Positions 1 to 43,525 of a DNA stretch of 43,525 nucleotides are shown here, one piece after another. The translations under genes were made by a program, and so were the position numbers. Numbering within the stretch: position 1 is the first letter of the stretch; every line of letters begins with the position of its first letter. The DNA is from a virus. The notes under the pieces were generated by a model that was not told the origin of the DNA, did no database searches, and saw nothing but the letters and a program-made list of their open reading frames with translations. The stretch is from positions 1-43,525 of IMG/VR virus record IMGVR_UViG_3300048597_000115. One strand, 5' to 3'.

Positions 1-127
1 ACATCGACAGGGAAAGTGGGAAGTGGTCGAGGCTTATTCATAGAGCCCCCTCGAGCTCTCGCTCCACGTCGGTGAGTGAGCGCGCCACAAACGCAATGGC
101 TCCGCTCTCTTTGGCTTTCTCGATGAA
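1..127. repeat. Left copy of 127-bp exact terminal duplication (assembly overlap of a circular or terminally redundant molecule)
   Basis: acatcgacagggaaagtggg...ggctttctcgatgaa recurs base-for-base at 43399-43525. Confidence 0.95.
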
Positions 128-412
128 GGCTTTCTGCTCAGGTGAGACGCGGCCCTTGGGAGTTTTCACTTCGATGAAGATGGCGCGCCCCTTGTGGAGT
201 GCGATGATGTCGCTGACTCCGTTAATGGCAAAAGGTGAGCGATGTTTGCGAAAGCGCCCGCGTTTAGCATCGAAGTAACCCGAGCTTGGATTTTTCCAAA
301 CGAACACCTTTTTGTAATGCAACCAGACAAGGATCTGGTTTTCTATGACACGCTCCGGCATAGCGATTCGATCTGTGTTGATAAACTTAGGCATCCGCAT
401 TGGTCCCCCCAT
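38..412 (-). CDS. VRR-NUC family (PD-(D/E)XK) nuclease
   Basis: 124 aa. GVSDIIALHKGRAIFIEVKTPKGRVSPEQKAF gives the D...ExK core typical of VRR-NUC. Alternative ATGs at 400/394 sit behind a GGGGGG SD. The stop forms an ATGA overlap with the gene starting at 43439 (= nt 41). Confidence 0.75.
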   Translation of the reverse strand: MGGPMRMPKFINTDRIAMPERVIENQILVWLHYKKVFVWKNPSSGYFDAKRGRFRKHRSPFAINGVSDIIALHKGRAIFIEVKTPKGRVSPEQKAFIEKAKESGAIAFVARSLTDVERELEGAL

Positions 413-692
413 TTGATTTTAATGGAACGCTAAGGGGTCTAGATTCAACGATGGGGGTGGGGAGCGAATCTTTTGTTGGATCCGGCAATTTTGAGAACAT
501 AGGGCCAAAAGGTTCATAGGCCATTGCTGCGTCGTAGCAATCAAAAACACCGATCAACCGATAGTCCGTTTCGTTGTCATAAACGATGGCGCAAAGCTGT
601 TCGTTTATGAACTCTTGCAAAGTTTCAACGTGATAAACAACACACCCCATGCTTTTTGTTGCGAGCACCGCATACATTTTTTCTTGTTTCAT
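387..692 (-). CDS. hypothetical protein (101 aa)
   Basis: ATG at 692 preceded by AAGGGGGA SD. Packed between the helicase and VRR-NUC genes. Confidence 0.55.
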   Translation of the reverse strand: MKQEKMYAVLATKSMGCVVYHVETLQEFINEQLCAIVYDNETDYRLIGVFDCYDAAMAYEPFGPMFSKLPDPTKDSLPTPIVESRPLSVPLKSNGGTNADA

Positions 693-702
693 TTCATCCC
701 CC

Positions 703-1686
703 TTATTTCAAAGCTCTGTTTCGATACCAGTGTGGCCGATCTTGCGGCTCTAAAATCTTCACATCTTCTTCATCGGCAGTTAGCCTTCCCACGTCGTATG
801 CGTCGTGATAACTGTTCGCTGTGATGTCATACACACACAAGCCGATGTAAGTATCTCGAGCGCTTCCATAGCGACACTTCGCCACGCGAACGTAAGTTGG
901 AAATTGTGTTTTCGTTCTGTTGTCGAAAGGGCCGCTGGCAAGCGAGATCATTTTTGTTGCCATCTTAAAAATATCACTCGAGCCGTGAATGTCGTCCATG
1001 CTGGGAGCCACAACTTTTTGTCTGCGATCGCGCTTTCGGATATGAGCCACCAGAAGCATCGGCACGCCGTATCTCTTCACAAGCTCTTGCATTTTTTTGA
1101 CGGCTCTTTTGTGAAATTGGTTTTCGTTTTCGTCCCCGGCTTCCATGTAGTGAAGGTGATCCAAAACAAACAAATCGATTTTTTCTTTCCCCGCTTGAAT
1201 AAAAATCTTTTCAAAGTCTTCAATGCCAAAGTCGTCCCCACCATCAAGGATCATCATGTTTTCCCCAAAGACTTTTAGCTCTTGCTTTGCTTGCTCTTTG
1301 TATTTTTCAAGAAGGGAAATTTGTTTTCCGTGGGACCACTTTAAATAATCTGGGCTCCCGTGGCGGCGCTCTTTGTCTTTGTAGAAAAGATCAACGCACG
1401 CCTTGTAAAGTAAGCGATCTTCAACTTCGCCCTTGTAAGATTCAAGAGCCAAAAAATAAACACGCTTCCCGCTCTTTGTTGCATTAAGGGCAATCTGTGT
1501 GACCACCTCTGTTTTGCCAACGCCACTTTGCGCTGTCACAAGAATAAGATCTTGCGGTAAGATACCCTCAAGAGAGTCATCAAGAAAACTAATCCCAAAG
1601 GGAATGAGCTTCTCCCCGTTAGCTTCTCTCTTTTTTTCGTTCTCTTCGATCAACGACCCAAACTTTCTCATACCAAGATAGTTCAT
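703..1686 (-). CDS. DnaB-like replicative helicase (RecA-fold domain)
   Basis: 327 aa. Walker A AQSGVGKTE, Walker B DLFVLDHLHY, basic HIRKRDRR segment. ATGA overlap with the upstream primase gene. Confidence 0.7.
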   Translation of the reverse strand: MNYLGMRKFGSLIEENEKKREANGEKLIPFGISFLDDSLEGILPQDLILVTAQSGVGKTEVVTQIALNATKSGKRVYFLALESYKGEVEDRLLYKACVDLFYKDKERRHGSPDYLKWSHGKQISLLEKYKEQAKQELKVFGENMMILDGGDDFGIEDFEKIFIQAGKEKIDLFVLDHLHYMEAGDENENQFHKRAVKKMQELVKRYGVPMLLVAHIRKRDRRQKVVAPSMDDIHGSSDIFKMATKMISLASGPFDNRTKTQFPTYVRVAKCRYGSARDTYIGLCVYDITANSYHDAYDVGRLTADEEDVKILEPQDRPHWYRNRALK

Positions 1687-2573
1687 GCAAACACCTCTGG
1701 GAAAACTTCCTTAAAAAATTGATACGTTTTTTTGTGATCCTTGTGATACCAGTTGATGTACTGCCAAAGAGTGGGGCCACCACCGTCAGCGCTTCCGATT
1801 CGCCCGTGCTGATCGATCCAACAACTTGTCCCCTTGCCGTTGACGATGATGTTGAAGTTCCCGCCAGACGTTCTGTGGAAGGTGAAAGTTTCCATCCCCA
1901 CTGCTGGGTGGCCAGACAAACGCTCAAGCCCGTCTTTGCAGTTCATGGAATAAATGCGCTCAAAAAGCCCTGAGTCTTTCTGAAAGTTTAAAATCTTTTT
2001 CAGTTCTTGTTTTTCTTTTCTCACGTCCGGAGCTTTAGGCTCAGGAAATAAAACTCGCATTTCTTTTTCAGAGAACTTGTGATCGGTGAAGAAATACTCT
2101 TTCAAAAGTCTTACTGGTTTTGGGTTTTCTGGATCCTTCCAATGAAGGAAGCCCGGTGGTCGAAGTAACCTTGCTGGGTCTTTTGCTTTCTTGTCGCCGC
2201 CATAGAAGCGCACCATCTCGTTTACGATGGGAGTGTAGTTCTCGGGCTTCGCGCTATCGTCAGCATCAAAGTAAACGTGATACCCTCGGCCACTTTCGAT
2301 CACCGATGTGGGTTTGGGGCCAGCTTCAATGCGCGCAAGCAGTTCCGGTTTTTCTTCACCGTTTTCGGGATCGATGTCCACGGCCCACGCCAAAATCTTT
2401 TTCACTTCTTCTTTCGTTCTGGCTTCCCCGTGAAAAGAGTTTACTGTCCAGAAGATCCCCCACTTTTTTGCGTTCCACTCAAAAGCCTCGTCGATGGTTT
2501 TAATTATTTTTGGGTTTTTGTTTTTCACTTCCGGGTTATCGTCCATCCGGAAAAGCAAGCGGCCAGCGATCAC
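1683..2573 (-). CDS. primase-polymerase (archaeo-eukaryotic primase superfamily)
   Basis: 296 aa. AVDIDPE (DxD) and ESGRGYHVYF (sGxGxH) AEP motifs. GTG start in a GTGA overlap; alternative ATG at 2546. Confidence 0.7.
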   Translation of the reverse strand: MIAGRLLFRMDDNPEVKNKNPKIIKTIDEAFEWNAKKWGIFWTVNSFHGEARTKEEVKKILAWAVDIDPENGEEKPELLARIEAGPKPTSVIESGRGYHVYFDADDSAKPENYTPIVNEMVRFYGGDKKAKDPARLLRPPGFLHWKDPENPKPVRLLKEYFFTDHKFSEKEMRVLFPEPKAPDVRKEKQELKKILNFQKDSGLFERIYSMNCKDGLERLSGHPAVGMETFTFHRTSGGNFNIIVNGKGTSCWIDQHGRIGSADGGGPTLWQYINWYHKDHKKTYQFFKEVFPEVFA

Positions 2574-3325
2574 AATGCCCCCCCTTGATCTTCGCGGATC
2601 AAACCCTTGAACGCCTCGCTTGCAGAGTCGCCTTTTTTCTTTGGGGGTTCCCAGTTTATAAAATCACGCCAGAAATAACCCGATGCTTTGGTGCCTAAAA
2701 AAGCAGCAAAAGATTGTTTTGGTTTTCGCCAGCTTTCGATCTCCAAAAAAGCGAGGTAGTTATCCAAAGCTCTGCTGAGACGCGCAAAATCTTCGTCGGT
2801 TTTGATTTGTTCGTGAAAACGTTTTTCTGCATTTTCGCCTTTTATGCGTACTGGATATTTTTCATAGACCAATAAAAAATCATATCCACTTGTTGGATCA
2901 TTTGTGGATCCCATATTGGTATATATTTTCTTCTTCTTTTTATTCTTATTATAGGGGTGGACATTTTGTGGATTTTTGTCGGACTTTGTCCGGACTTTTT
3001 TAGCATAGTCATCAGCAATTTCAATAAGATCGGGCATCGTGAGTTCAACAACTCTTGAATCTTGAGTGAAAACATAGTCAGAAACTAATTGGTAGTTTTT
3101 CAGGAGTTTTAGAAGACTTTCTAAGGACTTTTTAGACAACTCTAGATCGTTTCTTAATTCTTTTTCTAAAAAACGAAACACTTCTTGTTTGCCGTTGTAC
3201 TTTTCTGCACAAAGTTCGAGCAGCAAAAAATAGAGTCCATATCCCTTAACTTTGCCGAACTCTGCATACAAAGGTTTAAGTCTGTCTCCATTACGGCCCG
3301 TTGTAAGATGCCTAAAGTACTTCAT
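2570..3325 (-). CDS. replisome-organiser-like protein (N-terminus resembles the DUF4373/Lin1244 type)
   Basis: Start moved to ATG 3325 (MKYFRHL...) behind AGAGGGGA SD; the ORF-track start 3466 is TTG with no SD. N-terminus reads LYAEFGKVKGYGLYFLLLELCAEKY. Sits directly upstream of primase and helicase. Confidence 0.45.
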   Translation of the reverse strand: MKYFRHLTTGRNGDRLKPLYAEFGKVKGYGLYFLLLELCAEKYNGKQEVFRFLEKELRNDLELSKKSLESLLKLLKNYQLVSDYVFTQDSRVVELTMPDLIEIADDYAKKVRTKSDKNPQNVHPYNKNKKKKKIYTNMGSTNDPTSGYDFLLVYEKYPVRIKGENAEKRFHEQIKTDEDFARLSRALDNYLAFLEIESWRKPKQSFAAFLGTKASGYFWRDFINWEPPKKKGDSASEAFKGLIREDQGGAL

Positions 3326-3639
3326 CGCGTCCCCTCTATTGTTGTTGTTCTGGTGTGTAGACAAAGAAAAGCCCAAGTTCTGAGCCGAATCTGGCGGCAT
3401 AGAACGGCACTGGGCCGAGTGATAAAAAATGCAAAGAAGTTTGAAAACTGCCCTAAGATTAAGCAACGGTGGTGTGTATTGTTTTTAATTTTGATCTGAG
3501 AAAAGAAAGAGAAAGTGAGGGATGGTGGACGTGACAGGTTTGTGACTTCCATATCATAACCATCCGTTTTCACTTTGGTTTTTAAAATGGAAAAATCAGT
3601 AGACAAACTCATCGACAAATCCCCCGGACCACTCGTTGC
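3326..3639. other. 314-bp non-coding gap downstream of int: candidate attP / internal promoter region
   Basis: Largest non-coding stretch in the genome, immediately 3' of the integrase gene (lambda-like attP-int-xis order). Contains ggatggt...accatcc inverted repeat and gtgac direct repeats. No tRNA fragment recognised. Confidence 0.3.
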
Positions 3640-4770
3640 TTAGTTCTTGTTGTTATCAAACGAACGTATAAGAAGGGACGTTATTTTTGAAAAGTCTGAA
3701 TGGCAATAAGTTTGTAAGAAAACCCGTGGCGTCATATCTAACACATCGCACGCTTCTTTTATTGGCCACGCATCATGCGCACACTTTGTGGCAAACGTAT
3801 GTCGGCAGTCGTGAAGCCTTGCACGCCCTAAAAGTTTTGCTTTTCTTTTTGTCTTCACCCAATCGCGATCAAAGATTTGTCCGGCAAGGTGGCGACATTT
3901 GTCTGTTGCCATTGGGAAAAGATACTCGCTATCAAAAGAAAGCTGGCACAAAGTCTTGAGCGCTTCTTTCACTCGAGAAGTCATAGGGATCTTGCGCCAC
4001 TTTCTATTCTTGTCGCTCCACAGATTCAACACTGACAGATTAAAATCAATCTGATCTTTTTTTATTTTGAGCACTTCCATTTTTCTTGCGCCAGTATCGA
4101 AGAAAAGAATCAAAGCACAGCGCGTGCGCTCATTCACAGCGTTTTCAATCAAAGCCTTTTGCTCTTCTTCTTTGTAAACACGAAACGCAGTTTTTCTTCT
4201 CGCAAGTGTATCTATTTTTTTATCTAAGTTTTGCACCAGAACTTTCTTGCGGATGTGCCCCATGCGATGGGCGTAGTTGATAAGCATCCGAAGATATTTA
4301 TTGGCCGAAAAAAAGATCTTGCCCGGCCTGTTCTTTAAGAACCACTCTTCATACTTTCGCACGTTCTGCTCTGTGAGCTCGCTTGCGTGCTTGCTTCCCC
4401 AGAAAGGTGAAAGATCAATGCGCCACACAGTCCCCCAGCGAACCTTGGTGGCCTCTCCGCTTGTGGCAAACCGCTCCGCTATGCACGCAAACCATAAATC
4501 GCGGATGAGCGGATCGATAACTTCTTGTTCATATTTTTTTAAAAGATCTTCGCGCTTTAGTCCGATCATAAACTCATCGACAAAGCGTTTCGCTTCTGAG
4601 ATTTTTTGTGTGCGTGTAGAGATCTTGAAGTTTCGCCCACCAATGCGCTTGCGATAGTAGATGATGTTAGTGTGCGGATCTCGGAAGTAACCGGGATACT
4701 TTTCGGGATCCACCCGGACAAGGTTGCCCGCGTGCGCTTTAGATTTTTCTTGTCCTAGCGTTGTTTCCAT
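3640..4770 (-). CDS. int: tyrosine-type site-specific integrase
   Basis: 376 aa. FFDTGARKME (catalytic R), RLHDCRHTFAT (HxxR), FLQTYCHS (nucleophile Y). Confidence 0.85.
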   Translation of the reverse strand: METTLGQEKSKAHAGNLVRVDPEKYPGYFRDPHTNIIYYRKRIGGRNFKISTRTQKISEAKRFVDEFMIGLKREDLLKKYEQEVIDPLIRDLWFACIAERFATSGEATKVRWGTVWRIDLSPFWGSKHASELTEQNVRKYEEWFLKNRPGKIFFSANKYLRMLINYAHRMGHIRKKVLVQNLDKKIDTLARRKTAFRVYKEEEQKALIENAVNERTRCALILFFDTGARKMEVLKIKKDQIDFNLSVLNLWSDKNRKWRKIPMTSRVKEALKTLCQLSFDSEYLFPMATDKCRHLAGQIFDRDWVKTKRKAKLLGRARLHDCRHTFATKCAHDAWPIKEACDVLDMTPRVFLQTYCHSDFSKITSLLIRSFDNNKN

Positions 4771-4945
4771 TGTCTCTTCTCTGCTTTAACCAATCATTCA
4801 CTTCACTGACTCGGTATCGCACCACGCGCCCGAGCTTGTAGCAAGGAAGCCCTTTGAGCTTTCTCGCTGTTTCTATGTAGTCTCTTGATACCCGCAAGTG
4901 TTTGCATAAAAAATCAGTATCAACAAAACCCTCAAAGTTTCGCAT
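4739..4945 (-). CDS. xis: excisionase / AlpA-like HTH DNA-binding protein
   Basis: 68 aa. LCKHLRVSRDYIETARKLKGLPCYKLGRVVRYRVSEVNDWL is a winged-helix excisionase-like pattern. Lies immediately upstream of, and overlaps, int. Confidence 0.6.
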   Translation of the reverse strand: MRNFEGFVDTDFLCKHLRVSRDYIETARKLKGLPCYKLGRVVRYRVSEVNDWLKQRRDNGNNARTRKI

Positions 4946-4955
4946 CCCTCTCCCC

Positions 4956-5096
4956 TTATTGTATGTCTTTTGGCATCACTGCCCTTGATGGCGCCTCGTC
5001 CCGTGGGCGCATGATTCTTTCACAAGTTAATCCGAGCGCCAAGATGACCACCCAGAGCAGAAGCTCAAAGCTATTTCTTGGCACTCGTGGTGGCAT
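4956..5096 (-). CDS. small membrane protein (46 aa, below ORF-track cutoff)
   Basis: Hand-translated: MPPRVPRNSFELLLWVVILALGLTCERIMRPRDEAPSRAVMPKDIQ. ATG directly follows the TAA of the upstream gene. One hydrophobic helix. Confidence 0.35.
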   Translation of the reverse strand: MPPRVPRNSFELLLWVVILALGLTCERIMRPRDEAPSRAVMPKDIQ

Positions 5097-5564
5097 TTAG
5101 AAGTTCCCGTCTTCACCGTTTGCGACAACCTCACTCGCTTCGCTTTCAAGCGGGAGAAGTTGAATCACAGCAAGTTTTTCAAACGTTTCTGGCGCAATCT
5201 TTGTTGGCAGTGGCAGCACGCTATACTTCGTGTCGCTCATCTTACTCCCCGTGCGCTTGATTTTAACAAGCGTTTGCTCGAGATCGTAGTCTTGCGCGAG
5301 CTCTTTGAAGGCGCGATAGACATTGGCCCCTTGCTCGAAGAGCTTTGGCACAAGCGTTCCATCTTCTTCTTTCACCACGATGTTCACGCGAAAACGAAAC
5401 TTAGCTTTTGGCGTATCTTCTGGCACCTCTTCTGACTTGCCGTCCACAAAGAGTGAATAAAACGTGCGAACCTCTCCGGCTAAGATCCCAGTGACAGAAT
5501 CTCCGTCGTCTAGCCTTATGAAGTTTCCGTTCCCTGACTTTGGTTCCATATCAAACTTTAGCAT
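5097..5564 (-). CDS. putative ssDNA-binding protein (T7 gp2.5 / DUF2815-like)
   Basis: 155 aa. Directly downstream of the DUF2800/Cas4-like nuclease, a common pairing. Acidic C-terminal tail ends in Phe (EVVANGEDGNF), as in SSB/gp2.5 tails. Confidence 0.4.
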   Translation of the reverse strand: MLKFDMEPKSGNGNFIRLDDGDSVTGILAGEVRTFYSLFVDGKSEEVPEDTPKAKFRFRVNIVVKEEDGTLVPKLFEQGANVYRAFKELAQDYDLEQTLVKIKRTGSKMSDTKYSVLPLPTKIAPETFEKLAVIQLLPLESEASEVVANGEDGNF

Positions 5565-5565
5565 T

Positions 5566-6708
5566 TTAACTCCCTTTCTTATTTAGGATTAGTTTTCCGT
5601 TTAATGGTTGAATCTCTTTCTTTCTATCTGACACATGAGCCACAGTCTCACTGCCGGGGATCTCTGAGATAAGTCCCTCGACCTTGAGCTTCCCGATGAG
5701 CTTTTCGGCTTGAGCGGGAGAAAGCAGCGTCTTCTTATAAGCGCTTGTGCCGAGCTCTTCGACAAGAACCTTCTCTGCGGTGGCTTCGTTTGCCCACACC
5801 CGTCTTGAGTTTCCGGCAACGAGCTTGAGCCCTTCGATCTTTTCCCCATTCATCATGCGATGAAGAGCGTAAGACTTGACGGACTCGATGAACTCTTCGA
5901 TGAGCTTTCTGTTTTGAATAACGCGCACGATCTGTTCGTCAGATAGCGACTCAATGGCGAGTGGTCTGCCTTCGATGACTTCGAGTCCAACGGCTTCCGT
6001 GACGGCCTCGTTGAGCTTTGGGCAAAGCCCCTTCGCTGGGCAGTAACCACACCAAGCACCACGCACAAGCGGAGCGTTTGGCTCTTGAGTCTTCTTTGCT
6101 GCGACAAGCAGAACGAACGACCACTCGACAAGATACGCTTTGCTCACAGTCCACGATCTTATTGGCCCGTGGATGTGTGGAGCTCTTGGTTGCACGATCT
6201 CAAGTCTCACGTCTTGGAAGTCGAAGTTACACTCATGCGCTGCGCCGAGCGCGTAGTATAGAAGCTGCTTGTTGTTTGCGGCTTCCACTGGTGAGACTCC
6301 ATACTTGAAGTCGAACACCACAAGCGTTCCGTTTGGTTTCATAATGCACGCATCGTTTGTTCCCATGAGTCCAATGTGCAGGTGCTCGAGATTGAAGTGG
6401 CGCTCAACACTAAGAACACCACCGACTTGCGCGTGCGTTTTTCTTACATGATCGATATAGATTTGCACGGCACTTGCCATCTCTTCTGTGACTTCAAAGC
6501 CGTTGATGATCTGGCCTAAGAACTCTCGAGCGTCTTTGCCTTCCTTGAGGCAGAGCTCGCTGAGCTCATGCGCTGCTGTGCCTTCTTCGGCTTGCATAGA
6601 AGTGGCGCTTGGTGGTGCGAGCTTTGAAAGAGCTACACTTCCGGGGCAGTTTGTCCAACGTTCTGAGGCGCTTGCTCCAAGCGCTGAGTGGGTTTTAAGC
6701 TGGCTCAT
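5566..6708 (-). CDS. Cas4/RecB-like PD-(D/E)XK exonuclease with 4-Cys cluster (DUF2800-like)
   Basis: Start moved to ATG 6708 (MSQLKTHSALGASASERWTNCPGS). VVFDFKYG (D-x-K), QLLYYAL (QxxxY). Cys ligands NCPGS...CGYCPAKGLCP. Confidence 0.7.
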   Translation of the reverse strand: MSQLKTHSALGASASERWTNCPGSVALSKLAPPSATSMQAEEGTAAHELSELCLKEGKDAREFLGQIINGFEVTEEMASAVQIYIDHVRKTHAQVGGVLSVERHFNLEHLHIGLMGTNDACIMKPNGTLVVFDFKYGVSPVEAANNKQLLYYALGAAHECNFDFQDVRLEIVQPRAPHIHGPIRSWTVSKAYLVEWSFVLLVAAKKTQEPNAPLVRGAWCGYCPAKGLCPKLNEAVTEAVGLEVIEGRPLAIESLSDEQIVRVIQNRKLIEEFIESVKSYALHRMMNGEKIEGLKLVAGNSRRVWANEATAEKVLVEELGTSAYKKTLLSPAQAEKLIGKLKVEGLISEIPGSETVAHVSDRKKEIQPLNGKLILNKKGS

Positions 6709-6898
6709 CTGGGACCCCCATGAGTTTGTTGTGTTGGATCTTGTATCTTTCCTCGGTTTGCTTGAGCTCGTCTTTGGTGGTGACGATGATGGATGCGATG
6801 TCATCGCGCTGTCTTATGATGTCGATCACGCGCATGATGCCATCAAGACTCAAGTCTTCGAGCACTTCTTTTAAAGTTGTTTGTCCGTCGAAACTCAT
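6695..6898 (-). CDS. hypothetical protein (67 aa)
   Basis: ATG in an ATGA overlap with the upstream gene. Balanced composition, unlike the overlapping Ser/Pro-rich frame. Confidence 0.5.
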   Translation of the reverse strand: MSFDGQTTLKEVLEDLSLDGIMRVIDIIRQRDDIASIIVTTKDELKQTEERYKIQHNKLMGVPDEPA

Positions 6899-7149
6899 CG
6901 CTCCCCCTTTTGGTTAATATGCTCAGCAAAAATGCGTATCGCCGTTTCATAGTCTTTCGCTGGCAAGTCAGTGATCCCCCAGTTTTCAAGCGTGGGGTTT
7001 CCGTGCCAGTCTTCAAAGTAAACGATGGCGTTTAAGATAAGATCTCTTACGCTATCGCCAAACGATTCGATCCGAGTGATATTGATCTCTGGCTTGTTGT
7101 GAAGCTGCCAGCTATAGAAGTCTTGTGAAAAGGTACTACGCGATCTCAT
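6895..7149 (-). CDS. hypothetical protein (84 aa)
   Basis: ATG start, packed in the early operon. Confidence 0.5.
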   Translation of the reverse strand: MRSRSTFSQDFYSWQLHNKPEINITRIESFGDSVRDLILNAIVYFEDWHGNPTLENWGITDLPAKDYETAIRIFAEHINQKGER

Positions 7150-7378
7150 CTTGGCCCTCTTCTGCTTGGATTAAAAAGTCTGTCTCAAGTTCTCTCAAGT
7201 CTCTGGGAGAAAGCTGATTTGTGATCTCGACGCTTCCCAAGAACACCTTGAAGTTCTCAATGTGGGCGCACTCGCCCGGAAGCCAGTTCCCAAACTCGCG
7301 GCAAAAGACAGAGGGGCGCGAGGGAACATACGTCCCTTCGCATCGAACCTCTAAAGCCACATCAAGTAAAACGCTCAT
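7136..7378 (-). CDS. hypothetical protein (80 aa)
   Basis: Start moved to ATG 7378 (MSVLLDV) behind GAAGGGA SD; the ORF-track start 7396 is TTG. Confidence 0.5.
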   Translation of the reverse strand: MSVLLDVALEVRCEGTYVPSRPSVFCREFGNWLPGECAHIENFKVFLGSVEITNQLSPRDLRELETDFLIQAEEGQDEIA

Positions 7379-7461
7379 ATCGTTCCCTTCGGGCAAAGCA
7401 ATGCCCCGTCAGAGCAAACCAATTTTGCTCCGTATTAAACACACAATGACAGTGGGCAGCG

Positions 7462-7698
7462 TTAGCTTGCCTCGCTTTTTTCGATCACCCCGGCGCGCTC
7501 AAGCTCTTCAAGAAGCACTGTAAGCACAGCGCCACTGATTTGCTTCTCATAGCGACCACGAAGGACCTTCTCGACGAGGCTTGTTGAGAGGCGACGCATA
7601 ACAAGCGTGCCCTTGACGATGTGCTCACCGTCTCTTTTAGCCCAAGCCATGATGTGTTCTTTCAGCTTTTCGTCTGTCATGCGCACAGAATAGTGCAT
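7462..7698 (-). CDS. first gene of early operon, possible small regulator
   Basis: The ORF-track start 7773 is TTG only 4 nt from the divergent gene. In-frame ATGs at 7698 and 7680 both lack an SD (possibly leaderless or weakly initiated). Divergent from the XRE gene. Confidence 0.4.
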   Translation of the reverse strand: MHYSVRMTDEKLKEHIMAWAKRDGEHIVKGTLVMRRLSTSLVEKVLRGRYEKQISGAVLTVLLEELERAGVIEKSEAS

Positions 7699-7777
7699 GA
7701 GTGCGCACTTTGCAAGCGCTTTGTGCGTATATAAACACCTGTTTGCTTTTTTGAAACTATGATATGTAGGCAAGTGG
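7699..7777. promoter_or_regulatory. divergent control region between early operon and XRE regulator gene
   Basis: Palindrome GTGCGCAC (7701-7708). Related TGCGCAC at 7680-7686 and GTGCGT at 7723-7728, ~21 bp apart. TATATA at 7728-7733. Exact promoters not resolved. Confidence 0.4.
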
Positions 7778-8137
7778 ATGAAAGTATTAAGGAAATTTGT
7801 TGGCGATCAAATACGCTCAGCAATGAGACAAAAGAACGTCAAACAAAAAGACATAGCAGAACACCTAGGCATCGATCACGCCTCTGTCTCGCGTTGGCTC
7901 AGTGGCCAAACGCTCCCCACAGATGAACACTTCAAGGCCATCTGCGAATATCTTGATATGTCATCTCAGGACCTTCTTTTCCCGAAGAAAAAGATTGATC
8001 CAAAGCTCGAGCTTCTTATGTCTATCGTTTCTCTTTTTCCCATGCTTGCGGATGCCGACGTTGGCTTGCTTATGAATGACGTGCGAAAGGTTATTGGGTC
8101 AGGTGACTCAAGGGCCAAGCGCAAAAAGCAAAGCTAA
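7778..8137 (+). CDS. XRE-family HTH transcriptional regulator
   Basis: 119 aa. VKQKDIAEHLGIDHASVSRWLSGQTLPTDEH is a classic HTH_3 pattern. One of only three plus-strand genes. Confidence 0.8.
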   Translation: MKVLRKFVGDQIRSAMRQKNVKQKDIAEHLGIDHASVSRWLSGQTLPTDEHFKAICEYLDMSSQDLLFPKKKIDPKLELLMSIVSLFPMLADADVGLLMNDVRKVIGSGDSRAKRKKQS

Positions 8138-8247
8138 CAACACCGAACTCACAAATAGTTTCTATTTGAAACCGCCACTTACTAAGTGCCTAATAGCTGT
8201 ACACCTCTGCAAAAATCAATAGCAAAAATGCGCGATTGCAAACTTTG

Positions 8248-8276
8248 TTGACGCTTTGCGTTTGATGTTGTATTAT
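8248..8276 (+). promoter_or_regulatory. sigma70-type promoter TTGACG-N17-TATTAT
   Basis: -35 ttgacg at 8248-8253, 17-nt spacer, -10 tattat at 8271-8276. Followed by AAGGTGG SD and ATG at 8298. Confidence 0.65.
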
Positions 8277-8297
8277 TTACTTATAAGGTGGTGAGCG

Positions 8298-8537
8298 ATG
8301 AAAGATGGCGAGTTTCTGTTTATGGGTTTTGTTCTAGCGCCAATCATATTGCCGATCACTGCGCTGCAATTTTACATGGAAGGCAACATCGAGATGGCGT
8401 TCACCTGCCTTGCCGTGCTCGTTCTTGGTTATCTGACAGCGCTTTTAAACTGCCCCAAAGAAACCATCGACATCACTAAGGGCATCTCTAAAGCCATCTT
8501 CTCATTCTTTTGGAAGCTCTTTTTTGCTAAGGCCTAA
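8298..8537 (+). CDS. small integral membrane protein (moron; candidate superinfection-exclusion / lysogenic-conversion factor)
   Basis: 79 aa. Two clear hydrophobic helices (FLFMGFVLAPIILPITALQF, FTCLAVLVLGYLTALL). Own promoter and SD. Plus strand, next to the regulator. Confidence 0.6.
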   Translation: MKDGEFLFMGFVLAPIILPITALQFYMEGNIEMAFTCLAVLVLGYLTALLNCPKETIDITKGISKAIFSFFWKLFFAKA

Positions 8538-8714
8538 GGCGCGTCCCACACGCGTCCAGAACGGCACAGTGTTGTACTTGTCGCCGATCTTATAATAACG
8601 CCCCGGCTTGAGCTCGTGCACGCTCTCACTTGTTTTAAGCGCTATAACATCGCGGCTTTTGGCCACGACGATCCTTGTGATAACGTTTGATTCTACGATG
8701 ATGAACTTTTTCAT
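8502..8714 (-). CDS. hypothetical protein (70 aa), last gene of late operon (possible fibre accessory/chaperone)
   Basis: ATG 2 nt after the stop of the fibre-like gene. The 3' end overlaps the convergent membrane-protein gene by 36 nt. Confidence 0.45.
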   Translation of the reverse strand: MKKFIIVESNVITRIVVAKSRDVIALKTSESVHELKPGRYYKIGDKYNTVPFWTRVGRALGLSKKELPKE

Positions 8715-8716
8715 AC

Positions 8717-9961
8717 TTACCTCGCGCTCAGCTTTTCTGTGGCCATGTAAATCGCGTCGATTGGCGTGTTGCCACTTCCACCAGTACCAACACCCGCAGA
8801 CCGAATCAAACTCGACATCGCTAAAAGACCTGTTGTTCCGGTTGGTATGCCGCTTGTGATTGTTCCAACAAGTGTTCCGTCTATATAGAAAGTTACTGAT
8901 GTTCCGGCACGATTAACTTTAATTTCCATAACCTGATAAACGCCCGCCGTCGGAGCAACGCCCGTATCTGTTGCTGTGGTCGCTCCACCGTCCACGGTGC
9001 AAAACTCCCAGCGACCAGAGTTCACAGCATAGTTATAACGAAAGAAGCAACCGCGAGTTGGTGCCGCCGTGATAATGTCCATAAAACCAGTCCACATTGT
9101 GAAGTTCTCTGTCACCGTTCCAAGAACCCAGATATGCTGACGAACGCCAAAAATAAGCTCTTGCTGACCGAACCGCAAAGATGCAGCGCTTTGCGCCCCG
9201 CCAAAGCCAAGAGCCGCCCGCCCAGTAGAGGTTGAGCCAGCGTTTAAACAAGTAACCCCAAGGGCCTTTTCTGTGGAGTTTACTTGCGCCATTGTTTCGC
9301 TTGCGTCTCTTAATTGAATAGCGGCAGACGCTCCACCAGAAGGGGCGTACATATCACCAACTGCGTTTGAAACTTGGATGGTGAAGTAGTCATACTCTTG
9401 AATGAAATAATTTAAAGAGTTCGGAAACGTCGGCATCTGCGACCAGAAACCAGTCGGTGTGTGCGGGTTTGCAACCTTCGTGTCCGCATAAGCCTTCGTC
9501 GCCACGTCTTGCGCCGCTGTCGGATCACTAACGTCTGTGATCTTTCTTGTGTTCACACTCAAGTCTGTGCCCGACCAATCGAGCTTTACAGTGGATCCTG
9601 ATTGAAGTGCGCCAGTTGAAAGATCCACTCTTGCGCCCGTGTTGTTTGCTCTCACGTCTGAGAAGTAACCACTCAACCACGGCTTTGTGTTGTCGCCCAC
9701 TGTGTAAGTGTCTGCTGTGTCTGGCACAAGGCTTTGATTGATCGCCGTGGCCGTGAGGTTTGAAAGTGCTGTGTCGGCACCCGCTCCCGCCCCACTCCCC
9801 GATTGAAGCTCATACGCTGAGCCCGTCCAGAGATAAAGATCTGCGTTTCCCGTATCAAGATACAAAACTCCCGGAGTCCCTGCTGCCGGAAAGAGTGTAT
9901 AGCTTGAAAACACTTGTGAGTTTGAAACGCCCGTTTTTGCCGGATAGGTGCTTGTTGCCAC
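8717..9961 (-). CDS. tail-fibre-like protein with C-terminal ConA/LamG-like beta-sandwich
   Basis: 414 aa. GTG start behind GAGGGGGAAG SD. Thr/Ser/Gly-rich N-terminal half. C-terminus FYIDGTLVGTITSG resembles a lectin/LamG jelly-roll. Confidence 0.45.
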   Translation of the reverse strand: MATSTYPAKTGVSNSQVFSSYTLFPAAGTPGVLYLDTGNADLYLWTGSAYELQSGSGAGAGADTALSNLTATAINQSLVPDTADTYTVGDNTKPWLSGYFSDVRANNTGARVDLSTGALQSGSTVKLDWSGTDLSVNTRKITDVSDPTAAQDVATKAYADTKVANPHTPTGFWSQMPTFPNSLNYFIQEYDYFTIQVSNAVGDMYAPSGGASAAIQLRDASETMAQVNSTEKALGVTCLNAGSTSTGRAALGFGGAQSAASLRFGQQELIFGVRQHIWVLGTVTENFTMWTGFMDIITAAPTRGCFFRYNYAVNSGRWEFCTVDGGATTATDTGVAPTAGVYQVMEIKVNRAGTSVTFYIDGTLVGTITSGIPTGTTGLLAMSSLIRSAGVGTGGSGNTPIDAIYMATEKLSAR

Positions 9962-9977
9962 TTACTTCCCCCTCAAA

Positions 9978-10556
9978 TTAAAAAGGCTTTATAAACCCCA
10001 AAAGTTTCATTTTCTTTGTCGAGCCCGTGGATCTCTCGGTGTAATAACAACCACCGCCATCTCTTTCGATAGCGCCAGAAAGAGTGAGCCCCTTCTCTGT
10101 GTTCCCCTCAAAGAGATTCATCTTCTTCGCTGTGAACACATCAACGATCCCAGTGTGGCCACTCACTCCCGGTGGATAGTTCCATATCGCAATCGCCCCT
10201 CGAGCGGGAACCTTCTTCACTCGCGCCGTCTTCGGAGTCTTCTGCCACACTGTCAAACAGTGCTCGCTTGCAAACACTGGCGACTTGATCCCAGTCTTCT
10301 TTTCAGCATAAGCCAAGCACGTTTGCACAAAGCTCATGCACCACGCCTCAGCGCTTGCGCTTCCAATAGTCTCTTGCAGCAGTTCGACCATCGGCCCCTT
10401 GTTGTTTCCGCCGACTTCTCTGATCCCGACGCAAGCCTGAGCCGCTAGAGCAAAGACAGTTCTTGGGTCTTTTTTCTTCATCGCTTCTTGCGCAAGCCCG
10501 TTTCCGGCAAGCCTTGCATCTAAATAGTCCACCATTTTTTTTTCTATGTTTCTCAT
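9978..10556 (-). CDS. endolysin, CHAP/NlpC-P60-like peptidoglycan hydrolase
   Basis: 192 aa. Catalytic-type Cys in AEAWCMSFV, His in GVSGHTGIV, followed by FEGNT. Adjacent to the spanin-like pair. Confidence 0.7.
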   Translation of the reverse strand: MRNIEKKMVDYLDARLAGNGLAQEAMKKKDPRTVFALAAQACVGIREVGGNNKGPMVELLQETIGSASAEAWCMSFVQTCLAYAEKKTGIKSPVFASEHCLTVWQKTPKTARVKKVPARGAIAIWNYPPGVSGHTGIVDVFTAKKMNLFEGNTEKGLTLSGAIERDGGGCYYTERSTGSTKKMKLLGFIKPF

Positions 10557-10565
10557 AACAATCCC

Positions 10566-10868
10566 TTAATTGCAGTTATTCTTGACGTACTCTTGAGCCT
10601 TCTCGCTCCAACGAAACACTTTACTTGCGTCCGAAGTTTGAAAACCAAAGACACCGTTACACTTCTCAAGTGGCCAGTCTTTAACGTGAACAACCTGCAT
10701 CTTCTTTGGATCCGTGATGCGATACTCGCCGCACACATTAAACTGCGTGTCCGTTTCCCACACTCTGTCAGTCGGGAACTTCGGAAGTTTGTTACACGCG
10801 CTAAGGCTAAGCCCTGTTAAGAAGGTCAGCAGCAGCTTTGATTTTCTCAAGGCGATCTTTTGCAGCAT
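10566..10868 (-). CDS. outer-membrane lipoprotein, o-spanin candidate
   Basis: Start moved to ATG 10868 behind GGAGAAA SD. Signal peptide plus lipobox: MLQKIALRKSKLLLTFLTGLSLSAC. The 5' end overlaps the upstream TM/coiled-coil gene by 62 nt (overlapped spanin layout). Confidence 0.5.
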   Translation of the reverse strand: MLQKIALRKSKLLLTFLTGLSLSACNKLPKFPTDRVWETDTQFNVCGEYRITDPKKMQVVHVKDWPLEKCNGVFGFQTSDASKVFRWSEKAQEYVKNNCN

Positions 10869-11016
10869 TGTATTTCTCCACGTTCTTCTTGTTGGTTTCT
10901 TCAAAAGCCTTTTCTTCTTCTGCAAGCTCGTAAAGATTCACAACTTTTTTTTGTAGCTTTAAGGCCATCCATGTAAGGACGGCCTGAGCAAGCCACATAA
11001 GTGCTTTATCGATCAT
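10807..11016 (-). CDS. N-terminal TM plus coiled-coil protein, i-spanin candidate
   Basis: 69 aa. ALMWLAQAVLTWMAL hydrophobic segment, then a charged helical region. Overlapped by the lipoprotein gene in another frame. Confidence 0.4.
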   Translation of the reverse strand: MIDKALMWLAQAVLTWMALKLQKKVVNLYELAEEEKAFEETNKKNVEKYNAAKDRLEKIKAAADLLNRA

Positions 11017-11243
11017 TAGCCCTCAGCGCCGTCGATCTTATCGATGTTTGACGTGACAAAGCCATCAATCGCATCAAGTGCTGCTGGCAAGATACCGCCA
11101 ACAAGTCCGCCTTGAATCTCAGCAGACTTTTTAAGCCATGTTTTCAAAGCGGCGTAAGCCTTCTCTGCGCCGTCTTCAAGCAGTGGCAAGCCTTGTGCTT
11201 CTAGTTCTGCTGCGAGTGCTTTTAAATCAAAAGCCTTTTCCAT
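11016..11243 (-). CDS. hypothetical protein (75 aa) in lysis cassette
   Basis: ATG behind AGGGGGA SD. Amphipathic GGLVGGILPAALDAI segment. Confidence 0.45.
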   Translation of the reverse strand: MEKAFDLKALAAELEAQGLPLLEDGAEKAYAALKTWLKKSAEIQGGLVGGILPAALDAIDGFVTSNIDKIDGAEG

Positions 11244-11252
11244 TATATCCCC

Positions 11253-11510
11253 CTATGGTTTGTTGTTTGTTTTTTCTAGGCGAGTCACACGCTCACCTAA
11301 ATCGTTTATTTTTTTGGTTTGTGTTTTCTCAAGATCCAAGATGGACTCTTTGAGATCGTTAATGTTCGAGCCGATCTTTTTAAGACTCTGCTCGATGGAC
11401 GCAAGGTGGTGCGCGACTTTCCCCTTAATTAAAAACCAGATCACACCAACAGTGATGAGATCCTTTGGGCTCAACAATTTTTCCAATAGCTCAATAGACA
11501 AGAACTCCAT
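11253..11510 (-). CDS. single-TM coiled-coil protein, holin candidate
   Basis: Start moved to ATG 11510 behind TAGGGGTG SD. LITVGVIWFLI hydrophobic segment, then a charged helical tail. First gene of the lysis block. Confidence 0.3.
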   Translation of the reverse strand: MEFLSIELLEKLLSPKDLITVGVIWFLIKGKVAHHLASIEQSLKKIGSNINDLKESILDLEKTQTKKINDLGERVTRLEKTNNKP

Positions 11511-11518
11511 GCGCACCC

Positions 11519-12796
11519 CTATAAAACCTGCCAACCCGTCCCGTCGCAAACAATCTGTCGCGAAGAGTATTGTGTTGTGAGTGAAGATGTTGTTGCTCCA
11601 TCGATTGTTTCAGATGCGTTGCCATCAAAAATGCAAGAGTTTCCACTTGCGTCTGTCTTCTTTAAGTGAAAGCGAACGCCCTTAGATGACGCTGCTGCGG
11701 GAAGTGTCACCGTCACGTTGCCGCCTGTGGCGTCGCAAAGAAAAACGTTGTCCCACTTTGTTGCTGTTACGCTGCTATTTATGCTTCGCGTGTCGAGCGT
11801 ATAGTCTAACCCGTATGTTCCCATCACTCGCCACGCCGTTGTGTCGTTTACAATAAACACAGTGTCGCCAGCGTCGCGCATGACAAGCGTTGAAAGTCCC
11901 CCGACAAGCTCAGAGGCGTTGGGGTCGATCGTGCAGGTGTTTGCGGCCACTGGCTTGTGAATGATAAGCCAGCGCCCAGTCCCCGCCGAAGCCACTGCCG
12001 GAAGGCTCACGGTTACGTTTGATGAAGTCGTGTCGCAGTTAACAACTTGAGATGTGCCACTCACCGCACCCGAAGAGTAGTTATATGTCGTCGGAGAAGC
12101 TGGCGCTTGCCAGATCATGCCTGTTGGTTGGGCGGCAGAAGCAGTAAGAACCGTGCCATCTGCGCCAACCCCAAGGCGCGTCACTGTGTTTGATGCCGTG
12201 GCAGCATAGAGATCGCCCTTCGTTGTGAGAACAGAGCGAGTCTGTCTTGCGTCAAGCTGGGTTTGCACATCACTTGTGGTGGTTGAAAGATAGCCCACTT
12301 GCGTTGCTGTTGTGGCAGACGCAGAAATAAAGCCCGAGCCATCGCTCACAAGCGCTCGGCTTGCGGTGGTCGCAGCGAGCTTGTTTACTGCAATCCCCGC
12401 AGATGCACGAATCTCGTTGTTGTCGATGTTCGTGATGGTATTGTCGTCCGCGTTTATTGTTTTGTTTGTTAGCGTCTTTGTGTTCGCTGAGGACAAAAGA
12501 TCCGTGAGCCCATCAAGAAGGTTGAGCTCTGTTGTCGATATAAGTGGAGAACTCACTAGGCGCTGACTCCCGTCAACGACGGCCACTGTGTCCACAGTCT
12601 GATCGAAAAGCTGCACGCCCCCCGTGCCGTTGGGGTTTAAAACAATGTCGCCGTTTGTGTTCTTACTTGAGATCGTGTTGCCATCTAAAACAAGGTTGTC
12701 AACCGTGACCTTATCAAAAACCTTCGACTGTCCATAGGCGCTTAACGAAACAAAGCTAAGCAGTAAAATAGTGCTTCTTGATTTTAATAGTCCCAC
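11519..12796 (-). CDS. tail fibre protein
   Basis: Start set to GTG 12796 behind ACGGGGGA SD; the ORF-track start 12820 is TTG. Fibre-type motifs TTELNLLDGLT and QVGYLSTTTSDVQTQLDAR. Thr/Ser/Asn-rich. Confidence 0.6.
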   Translation of the reverse strand: MGLLKSRSTILLLSFVSLSAYGQSKVFDKVTVDNLVLDGNTISSKNTNGDIVLNPNGTGGVQLFDQTVDTVAVVDGSQRLVSSPLISTTELNLLDGLTDLLSSANTKTLTNKTINADDNTITNIDNNEIRASAGIAVNKLAATTASRALVSDGSGFISASATTATQVGYLSTTTSDVQTQLDARQTRSVLTTKGDLYAATASNTVTRLGVGADGTVLTASAAQPTGMIWQAPASPTTYNYSSGAVSGTSQVVNCDTTSSNVTVSLPAVASAGTGRWLIIHKPVAANTCTIDPNASELVGGLSTLVMRDAGDTVFIVNDTTAWRVMGTYGLDYTLDTRSINSSVTATKWDNVFLCDATGGNVTVTLPAAASSKGVRFHLKKTDASGNSCIFDGNASETIDGATTSSLTTQYSSRQIVCDGTGWQVL

Positions 12797-13691
12797 TTGA
12801 TCCCCCGTTGTCAGACGCAAGTCTAAGCTGCGCCGTTGTTGTTCCCGACAAAGTAAAAGTTAAGCCGTGCTCGTCGCCCTCATAACCACCATCCACAAAA
12901 ACCCAAGCGCTGTTCTTGTAGTGAAGCGCAAAGCGCCCCGTCGCAAAGATGGTTGTTCCACGCTCGACCATATACTCGAAGACCACGGCCTTATATGAAG
13001 TGCTCGCAAACGTTTCGCCAGTGAGATCTGTTGCCGCTTGGTTGTTGGTGAAGTTGTGCGTTGTCGCAAGAGATAGCGGCGCAATGCCAAGGTTCGTGAG
13101 CGCTGCCGCGGCGCTTGAGAGCTCAGAGAGATTGTTTGTCGCAAGCAAAACTCCAAGCGCAGACGTGACATCGCTATAACTCTTGAGCTCAAACGCAGTG
13201 CCGCCGGAGTTAAAGCCAAGAAGTTTGTTCCCGTATGCGCCAGATGGGATTGTTCCAAGTGTTGTGCTTGTTTCAGAAAACTTAATTGTTCGGTTAAGTT
13301 CATCTTGTTGCTGCTGCGCAATCATCACCAAAGAATCGAACGCGTTCTCATGCGTCTCTGGGAAAAAGCTCCCTTGGTTTCTTAAATCAAAAGGTTGCTT
13401 GAGAGCTCGCACCCGGCGGATCACGATCACCCAGTCAACCTTCAGGCTGTTTCCGGTATTGATCCAATCGCGTGCGCCAGTCACAAGAACAACGTTCCCG
13501 CCCGTGGCCACACCAACACCTGTCACAGTGTAGTCGGTGGTGAGAGTGAGTGTTGTCTCAACCCCAGTGGTGGGGTGCCTCACCGTCACAAGAAGATCAT
13601 CGTCATCAAGGACCTTGAAAGTGTAAGCGTATGTGCCAACCGCACCTGTTCCGGTGTATGACACCCGATTTACTAAAGACGTTATGGACAT
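12756..13691 (-). CDS. tail fibre / fibre-adaptor protein with T7 gp17 N-terminal-like region
   Basis: 311 aa. N-terminus VSYTGTGAVGTYAYTFKVLDDDDLLVTV...TDYTVTG...IRRV...FPETHENAFDSLVMIAQQQQDE follows the T7 fibre N-domain pattern. Sits directly after the core-protein genes, as in T7. Confidence 0.5.
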   Translation of the reverse strand: MSITSLVNRVSYTGTGAVGTYAYTFKVLDDDDLLVTVRHPTTGVETTLTLTTDYTVTGVGVATGGNVVLVTGARDWINTGNSLKVDWVIVIRRVRALKQPFDLRNQGSFFPETHENAFDSLVMIAQQQQDELNRTIKFSETSTTLGTIPSGAYGNKLLGFNSGGTAFELKSYSDVTSALGVLLATNNLSELSSAAAALTNLGIAPLSLATTHNFTNNQAATDLTGETFASTSYKAVVFEYMVERGTTIFATGRFALHYKNSAWVFVDGGYEGDEHGLTFTLSGTTTAQLRLASDNGGSSGTIKIKKHYFTA

Positions 13692-13708
13692 CCTTATCCC
13701 CCCTGTCC

Positions 13709-13745
13709 CTTGATGCTAGATCACTGTTGCGATAATAGCATCAAG
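13709..13745 (-). other. 10-bp-stem hairpin in the 70-nt gap between the giant gene and the fibre gene
   Basis: cttgatgcta (13709-13718) pairs with tagcatcaag (13736-13745), 17-nt loop. No trailing U-run. Confidence 0.6.
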
Positions 13746-13761
13746 TAAAGCTAAAATCACA

Positions 13762-16700
13762 TCATCTTCCTGTCAACAAGCCGCGCATGAACTCGTCCCC
13801 TGTCTCTGGGTCTGCTTTGCCCTCGTTGTAGTCGATCAAATAGCCCGCCGTTTTCGACACCTGCCCCATTGGAACACCCGCCAAGGCCAGCGCACTCATC
13901 GCGTCTTGGGTCGCCCGCTTCTTATTCAGATCGCCCGTTGCAGCTTCATAAACGTCGTAAGGAATGTGCGCGAGCTTTTCAATCTGCGTCACCGCTGGCG
14001 AGAGCGTCAGACGATCATCAAACGGTTTGTCGTTAAATTGATTGATGGCGTTGTTGAGAACTGGACCTGCGCCCGGAACCATCGCAAAGCCCATGCGCAT
14101 CTGAGAGCCAAAGAATAAGCCCACGAAGTCGTCCATGTATTCATCGTCATCATCTTCATCAAGCCCGCTTGATTGCAGCGCTTTTAGAATAAGATCGCCA
14201 AGAACCGCAGGGATCATAAAGCCCATGAGATAAACATAGAAGAGCTTCCCCGCGCCCTTTCTCAAGCCAACCTCTCGAGAGATGGTTTGCACCTGCCCGT
14301 AGTTGAGGTTCGCAAGGTTGTTGAAATAACCAGCAAACATCAAAAAGAGCCGAGTAAATGGACGGCCTGTTTCTGCCGTGCTGACATCCTCTGGGTTCAT
14401 GGATCCTTGAGTTGTGCGCACAGCTTCGTCTGCTGACCACACCGCTTCTTGCTCGGTGGATCCACTCTCGATCGCTTGCTCGTAAGCCCCCACCCACACA
14501 ATGTTGTCCACCACGTTCTGTGCTGCGCTTTGTAAAACATAGCCGTGAGTTTCAAACCACATTGTCGTGTTCTTATAAAGCCCCGGATCAAGTGCAATCT
14601 TCTCAATCCCGCTATGCACTTCCATCACCTGCGTGGTGGTTCTTGTCTTCATAAAGTCAGACTTCTCTCGAACAGACTTTGCTGTGTCTGCTGGCGAGCG
14701 CGAGAACTTATAAAGCGCGTTTCTCACATAGTGCGGCTTCACCACGACAAGCGCCGCAGAAAAGCCCGTCACCTGTTGGATCGTGTTTGCGAAGTTTAAG
14801 AACATCGCATGGAGCCCCACACGCTTTCTTATCACCTTAAACGTTCTATCAATAAGGCGACCACCAAAGCCCGTTGCAGACTCCACCACTCTTTGTGTCG
14901 CGGCTCTTTGAAGCGCCGGAATAATAACATCGCTCACCGTTGTGCGATCAAGCGCCTCAAGAGCTCCACGCACTTCCTTGTCGCTCACGATCTTCATCAC
15001 GTCTTTAACTCTTGGCTCAATGTGAATGAACCGAAGAACCTTATCTAAGTGCATACTCGCAAGACGAACATCCATTGCAAGTGGCGCGACATATCTCTGC
15101 ACGCGACTCTTTGTGAACCCACGCCCCGTGGTCGGGAACGTGTAAGAGTTATTCACTCCGCTCACAGCTTCCTTCTCGGCTCTTGCGCTTGCGTCACTGT
15201 TTAAATACTGATCCACAATCGCTGGCACATAACCACCACGATAAACACCATAGGGCGTTTCAAACTCATTGGCCGTGATCTCGCTAAAGTAGTGACCATA
15301 CATCTTCTTGTGCGCCTTTTGCGCCTCTGGCTTGAGCGTCTCGTTGAGGTTCCACATCGCTTGAAGGAAGTCGTAGTCTTGCTTAGAAAGCACTCCCTCT
15401 CTTTGGAGCCTTGTCTCAAACGCTTTAAACTTCGAGTCATCAAGAACGCCCTCATCGTCGATCGTTCCCCACTCATAACCAAGCAAGAGCTTCCTAAAGT
15501 TACTTTCGTTCCCTCTGTGGAGAAGAGCTCCGAGAAGCTGAGCTTTATCTTGGAACTCAAAGTTGAGCTCTGGTGAAGCGATCTTTCCCTTCTTGAAAAT
15601 ATCTTTGTAAGTTTTAAAAATCTTTTGCAGATCTAAGAACGTCTTTTCCTTCGCCAAGCGATACTTAGTTGTGCCGTCGATGATCGGGCGATAGATGTTT
15701 CTTCTCATCGCTGTGCTTTCGTTTCCGTCAACCGATACGGCCCAGTGCTCGATCCTTCTGAGTCTTGCTCTTATGCCAAGGAAGTCGATCTTTGTCTTAT
15801 CCATATCCTCAACACTTTTTCTGTACTTCTTCTCAGCGCCAGTTTCGCCAAGCACCTCAAGCGCTCGGAGCTTCACCTCTTCTCGCGCCACGTTGACATC
15901 CACCATCTTTCCATCGATCTCGATTTGTCGAGCGCTCTTTGCTAGATCCCACAGCGCGTTCACGCTATCGATCACTCGCTCAACAGACTCAACCGATAAC
16001 TCTTTGTAGTCGCCACTAAACTCTGCAATGTCTGACACAATCGTGTAAATCGTTTCATAAGTTGATGGGTCGTACTTCTTGATTGAATCAAGATACGCCA
16101 TCGCGGACTTGTCTGCTTTGCCTTTTCCAAGACCGAACTGCGTAAGGATCGCACGAATCGCGTTTACATAGTCCACCTCGCGGCTCTTTGCGATCTCATC
16201 ATCTGGACGATAGAAGCGCGCCTTGTGATCGTCAAACTTCGTCATAAGCTCTTTAAACTCAATCGCTGCTTTGTAAAGCTCGTGGTTTAAAAGTTCTCTG
16301 AGCTTCGCATCATACGCGCCCTCGAAGTCCCCTTGCGCGAGCTTCACGCCAGCTTCTTTCGCCGCCTTCTTCTCAGCGTTATAATAAAGATGCGGACGCA
16401 CATCTTTCACAATGCGCTTTCCAATAATACGATGAGCTTCGGCTTTGACTTCCTTGCTCGATGGCACACGCTTCGTTGCTTGACGAATCACATCTTTCAT
16501 CACTGGCAGATTGTTCTCAACGAGATGTTGTAGCTGCAAGCGAAGAAGCTGAGAGTGCTTGTCATTGTGAAGAGCCTTTGTGACTTCTTCTGAAAGCTGT
16601 GCCGACTCAAAGAGATCCGGATATTCTTGTTTCATTTCCATATCGGCTTGCGCCTCAACCGCTTCTCTGAGCGTTGGTGCGTTTGCGATGGTGGTCATCA

Positions 16701-19700
16701 TCACATCGCCAGACTCAAAGCCAAGCATCTCAGCAGCAAGATCCAAGCTCATCCCACCTTTTTGCGAAACACCGCGATGGCGAAGTCTTTTCAAAAACTG
16801 CTGGCCGTAGTTCTCAACGATCTCTTCGCGAGAAAGTTTAAATGGCGTTGTCCCCTCATCAAGCGGTGACTTGTCGGGCTTGGTTCCATACTGCAAGAAC
16901 GCAAGCGCCTTGTAGAGATTCGTTTGCTCAAGCTCCGCACGGATGCGATCGCGCTTGATGTTCTTCTGATCGCGATAGAAAGTGGTCTTCTCTCTTTCAA
17001 TCTGACGGATAGCGATGTCGTTCAAGTGCGCTTTCGACGCGTCCTCTGCTTCTTGAACCGCGTTCAAATACTTCTCGGCCTTCACACCAGTGAGCCCAAA
17101 CGTGTCCGGGTTCTTAAAGATCGGATCCACACTTGTCCCTTGCACTTTTGCAATCTCTTCTTCTGTGGCGATCATGCGATCCATGACGCTTCTGATCTCG
17201 TCAGAGAGAGTCACGTTGAGCGAGATGCGCTTATAGATGTCAAGAAGCCATACGCGAAAACGGGCAAAGGCATCGCGCATAGCAAGGGAAGGTGCCCTGC
17301 CTTCTCTTAGATAAGCCTCAAAGGAACGCGCCCAGAGCTCGTGATGCTCTGTCTTAAGCTCAGAGCGATCCTTCACCCCTAAGTAGTTTAAGATCGCTGC
17401 GTAGTCGTCCTTGATCTGCTGTGAGGCATCCGGCGCTTGAGCCAGATCCCCCATGACCTCTAAGAAGAAGTGCCCCGTTTCATGAAGAAAAGTTGAAAAG
17501 TCTGCGTTCTTAAACAGGCTAATGTTCACACCGCCCGTATTAAATTGAATCGATCCCTTGCGCTCTATTGCGTCCCCGTGGAAATATGGATCTATCTTTC
17601 GACGAATCGCGTTGACGTTTGTCTTGAAGTTGTCTATACTGATTGTGTTGGTGCCATTGTCAGACGCAGCGTCTCCGCTTTGTGTGGATGTACCACTGAT
17701 CTGACTTTGCACCACAATTTCTTCTGCCTGTCGGTCGTGATAGAAAAACCCTTCCTTCGTTTCCTTAACCGTCACTCTCACAAGAAAGTTTTTCTGTTCT
17801 GTTTTTATTGGCGCGTAGAAAGTATGAAACGCAATGATGTCTCGACGCTCTTTACGGTCTGGCGTTTTTGTCATGTAAACTGCGCCCTCAAGAACCTTGT
17901 CGAGATTTACAAGACTCACTTGATTTGCAAAGCGCGAGCTTGCATTGCCAGACTTTCTCAAGCCGTCAGAGGATACTTTAATATCCCAACCCGTGTGCTT
18001 GTTCTTAAAGCTCTTACCTTGGAAAGACTTTGCAAACTCTTTCGCTTTCGCAAGATCAAGGCTTATTGGAACAGTGGCATCTTTGATCTCAACTTTCTCG
18101 GGCAAAGCGAAGTCGATTTGGTTGTCGTGTTCTGGTGGGGCGTAAAAACCACCGTCGTCGTTTCTTCTGCTTTGATAAAGCGTAAAGCCCTCTTGAGCTT
18201 TCGTCTTTATGTCTGGCGAGATCTCAACACCCCAAGCGTTCACATCCACAAGATCCACTGGCGCAACCTTCGCGTTCTTGTCGAGCTTCTTTAAAATCGC
18301 GGGAACAACTTTTCTCGTGAGCACATTGTCGTAGAAGAACTCCATGCCTTCTTTGCGCGGAGCTTTCTGGCCCGTCTCTTTAACCTGCATCTGCTCCCAG
18401 ATGTTATCCGTCAGGCTCTTGAGATCTTCTTGTGTTCTCTCGCGCCCGAGTGTGTCGCGCACGATTTTAGCGAGATCTTCTTTTGTTCTTACAACCTCGC
18501 CACGTCTTTCAAGAAGCTGGCCACGCGCACGCGCAAGCTCTTCGATGTTGATGCCGTCTTCTGTCTGCCCACCGCGCTGCTCGACTGAGCCGACGAGGAA
18601 ATATGGATATGGAGTAAGCTGCTCTTGTCGATAAACCTCTGCATCTTGGATGGAGTTAAAGTTTGTGCCCGTTAGCCGCCCGCCGTCAGAAGTCTTAAAG
18701 TAAAACTTTCCGGGCAAGTCTGGATGCTCTTCGATGGTCGCCGCAGAAAGTTCTTTACGGAATATCTCAGAGCTCCCCTGAGCATAACCTTCTTTCTTCA
18801 CCCACGTCAGATCATCCGTTCCCCAGCGCTCAACCTGCACGCTTGCAGGACTCCACGCCAGAACGTCGTATCCGCCCTCTGTGGCGAGCTTCATCATGCG
18901 CTTCATCACAAGTGTGGCCCACGCTTCTGTCTGCTTGTATGGAGCGTCGGGGACTCTACTAGACGCATCCTCATAAGCCTTCTTCGCATCAAGAGCTTTT
19001 GTGTTGAGCTCTTCAACGGTGGAGCTCTCTGCATTGTATTTTTCTGTTAAAGCCGCAAGCTGCTCGTCCGCGAAAAGAACATCGTAAAGCTCTGCGCCCA
19101 GACGCTCTTTTGTCATCCCCTCATCCCAGCTTCCGGACTTAACTGATCGACGAATCTCGTTGAGCACGCCAAGCGAAAAGCTGCCAGCAGAAGGAATGTT
19201 TTTCGTTATCTCTTTGATTCTTGTGCTTATCTCATCAAACGTTTTAAAAGACCGTTGCTTTGCTTCGTCTCTTTGCTTTTGTATATCTTCATATTCTTTT
19301 TTAACGCGAGCAAACTCTTCATCGTTTGCGTACCCGCGCTCCCTGCCCTTTTGGTGCCAATCGGATTGCACTTCCTCAACGAATAGCACACGCTTTCCGT
19401 CTGGTGTTTCTCGGTCCGTGACTCGAGCATGAGCCACCACGTTTGGTTGCTCCCAGTGACTTTCCTTAAACCACTCTTCGCTTGGAACCGTGAACAAAAG
19501 CTCACGATAGTTTGAGCCGTTCTTGACCTTATAACTTCCAAACTTGCTCTTTCCTCGCGGCGTGTTCACGTCATCGACGGGCTCAAGCTCTTTCTCTTTC
19601 TTTTCTTTTCTCTCAGACACGAACTTGTTATCGACAAGAACTTTTTCTATTTCCTTAAAGAAGTCTTGATCTGTTGTGGCCTCTTCGCCAGTATCGAGCT

Positions 19701-22700
19701 TTGATTCTATCTTAAATATTTTCGCGTCGTCATCACTGCCTTCTACTTTCACTTCAAGCGTCCAGCCCTTGACGTTGTTCCCTCGAATATAAATATCTAG
19801 GGCCGGGTGTTTAATGATCGCGCGGAGCTTGTTTTCTTTTCTGTTTGGATCCAAGAAGAAAGCCCGAGCTTCTTCGTCTGCGAGAATCCTCATGTTGTTC
19901 TTGTCTGCGTCTTCGATCTCTTCTTGCGTCTTTCCCTCATACTCGCTCGGATAGTTCTCGCGAGCCTTGCGCTGATACTCTTCTTTCTTTTCTTTTAATA
20001 GCAGCTTGGCTTTTTTCTCTCTCAATGAGCGAAGCGTTTTCAGTTCGCTTGTGATATTGTGAAGCACTCGATAGAACTCGAGATCCTCAGCGCGTGAATA
20101 ACTTAAAAGGTCGGCATCAAGTTCGCCCCTTTCGCGAAGGATACTTGCCATCTTGACTTGCGCTTCGTTGAGGTTTCGCCCAAGAGAGTTCCCGTCTTTA
20201 TCAGACCACTCGTACTCATCGCTTCCATAGAGCGTGACAGTTTCCTCATATCCATCAATATCTGTGTATGTGCCAGTGACTTCATAGCGAGCGCTATAGT
20301 AGTCATCGCTTTCGACGTTCTCTTCTGCCATCTTTTGCGCAATCTCTGAGCGCTTTTCTTCAAGTGCATCTTCAAGCCCCGACTCATCAACGTTTCCGTC
20401 TTCGTCGGTGTAGTCGGGAAGCAATAGCTCTCGCTGCTGCTCTTTCTCGCCGCCCCTTTCTTCCCACCAATAGTCATCCGACATATAGTTGTCATACTCG
20501 CTCTCAATATCATAGTGGTCATTTGAGTGATCGCGCTCGGGCTCGCTCCACTCGATGTTCCCGATGTTCTCAGTCTCGCTTGAAGAGCCCGCTTTCTTGT
20601 AGTCTGGGCTCAACACAATCTGATCGACCTTGAGCCCGTTTTCTTTGATGAAGTTTAAAACGTCTTCTTTCTTCACTGGCCCTTCTTGCGTCTCAAGCCA
20701 GTCTGTTAGCCCAAGGTTATCAAGTTCATCTTTCTTAATGCCAGCGATGTTCTTTATGCGCCCAGCAAGATCCTTACCCGGCATCTGCTTGAAGTTCATC
20801 TTTTCAACTTCGCGCTCCACTTGCGAATAGAAACCAAGCGGTGAGAGTGGCGTTTGTTGTGGCACAGTTTGGAAAAGCGTTAAGCCTTGGCCCAAGAGCT
20901 CAGCGCGCATCTTTGGCGTGATCTCAAGCGAGTGGACTTTGGTGCCCTCTGTTCTTAGCCCAGATAAAATCTCAAGAGCTTCTTCTTCGCTCTCGTAGTT
21001 TTCATAAGCCCCGCCCTCGTCGCTGTAAACTTTCCCGTTTGCATCTTCTATGTGATAGTAACCATCGCCACTGTTTCTGACTGAGAGTTTATTGTTGAGA
21101 GATCCGCCGCCAATGTCGCTCATCTCAACTTTCACACCGTACTTCTTGCCGAGCTTGTTGGCGTAGTTCACGAGCATCTCGTCGTAGAAAGCCTTCATGC
21201 CCTCGCCGCCGACTTTTAAGTTTTGCCCCTCGTAAATGTAAACGCCCTCGCCGTCTTCTCGCCCTTCTTTGTTGACGATCTTTTCTGCAAGATCTTTCCC
21301 GAGCAAATCTTCAAGTTTTTCTTTTGTGACATTCGCGTGAGATGCAAGCGCGCCTTGGCCCTTAATAGCCTCAACGTCATACGTTCCATCTTCATTGTAA
21401 GTAACGTCCACATGATCCACTTGCTTCGCCAAGTTGTAGTGCTCAGCGTTCTGCTCACCCGTTGACCAGCTTATCTTGTCATAGCCGTTCTTAGCTGCAT
21501 CAAGAAGCAAGCTCTTCATCAAGAACTCATGCCAGTTCTTTTTCAGTGGAGCGTCGGGGACAGCGTTTTGCTCTTCTTTTATTTGTGTGCTTATTTGTGC
21601 TATTTGCGCGTCAACTTCTTCGATGGCGTTATTTAATATGTCTGCCTGAGACGTGTACTCTTCTTGATTAACAAGGCGACCATACTCCGCAGTGACCCAC
21701 CAACTGTTATCGCCTTCACCAATGGCGTTCGCCGTCTCTTCGGCCATCCTCATGTAGCGAGAGTTGAGCGCCAAAAGCTCTTTATTCAAAGCAGACCTTG
21801 ACTCGTAAAGCTCTTTACTCTTGGCATAGAGCTCTTTTTCGTTGCCCTTTTGATACCCTCTCTTTAGTCCATCTTGATGCCAGTCTGATTGCACCTCGTC
21901 TGCGTGAAGAAGTTTCTTTCCATCCTTATCCACGCGATCTGTAAGCCTCAAGTGCCCAAGAACGCCGGGGCCAAAGTGAGAGCTTGTGTAAACTTTCTTT
22001 TGTGCTTGAAGCTCCATCTCGTGCTTGAACTGAGTTTCAAGCTCTTTCACTTGCGCATCGCTCATCTTTTGAAGATCACGATCTTTTATGCCGCGCTCTT
22101 TCGCCCACTCGAAGAACTTGTCGTTAGCTTTCTCACCGGGCTCAAACACTTTGGGCTTATAGATGAACAAGCGCTCGCGATAGTTTTCTCCACCGGGGAG
22201 CGTGTATCTTTGGAACTTCGCGCCTTGCGGATCGTTAGCTTCGCGATTGATTTGATCCTCGATGTCGTCAATCTCTAGACCAATAGTTTCCTTTTCGTCG
22301 ATGGCTCTTGCATATTCTGCAAACTTTTCTTTCACAAGCTGTGGAACATCTTCTCGCTGCTCCACGCTTTTGATAGTTTCTTCTCCGCTGTGGCCCCAAC
22401 TAAGCCCATTTGTTAAAACGCTCGCCTTAACGCGACTAAAACCAGTCTGCTCCACGGCAGCGTCGAAAGCTGCTGCTGCGTCTTCGGCTTTAACTTGAGC
22501 TTCGCCAAACTTTACTTGTATCTCTTGGCGCTTTGCCTTGAGCTCGTCAAGCGCCGCATTGTCTGCGCCAACCATCTTCTCTTCAATCTTCACTTGGTTC
22601 TCACCAAGGAAGTCCAAAAGCTCTTCTTTTGAAACGCGCTCTTTCCCCTCTAAGAACTTATCAATGCCACTCCATCTGCGCTCGTCTTGCTTGATGTCTT

Positions 22701-24969
22701 TAATCATCCCCTCGACTTGCTCGCGAGTGGCGAAGTTCCCCATCTTCTGCGAAACAGTGTCACTGAGCTTCGAGTAAAAGCCCATCTCATTTAAACGCTG
22801 GCGCTCAACCAAAACTTTCTGGTTGTACTCTTTGATCTGCTCGCCGAGTTTCCCGTTGATTGTTAGATTGTATTTTTCAAAAATCTCTCTCGGCGTTTTC
22901 TTTTCTTGCTTTGCAAGGTTCGAGAGAATAGAGCCCCATATTGCAGCTTGCGCCTTCGCATCTGCTGGTTGATAGTTGTTGCCCAAGTTAAGAAGCGTTG
23001 ACGCGATCTCGCCCTCGATCTCTTTCTTCTCTCTCTCGTTAAGCTCATCAACAGAAAGCTCGGGCTCGTTCTCTGCTTCTTTTGCAAGCTCACCAAGCAC
23101 CTGAGGAAGTTGGCTTGCTGTTTCTTGTGCCTCAGTGGGACTCATGCCAGCAGCTTCAAAGCGGATGACATCGCTCAACACATCGAGCTTTTCGTTCTTC
23201 ACAACGTGCGTAAGGTATGACGTGAGTGGCATCTCAAGCTCACTGCCTGTCTTCTTGGCTTCGGCATACGCTTTCCCACCATCGCCCATGATCTCGCCCG
23301 CCACTTGCACGGGAGAAAGCCCCGCTTCTTGGAGCTTCGTGTCCCACTCGTCTGATTGAAAGAACACAGTCGCGGGCTCATTTCCCACCGTTGAGAACTG
23401 ATCGAGAATCTCTTTTACTCGACCGGGCAAGCGCTTTGTGATCTTCGCATCACGAACCGTGCTCACAAGCTCTTTCAGTGCGTTTGCCTTAGCGCCCACA
23501 TCAAGCGCCTTCTGCGCATCCGCCACCACTTCTTCGGCGGCTTTAGCGGGATCCTTCGAGTATCGTGCGGCACGGATCGAAGACATCACTCCGATCTCTG
23601 CCACCGAGTGGCCACCCGCAGCGACACCCTCAAGCATACTCTCGCCCATATTAACTTTAGAAAAATCACCCTTCTCTCGAGCAAGCTGTCCCGCAGCTTC
23701 CGAAAGAGACTCGCCCCCCATCTGGACGCTCATATCTTTTGCAACACCCTTGGCCTTCACCCACTTCGATGCGCCAGCTTTTGCGAGAAACTTCCCGGCA
23801 AAGAGCCCCATCGCAGAGTCAACCGCAGCAGTGGTTAAACCCTTTCGCATCGCCTCGGCACGAATCTCTTTCATTAAAGACTCGTCTTGATAAGCCTTCA
23901 TAAGAGCTTGTGGATCCGTCACATCGATCCCGCGCTTAGAGAGCGCTTCGTTGATCTGTGAGCCCACCTCTGTAAACGCACTGCCTGAGAAGGTGCCAAG
24001 AACTCCACCAAGCGCAGATGCTATTGGAACAGTCCAAAGTTCTTCGGGTGTGGCGACTTGTGGACCCATCTGGCCCGCAACCGCGGCGATCTTCGCGCCA
24101 GTTATAGCACCACCTGCGCCCCCCACAATCGACGGCACACCAAACGCCAACGTCTCAGTCACCAAGTGGCCAGTCCCTTTTGGTTGACGAGCGGCTTCTT
24201 GAAGAAGATCAAGCGACTCAATGACAGTCATCCCGCCACCCGCGCCAATGCTCTTTAACGCCCCAAGAATCTTTCCTTGTCGCATCTTAGAAAAACCAGA
24301 GACAAACTCTTGCCAACTTTCGTTGATGTCGCCCATCTCTTGGTCCGCCATCTCGCGAAACTTCTTCACATAGTCTGGCGCGTTTTCACGAATCTTCTGC
24401 GACTTCTTATTGAGCTCGGCCACCATCTCTGCGCCCTGCTCGGGCGAGATCGTTCCATAGGCCACAGCAAGGTGGATGCTTGATGCGCCAAGATCGTTGA
24501 TGCTTGTGCGCCCAGCGTCTTTAAGATCACTCGCATAAGACTGGGTTTTCTTCTTCATCACAAACGGACGGAAGTTTCTTTCGATGTTTTTCAAAGACTC
24601 AACGTCATCTTTTGCGATCGCAGCGTTATCTGGCACCGCAAGGAAGTTTGCAGTTTGCGGATAGTTCTTAACGATGTCGTCGTAGTCGAAGAGATCCACT
24701 TCGGCTTTCTGTTGAACCTCAACGAAGTTTCTTTCAACAACGGGAGTGGGAAGCCCCATGCGCGAAGCCAAGTCCACAGCTTTTGCTCTTTCGTCTGGGT
24801 TCTTCTCCCGCGCAAGGTGCATGGAAACTTTAAGCGGCTCTTTTAAGTCTGGTTGAAACGTTTCCTTCACGATCGAATCATATTCATCTTGCACGGGCGG
24901 GGGCTCAGACTTTTGCGCCGAGAACGTTTCTTTAACTATAGAGTCATATTCGTTGCTAGTATCTTGCAT
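13762..24969 (-). CDS. giant internal-virion / ejection protein with polyvalent-type modules (3,735 aa)
   Basis: Uninterrupted 11,208-nt ORF with ATG start. Occupies the T7 gp16 position (after the 182-aa and 555-aa core proteins, before the fibre). HETGH at aa 2496-2500. Duplicated EVQSDWHQ-containing module. Hydrophobic segments near both ends. Confidence 0.8.
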   Translation of the reverse strand: MQDTSNEYDSIVKETFSAQKSEPPPVQDEYDSIVKETFQPDLKEPLKVSMHLAREKNPDERAKAVDLASRMGLPTPVVERNFVEVQQKAEVDLFDYDDIVKNYPQTANFLAVPDNAAIAKDDVESLKNIERNFRPFVMKKKTQSYASDLKDAGRTSINDLGASSIHLAVAYGTISPEQGAEMVAELNKKSQKIRENAPDYVKKFREMADQEMGDINESWQEFVSGFSKMRQGKILGALKSIGAGGGMTVIESLDLLQEAARQPKGTGHLVTETLAFGVPSIVGGAGGAITGAKIAAVAGQMGPQVATPEELWTVPIASALGGVLGTFSGSAFTEVGSQINEALSKRGIDVTDPQALMKAYQDESLMKEIRAEAMRKGLTTAAVDSAMGLFAGKFLAKAGASKWVKAKGVAKDMSVQMGGESLSEAAGQLAREKGDFSKVNMGESMLEGVAAGGHSVAEIGVMSSIRAARYSKDPAKAAEEVVADAQKALDVGAKANALKELVSTVRDAKITKRLPGRVKEILDQFSTVGNEPATVFFQSDEWDTKLQEAGLSPVQVAGEIMGDGGKAYAEAKKTGSELEMPLTSYLTHVVKNEKLDVLSDVIRFEAAGMSPTEAQETASQLPQVLGELAKEAENEPELSVDELNEREKKEIEGEIASTLLNLGNNYQPADAKAQAAIWGSILSNLAKQEKKTPREIFEKYNLTINGKLGEQIKEYNQKVLVERQRLNEMGFYSKLSDTVSQKMGNFATREQVEGMIKDIKQDERRWSGIDKFLEGKERVSKEELLDFLGENQVKIEEKMVGADNAALDELKAKRQEIQVKFGEAQVKAEDAAAAFDAAVEQTGFSRVKASVLTNGLSWGHSGEETIKSVEQREDVPQLVKEKFAEYARAIDEKETIGLEIDDIEDQINREANDPQGAKFQRYTLPGGENYRERLFIYKPKVFEPGEKANDKFFEWAKERGIKDRDLQKMSDAQVKELETQFKHEMELQAQKKVYTSSHFGPGVLGHLRLTDRVDKDGKKLLHADEVQSDWHQDGLKRGYQKGNEKELYAKSKELYESRSALNKELLALNSRYMRMAEETANAIGEGDNSWWVTAEYGRLVNQEEYTSQADILNNAIEEVDAQIAQISTQIKEEQNAVPDAPLKKNWHEFLMKSLLLDAAKNGYDKISWSTGEQNAEHYNLAKQVDHVDVTYNEDGTYDVEAIKGQGALASHANVTKEKLEDLLGKDLAEKIVNKEGREDGEGVYIYEGQNLKVGGEGMKAFYDEMLVNYANKLGKKYGVKVEMSDIGGGSLNNKLSVRNSGDGYYHIEDANGKVYSDEGGAYENYESEEEALEILSGLRTEGTKVHSLEITPKMRAELLGQGLTLFQTVPQQTPLSPLGFYSQVEREVEKMNFKQMPGKDLAGRIKNIAGIKKDELDNLGLTDWLETQEGPVKKEDVLNFIKENGLKVDQIVLSPDYKKAGSSSETENIGNIEWSEPERDHSNDHYDIESEYDNYMSDDYWWEERGGEKEQQRELLLPDYTDEDGNVDESGLEDALEEKRSEIAQKMAEENVESDDYYSARYEVTGTYTDIDGYEETVTLYGSDEYEWSDKDGNSLGRNLNEAQVKMASILRERGELDADLLSYSRAEDLEFYRVLHNITSELKTLRSLREKKAKLLLKEKKEEYQRKARENYPSEYEGKTQEEIEDADKNNMRILADEEARAFFLDPNRKENKLRAIIKHPALDIYIRGNNVKGWTLEVKVEGSDDDAKIFKIESKLDTGEEATTDQDFFKEIEKVLVDNKFVSERKEKKEKELEPVDDVNTPRGKSKFGSYKVKNGSNYRELLFTVPSEEWFKESHWEQPNVVAHARVTDRETPDGKRVLFVEEVQSDWHQKGRERGYANDEEFARVKKEYEDIQKQRDEAKQRSFKTFDEISTRIKEITKNIPSAGSFSLGVLNEIRRSVKSGSWDEGMTKERLGAELYDVLFADEQLAALTEKYNAESSTVEELNTKALDAKKAYEDASSRVPDAPYKQTEAWATLVMKRMMKLATEGGYDVLAWSPASVQVERWGTDDLTWVKKEGYAQGSSEIFRKELSAATIEEHPDLPGKFYFKTSDGGRLTGTNFNSIQDAEVYRQEQLTPYPYFLVGSVEQRGGQTEDGINIEELARARGQLLERRGEVVRTKEDLAKIVRDTLGRERTQEDLKSLTDNIWEQMQVKETGQKAPRKEGMEFFYDNVLTRKVVPAILKKLDKNAKVAPVDLVDVNAWGVEISPDIKTKAQEGFTLYQSRRNDDGGFYAPPEHDNQIDFALPEKVEIKDATVPISLDLAKAKEFAKSFQGKSFKNKHTGWDIKVSSDGLRKSGNASSRFANQVSLVNLDKVLEGAVYMTKTPDRKERRDIIAFHTFYAPIKTEQKNFLVRVTVKETKEGFFYHDRQAEEIVVQSQISGTSTQSGDAASDNGTNTISIDNFKTNVNAIRRKIDPYFHGDAIERKGSIQFNTGGVNISLFKNADFSTFLHETGHFFLEVMGDLAQAPDASQQIKDDYAAILNYLGVKDRSELKTEHHELWARSFEAYLREGRAPSLAMRDAFARFRVWLLDIYKRISLNVTLSDEIRSVMDRMIATEEEIAKVQGTSVDPIFKNPDTFGLTGVKAEKYLNAVQEAEDASKAHLNDIAIRQIEREKTTFYRDQKNIKRDRIRAELEQTNLYKALAFLQYGTKPDKSPLDEGTTPFKLSREEIVENYGQQFLKRLRHRGVSQKGGMSLDLAAEMLGFESGDVMMTTIANAPTLREAVEAQADMEMKQEYPDLFESAQLSEEVTKALHNDKHSQLLRLQLQHLVENNLPVMKDVIRQATKRVPSSKEVKAEAHRIIGKRIVKDVRPHLYYNAEKKAAKEAGVKLAQGDFEGAYDAKLRELLNHELYKAAIEFKELMTKFDDHKARFYRPDDEIAKSREVDYVNAIRAILTQFGLGKGKADKSAMAYLDSIKKYDPSTYETIYTIVSDIAEFSGDYKELSVESVERVIDSVNALWDLAKSARQIEIDGKMVDVNVAREEVKLRALEVLGETGAEKKYRKSVEDMDKTKIDFLGIRARLRRIEHWAVSVDGNESTAMRRNIYRPIIDGTTKYRLAKEKTFLDLQKIFKTYKDIFKKGKIASPELNFEFQDKAQLLGALLHRGNESNFRKLLLGYEWGTIDDEGVLDDSKFKAFETRLQREGVLSKQDYDFLQAMWNLNETLKPEAQKAHKKMYGHYFSEITANEFETPYGVYRGGYVPAIVDQYLNSDASARAEKEAVSGVNNSYTFPTTGRGFTKSRVQRYVAPLAMDVRLASMHLDKVLRFIHIEPRVKDVMKIVSDKEVRGALEALDRTTVSDVIIPALQRAATQRVVESATGFGGRLIDRTFKVIRKRVGLHAMFLNFANTIQQVTGFSAALVVVKPHYVRNALYKFSRSPADTAKSVREKSDFMKTRTTTQVMEVHSGIEKIALDPGLYKNTTMWFETHGYVLQSAAQNVVDNIVWVGAYEQAIESGSTEQEAVWSADEAVRTTQGSMNPEDVSTAETGRPFTRLFLMFAGYFNNLANLNYGQVQTISREVGLRKGAGKLFYVYLMGFMIPAVLGDLILKALQSSGLDEDDDDEYMDDFVGLFFGSQMRMGFAMVPGAGPVLNNAINQFNDKPFDDRLTLSPAVTQIEKLAHIPYDVYEAATGDLNKKRATQDAMSALALAGVPMGQVSKTAGYLIDYNEGKADPETGDEFMRGLLTGR

Positions 24970-26623
24970 CCTTTTTTCCCCGTTTTTTCATAAAGATTTT
25001 CAAAATGTTCTCGTCGCTCGGCTCTTGGTTGTTGCGCTCAAGGGAGCGAGCAATCTTCTCGCGCTCTTCATCTGGCACATCAATCTCAAGCTGCTCGTTA
25101 TCGCCACGCTCAAACTCAAACTTTTGTTTTTGAAAAAAGCCCATAAACCCAGAGTTGGGCACTGTGCCCTTGATCGTGAGCTCATCAACGATCGCTTGAA
25201 TCTCTTTGTTTGACGCTTTCTTTCCGGTTCTCTCTTGCATCACCATCACTTCTTCATCGACCTTACGACGAAAGAGAGCGGCGCGCTGAGCGTCTTTGGT
25301 TCCGGGCTTGGCGTCTGTTTTTATGCCAACATTTTTTAACGCATCGGCCACGATCATCGAGTCTGTGCGCCAACCATCAAGAATCTTCTCGGCACCTTTT
25401 GAGCCTGAGCGCAAATCTTTTTGAAGTCTTGTGAGCTCTTTAAACTCGGCGTCCGCAAGTTTCGTTTTGTATCGCAAAAGGTTTACGTTTTTAAACTCGT
25501 CTTTTGCCATCTTCTGAAAGCCGTAGTAAGTTTCCCAGTCCGTCTCTGTTCCCTTGCCTTTTAAAATATCGTTGATGATCTTGCGATCTTTGTACTTCAA
25601 GGCAACCATAAGGCCCGGTGGTGGCTCTTTTCTCTCTTCTGCGTATCGTGCAGCAGCTTCAAAGAGCCTGTCGTCGCGCTCGTCTTCGGCGCGCTTCTTC
25701 ATGGCGAAGTGATCTTTAATGTAGTCGGTGGCCTTGAGCCTGACTTCGGGATCCTCAATCTGTCTGGCTTGCTTGTACGCTTGATCGAGCGTGCCGCTCT
25801 TAGCGATGATCGAGTCACTGACTCTCATCCCCTCGCCACGAAGCCACCCCTCGTGGAGCGCTTCTTCTATTTTTTTAATATCTTTCCCAGTAAAATCTTC
25901 GCGCACTGTCTCGAAGTATTCTTTGGCATCCTTATCCATACCACCTGCAAGCATACGCTCAATCACATTGGTGTGAGTCTCACTTGCTGCTTCTTGGATC
26001 TTGAGCTTGATGTACTCGTTTGATAGCCCGTTGTTTTTTGCGTGAGTGTAAATAGCATTTTGCTGGCGATCTAACGCCAGCGCCACACGCTCGGGATCGT
26101 TGTAGCTAAGTGCCGCTGCGTTTCTCTCATTTGCAATAAAGCTCTCAACCGCTTCATCTTCATAGCTTTTCAGTTGGCCTGAGACGTGTTGATAGACTTT
26201 CTTGTGGATGTCGTTGTAGCGAGAGTCAGCGGCGACACGGAAAGCTGAGCGCTGCTCGTCGTTTGAAAAGTTCTTCTCGAGCTCATCGACTTTCTTTTTG
26301 TAAAGCTCTCTTGTTTTTTCGGGAGTCTGAAAAGAAAGCTCCCCGCGTTGATTAAGCACACCGTTTGTTGGATGATGCAAAAGCTCAGTCTCAAACGCTG
26401 AGAGCTCGCTGTCTGCTGAGAAAACTTTTGCAGTGTTGGCGCGTCGGATCTCAAGCCCGATCTGTTCCATTGCTGCTTTTCCCGCATCGGCGCTTGAAGC
26501 AAGGCGCCTCATCGTGGTTTCACCACCACCAAAAGAATCGAGGTTTGCCCCACCATCTGTGAGTCGTTGCTGTGGCGCTTGCGCTTGTTGTACTCTCGGG
26601 ATGTTTAAGGTTGGAACTCTCAC
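24956..26623 (-). CDS. internal virion (core) protein, gp15-position
   Basis: 555 aa, helical and charged. GTG start in a GTGA overlap. Call is by position between the gp14-like and giant genes. Confidence 0.5.
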   Translation of the reverse strand: MRVPTLNIPRVQQAQAPQQRLTDGGANLDSFGGGETTMRRLASSADAGKAAMEQIGLEIRRANTAKVFSADSELSAFETELLHHPTNGVLNQRGELSFQTPEKTRELYKKKVDELEKNFSNDEQRSAFRVAADSRYNDIHKKVYQHVSGQLKSYEDEAVESFIANERNAAALSYNDPERVALALDRQQNAIYTHAKNNGLSNEYIKLKIQEAASETHTNVIERMLAGGMDKDAKEYFETVREDFTGKDIKKIEEALHEGWLRGEGMRVSDSIIAKSGTLDQAYKQARQIEDPEVRLKATDYIKDHFAMKKRAEDERDDRLFEAAARYAEERKEPPPGLMVALKYKDRKIINDILKGKGTETDWETYYGFQKMAKDEFKNVNLLRYKTKLADAEFKELTRLQKDLRSGSKGAEKILDGWRTDSMIVADALKNVGIKTDAKPGTKDAQRAALFRRKVDEEVMVMQERTGKKASNKEIQAIVDELTIKGTVPNSGFMGFFQKQKFEFERGDNEQLEIDVPDEEREKIARSLERNNQEPSDENILKIFMKKRGKKDARY

Positions 26624-27168
26624 TTGGGCTTCCCTTCTTTACTCCACATCTTTCCACCACCTGCTTCATAGGCGCCATAAGCTCTTATGCCGCTTGCAAC
26701 ACCACTTGTGATCCCGGTGAGAAGTGTGTTTCTTGATTGATATTTTGACGTGATGTTTGCCACCTTCCCCTCGTGACGGAAGTTCGCAGCTTGCGCTTTA
26801 AAGCCCAGAGCTTCAAGTTTCGCGTTCGTTCTGATTGTGTCCATGTCCACTTCGCCCGTTGCTCTTGTGTCGTTCTGCACGTCAAACGCGCTCCCACGAG
26901 TGAAGTCTAAGCCTTGTGCCGCAAGCATCGTGCGCTGAGTGCCGATCACTTGCTCGATCTGTGAACGATAGCGGCTTGCTTGCACGCCACCGCGCTTGAT
27001 TGTGTCTTCTGCTTGAATCTCTGCAAAGCGGGCGTTAATGCCAGCAAGGTGCTCTTGATACTTTCCCCACTCGCGCTGCGCTCTTGATTGAGCATAGCCC
27101 CCAAGAATGGAGCCCAGAGCCTCTAGGCCAAACGCGCCCGTGTATGCGCCACTTTCTGTTAGTGCCAT
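26620..27168 (-). CDS. internal virion (core) protein, gp14-position
   Basis: 182 aa, Gly/Ala-rich ends. ATG behind AAGGGGGT SD. Directly after the gp12-like gene. Confidence 0.45.
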   Translation of the reverse strand: MALTESGAYTGAFGLEALGSILGGYAQSRAQREWGKYQEHLAGINARFAEIQAEDTIKRGGVQASRYRSQIEQVIGTQRTMLAAQGLDFTRGSAFDVQNDTRATGEVDMDTIRTNAKLEALGFKAQAANFRHEGKVANITSKYQSRNTLLTGITSGVASGIRAYGAYEAGGGKMWSKEGKPK

Positions 27169-27169
27169 G

Positions 27170-29794
27170 CTACCCCCTTATTGGAAAAAACCCGCTTGGC
27201 ATGATCGAGTTGATCGTCATTGGAAGCGGATCAACCTGTCTTATAAAAACCCCACCAAACCTTTTCCAATCCCCGCGAATCTTCACATCCACAACTTCTG
27301 TCTTGAGAGGTGGTGGATCATCATATCCATCGCTCACCTCTCTTGGCAGAATCTCACTCAGTCCATTAAGCCCACTTGTTGGCTCTTCTGTCCCCACCCA
27401 AAGACCACGAGTTTCAAAAACGTGCATGAAAGCCTCAGTCACAAGCGTCTTCTTATTAGCTAAAGATTCTCCACTCGGTGAATCGATGTCTAGTGTTTCA
27501 ATGTCTGAAATATAGGGAAGCCCAACGTGAATCTTCACATGGCACTCGGGGAGAGTGATCGCTCCACTTGTCACTGTCAGCGTCTCAAGGGACGGATTGT
27601 TGGGGCTTGCCACAACAAAACCATCTGCAAACACAGAGACAGCTTTCCCCTCGAGATGACTAAGACCCGATAGCTCATCAACCGCTTTTCCCCACGATGC
27701 CGTTGCTGTTGATCGTAGAGCCACCGGAACTGTTTTGTTCGCAATCACCGTCACCACCGTGGCGCTTGTGTAGCCCACGATCTCAAGACGTAAGCCGTCG
27801 CTCATGTGGATCTCGTTTCCAACATCGCCCGCAGCAAAGAACGAAGCGCTCGCCGTGAGAGTTAGTGACTCGCCAGATGTCCAGTTCGTGCCGCCCGAGA
27901 TGGTCATTGTTGTTGAGCCCGTGTTTGTTCCATCGTAAGAAAGCGAGCTATCCATAAAGATCGCATCCGTTACGTCATCGATATCTCGAGTGTGCAAGCG
28001 CTCAATGTATCTTTTCTCTACGCCATCTATCGTGCGCTTCACAACAAAGTAAACATTGTCCTCAAGCTCGCCGGGAATCACGGCCACGGACTCAAACGCC
28101 CCGTCTGTGTCGTGCTTCGTCCATCCCCAGATCTGGTGCTCGCGCACATACGTCAAAGAAAGAAGAACTCCGTCATCGCGAATAGCCCACACAATGGAGT
28201 GTGGCACTTTCTGAAACGCCCAATCCACTATCTGATAACCCTCAAAGAGATGGCTTGAAAAAAGAGAAAGCTCGTTCCCCTGATAGCCGTCCACTTGGAA
28301 GTCGTAAGAAAAATCTCTCACAATGTTCCCTCGCGCTTGCACATAGAGAACGTTTGAATCAACAACGAGAGGGGGAAGCTCACTTGAGCCATTGTATGAA
28401 TACTGCTTCGGATTGATCGCCGTGGGCGTGATGACCCCGTTATCGCCCTCGATCACCCACTCGCCTTGATCTGTGAACACCACAAGGCGACCAATATCCA
28501 CAACGTGTTTTATTTGCTGCGAAACTTTACCAGTCAAATAAAATGAAACGGGATCTGAGTCCACGCCGGGATTGCTCTCTGAGAAGTTATACGGGCATCC
28601 AACCTTGGAAAGATGAAGTGCGTTTGGATTGTTGCTTGATGCGCCTAAGACCATGCGCTGCTGAAAGAACCCAACCACGCTCGGATAGTCCCCCGGAGTG
28701 TCGGGGATCGAGATAGGCTTTGCCGCGCCAAAAACCGAATAAGTGCCAAAGGGCTCGCGTCTTAGCGGCGGAGTGGAGTTATAGTCTGGCGTTCCGGCGG
28801 GACTATCCACATAGTTTCCCCCGTCAACCTGACCCAAGAAACCATAAACGTTGTAGTTCGCTGAGCGCTTGTAAATGTTGTAAACGAACCCATCCGCAGC
28901 AGTGGGAAGCGTGAGCGTCGGCGTGGCCGATGCACTTCCAATCACAGAAGATGGCAAACTCTCTTCGCCCGTGATAAGTCTTACTTTCGTGACAACATAT
29001 CTTGCCGCAGTTCCCGCGCCACCAGAGATCGTAACTGTATCGTCAAACGTTGGCGGGCCAAAAACGTTGTAAGTGAAAAAACCGCTATTGTGATAAACAT
29101 CTGTCCAATACTGGACGTGTTTCTCTTCTGGGTGAGTGAAAGCAAACCTTCTTGCATAAAACCCAGTGACTTCTGTGTACTGCGCCCAGCGATAGTCAAA
29201 AAGTCGGCTCTCAACGAAAGTAAAGGGCCTTCTCTTGTAAGAGCGAATAGTACCGCCCGAAGTGTATGTTGAAAAACTTGTGGTGTTTATATCAACACCT
29301 GTTGTGAAGTTTTTTAAAATCAAGGTTGAGCCAGTAACATCGACAGTGTACCAACCGTCAACTTCTGTCATCCCGCCAACACCAGAAATAAAAACCCAAT
29401 CGCCGTCAGCTATGTTGTTAATGTTTCCAACCGAACTTGTTGGTGTTGTGTTAAACGTCACCACTCCGGGGCTTGCTTTAGTGATCCCCGTGATTGAAAA
29501 CGTCGCCCCTTGGAACACGTCACCAAAAAGAAAATAAAGCATATCTTTTTGCATCACGGCAACACTGTTGAGCTCTTCGCCAAACACTGCGGGGATCAGG
29601 CGCGCTTTACTTGTCGTGTTTAAAACCTCACCGATAAACTTCGTGCCCGGTCGATTCGACACGCCACCGTTTTTTCCGATGAAAACGTTCTTTGCCGTCT
29701 TCAATCCCGTAGCGTACTTTAAAAGATCCACACCAGAGTGAAGCGCTGGCGCAAGCTCCCCACCCGCAAATCGTCTTTGTGAAAGTAAACTCAC
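27170..29794 (-). CDS. tail tubular protein B / nozzle-like protein (T7 gp12 position)
   Basis: 874 aa. N-terminus RRFAGGELAPALHSGVDLLKYATGLKTAKNVFIGKNGGVSNRPGT is typical of podoviral tail tube B proteins. GTGA-coupled GTG start. Confidence 0.55.
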   Translation of the reverse strand: MSLLSQRRFAGGELAPALHSGVDLLKYATGLKTAKNVFIGKNGGVSNRPGTKFIGEVLNTTSKARLIPAVFGEELNSVAVMQKDMLYFLFGDVFQGATFSITGITKASPGVVTFNTTPTSSVGNINNIADGDWVFISGVGGMTEVDGWYTVDVTGSTLILKNFTTGVDINTTSFSTYTSGGTIRSYKRRPFTFVESRLFDYRWAQYTEVTGFYARRFAFTHPEEKHVQYWTDVYHNSGFFTYNVFGPPTFDDTVTISGGAGTAARYVVTKVRLITGEESLPSSVIGSASATPTLTLPTAADGFVYNIYKRSANYNVYGFLGQVDGGNYVDSPAGTPDYNSTPPLRREPFGTYSVFGAAKPISIPDTPGDYPSVVGFFQQRMVLGASSNNPNALHLSKVGCPYNFSESNPGVDSDPVSFYLTGKVSQQIKHVVDIGRLVVFTDQGEWVIEGDNGVITPTAINPKQYSYNGSSELPPLVVDSNVLYVQARGNIVRDFSYDFQVDGYQGNELSLFSSHLFEGYQIVDWAFQKVPHSIVWAIRDDGVLLSLTYVREHQIWGWTKHDTDGAFESVAVIPGELEDNVYFVVKRTIDGVEKRYIERLHTRDIDDVTDAIFMDSSLSYDGTNTGSTTMTISGGTNWTSGESLTLTASASFFAAGDVGNEIHMSDGLRLEIVGYTSATVVTVIANKTVPVALRSTATASWGKAVDELSGLSHLEGKAVSVFADGFVVASPNNPSLETLTVTSGAITLPECHVKIHVGLPYISDIETLDIDSPSGESLANKKTLVTEAFMHVFETRGLWVGTEEPTSGLNGLSEILPREVSDGYDDPPPLKTEVVDVKIRGDWKRFGGVFIRQVDPLPMTINSIMPSGFFPIRG

Positions 29795-30396
29795 TCGCGC
29801 CCCCTCACATACTCGCTCTGTGGATCCTCATCCACCTGCTCTTCGCGCTTGCTGTTGGCCATCGCGTTTGTGATCGTGTATCGATAAAAACTCATCGCTC
29901 GATCACCGAGCTTGAACGGATCACCCGCCGTGATTGCTGGTGCCACATACGTTGCAAGTTTAAATGAAAGCGCTAAAGCAAAGTCTGGCGGGAACTGCTC
30001 GGGATCATCCGGCACCACACTGTACTCGATCTCTGCATCTACTTGATCGCAGTAAATGATTTTTCCCGCATCGTCCGCTTCGATCTTATAACTGATTCTT
30101 GATTGTCGCGTGTCGTTTCTTACGCCACTTAATACCCGATCGACGCTCTCACAGTCAGAAGGATAACGATAAGCATAACCCCATTCAGCGTTAGGATCTG
30201 CACCAATAAGAGCGAGACTTGCACGGCGAACACAAAATGGCCATTTAAAATCTCTGATAACTTCTTTAAGAGTAAGGTCATAAAACTCCCTCAACACATC
30301 CGCCACCACTGACGTGTCTGTGTCTATGTTTGAAAGATATTTTGTTTGCCCTAAGTGAGCGAGAGCGAGATTGCAAATTGAAGTTTTTGTTGCCAA
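29791..30396 (-). CDS. tail tubular protein A / adaptor-like protein (T7 gp11 position)
   Basis: 201 aa. TTG start behind AGGGGGAAACC SD. N-terminus ICNLALAHLGQ...DFKWPF pattern. Confidence 0.45.
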   Translation of the reverse strand: MATKTSICNLALAHLGQTKYLSNIDTDTSVVADVLREFYDLTLKEVIRDFKWPFCVRRASLALIGADPNAEWGYAYRYPSDCESVDRVLSGVRNDTRQSRISYKIEADDAGKIIYCDQVDAEIEYSVVPDDPEQFPPDFALALSFKLATYVAPAITAGDPFKLGDRAMSFYRYTITNAMANSKREEQVDEDPQSEYVRGRE

Positions 30397-30408
30397 GGTT
30401 TCCCCCTA

Positions 30409-30747
30409 TTATTCAACACCCATTGAAACTGAAACAGAAGCGCCAGTGCCAGAGATTGATGTCACGTTGGCGCGTATATACTTCCACGCAGCACTTGCGA
30501 TGAAGCCATCGTTTACGACAGTCGTGCCAAGAGTTAAAGTGATGGTCCCTAAAAGAACCCAGTCTGTCGATGATGGTGAGTCAAAATTTGTGGCTTCGAT
30601 GTTCACACTCACCGCACCCACACCGTTTGTGGTTGAGCCTTTTGCGAGGAAAGTCATGTTGCGTGAACGTGGATTGTGGTGATTGCCAGTGCCAGTGGCC
30701 GTGGCTCCATTTAAAATTAAAACGCTTGTGTTGTTGCCTTTTAACAT
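30409..30747 (-). CDS. small beta-rich virion-module protein (112 aa)
   Basis: ATG behind GGGGGAACA SD. Thr/Gly/Ser/Val-rich. Lies between the head and tail genes. Confidence 0.45.
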   Translation of the reverse strand: MLKGNNTSVLILNGATATGTGNHHNPRSRNMTFLAKGSTTNGVGAVSVNIEATNFDSPSSTDWVLLGTITLTLGTTVVNDGFIASAAWKYIRANVTSISGTGASVSVSMGVE

Positions 30748-30798
30748 TGTTCCCCCGAAAAGTTAGAAGAGCCCCTCTCGAGGCCCCTCTGTTTTGGC

Positions 30799-31005
30799 TT
30801 ATAGCACGCCTTCGTCTTGACTGCGCTTGGCAGAAAACTTAGGGACACCCTTCGGCTTTGGCTTCTCAGCTTTCACCTCATAGCTTTCCTCGATCTTCTC
30901 CATCCACTGTGAAGAAAAATGCTTTTCGTTCTCAAGAACAAACTCATCCCCCTCATAGCGACGCTTTAGATCATAGTATCCCATGCGTGTTGCTTTAACT
31001 AACAT
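30799..31005 (-). CDS. hypothetical protein (68 aa)
   Basis: ATG behind AAGGGGGAAGT SD. Confidence 0.5.
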   Translation of the reverse strand: MLVKATRMGYYDLKRRYEGDEFVLENEKHFSSQWMEKIEESYEVKAEKPKPKGVPKFSAKRSQDEGVL

Positions 31006-31018
31006 ACTTCCCCCTTAA

Positions 31019-31447
31019 TTAAGAGATTGTGATGTTGTCAGCATAGCTTGTGTATGCTTGAACATCTTTAGTGATAAAAGCAGTGAAAGACCCAGTTGTA
31101 AGATCGCCACCACCGGGAGTGTACTTCAATCTTGCATAGCGAAGATTGATGTCATCTGGTGAAAGTTTTGCGATCTTTGTTGTTCCCGCAGCAGAAAGCG
31201 CAGAGAACGTAAACAAAGTCTTTGTTGAATCTGGTGTGAAAGTGGTCGTGCTATCGCCCTCAAGAGCCACGGCAAGAGTCGAATCACTCCCAGTATCCGT
31301 CATCGCTGTCGTACAAACAACAACAACGTAGAGGTTTTCACCCACGCCAATGTTGCGAACGGCAGACAGGTCGATTGTGTTTGTGCTTCCGGCGGCAGCA
31401 GTTACCGCTTGCTCGTCTGAAAATAAAAGTTGTGCATCTACGATCAT
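31019..31447 (-). CDS. capsid cement/decoration protein (Bbp16-like)
   Basis: Start moved to ATG 31447 behind AAGGAG SD (MIVDAQLLFSDEQAVTAAAGSTNTIDLS...). ~142 aa, directly downstream of the major capsid gene, ends ...YADNITIS. Pattern matches BPP-1/epsilon15-type cement proteins from memory. Confidence 0.55.
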   Translation of the reverse strand: MIVDAQLLFSDEQAVTAAAGSTNTIDLSAVRNIGVGENLYVVVVCTTAMTDTGSDSTLAVALEGDSTTTFTPDSTKTLFTFSALSAAGTTKIAKLSPDDINLRYARLKYTPGGGDLTTGSFTAFITKDVQAYTSYADNITIS

Positions 31448-31525
31448 TTTAAAACTCCTTTTTAAGTTTGTGTTTTCGTTTTCTAACCAAAGCGCCCACA
31501 AACAAAGCCATGAGCGCCCATGAAA

Positions 31526-32530
31526 TTACGATATTTGTGACTCTGTTTCGAGTAGAGCATCACAGATTTTCACTGGGATGTTACGGAAAGAGTATTGAAT
31601 CTGGCCATCAACGTTTTGAAGAGTGATACCACCACCACTGATCGCATCGTCGCGACGTTGAATGTCAAGCATTTGGAAAACAGTTCTGTTCATATAGAAC
31701 ACGGGTTTTCCCATCTTGATGTTTGGCACTCTGTGGATCATCTTAATCATCATCTCGATCAAATCAGCAGCAGATGACTTCGCCACCAAGTTTGAAATAT
31801 CGATGTTTGCGCCGCGAACAACATAGCGCCAGTCTTTAAGAGCCACACCGCAATCCCACTGCCACTGATCGCGATAAGCAACCATACGAGAGCCAGCGAT
31901 GCCAGCAGTTGTCTCAACCACCTGAGCGCCGTGATCGACGTGAGTCAAACCAGCTTTTGATCCTTTTGGAAAAATACCGAAAACGCTCTGAGCGCCCCAG
32001 CACACAAGCCAGATTGAAGACTGGTTTGAAGCGTCGGTGCCTGATCCGCTTACGATGTTCTGTCCGTTTGCCGCTGTCAAAGAGCTATAGCGAGCAGCAA
32101 GGCCCGTGAACTCTTCGGGTGCAGTTGAACTGTTTCCATAGAAAAGTGTTGATGCCATCTCTTGGTTCATGGACTCGATGAATGCTTGAGCTTCTGATAA
32201 ACGAAACGCAGAAGCGTTCCCATTTAAATCAGCTAAGCGCTTATCAACTTCGCTCCACGCTTCAAGCATCCCACACGCTTCGTCGATCTGCGCAGTGGTG
32301 CTCTTTGAAGGTTGAACACCTTGGTTCAACAAGCGCCATGCGACAGTGGGAAGGCCTGTGCGAACAGTCGTTCTGTGACCTGTTGGCAAGTTCCCTTCCA
32401 TCCACAACATATCGTCAAGGATCTCGTTTGTTTGTGAAAGAAGCTCCACGATCTTTGGAACTTTCCCGTCTGGGTCTAAACGTTTTGCCCAGTCTGCAAG
32501 TGTTAATACGTTACTTCCTAATGTTGCCAT
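31526..32530 (-). CDS. major capsid protein
   Basis: 334 aa. Strong AAGGGAG SD. Sits between scaffold and cement genes. N-terminus MATLGSNVLTLADWAKRLDPDGK resembles epsilon15/BPP-1-type capsid proteins. Confidence 0.75.
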   Translation of the reverse strand: MATLGSNVLTLADWAKRLDPDGKVPKIVELLSQTNEILDDMLWMEGNLPTGHRTTVRTGLPTVAWRLLNQGVQPSKSTTAQIDEACGMLEAWSEVDKRLADLNGNASAFRLSEAQAFIESMNQEMASTLFYGNSSTAPEEFTGLAARYSSLTAANGQNIVSGSGTDASNQSSIWLVCWGAQSVFGIFPKGSKAGLTHVDHGAQVVETTAGIAGSRMVAYRDQWQWDCGVALKDWRYVVRGANIDISNLVAKSSAADLIEMMIKMIHRVPNIKMGKPVFYMNRTVFQMLDIQRRDDAISGGGITLQNVDGQIQYSFRNIPVKICDALLETESQIS

Positions 32531-32545
32531 CTTAAACTCCCTTTT

Positions 32546-33205
32546 TTAGTTGTTATTTGTTGATCCGTAAAAAACTTCCTCGATGGGCTTTGGTGCCGAA
32601 GGTTGAGTGCCTGTCGTCACAAACTCATCGTCGCTCATCGCAAGCCCGATCTTGTGGAACGTCTTTACTAACAGCGGGTTATTGCCAAAGCCCGTCTCGT
32701 TCAAAAACTGTTTAAGCTCTTGAGGTGCGAAACGATCTAAAGCGCGGCGTGCAAGCTCTGTATTTTTTGTGAAAGCCTCACCACCAAACTCTTTGTCAGT
32801 TTTAAGCTCGTTCACCCAAGACTGGGTTTTCTGCTCGAGCATTTGTTTTTGAGACTCAACATAGGAACTTAAAAGAGTGTTATCTCTTTCAATCAACTTC
32901 TGAGCTTGTTCGTTCGTGAGCTTGAGTTCTTTTGCGTACTCGCTCACAGCTTGAACGTGCTTCTCGTCTATGAAAGCGTCATCGGGAAGTTTGAGGTTGT
33001 ATTCACTTGATTCAACCTGACCTTCCTTCTGATCTTTTGGCTCTTGTGTGGTTTCTTGTTTTGTCTCAGTTGGCGTTGTGGCCGCTTCTTTTCCCCCGCC
33101 GTAAAGCAGAGTCTCGGTGGAAGTGGTCGCACTTGCCGTCTGAGCATTTCCTTCACCCGCTTGAGTGTTAGTTTGAGCAGGTTGTTGGTTTACTGTTTCA
33201 GACAT
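32546..33205 (-). CDS. scaffolding protein
   Basis: 219 aa. Low-complexity Thr/Gln/Glu-rich N-terminus and helical C-terminus. Immediately upstream of the capsid gene. Confidence 0.6.
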   Translation of the reverse strand: MSETVNQQPAQTNTQAGEGNAQTASATTSTETLLYGGGKEAATTPTETKQETTQEPKDQKEGQVESSEYNLKLPDDAFIDEKHVQAVSEYAKELKLTNEQAQKLIERDNTLLSSYVESQKQMLEQKTQSWVNELKTDKEFGGEAFTKNTELARRALDRFAPQELKQFLNETGFGNNPLLVKTFHKIGLAMSDDEFVTTGTQPSAPKPIEEVFYGSTNNN

Positions 33206-33208
33206 ATC

Positions 33209-33508
33209 TTAGTTCCCCTTTTCTTTTGATTCGTTCATCATCAAGAGATATGCCTCTGGCATTGCCTCGTTGATGGTGTTTAATACTTTTAAGCCAATGT
33301 TTCTCTGACCCTCTAAAAAGAAAGTCTGAGAGTTTCCCGTAAAGCTCGTCTTGAAAACTCCACAGTCTGTGAGCAGCTTCCAAAAAACTCTTCGCCCCTG
33401 TTTCGTCTGCAAAAGAAAACGATAGTCGTCGAGCTCAATCTCGCTCTGCTGCTTCTCTTTTGCTTTCGCTGCCTTCACTTGCGTTTCATCTGTTCCGTTT
33501 GCTATCAC
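33209..33508 (-). CDS. small head-module protein (Bbp19-like)
   Basis: 99 aa. GTGA-coupled to the portal gene. GRRVFWKLLTDCGVFKTSFTGNSQTFFLEGQRNIGL pattern. Confidence 0.4.
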   Translation of the reverse strand: MIANGTDETQVKAAKAKEKQQSEIELDDYRFLLQTKQGRRVFWKLLTDCGVFKTSFTGNSQTFFLEGQRNIGLKVLNTINEAMPEAYLLMMNESKEKGN

Positions 33509-35256
33509 ACCGCCCCCTCAACAAGTTGGTTCGCACTCGCGGCAGAGATCATCTGAGTGAGCGCATTGTCTTCGTTTGTCTTTGCTTGTGAGAGATCTTT
33601 TGCAGTAGTCGCCATCTCTTTCATCATCATCGCTTGCTGCTGGGCTTGCTGCATCTGTGCGCGTCCCGCTCTGAGCTCTGCCACCGCTTCGTCCGCACGC
33701 ACAAGGCTTGGCGGCACGCTTGTGAGATCCCCATACACATCGATGAGTTGATCTGTGTCGATCTTATCAAGAGCCTCTGGGTTCACCTGCGCCACTTGTG
33801 TGACGAAGCCCGCAAAGCGCTCAACACCCGCGATCCCTAGAGATCTCTGCGCTTGGTGCATGATAGAAATATATTCCACCTTGAGTGGCATCCCTTGAAG
33901 CTCTTCGGGTGGTGGCGGGATGAGCTCTTGTCGAAGCATGATTTGAAAAGCGTTATCAATGAGAGGATCAAGAAGATCTTGATTTAACTGCTCAAGCACT
34001 GGGCCAAGAGCTAAGAGCTTCTCTTCGTGGCGCTCTTCGATCTCGCGTGCTGTGATCTGTCGTCTGTCGCTTGACGCAAGCATGAGAAAGAGATCTTCAA
34101 AAAACGCTCGTCTGATTCTATCGCGCACTTGGTTTTGTTTGAACTCGAGATCTTGAATGTTCGGGTTTACTTGATGGATCGGGCGAAGTCCCTGATCCGG
34201 ATTGAGTGCATCGATGTAAGTGATGTCCCCCGGAAGGAAAGACGCTGCCGTGTTTTTAAGGCTTGATGGCCCCTGCATTGGCGGCGTGACCATCTTCTCG
34301 ATCGCTTGAAGGATCCGCTTCTCCCCCAGTTGAAGTTGTTTAATATCGCCAAGAGCTTCCATCCCCGGACAGCTTGTGCCGTAAACATCCTCGCCTGTTG
34401 TTTCCCAGCGTGGGCAAAGAATCGGAAAGAAGTCATAGCCCTTTTCTGAGAGATAAACGTTCTCGTCTTGTCCTGAGTTGTAGCTTCCACCGTTTGTGCT
34501 AACGCCCTTCTCATAGTAACAGGACATAAAGCGCTTGTACTTTGACAACATCTTTCGCTCGTCAAAGTCTGGGTTTGGCTTAATAACATGAACCACATCA
34601 ATCCACTGCTCAAGCTGTTTTGAATCATAGAGATGCTTTACTTGTGTTGAAAAATTTGAAAGATCGTACTCGCCATTAGGTTTTTTCTTTCCAAAGCGCT
34701 GCAATAGCTGGCGCACGGTGAAGCGAAACTCTCTGACGAAAACGCGAACGCGGAGCTTGTCGTCATTTGCAATCGTGTATGATCCAATCGGGATCGACAT
34801 AAAACGAAAAACTTCTTCTGCGTCCTCTTCCATCAACATCGCAGCAGTGCCAAAGCCACCGATGTCGCCATAGATGGTGGGGAGAACGTTATAAAGATTC
34901 GATCGAAGAAACGCCGTGGACATAATGTTTGCCACATCGTGAAGCCACATCTTCACAGTGCCCGCTTCGGCAAGCATTTGATCGTGAACAGTGAGACGAA
35001 ACCAAGGACGGGCGGGGCTCGTTACACCACTCATCATGCCTGAGCGAAGGGTTCTTAAAGCTAAAGTCGCAGTGGAGTCGATGATCTTTTGGTTGCGCTT
35101 ATCGCCACGGTTCACGTCTGTGTTGTTGAAGCGCTGACGACGAGGAAGGATATGTTCTGAGAGATCGCGCCAGTGAGAAAGAAACGTTGAGCGCTCAAGC
35201 TCAAGCTGGCTTCTTAGGATCTCAAGTTCTTGGCGTTTCGTATAATGTTTCATCAT
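33505..35256 (-). CDS. portal (head-to-tail connector) protein, podovirus type
   Basis: 583 aa. N-terminus LSHWRDLSEHILPRRQRFNNTDVNRGDKRNQKIIDSTATLALRTL is typical of podoviral connector proteins. Position fits the packaging/head module. Confidence 0.8.
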   Translation of the reverse strand: MMKHYTKRQELEILRSQLELERSTFLSHWRDLSEHILPRRQRFNNTDVNRGDKRNQKIIDSTATLALRTLRSGMMSGVTSPARPWFRLTVHDQMLAEAGTVKMWLHDVANIMSTAFLRSNLYNVLPTIYGDIGGFGTAAMLMEEDAEEVFRFMSIPIGSYTIANDDKLRVRVFVREFRFTVRQLLQRFGKKKPNGEYDLSNFSTQVKHLYDSKQLEQWIDVVHVIKPNPDFDERKMLSKYKRFMSCYYEKGVSTNGGSYNSGQDENVYLSEKGYDFFPILCPRWETTGEDVYGTSCPGMEALGDIKQLQLGEKRILQAIEKMVTPPMQGPSSLKNTAASFLPGDITYIDALNPDQGLRPIHQVNPNIQDLEFKQNQVRDRIRRAFFEDLFLMLASSDRRQITAREIEERHEEKLLALGPVLEQLNQDLLDPLIDNAFQIMLRQELIPPPPEELQGMPLKVEYISIMHQAQRSLGIAGVERFAGFVTQVAQVNPEALDKIDTDQLIDVYGDLTSVPPSLVRADEAVAELRAGRAQMQQAQQQAMMMKEMATTAKDLSQAKTNEDNALTQMISAASANQLVEGAV

Positions 35257-35597
35257 GTCCCCAACAGTGTTTTATTGCCCTGAGCTCCGAGTGGTCCGCC
35301 CGAGGCAAGGATCGTGCTGTCTTTTTTCTTCTTCAATCCGGGCGCTGCTTCTTGAGCCGCGACAGCAGAGTTTTGGTTGACGTTCATACCTTGGCCACGC
35401 GCCCCACCGTTTGCTTGCGAGCTTGAATACTTGAGCGCGTTTAACATCCCCATCCACAACAACGACTCAGCGCCAAGTTTGTTTGCGGTGGTGGAGTTCA
35501 TGCGAAGACGACTTTCTTTTGTATCGCCTCGAGGGTTCACCCGAAACGGGTCTGTGATGGGCCGAAGTGCTCGGTTAAGTTTATCATCCCATCCCAT
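35253..35597 (-). CDS. small Gly/Asn/Gln-rich protein ending KTLLGT (paralog 2)
   Basis: 114 aa, ATG start. The C-terminal hexapeptide is shared with the neighbouring gene. Confidence 0.5.
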   Translation of the reverse strand: MGWDDKLNRALRPITDPFRVNPRGDTKESRLRMNSTTANKLGAESLLWMGMLNALKYSSSQANGGARGQGMNVNQNSAVAAQEAAPGLKKKKDSTILASGGPLGAQGNKTLLGT

Positions 35598-35599
35598 CG

Positions 35600-35929
35600 T
35601 TACGTCCCAAGAAGGGTCTTAGACCCCGGTTGTGGACCCATGGAGCCATAGCCGCTTGAAGAACCACTCAGCAACGAACCTTGGTTGGGACGGGCATCGT
35701 TCATGGCTTTGCGTCTTGAGCGACCCATGGCAGCGCGTGCGGCGCTATCGTCTGCGCGTTGGAGCTCGGCTTTCTTTTCTGTTTCAAGTTTCACAGCTTC
35801 GGCAGCTTGCGCGGCTTTTGCGTTTTTCATTTCTTTTCGCTGCTTGTGAGCTTCGGTCATTGTGCTGACTGTGTTGACTGTTGTCGCTGTTGCGAGAGCC
35901 GCAAGCGCGATTGTAGAAAGCATCCCCAT
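35600..35929 (-). CDS. small N-terminal-TM, basic protein ending KTLLGT (paralog 1)
   Basis: 109 aa. ATG behind AAGGGGGA SD. N-terminal MGMLSTIALAALATATTV hydrophobic segment. Confidence 0.5.
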   Translation of the reverse strand: MGMLSTIALAALATATTVNTVSTMTEAHKQRKEMKNAKAAQAAEAVKLETEKKAELQRADDSAARAAMGRSRRKAMNDARPNQGSLLSGSSSGYGSMGPQPGSKTLLGT

Positions 35930-35940
35930 CCTAGTCCCCC

Positions 35941-36390
35941 TTAAACTTCTTTTAAGTAACTTCGTTCTTGAAGCCTAAAACCACGATTGATTAAAGCGCG
36001 ATCACCCACCTGAGAGTTATGCTCGAGAGTCATTGTGATAAGATCCGCGTGCTCTTCGCCCCACTCCACAAAAGCATCAAGAAGCTGTATGCCACAGCGA
36101 CTTCTGCGAAACTCTTTCTTCACCCACCAGAAAGTTTCCGTGAGCATCATAAGGTTGGGATTGAATGGGTGTGGCGCATAGATGCCAGCGATGAAGCCCG
36201 CTTTCCCGAGGTTGCTGTCTGCGATTAAGACCACTTGGTTTTCGATGAAACCTTTTAGCGTCTCGCGTGCGAAGTCTTCTTCGGGAAAGAGATTGTGTTT
36301 CTTGATGCCAATAAACTCAGCAAACTTCTTGAGCTCCGAAAGAAGCCATTCGATGTCCATTAAATCTGCTTTACGGATCTCAATGCGCAT
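35941..36390 (-). CDS. GNAT-family N-acetyltransferase
   Basis: 149 aa. Beta4-alpha3 acetyl-CoA motif WWVKKEFRRSRCGIQLLDAFVEW, then MTLEHNSQVGDRALINRGFR, typical of the GNAT fold. Confidence 0.7.
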   Translation of the reverse strand: MRIEIRKADLMDIEWLLSELKKFAEFIGIKKHNLFPEEDFARETLKGFIENQVVLIADSNLGKAGFIAGIYAPHPFNPNLMMLTETFWWVKKEFRRSRCGIQLLDAFVEWGEEHADLITMTLEHNSQVGDRALINRGFRLQERSYLKEV

Positions 36391-36437
36391 TGCCTAACAT
36401 TGTTGTGAAAAACACAACACTTTACAAGAGTGTCATT

Positions 36438-37898
36438 TTAGCGAACAGGCTCTTTGTCTGCTAAGGGATCCCAATCTTTTTTCACTTGCTTCACCCTCAG
36501 AAACTCAGGCAGGTGGCTCTTTCCTTCTTGTTCGGGAAGGGCAAACGTTAAGGCAAGAGCGTCGGCGTAGTCCACGCTATATCCTAACCGATCCTTGATC
36601 TGCGCTTTCTCTTCGAGCTTGAACTTGCCGTTTTGAAACGTGTACGTTGGCGCAGTGAGTTCAGTCACAAGTCGGGGGATGTTTGGCAAGCACCCACCAC
36701 GCTTCACCCACTCGGCCATCTCAAACCACATCTCAGCGCGCTTGTTTAAATACCGCTCGTTAAGCGCTTTCCCAGCGAAGTTCACCTCAATGCCGGGGCT
36801 TCGTGCTTGTATGAGTGAGTCGATCACCCCTGAGCCATAGCCCCCGGTGCCGTCCACAAACTCAATCTCACTTCCCCACCTGCGCTTAGCCTCAACGATT
36901 CGCGCTGCAATCTCGTTTGAACGAGCGCCACGCATCTCTTCGGGCTTAAACGCCATCAACCCTTGGCGTGGGAAAAGCACCGTCGAGTCAGTTCCGAAGC
37001 GTGCCACATCCACACCGATTCTTTTTTGCGAGTGGTCATACTCTTCTTTACGATAGGTGCGACTCATGGCGCGCTCAACTTCCTCAGGGCTCAAGAGTGT
37101 GTTGATCGACGATGGTGGGAACTGGCCCAAGATATACGCCATCACCCATGGGTTTTCTCTCCCATAAGTTTTAATCTGCTCTCGAGCCCACTCAATGTTG
37201 ATCCTTGTCGAACGCTTGGGATCTTCGGGATCCCCCGAGATCTTGATGATGTACCACTGCGCCCGGAGCTTCGTGCTTGCGGCGTAAAGCATCCCCGTGT
37301 GACTTGTCGGGTTCCCGGCTTGTAGTATTTTTCCAAACACTGGCCCCGTTGAAAGCCCCTGCTCAGCGCTCTTCACGATAGCGGGCGGGATGTCGCCACT
37401 CTCATCGATGATGTAAAGCACATACTTTGAGTGAAGGCCTGAGAGCGTGCGCCCCACTTCATCCGCATTGGCGCTCTTTGAAAAACTTCTTGCCGAGATG
37501 AACCACGTTTCGGGATGGTGGTTTGCAAAGATGCGGGTCTTTGTCCAAGTGAACGCGTTTTGCGTATAGCCTGTCTTACTCTTGCCTTGCCACTTTGCAA
37601 ACTCCGCCCACAAGTTATCTTTCAAGTTATCGTTTGTGATAGAAACCGCTGCACCCTTTGGGTGTTCGCCAAAGTCCCCTTGTGTGGCAAGAAAGTGCCA
37701 ACCACAGATGACCATCGCTGCTGACTTCCCCGGACCTGCGCACGCTTGAAGGCTTATGCGAGTTTTCTCAGGATCCATAAGCGGGAACACATCGAACAGT
37801 TCTTTCTGCCAAGGGTCGGGCTCAAAGCCAAACTCTTCATGCGCAAACTGCGCCACGTTCTCACGCCACGATCTGATTCTTTGCTGTGCTGGTGTCAT
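36438..37898 (-). CDS. terL: terminase large subunit
   Basis: 486 aa. Walker A QACAGPGKSA, Walker B YVLYIIDESG. C-terminal nuclease-like half with GVDVARFGTDS. Confidence 0.85.
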   Translation of the reverse strand: MTPAQQRIRSWRENVAQFAHEEFGFEPDPWQKELFDVFPLMDPEKTRISLQACAGPGKSAAMVICGWHFLATQGDFGEHPKGAAVSITNDNLKDNLWAEFAKWQGKSKTGYTQNAFTWTKTRIFANHHPETWFISARSFSKSANADEVGRTLSGLHSKYVLYIIDESGDIPPAIVKSAEQGLSTGPVFGKILQAGNPTSHTGMLYAASTKLRAQWYIIKISGDPEDPKRSTRINIEWAREQIKTYGRENPWVMAYILGQFPPSSINTLLSPEEVERAMSRTYRKEEYDHSQKRIGVDVARFGTDSTVLFPRQGLMAFKPEEMRGARSNEIAARIVEAKRRWGSEIEFVDGTGGYGSGVIDSLIQARSPGIEVNFAGKALNERYLNKRAEMWFEMAEWVKRGGCLPNIPRLVTELTAPTYTFQNGKFKLEEKAQIKDRLGYSVDYADALALTFALPEQEGKSHLPEFLRVKQVKKDWDPLADKEPVR

Positions 37899-38113
37899 GC
37901 CTCTCCCGGCTCGTAAACATACTCGCGCCCCATACGATCAATGTAGAATCGCTTACACCACACACACCCATCCATCTGCTCGATGAGCGCGTCTTCATGC
38001 TCGAGCGTGCAGCGTGGTGGCCCCTGACAGATCACAGACTTTGAAACAATATCACCGGGCTCGTACTCTTCATCCTCGTCGAGATGTATCTTTGTCTTCT
38101 TCTTACTTTCCAT
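37895..38113 (-). CDS. small 4-Cys (zinc-ribbon-like) protein
   Basis: 72 aa. CQGPPRC...GCVWC. ATGA-coupled to terL. Confidence 0.45.
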   Translation of the reverse strand: MESKKKTKIHLDEDEEYEPGDIVSKSVICQGPPRCTLEHEDALIEQMDGCVWCKRFYIDRMGREYVYEPGEA

Positions 38114-38318
38114 TTTTCGGAAGTAAGATCTTCATTGGCCCAGTCTGCTTTGAGATCTCTTGGATCTTATTCAAGCACGCAAACGCATAGCCGTGCGCTG
38201 CCGTGAGATCTGCGGCTCCACTTTGCGCCATCATCATCATCGTTTCAAAGTTCGGCGAGCAAGTGACTTTCACTTTGCCGTCTGTGCGATCTTCAATCTT
38301 GATTGTTACTTCCGCCAC
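38103..38318 (-). CDS. hypothetical protein (71 aa)
   Basis: Start set to GTG 38318 behind GGGGGGATTCTA SD; the ORF-track start is TTG. Confidence 0.4.
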   Translation of the reverse strand: MAEVTIKIEDRTDGKVKVTCSPNFETMMMMAQSGAADLTAAHGYAFACLNKIQEISKQTGPMKILLPKNGK

Positions 38319-38922
38319 TAGAATCCCCCCGAGAGCCCGCAATCAAACGCTCGAGCGTCATGTCGTGGTTCTCATTTACGTTTGTGAACATTTTTAAATA
38401 CTTGCCAAGAAGCTCAAGCGCTTTCAACTTATCCCACATCTTGATCTCTTTGGTTTCGCCAATCTCGACACCCTCAGTGAAGTCTTTGTACGTCTTCACC
38501 CCACTGATTGCTTTCTTGATCGTGTCCGGCATCTCTTTGATCGGCAAAAGTTGGCCATTAGAATCAAACGCTTCTGAAAGATCCGTGAACGCTAAGCGCA
38601 TGATCTCTCTTAGAACGTCGTCCACTTTCAGATCCACGCGCATTAAACGATCGCGCTTTACTTTATCCACCTTCGCTCGCACGTCGTCTCTTTGCAGAAG
38701 CTCATAGCCGATCTTTACAGCGCTCTTTGGCGAATACCCGCAGCGAATCGCAGCTTGTGTGGCGTTGAAGTCCACAAGATACTCGTGACAAAACATATCG
38801 ATCTTGTCTGCGCCACGATAGTTCTTTGAGAGCTTGCCGTGGTTTTCCTTGTCGCGCTTAGCGGCTTTTGCAATCTCGCACGGGCGCGGCTTTGTTTTTC
38901 TTTTCGGTTTCACTTCATCCAT
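38293..38922 (-). CDS. terS: terminase small subunit
   Basis: 209 aa. FCHEYLVDFNATQAAIRCGYSPKSAVKIGYELL is the Terminase_2-type HTH signature. Confidence 0.8.
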   Translation of the reverse strand: MDEVKPKRKTKPRPCEIAKAAKRDKENHGKLSKNYRGADKIDMFCHEYLVDFNATQAAIRCGYSPKSAVKIGYELLQRDDVRAKVDKVKRDRLMRVDLKVDDVLREIMRLAFTDLSEAFDSNGQLLPIKEMPDTIKKAISGVKTYKDFTEGVEIGETKEIKMWDKLKALELLGKYLKMFTNVNENHDMTLERLIAGSRGDSSGGSNNQD

Positions 38923-38924
38923 TG

Positions 38925-39878
38925 TTACTCCACGTCGATTGAGTCTTCGTTCCTCTGTCTCAGATATTGTTTGATTTGATCGCGCAATCTTCGTTGCCTT
39001 GGTGTTAAAACTTCAAGCTGCAACAAGCCTTGCCAGTCACGTTTTAAATCGTCGTCTGGGTCGAAGTAGTTCGAGCGAATAATATCCCAGCGCTCGACAT
39101 ATTTTCTATCACGTTTTTTGCCATGAAAAAAATGAGCGATACTTCCCGGTGTGAACCCGATGTTCCGTTTAACATGAGCCTCTGCTCGCTCTTGCCAGAT
39201 CTCAAGCTCGTTTAAGAGCTTCGGATTGATATCGCCCGGAACTGAGCGATCGATGAGTCCGATCAAGCCCATAGCCATACTGTGATCGGCGGAGCCTAAT
39301 ATACAAAAATCTATAAGCCCGCCAAGAGCATCGAAAGATTCGCGTCGTATGGCCCAACAAAAACCCGGATGCCAGAAGTTCTTCTTCACACTGTAACCAC
39401 CATAGCGACCCGGCCCCACTGGGGGATTGTAACCGTTCTTAATATATTCACTCACAAAGCTGTGATGCACTTGCAGCACTTGCCCTTGCGGACCAAGATC
39501 GATTGCGGTTTCAAACATCTGCACCACATCGTACACTTGCAGTTGTTGAACGGTTTCACTTGCCCAGTTGGGGTTCATGAACTCAATGTCTCCGTCGATC
39601 CACGCAAGATATTTCCACGTCGAAGGAAGCCTGCTCACCCCGATGTTTATCATGTTCTCTTTGATCCACACCTCGTCGTAAGTGCGAAGCTGAATGTGGT
39701 TGGGATTGTTACTTTCAGTTACTTCAAACGGGCGCTCGCCTTGCTGAGTCTCAACGATGTAAAGATTCACACCGCTTTTCATCATGTGCTCTTTGAACTT
39801 CTTGAATAAATTGTAGCGAGCGTTATACCTCACCGGGTTTGAACAAACCGCGACAACGTGCAAAAGATCGGGGCTCAT
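38925..39878 (-). CDS. GT-A-fold-like nucleotide-sugar transferase (putative)
   Basis: 317 aa. Rossmann-like N-terminus VVAVCSNP, DxD-like WIDGDIEF, later HPGFCWAIRRE and ILGSADH. Fold assignment is by eye only. Confidence 0.35.
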   Translation of the reverse strand: MSPDLLHVVAVCSNPVRYNARYNLFKKFKEHMMKSGVNLYIVETQQGERPFEVTESNNPNHIQLRTYDEVWIKENMINIGVSRLPSTWKYLAWIDGDIEFMNPNWASETVQQLQVYDVVQMFETAIDLGPQGQVLQVHHSFVSEYIKNGYNPPVGPGRYGGYSVKKNFWHPGFCWAIRRESFDALGGLIDFCILGSADHSMAMGLIGLIDRSVPGDINPKLLNELEIWQERAEAHVKRNIGFTPGSIAHFFHGKKRDRKYVERWDIIRSNYFDPDDDLKRDWQGLLQLEVLTPRQRRLRDQIKQYLRQRNEDSIDVE

Positions 39879-40033
39879 GCCTTAACCCAAGAGTCTTTCT
39901 TTGCTGCTTGATAACTTTCAAAGACAATGCGTCGGCCCTTAGTGCCAGTTAGGACAAAGATTCTTTCGCCCTTTTTGTCGCGCTCATAGGATCCCGCAAA
40001 TAACTGCTTTCCGTGTTTCTTATTTTTCCACAT
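39875..40033 (-). CDS. small basic protein (52 aa)
   Basis: Start moved to ATG 40033 behind AAGGGGGAG SD (MWKNKKHGKQ...). Confidence 0.4.
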   Translation of the reverse strand: MWKNKKHGKQLFAGSYERDKKGERIFVLTGTKGRRIVFESYQAAKKDSWVKA

Positions 40034-40043
40034 CTTCTCCCCC

Positions 40044-40286
40044 TTATTCATAAGCACCCTTCACGAAGCGACCATAGATCAAATCGTTTGGTGTGATGTC
40101 TTTGTTTTTTTGTTTTGCGACTTCAAGAATCTTTCTGTGAATATCGTGGGGGATGATCCCCCTGAGCCCATTGTGGCGATCTTTTTGCCACTTACAAACA
40201 GACGCGGGGGCACGGCCAATGGCCCTAGCCGTGGCTCTCACCCCACCAAAAGCGTAAATCACATATTCTGCTGGCGTTAATTGCAT
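40044..40286 (-). CDS. Cro-like HTH protein, first gene of late unit
   Basis: 80 aa. FGGVRATARAIGRAPASVCKWQK is a Cro/YdaS-type HTH. ATG behind GAGGGGGA SD. Divergent from the cI-like repressor. Confidence 0.5.
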   Translation of the reverse strand: MQLTPAEYVIYAFGGVRATARAIGRAPASVCKWQKDRHNGLRGIIPHDIHRKILEVAKQKNKDITPNDLIYGRFVKGAYE

Positions 40287-40423
40287 AGTCCCCCTCGCCC
40301 GTTAAGATCTTAAATAAAATTTCACATCACCTGTTGTGGTTAGCGCAACATATTTCACACAAGCAGACAATCTCAACCCCTTTCACCTTGCGTTGTGTTT
40401 GCTTTTGTGTAACAGTCTGTTCA
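40287..40423. promoter_or_regulatory. divergent control region between cI-like repressor and Cro-like/late unit
   Basis: Three TTTCAC(A/C) motifs at 40320, 40353 and 40381. Imperfect 16-bp palindrome CACATCACCTGTTGTG at 40323-40338. GTTGTG recurs at 40392. Confidence 0.45.
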
Positions 40424-40948
40424 ATGCAACCTGACAAAGTTTGGATCCAAGAAAGAATCAAGAGCTCCCCGTTTGGCTCAATCCGTAAGCTCGCCCCCAA
40501 GCTCAGCATGGATGCGTCTGCTCTGAGCCGCGCCATCAATGGGGAAAGAAAGCTCTCTGTACAAGAAGCCACCGCGCTTGCTGACATCCTTGGCGTATCA
40601 CTTCACGACCTACTCACAAAGCTTTGTGTGGTGAAGGAAGCCCAAGGCCAGCTTTTAGGGATCGTGGTGGGATCAAGCGTGCAGATGTTTAAGAAGCCTG
40701 AGCCGTTTGCTGGCAGCGGGGAAGCCCTGCAAGTGCGGGATCCCTCGAGTCTCTATGACGGGGCTTATGTGATGCTTAGAAACACCACGCCCCCCGAGCT
40801 TGATCGCTTGGCGCTCATCAATAACAGCGCTATCGGAAAGCTGCTCCGCGGTTACTCGCCCAGCAAGTACAACATCCAAACGGAAGGCGAAGTGCTGTTT
40901 GATAAAACGATCAAGACGTTTTGTTTAATTGAATCCATTCGATTCTAG
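40424..40948 (+). CDS. cI/LexA-like repressor (HTH plus S24-peptidase-like C-domain)
   Basis: Start moved to ATG 40424 (no SD; the ORF-track start 40334 is TTG). HTH: IRKLAPKLSMDASALSRAINGERKLSVQEA. C-domain LQVRDPSSLYDGAYVML...AIGKLLR resembles the S24 Ser/Lys dyad layout. Confidence 0.6.
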   Translation: MQPDKVWIQERIKSSPFGSIRKLAPKLSMDASALSRAINGERKLSVQEATALADILGVSLHDLLTKLCVVKEAQGQLLGIVVGSSVQMFKKPEPFAGSGEALQVRDPSSLYDGAYVMLRNTTPPELDRLALINNSAIGKLLRGYSPSKYNIQTEGEVLFDKTIKTFCLIESIRF

Positions 40949-41392
40949 GGCTTTGCGTGCGATATTCTCAACGTCGCAATGATGCCATTTACTGTATATC
41001 TCAAGCGCCTCTCTCAAGCGGGCGTTCTCGGCGTCGAGTTTAATGTTGCAATCATCAAGCAATCTTCTGTCTGCTCTTGTTGCCTCTAGGCTTTGTTTTA
41101 AGTCCTCAATCTCCGCCTGCGCTTGGGTGAGGGCTGACATTTCTACGACATGGGTTTCTTTAATTATCCAACCCTCTAACTCTGGGTGAATCGGTCTATC
41201 AAAAGCTCGCACGTCGCCATTTTTATACTCCGTAACCCACCACTCCCGCGCATCCTTTGGGGCTTTCGCAAGCTCGGTCAGGGCGGCTGGTCTTTGTATT
41301 TTAGGTGGTACAGAACAATAACAAACTGGCCCAGCATATCCATAAACAATATTTGGATCTAATATTAAGTTACCACAAGTTAAACACGTCAC
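40925..41392 (-). CDS. hypothetical protein with N-terminal Cys cluster and coiled coil (155 aa)
   Basis: GTG start behind GAGGAGAG SD. CLTCGN...PVCYC. Last gene of the early unit. The 3' end overlaps the repressor gene by 24 nt. Confidence 0.5.
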   Translation of the reverse strand: MTCLTCGNLILDPNIVYGYAGPVCYCSVPPKIQRPAALTELAKAPKDAREWWVTEYKNGDVRAFDRPIHPELEGWIIKETHVVEMSALTQAQAEIEDLKQSLEATRADRRLLDDCNIKLDAENARLREALEIYSKWHHCDVENIARKALESNGFN

Positions 41393-41432
41393 AAGTCTCT
41401 CCTCACGTCCATGGGGGATTTTGGGGGCGTGG

Positions 41433-41618
41433 TCATTCTTGCACCTCTGCTTGAAACTTAGTTACTAAGCAAACGCCTCGAAACCAATAGCCCTCGACAT
41501 ACCAGCCATCGCTTACGCCAAAATCTTTAGTCCCAAGTGCTCGCCATACAATGCGCTTCCATAGAGGAAATTCAGTTTTGAGTCGCATCTTAAAATAGTT
41601 TGGCTCAATCACACTCAT
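41433..41618 (-). CDS. hypothetical protein (61 aa)
   Basis: Start moved to ATG 41618 in an ATGA overlap. Trp/Phe-rich. Confidence 0.4.
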   Translation of the reverse strand: MSVIEPNYFKMRLKTEFPLWKRIVWRALGTKDFGVSDGWYVEGYWFRGVCLVTKFQAEVQE

Positions 41619-41974
41619 AAACACCACTCCCCACCCAGTAAATCACTAAACTCATAGAGCCGCATTTCTTCGTAGTGCTCAGGCCCACGCACTAAACGCT
41701 TCCCAGTTTGCATCACTAGCCAATCGGTTATCGTAAATGGATAACAACTATCACCGTCGCAAAGATAGGTCGAGTGATTTGGGATTTTAAACACGTTGCC
41801 ATTAGATAAAATCACGCCGTCAGCTTGGCACATACGGCCAGAGCTTATAACTGTTGCTGTAATGCAGCCATTGACGTCGTTTAGGCAAACCATAGAGTCG
41901 TTGGACCCGTTAATGAATATGCCCTCATTGCCAGAATTAGAAGCCATAGCTACTAAAAATAATAGGTAAATCAT
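41615..41974 (-). CDS. Cys-rich protein with N-terminal signal-like segment
   Basis: 119 aa. MIYLLFLVAMASNSG hydrophobic N-terminus. At least seven Cys in the remainder. Confidence 0.45.
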   Translation of the reverse strand: MIYLLFLVAMASNSGNEGIFINGSNDSMVCLNDVNGCITATVISSGRMCQADGVILSNGNVFKIPNHSTYLCDGDSCYPFTITDWLVMQTGKRLVRGPEHYEEMRLYEFSDLLGGEWCL

Positions 41975-41976
41975 TT

Positions 41977-42699
41977 TTATGCTCCCATCATTTCTACTTC
42001 ACAATAAATGCCGCACTCTGGTAACTCAATCGTCTCGTGCCGACCTGCTTTTGGATCAAGCTCATCGAGATAAACACCCTTAATGCAAGTGTGACCAGCT
42101 TTGCGCTCAAGCTGTGCTGTACGTTCAAACACATCGGGGAAGTCTTCGCGGATCTTGTTCCAATAACCCTTGCCACCCTTCACACACCCAATGCAATTTG
42201 CGTTTGAGTAACCGAGCTTATACATGGCTGGCAGTTCAATACCCGCGCCTAGTAGCATTTCCATTGCTTGAAACTTGTTTATCTTTTTCTCGATCAATGG
42301 AAATAGAGCTTTGCTTTGTGGATATTGTTCGATGAAACGCTGGGCTCTTTTGATTTGCTTAGGCTCATATTCAAAACCAAACACTTGACCCGAATAGTCC
42401 ACAAGTTTCTCGATGGCTATTCGCACATCTTTCTTTAAGAGCTTGGTGCAATAAGCCCCAGTCGGCCCGTTAATATAGCCGTGCTCTAAAACTTTCTCGA
42501 CTGAGTGCCATTTCATGTTTGTGAGTGTGTGGATCTTTTGGTTATACCACTTCTCACAGTCTTTCTTAAATCGCTGGTTATCTGTGTGATGTTGGTTTGT
42601 TTCACAGAAGTAAACTTGCACGTCATCATATTGCTCAATCGCTATTTTTGTGGCCACGGCACTTGTAACGCCGCCAGACCACCAAGCTATAACGCTCAT
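41977..42699 (-). CDS. PAPS/APS-reductase-like PP-loop ATP pyrophosphatase
   Basis: 240 aa. PP-loop WWSGGVTSAV, YCTKLLKKDVR (cf. CCxxRKxxPL), NCIGCVKGG (cf. SxGCxxCT), C-terminal PECGIYCE (cf. ECGLH). Confidence 0.6.
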   Translation of the reverse strand: MSVIAWWSGGVTSAVATKIAIEQYDDVQVYFCETNQHHTDNQRFKKDCEKWYNQKIHTLTNMKWHSVEKVLEHGYINGPTGAYCTKLLKKDVRIAIEKLVDYSGQVFGFEYEPKQIKRAQRFIEQYPQSKALFPLIEKKINKFQAMEMLLGAGIELPAMYKLGYSNANCIGCVKGGKGYWNKIREDFPDVFERTAQLERKAGHTCIKGVYLDELDPKAGRHETIELPECGIYCEVEMMGA

Positions 42700-42845
42700 T
42701 TCTCCCCCCGCTCATATCTAAGTCGTTTAATAGCGCGTCTGTGTTGCTCGAGGCGCTCTTTGATTGTGGTTAAGTCTCGCCACAAGAAGTAAATCAGGGC
42801 GAGCATAAGTATGTTTGCTGTGAGGGTGAGGATGTAGAACGTCAT
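42696..42845 (-). CDS. 49-aa single-TM protein (below ORF-track cutoff)
   Basis: Hand-translated: MTFYILTLTANILMLALIYFLWRDLTTIKERLEQHRRAIKRLRYERGEK. AAAGGAAAA SD. Its TGA overlaps the ATG of the PAPS-reductase-like gene. Confidence 0.4.
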   Translation of the reverse strand: MTFYILTLTANILMLALIYFLWRDLTTIKERLEQHRRAIKRLRYERGEK

Positions 42846-42858
42846 AGTTTTCCTTTCG

Positions 42859-42927
42859 TTACCAATAATAAATTGTTGCTATCACAAATAAAATAAGCAG
42901 AAGTGCGATGAAGTCTTCTTCTCTCAT
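42859..42927 (-). CDS. 22-aa hydrophobic micro-ORF
   Basis: Hand-translated: MREEDFIALLLILFVIATIYYW. GGGGGAG SD 6 nt upstream. ATG abuts the stop of the upstream gene. Confidence 0.3.
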   Translation of the reverse strand: MREEDFIALLLILFVIATIYYW

Positions 42928-43149
42928 TTATAACTCCCCCAGTGGGATGAGAAGCTCTTCAATGCTGCGATTGAAGTAAACGTTTTGCTCGATGACTGGG
43001 TGATAGATGATCCACCCATCGTGTTGCCAGAGCCCCACCGAGTAACCCTCAAGGCTATCGAGATGGTGCGTGGTGGGTTTATCAAGGAAGCTCACGCGCA
43101 TCCCCACAAGAAGGTCCCCCCTTTGAGTCATAAAAACATATTCTTTCAT
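42928..43149 (-). CDS. hypothetical protein (73 aa)
   Basis: ATG in an ATGA overlap with the upstream gene. Confidence 0.45.
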   Translation of the reverse strand: MKEYVFMTQRGDLLVGMRVSFLDKPTTHHLDSLEGYSVGLWQHDGWIIYHPVIEQNVYFNRSIEELLIPLGEL

Positions 43150-43439
43150 GCTGTCCCCTTTCTTTCTTTTTCTTTGATGATTAAATAGCGATCGATCATG
43201 GCAGCGACACGGATGAAGTTGTGGCGCAGAGATTCTTGATTAAGCTCGGCGCGCACGGCTATGTCGGCAAGTGGTTCCCCGCTCATGTATGCAATGAAGT
43301 ATTCAAAGTTGATGAGAAAGCGGATGGCATTGTGGCGGATGTCGCCGCGAGTGAACTGCACCGCTTCGTTGTAGTAAGAAACGCACGCTTCTTTCACAAC
43401 ATCGACAGGGAAAGTGGGAAGTGGTCGAGGCTTATTCAT
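43146..43439 (-). CDS. hypothetical protein, possible HTH (sigma region-4-like) (97 aa)
   Basis: GEPLADIAVRAELNQESLRHNFIRVAAMI resembles an HTH. The start lies inside the terminal duplication and is ATGA-coupled to the VRR-NUC gene. Confidence 0.4.
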   Translation of the reverse strand: MNKPRPLPTFPVDVVKEACVSYYNEAVQFTRGDIRHNAIRFLINFEYFIAYMSGEPLADIAVRAELNQESLRHNFIRVAAMIDRYLIIKEKERKGTA

Positions 43440-43525
43440 AGAGCCCCCTCGAGCTCTCGCTCCACGTCGGTGAGTGAGCGCGCCACAAACGCAATGGCTC
43501 CGCTCTCTTTGGCTTTCTCGATGAA
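43399..43525. repeat. Right copy of the 127-bp exact terminal duplication
   Basis: Identical to nt 1-127. Contains a truncated second copy of the VRR-NUC 3' end. Confidence 0.95.

Follow-up and report, generated by a model that had tools for sequence, protein, structure and literature searches.

A 3,735-residue putative ejection protein with an expanded cargo slot in an epsilon15/BPP-1-type podovirus

Results

The giant gene and its neighbourhood

The window analysed here is the whole 43,525-nucleotide stretch of the viral record IMGVR_UViG_3300048597_000115. It carries an exact 127-bp direct repeat at both contig ends, which makes it a complete genome of about 43.4 kb with 43,398 bp of unique sequence. 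A single giant ORF (13762..24969, minus strand, ATG start) encodes 3,735 aa and takes up 25.8% of the unique genome. Its frame is unbroken and no ORF in another frame within it exceeds 249 aa, confirming an earlier note that had described one uninterrupted ORF covering about 26% of the genome. The gene lies in a series running portal, protease, major capsid, tubular A, tubular B, T7_gp14-like, a 555-aa gene, the giant ORF and a fibre-like gene:

29791-30396, tubular A gene
27170-29794, tubular B gene
26620..27168, minus strand, T7_gp14-family internal virion protein
24956..26623, minus strand, 555-aa gene at the gp15 position, its N-terminus muralytic ('endolysin' PHROG)
12756-13691, fibre-like gene

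The stop of the 555-aa gene overlaps the start of the giant ORF by 14 nt. Gene order is identical around Bbp10 in Bordetella phage BPP-1, and this order, the tail and core synteny and the survey of Hardies 2016 (PMC4819975) together bear out the placement of the giant ORF in the gp16 position that the earlier note had proposed. The phage is a short-tailed, temperate, epsilon15/BPP-1-type podovirus, and the gene order by which that family is recognized (tubular A and B, gp14-like, muralytic gp15-position gene, giant ORF, fibre) is present in full.

Features of the giant protein are as follows, from the N-terminus:

22825..24969, minus strand, conserved N-terminal region, aa 1-715, common to the Bbp10-like family
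24856..24951, minus strand, EYDSIVKETF in two copies, aa 7-16 and 29-38
24559..24825, minus strand, Pfam LPD22, aa 49-137, E=8e-22
23782..24270, minus strand, Gly/Ala-rich hydrophobic zone 1, aa 234-396
20869..22824, minus strand, module copy 1, aa 716-1367, with PGGENYRE, EVQSDWHQ, VPDAP and EGMKAFYD
18163..20868, minus strand, module copy 2, aa 1368-2269, with EVQSDWHQ, VPDAP and EGMEFFYD
17740..18048, minus strand, Pfam LPD3, aa 2308-2410, E=8e-23
17170..17574, minus strand, HExxH domain, aa ~2466-2600, a predicted zincin-type metallopeptidase
13765..17169, minus strand, all-helical C-terminal region, aa 2601-3735, the probable IVP-D core, homologous to the Bbp10 C-terminus and PHROG 9880
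14071..14244, minus strand, hydrophobic zone 2, aa 3576-3633, holding the protein's strongest hydrophobic segment (aa 3576)

LPD22 and LPD3, both of them 'large polyvalent protein-associated' domains, exceed the Pfam curated cut-offs, and the latter gives an identity to what had been noted as an alpha/beta-looking module of about 120 aa. The exact protein is on record from this one metagenomic contig only. Among 50,697 phage records megablast found no match to the ORF, comparison of the protein with NCBIfam and PADLOC gave insignificant matches only, and phmmer and profile searches of the whole protein against PDB sequences returned low-complexity or coiled-coil noise. Pfam gave no match to any family of transglycosylases, methylases, helicases or RNAPs, in agreement with the absence of such motifs (the lytic kind of transglycosylase included) that had been noted by eye.

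A Bbp10-like chassis with a variable cargo slot

Both ends of the protein belong to a recognizable family. Over their full length, the N-terminal 713 aa align at 40% identity with aa 3-699 of the nearest relative (P0278), which is without the modules, and they also match Limnohabitans phage DC33. The decapeptide repeat reported at the N-terminus is real, with copies beginning at aa 7 and aa 29, and NEY... motifs occupy the equivalent positions in the nearest relative. At the other end, the C-terminal 1,399 aa have tblastn matches in 50 phage records, among them Bbp10 of BPP-1 (E=3e-91, 83% coverage) and three closer phages at E=0, and the protein matches PHROG 9880 at E=0. The link to the IVP-D superfamily is drawn from Hardies 2016 (PMC4819975), which counts Bbp10 among the IVP-D homologs. 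The protein is mostly alpha-helical by AF2 and has hydrophobic segments near its C-terminus by hydropathy, which are IVP-D traits; the C-terminal part is predicted by AF2 to be almost wholly helix. Hydropathy peaks only at aa 234-396 and aa 3392-3712. The first of these ranges holds the segments described earlier as a Gly-zipper, and the helical C-terminus with hydrophobic segments was likewise borne out. By analogy with TMH I and TMH II of T7 gp16, zone 1 is a candidate first membrane-inserting region and zone 2 holds candidate C-terminal membrane segments.

Structural and remote-homology searches of the C-terminal region found little. Foldseek of its model against the PDB gave no match at E<=1e-3, with the deposited N4 gp50 structure at E=0.23, and its profile against PDB sequences gave low-complexity or coiled-coil noise only. 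The family profile, compared by hhalign with single-sequence templates of the N4 gp50 C-terminus, epsilon15 gp16/gp17 and T7 gp16, reached probabilities below 2%, and the alignment of the invariant family motif GGYVP with 'KGTYVP' of T7 gp16 (aa 657-768) is weak and insignificant.

Database homologs of the chassis number at least 588. Among the best 120 the median length is 2,130 aa, the longest has 2,286 aa, and most lie on contigs of up to ~45 kb. Almost all homologs have LPD22 at the N-terminus, and each carries one variable Pfam domain, at aa ~640-930. Occupants of this slot in relatives of the giant protein include:

PBECR1, aa 643-729, BPP-1
ART, aa 664-792, Limnohabitans phage DC33
GGDEF, aa 649-787, a relative
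Zeta toxin, aa 783-864, a relative
LPD13, aa 812-924, a relative
LPD23, aa 710-766, a relative

GNAT and LPD3 are further occupants. The slot is bordered by '...LFxRYxLxI' before and 'RGxIxF...STFLHExxH' after. Here it spans ~1,760 aa and holds the module pair plus LPD3. The HExxH motif starts at aa 2492; in relatives its median start is aa 879. Downstream of the motif the length stays constant (1,243 aa here, family median 1,252 aa). Among the family members seen, the giant protein has the largest payload. With two LPD domains of its own and effector domains in its relatives' slot, its layout is that of a polyvalent effector, as the earlier note had suggested in picturing a co-injected protein.

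An HExxH domain behind the slot

The HExxH domain always follows the cargo slot directly, in several proteins coming straight after the module's C-terminal ...PLFQ. Its HETGH lies at aa 2496, and H2496, E2497, H2500, E2544 and E2551 are invariant among 48 family members; in the AF2 model, the motif and the downstream Glu residues sit on helices that follow a beta-hairpin. The region matched no peptidase family in Pfam, MPTase-PolyVal included, and no solved zincin fold by Foldseek, and its profile against PDB sequences returned low-complexity or coiled-coil noise, with Spartan/SprT at E~8-9 as the sole hint. Without a curated peptidase or zincin-fold match, we call the domain zincin-like by motif only. 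The earlier designation as a zincin-like module therefore stands on the motif and the conserved helical Glu residues and falls short on family and fold.

Cis-processing suits the location of the domain right behind the cargo. An alternative that we think unlikely, though it deserves consideration, is that the domain is itself an effector peptidase, acting during penetration on envelope or cytoplasmic proteins of the host, or on cross-links in peptidoglycan, and not on its own polypeptide. The HExxH motif is invariant across the family regardless of cargo, host targeting is one of the options raised by Iyer 2017 (PMC5512222), and a cell-wall role has been proposed for the metallopeptidase of phi24B gp47 by its authors (bioRxiv 10.64898/2026.04.10.717836). 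In this phage, however, a muralytic domain is already supplied by the neighbouring gene.

A duplicated module from a very large family

The two module copies are ~26% identical. Their cores align at E=1e-20, and collinear matches flank this alignment; copy 2 carries a long acidic/basic helical insert. EVQSDWHQ lies at aa 1025 and 1866 and VPDAP at aa 1137 and 2006. The two-copy module and these two signatures are as the earlier note had them, and its third motif reads EGMxxFYD rather than EGMxFFYD. Judged by its sequence, the duplication within the giant protein is old and its copies have diverged. Across the family the module is marked by PGGENYRE, H..N.LAH.R..DR, EExQSDWHQxGRxxGY, VPDAPF and GGEGMxxFYD, and in 90 sequences it has 7 invariant and more than 50 near-invariant residues, mostly polar or Gly.

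At E<=1e-3 the module profile finds 15,753 representatives, a number that falls to 10,658 at E<=1e-30, counted as clusters at 50% identity. The module occurs as standalone phage genes and inside giant proteins with polyvalent-protein domains; ART-PolyVal is present in 7 of 13 module-bearing giants, and LPD22, PBECR5, PBECR1, LPD38, RadC and GNAT also appear. In contigs of marine podoviruses, standalone copies lie within the block of internal-virion genes, and the module also occurs away from podovirus core-gene blocks. This 650-900-aa module has no match in Pfam, PHROGs, PDB sequences or PDB folds. At E<=10, core fragments and five standalone homologs gave nothing meaningful in Pfam, searching PDB sequences with the module profile brought up nothing beyond low-complexity or coiled-coil noise, and a full-text literature search for the motifs found no paper. 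On sequence comparison, then, the module is a very large domain family without a name in Pfam or PHROGs, and it is the new part of the present finding.

The AF2 model of copy 1 is confident (pLDDT 89.4, pTM 0.76) and is made up, for about a third, of long antiparallel helical hairpins. Foldseek against the PDB gave nothing at E<=1e-3, with sub-threshold matches (E 0.3-2.6) to SMC/Rad50-like heads plus coiled coils and to 35-column GNAT fragments. Three enzyme classes suggested by local motifs were considered and rejected: an ABC-ATPase (LPGGE as signature, hhhhEE as Walker B), for which there is no P-loop and whose 'signature' lies in a strand; a methyltransferase (VPDAPF resembling DPPY), for which there is no Rossmann fold match; and a PD-(D/E)xK nuclease, for which there is no nuclease fold match.

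Its strictly conserved polar residues suggest that the module pair is most likely an enzyme, forming an intramolecular pseudo-dimer and working early in infection. We tentatively extend this to the family at large: the modules may be an unnamed enzyme family with a fold absent from the PDB, ranking among the commonest virion-delivered polyvalent payloads (>10,000 clusters) and working, either as a dimer or as a tandem pseudo-dimer, on some target in the host at the very onset of infection. A structural role is improbable in our estimation. The module would then extend or space out either the ejection conduit or the core stack inside the capsid, with its hairpins adding length or bulk, and nothing catalytic would be delivered. 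The hairpins making up about a third of the model, the coiled-coil proteins at the top of the fold matches, the lack of any known enzymatic fold or family, and the standalone homologs placed between IVP-like genes in podovirus contigs would all fit such a role. Yet the hairpins are the variable parts of the module, while the invariant E, Q, S, D and W, with near-invariant H, R, N and Y, form a polar cluster typical of active sites. Relatives carry enzymes or toxins in the module's slot, the nearest of them function without the module, and the module is also found outside podovirus core blocks and in giants with ART-PolyVal or PBECR.

The same parts in other proteins

The order N-terminal region, module, module, HExxH, IVP-D recurs in five other proteins (P0140, P0131, P0118, P0176 and P0231), with 35% copy-specific similarity against 25% across copies. 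That five independent, diverged proteins share part order and copy-specific orthology rules out an assembly artefact, and we regard a fusion of several genes by assembly or gene calling as extremely improbable, even though the exact protein comes from a single metagenomic contig and the module is a separate gene in other podoviruses: the frame is unbroken, every segment has homologs, copies only ~26% identical could not drive a repeat-based misassembly, and the contig closes on its 127-bp terminal repeat.

Discussion

We conclude that the giant ORF probably encodes an IVP-D-class ejection protein of the Bbp10-like family, the counterpart of T7 gp16, built as a constant chassis with a variable cargo insert. 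The chassis would comprise the N-terminal ~700 aa, with LPD22 and the Gly-rich hydrophobic zone, and the C-terminal ~1,270 aa, in which an HExxH...E metallopeptidase-like domain precedes a helical stretch whose hydrophobic segments lie close to the C-terminus. What follows on its packaging, membrane insertion, proteolysis and activity is our inference. The protein would be packaged in the capsid core alongside the gp14-like and gp15-position proteins, for which phi24B gp47 (bioRxiv 10.64898/2026.04.10.717836) and N4 gp50 (PMC5512222, PMC4819975) are precedents, and at infection it would leave unfolded via the tail. As has been suggested for T7 gp16, both hydrophobic zones may then enter the inner membrane. 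Such insertion would leave the intervening segment, cargo included, in the cytoplasm, where the HExxH domain may free the cargo by autoproteolysis.

Bbp10-like ejection proteins resemble polymorphic toxins in having a fixed delivery chassis and a swappable payload in a single slot. The defined slot and its borders offer a straightforward way to mine metagenomes for candidate effectors of early infection, and the slot may serve for the delivery of engineered proteins into bacteria alongside phage DNA. Knowing what the module does would allow thousands of giant phage proteins to be annotated together.

The earlier note's further idea of an undescribed system is not supported. Cytoplasm-bound domains hosted by IVP-D-class ejection proteins were described in 2016 (Hardies, PMC4819975), the polyvalent proteins of phages and conjugative elements in 2017 (Iyer, Burroughs, Anand, de Souza, Aravind; PMC5512222), and a polyvalent ejection protein of 2,811 aa, phi24B gp47, has been detected in virions by proteomics (bioRxiv 10.64898/2026.04.10.717836). 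Novelty is thereby narrowed to the duplicated module, whose anti-defence or host-takeover role is hypothetical.

Comparison with known systems

N4 gp50 (3,500 aa; PMC5512222, PMC4819975) is likewise giant, is packaged in the virion, places a cytoplasm-bound enzyme ahead of an HExxH region and has an IVP-D-like C-terminus, there needed for encapsidation. RNAP domains are absent from our protein, and sequence or fold similarity to gp50 was not detected. That the giant protein is an N4-type virion-packaged RNA polymerase, as its size (3,735 vs 3,500 aa) and position might recall, can be dismissed almost entirely, since N4 gp50 matches four vRNAP families in Pfam, none of which matches the giant protein (0/4), and BLASTP and hhalign against gp50 found nothing.

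T7 gp16 (IVP-D, 1,318 aa) also follows gp14 and gp15, precedes the fibre gene and is helical, and the layout of its TMH I and TMH II (PMC8954989), early and near the C-terminus, equals that of the hydrophobic zones here. In contrast, the giant protein is 2.8x longer, has no significant profile or fold match to gp16, and lacks its lytic transglycosylase domain, which here is carried by the neighbouring gene.

Stx phage phi24B gp47 is another podovirus polyvalent protein with LPDs and a metallopeptidase domain, and is a proposed ejection protein. It differs in its LPD5, LPD1 and LPD38 and in belonging to a different podovirus lineage, and the module was not reported for it.

Polyvalent proteins as a class (PMC5512222) similarly join unrelated domains, LPDs among them, in a very large polypeptide encoded among virion genes, with HExxH as a proposed processing hub and predicted delivery with DNA. 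The giant protein has at least two unrelated domains together with LPDs, lies beside structural genes and has orthologs that vary in their effectors. It departs from the class in its duplicated module, which is outside the Pfam families drawn from that study, and in its lack of a match to the MPTase-PolyVal model.

Bbp10 (2,052 aa) is like the giant protein in gene position, in its LPD22 region, in its HExxH...E domain and in its ~1,250-aa helical C-terminus. Where Bbp10 carries one small PBECR1 RNase-like domain, however, the protein described here opens a slot of ~1,760 aa and is 1.8x longer.

Genomic setting of the giant ORF

An exact 127-bp direct repeat bounds the window (1-127 = 43399-43525). 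With the same 127 bases at both ends, the window represents a complete genome of 43,398 bp that was circularly closed or assembled, or is terminally redundant. Nearly the whole genome is coded on the minus strand, and the phage is probably temperate, like BPP-1. The genes discussed here are:

3640-4770, minus: tyrosine-integrase-like integrase (PHROG 1, E=4e-29)
13762-24969, minus: giant ORF, ATG start, 3,735 aa
24956-26623, minus: gp15-position protein, 555 aa, with a muralytic N-terminus ('endolysin' PHROG 10475, E=1e-49)
27170-29794, minus: tubular tail protein B, with a borderline Pfam E1_FCCH match (aa 126-187, 29.5 bits, equal to the cut-off)
41977-42699, minus: PAPS-reductase-like gene (PHROG 424, E=1e-43) that could be an auxiliary metabolic or DNA-modification gene

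The phage further encodes a primase/helicase, small and large terminase subunits, a portal, a prohead protease, an epsilon15-type major capsid protein (Pfam GP7), tubular tail protein A and a T7_gp14-family internal virion protein, and a fibre-like gene comes after the giant ORF. BPP-1 has the identical gene order (Bbp14, 13, 12, 11, 10, 9), and this shared order assigns the giant ORF to the position of T7 gp16 (IVP-D) in a probably temperate podovirus of the epsilon15/BPP-1 type. The muralytic N-terminal domain of the 555-aa protein resembles that of Bbp11; the giant protein itself gave no transglycosylase match, and this neighboring gene would supply the muralytic function. The 3' end of this gene shares 14 nt with the start of the giant ORF, an arrangement that suggests translational coupling.

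Architecture of the giant protein

The giant ORF occupies 25.8% of the 43,398-bp genome, and the longest ORFs in other frames within it reach at most 249 aa. An earlier note made from the sequence alone had placed it exactly, and motif, hydropathy, self-alignment and Pfam checks recovered all six of the sub-features described there, including an internal duplication that proved real (core self-alignment E=1e-20, flanking matches collinear). Together with an additional LPD22 domain, these features are:

aa 7 and aa 29: EYDSIVKETF pair
aa 49-137: LPD22 (Pfam, E=8e-22), the N-terminal domain
aa 234-396: Gly/Ala-rich hydrophobic segments
aa 716-1367: module copy 1
aa 1368-2269: module copy 2
aa 2308-2410: LPD3 (Pfam, E=8e-23), the alpha/beta module, ~100 aa
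aa 2496: HETGH
aa 3576: strongest hydrophobic segment of the helical C-terminal part

An assembly artefact can be rejected. Repeat-driven misassembly is not plausible because the two copies are only ~26% identical, and the order N-terminal region, module, module, HExxH, IVP-D recurs in five other cluster representatives (P0140, 3,330 aa; P0131, 4,057 aa; P0118, 4,268 aa; P0176, 3,454 aa; P0231, 3,252 aa) whose IVP-D regions are 21 to 45% identical to that of the giant protein. Between P0140 and the giant protein, like copies share 35% identity (copy 1 with copy 1, copy 2 with copy 2) versus 25% across copies, and by this comparison the tandem pair is older than the divergence of these phages. 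Such an old pair suggests that the module may work as a dimer, with the tandem pair forming an intramolecular pseudo-dimer.

A chassis shared with relatives

In a tblastn search, the last 1,399 aa of the giant protein matched 50 phage records. Among these, phage zth2-2, a Manatee Spring virus and Limnohabitans phage DC33 matched at E=0 with 34-38% identity, BPP-1 Bbp10 at E=3e-91 with 83% coverage, and Xanthomonas CP2 and Pseudomonas AF were also found. A 5.8-billion-protein collection holds 588 homologs; the best 120 of these reach 2,286 aa at most, with a median of 2,130 aa, lie on contigs mostly up to ~45 kb, and nearly all start with LPD22. The closest relative, P0278, aligns end-to-end (aa 3-699) with the N-terminal 713 aa at 40% identity (E=1e-139). 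Among 89 near-full-length relatives, the distance from HExxH to the C-terminus has a median of 1,252 aa, compared to 1,243 in the giant protein, while HExxH starts at a median of aa 879 (maximum 1,042), compared to aa 2492. Thus, the extra length falls entirely within the interval that separates the N-terminal region from the HExxH domain.

Residues H2496, E2497, H2500, E2544 and E2551 are invariant in alignments of both 16 and 48 family members. In an AF2 model of aa 2440-3639 (pLDDT 81.5, pTM 0.70), a beta-hairpin directly precedes the HExxH helix and both Glu residues sit on a later helix. The domain thereby carries the zincin signature; we call it zincin-like by motif only, because no Pfam peptidase family matched the HExxH region, Foldseek with the C-terminal model found no solved zincin in the PDB, and the sole PDB sequence hint for this region was Spartan/SprT at E~8-9. 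Following Iyer et al. (PMC5512222), we infer that the domain may carry out autoprocessing.

The duplicated module

A word-indexed search with copy 1 returned 111 homologs, mostly standalone proteins of ~700 aa without a Pfam domain. In a 90-sequence profile, seven residues are invariant (E310, Q312, S313, D314, W315, G323 and Y547, module numbering) and more than 50 are near-invariant, clustering in five motifs: PGGENYRE, H..N.LAH.R..DR, EExQSDWHQxGRxxGY, VPDAPF and GGEGMxxFYD. Both copies in the giant protein keep the ExQSDWHQ, VPDAP and FYD motifs. In a confident AF2 model (pLDDT 89.4, pTM 0.76), an alpha/beta core is accompanied by two long helical hairpins and, at the N-terminus, by a small alpha/beta domain. 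Foldseek matched this model to no PDB structure at E<=1e-3, and in BFVD only to uncharacterised proteins from tailed phages known without culture; some of these proteins also bear ART-PolyVal, LPD or transglycosylase domains.

Searched exhaustively with HMMER, 1.84 billion cluster representatives yielded 15,753 proteins at E<=1e-3, of which 10,658 also passed E<=1e-30; coiled-coil segments may inflate the weak tail of this list, while the top 150 matches all span the conserved core. Matches range from standalone proteins of ~700 aa to giants as long as 7,483 aa, in which two to six stretches match. Pfam placed no family over the module itself in 13 such giants, and found ART-PolyVal in seven, LPD22 in three, PBECR5 in two, and LPD38, RadC, GNAT and PBECR1 in one each. 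Core fragments and standalone homologs had no meaningful Pfam match at E<=10, nor did the module match PHROGs. Judged by these two resources the module is unnamed, and it may equal one of Iyer's LPDs outside Pfam.

Marine podovirus contigs carry a standalone homolog of the module within their block of internal-virion genes; other contexts vary. The module occurs in two of 50,697 GenBank phage records. One is Dolichospermum phage Dfl-JY45 (PP438435.1), a 209-kb cyanophage encoding a 2,387-aa hypothetical protein with two module matches (5400-12563); experiments on the module could use this phage as a cultured system.

Both copies end in G(L/F)TL(F/Y)Q, with GFY(S/A) no more than 15 aa further on (aa 1360-1383, window ~20821-20892; aa 2259-2279, window ~18133-18195). 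In the proteins P0266, P0268 and P0274, the HExxH domain directly follows the module's '...PLFQ' end. It is a possible processing site or docking motif.

Proposed delivery and comparison with known systems

Hydropathy peaks of the giant protein are confined to two zones, aa 234-396 and aa 3392-3712, a layout like that of TMH I and TMH II in T7 gp16 (review PMC8954989). By analogy to T7 (PMC8954989), the protein would be part of the capsid core and would leave the virion unfolded, by way of the tail. A gp16-like topology would then leave the cargo slot, HExxH domain and helical hub between the zones all in the cytoplasm, where the HExxH domain could release the cargo by cleavage. The protein's 3,735 residues include no cysteine, which may be compatible with, and is no proof of, unfolded passage through the tail and periplasm.

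Single-sequence templates of T7 gp16, epsilon15 gp17 and N4 gp50 gave no link to the giant protein, nor did a Foldseek search with the C-terminal model. IVP-D superfamily membership rests on Hardies et al. 2016 (PMC4819975), who name BPP-1 Bbp10 and the N4 gp50 C-terminus as IVP-D homologs, together with synteny and physical features. Where BPP-1-like phages have one gene, epsilon15 (L011, 9670-14330) has the pair gp16 (634 aa) and gp17 (918 aa). The first ~700 aa of Bbp10-family proteins might correspond to a fused epsilon15 gp16; hhalign gave only E=0.047 and 1% probability for the gp16 comparison, in the Gly-rich zone.

The Pfam domain between the N-terminal region and HExxH differs among relatives; besides those listed below, some carry LPD3, GNAT or DUF3990.

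Slot domains in relatives of the giant protein
BPP-1: PBECR1, aa 643-729
DC33: ART-PolyVal, aa 664-792
P0282: GGDEF, aa 649-787
P0287: Zeta toxin, aa 783-864
P0281: LPD13, aa 812-924
P0320: LPD23, aa 710-766

The GenBank assignment of DC33 (PQ492659.1) to Inoviridae looks wrong; the structural genes of its 39-kb genome form a BPP-1-like podovirus module, and it encodes a Bbp10-like protein of 3,125 aa with ART-PolyVal.

Such a variable slot is the pattern that Iyer et al. 2017 (PMC5512222) described for polyvalent proteins. It also agrees with Hardies et al. 2016 (PMC4819975), in whose words internal virion proteins 'variably host ... domains destined for the cytoplasm'. The presence of LPD22 and LPD3, and the swapping of domains in one slot among relatives, support the earlier note's reading of a polyvalent, co-injected protein. 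Its further suggestion of an undescribed system is not borne out: these two studies, and the 2,811-aa polyvalent protein of phi24B, found in virions by proteomics and proposed as an ejection protein (bioRxiv 10.64898/2026.04.10.717836), make the class already known. The giant protein is an unusually large new member of this known class and bears, as its main payload, a module from a very abundant, unnamed family of domains that merits experimental study.
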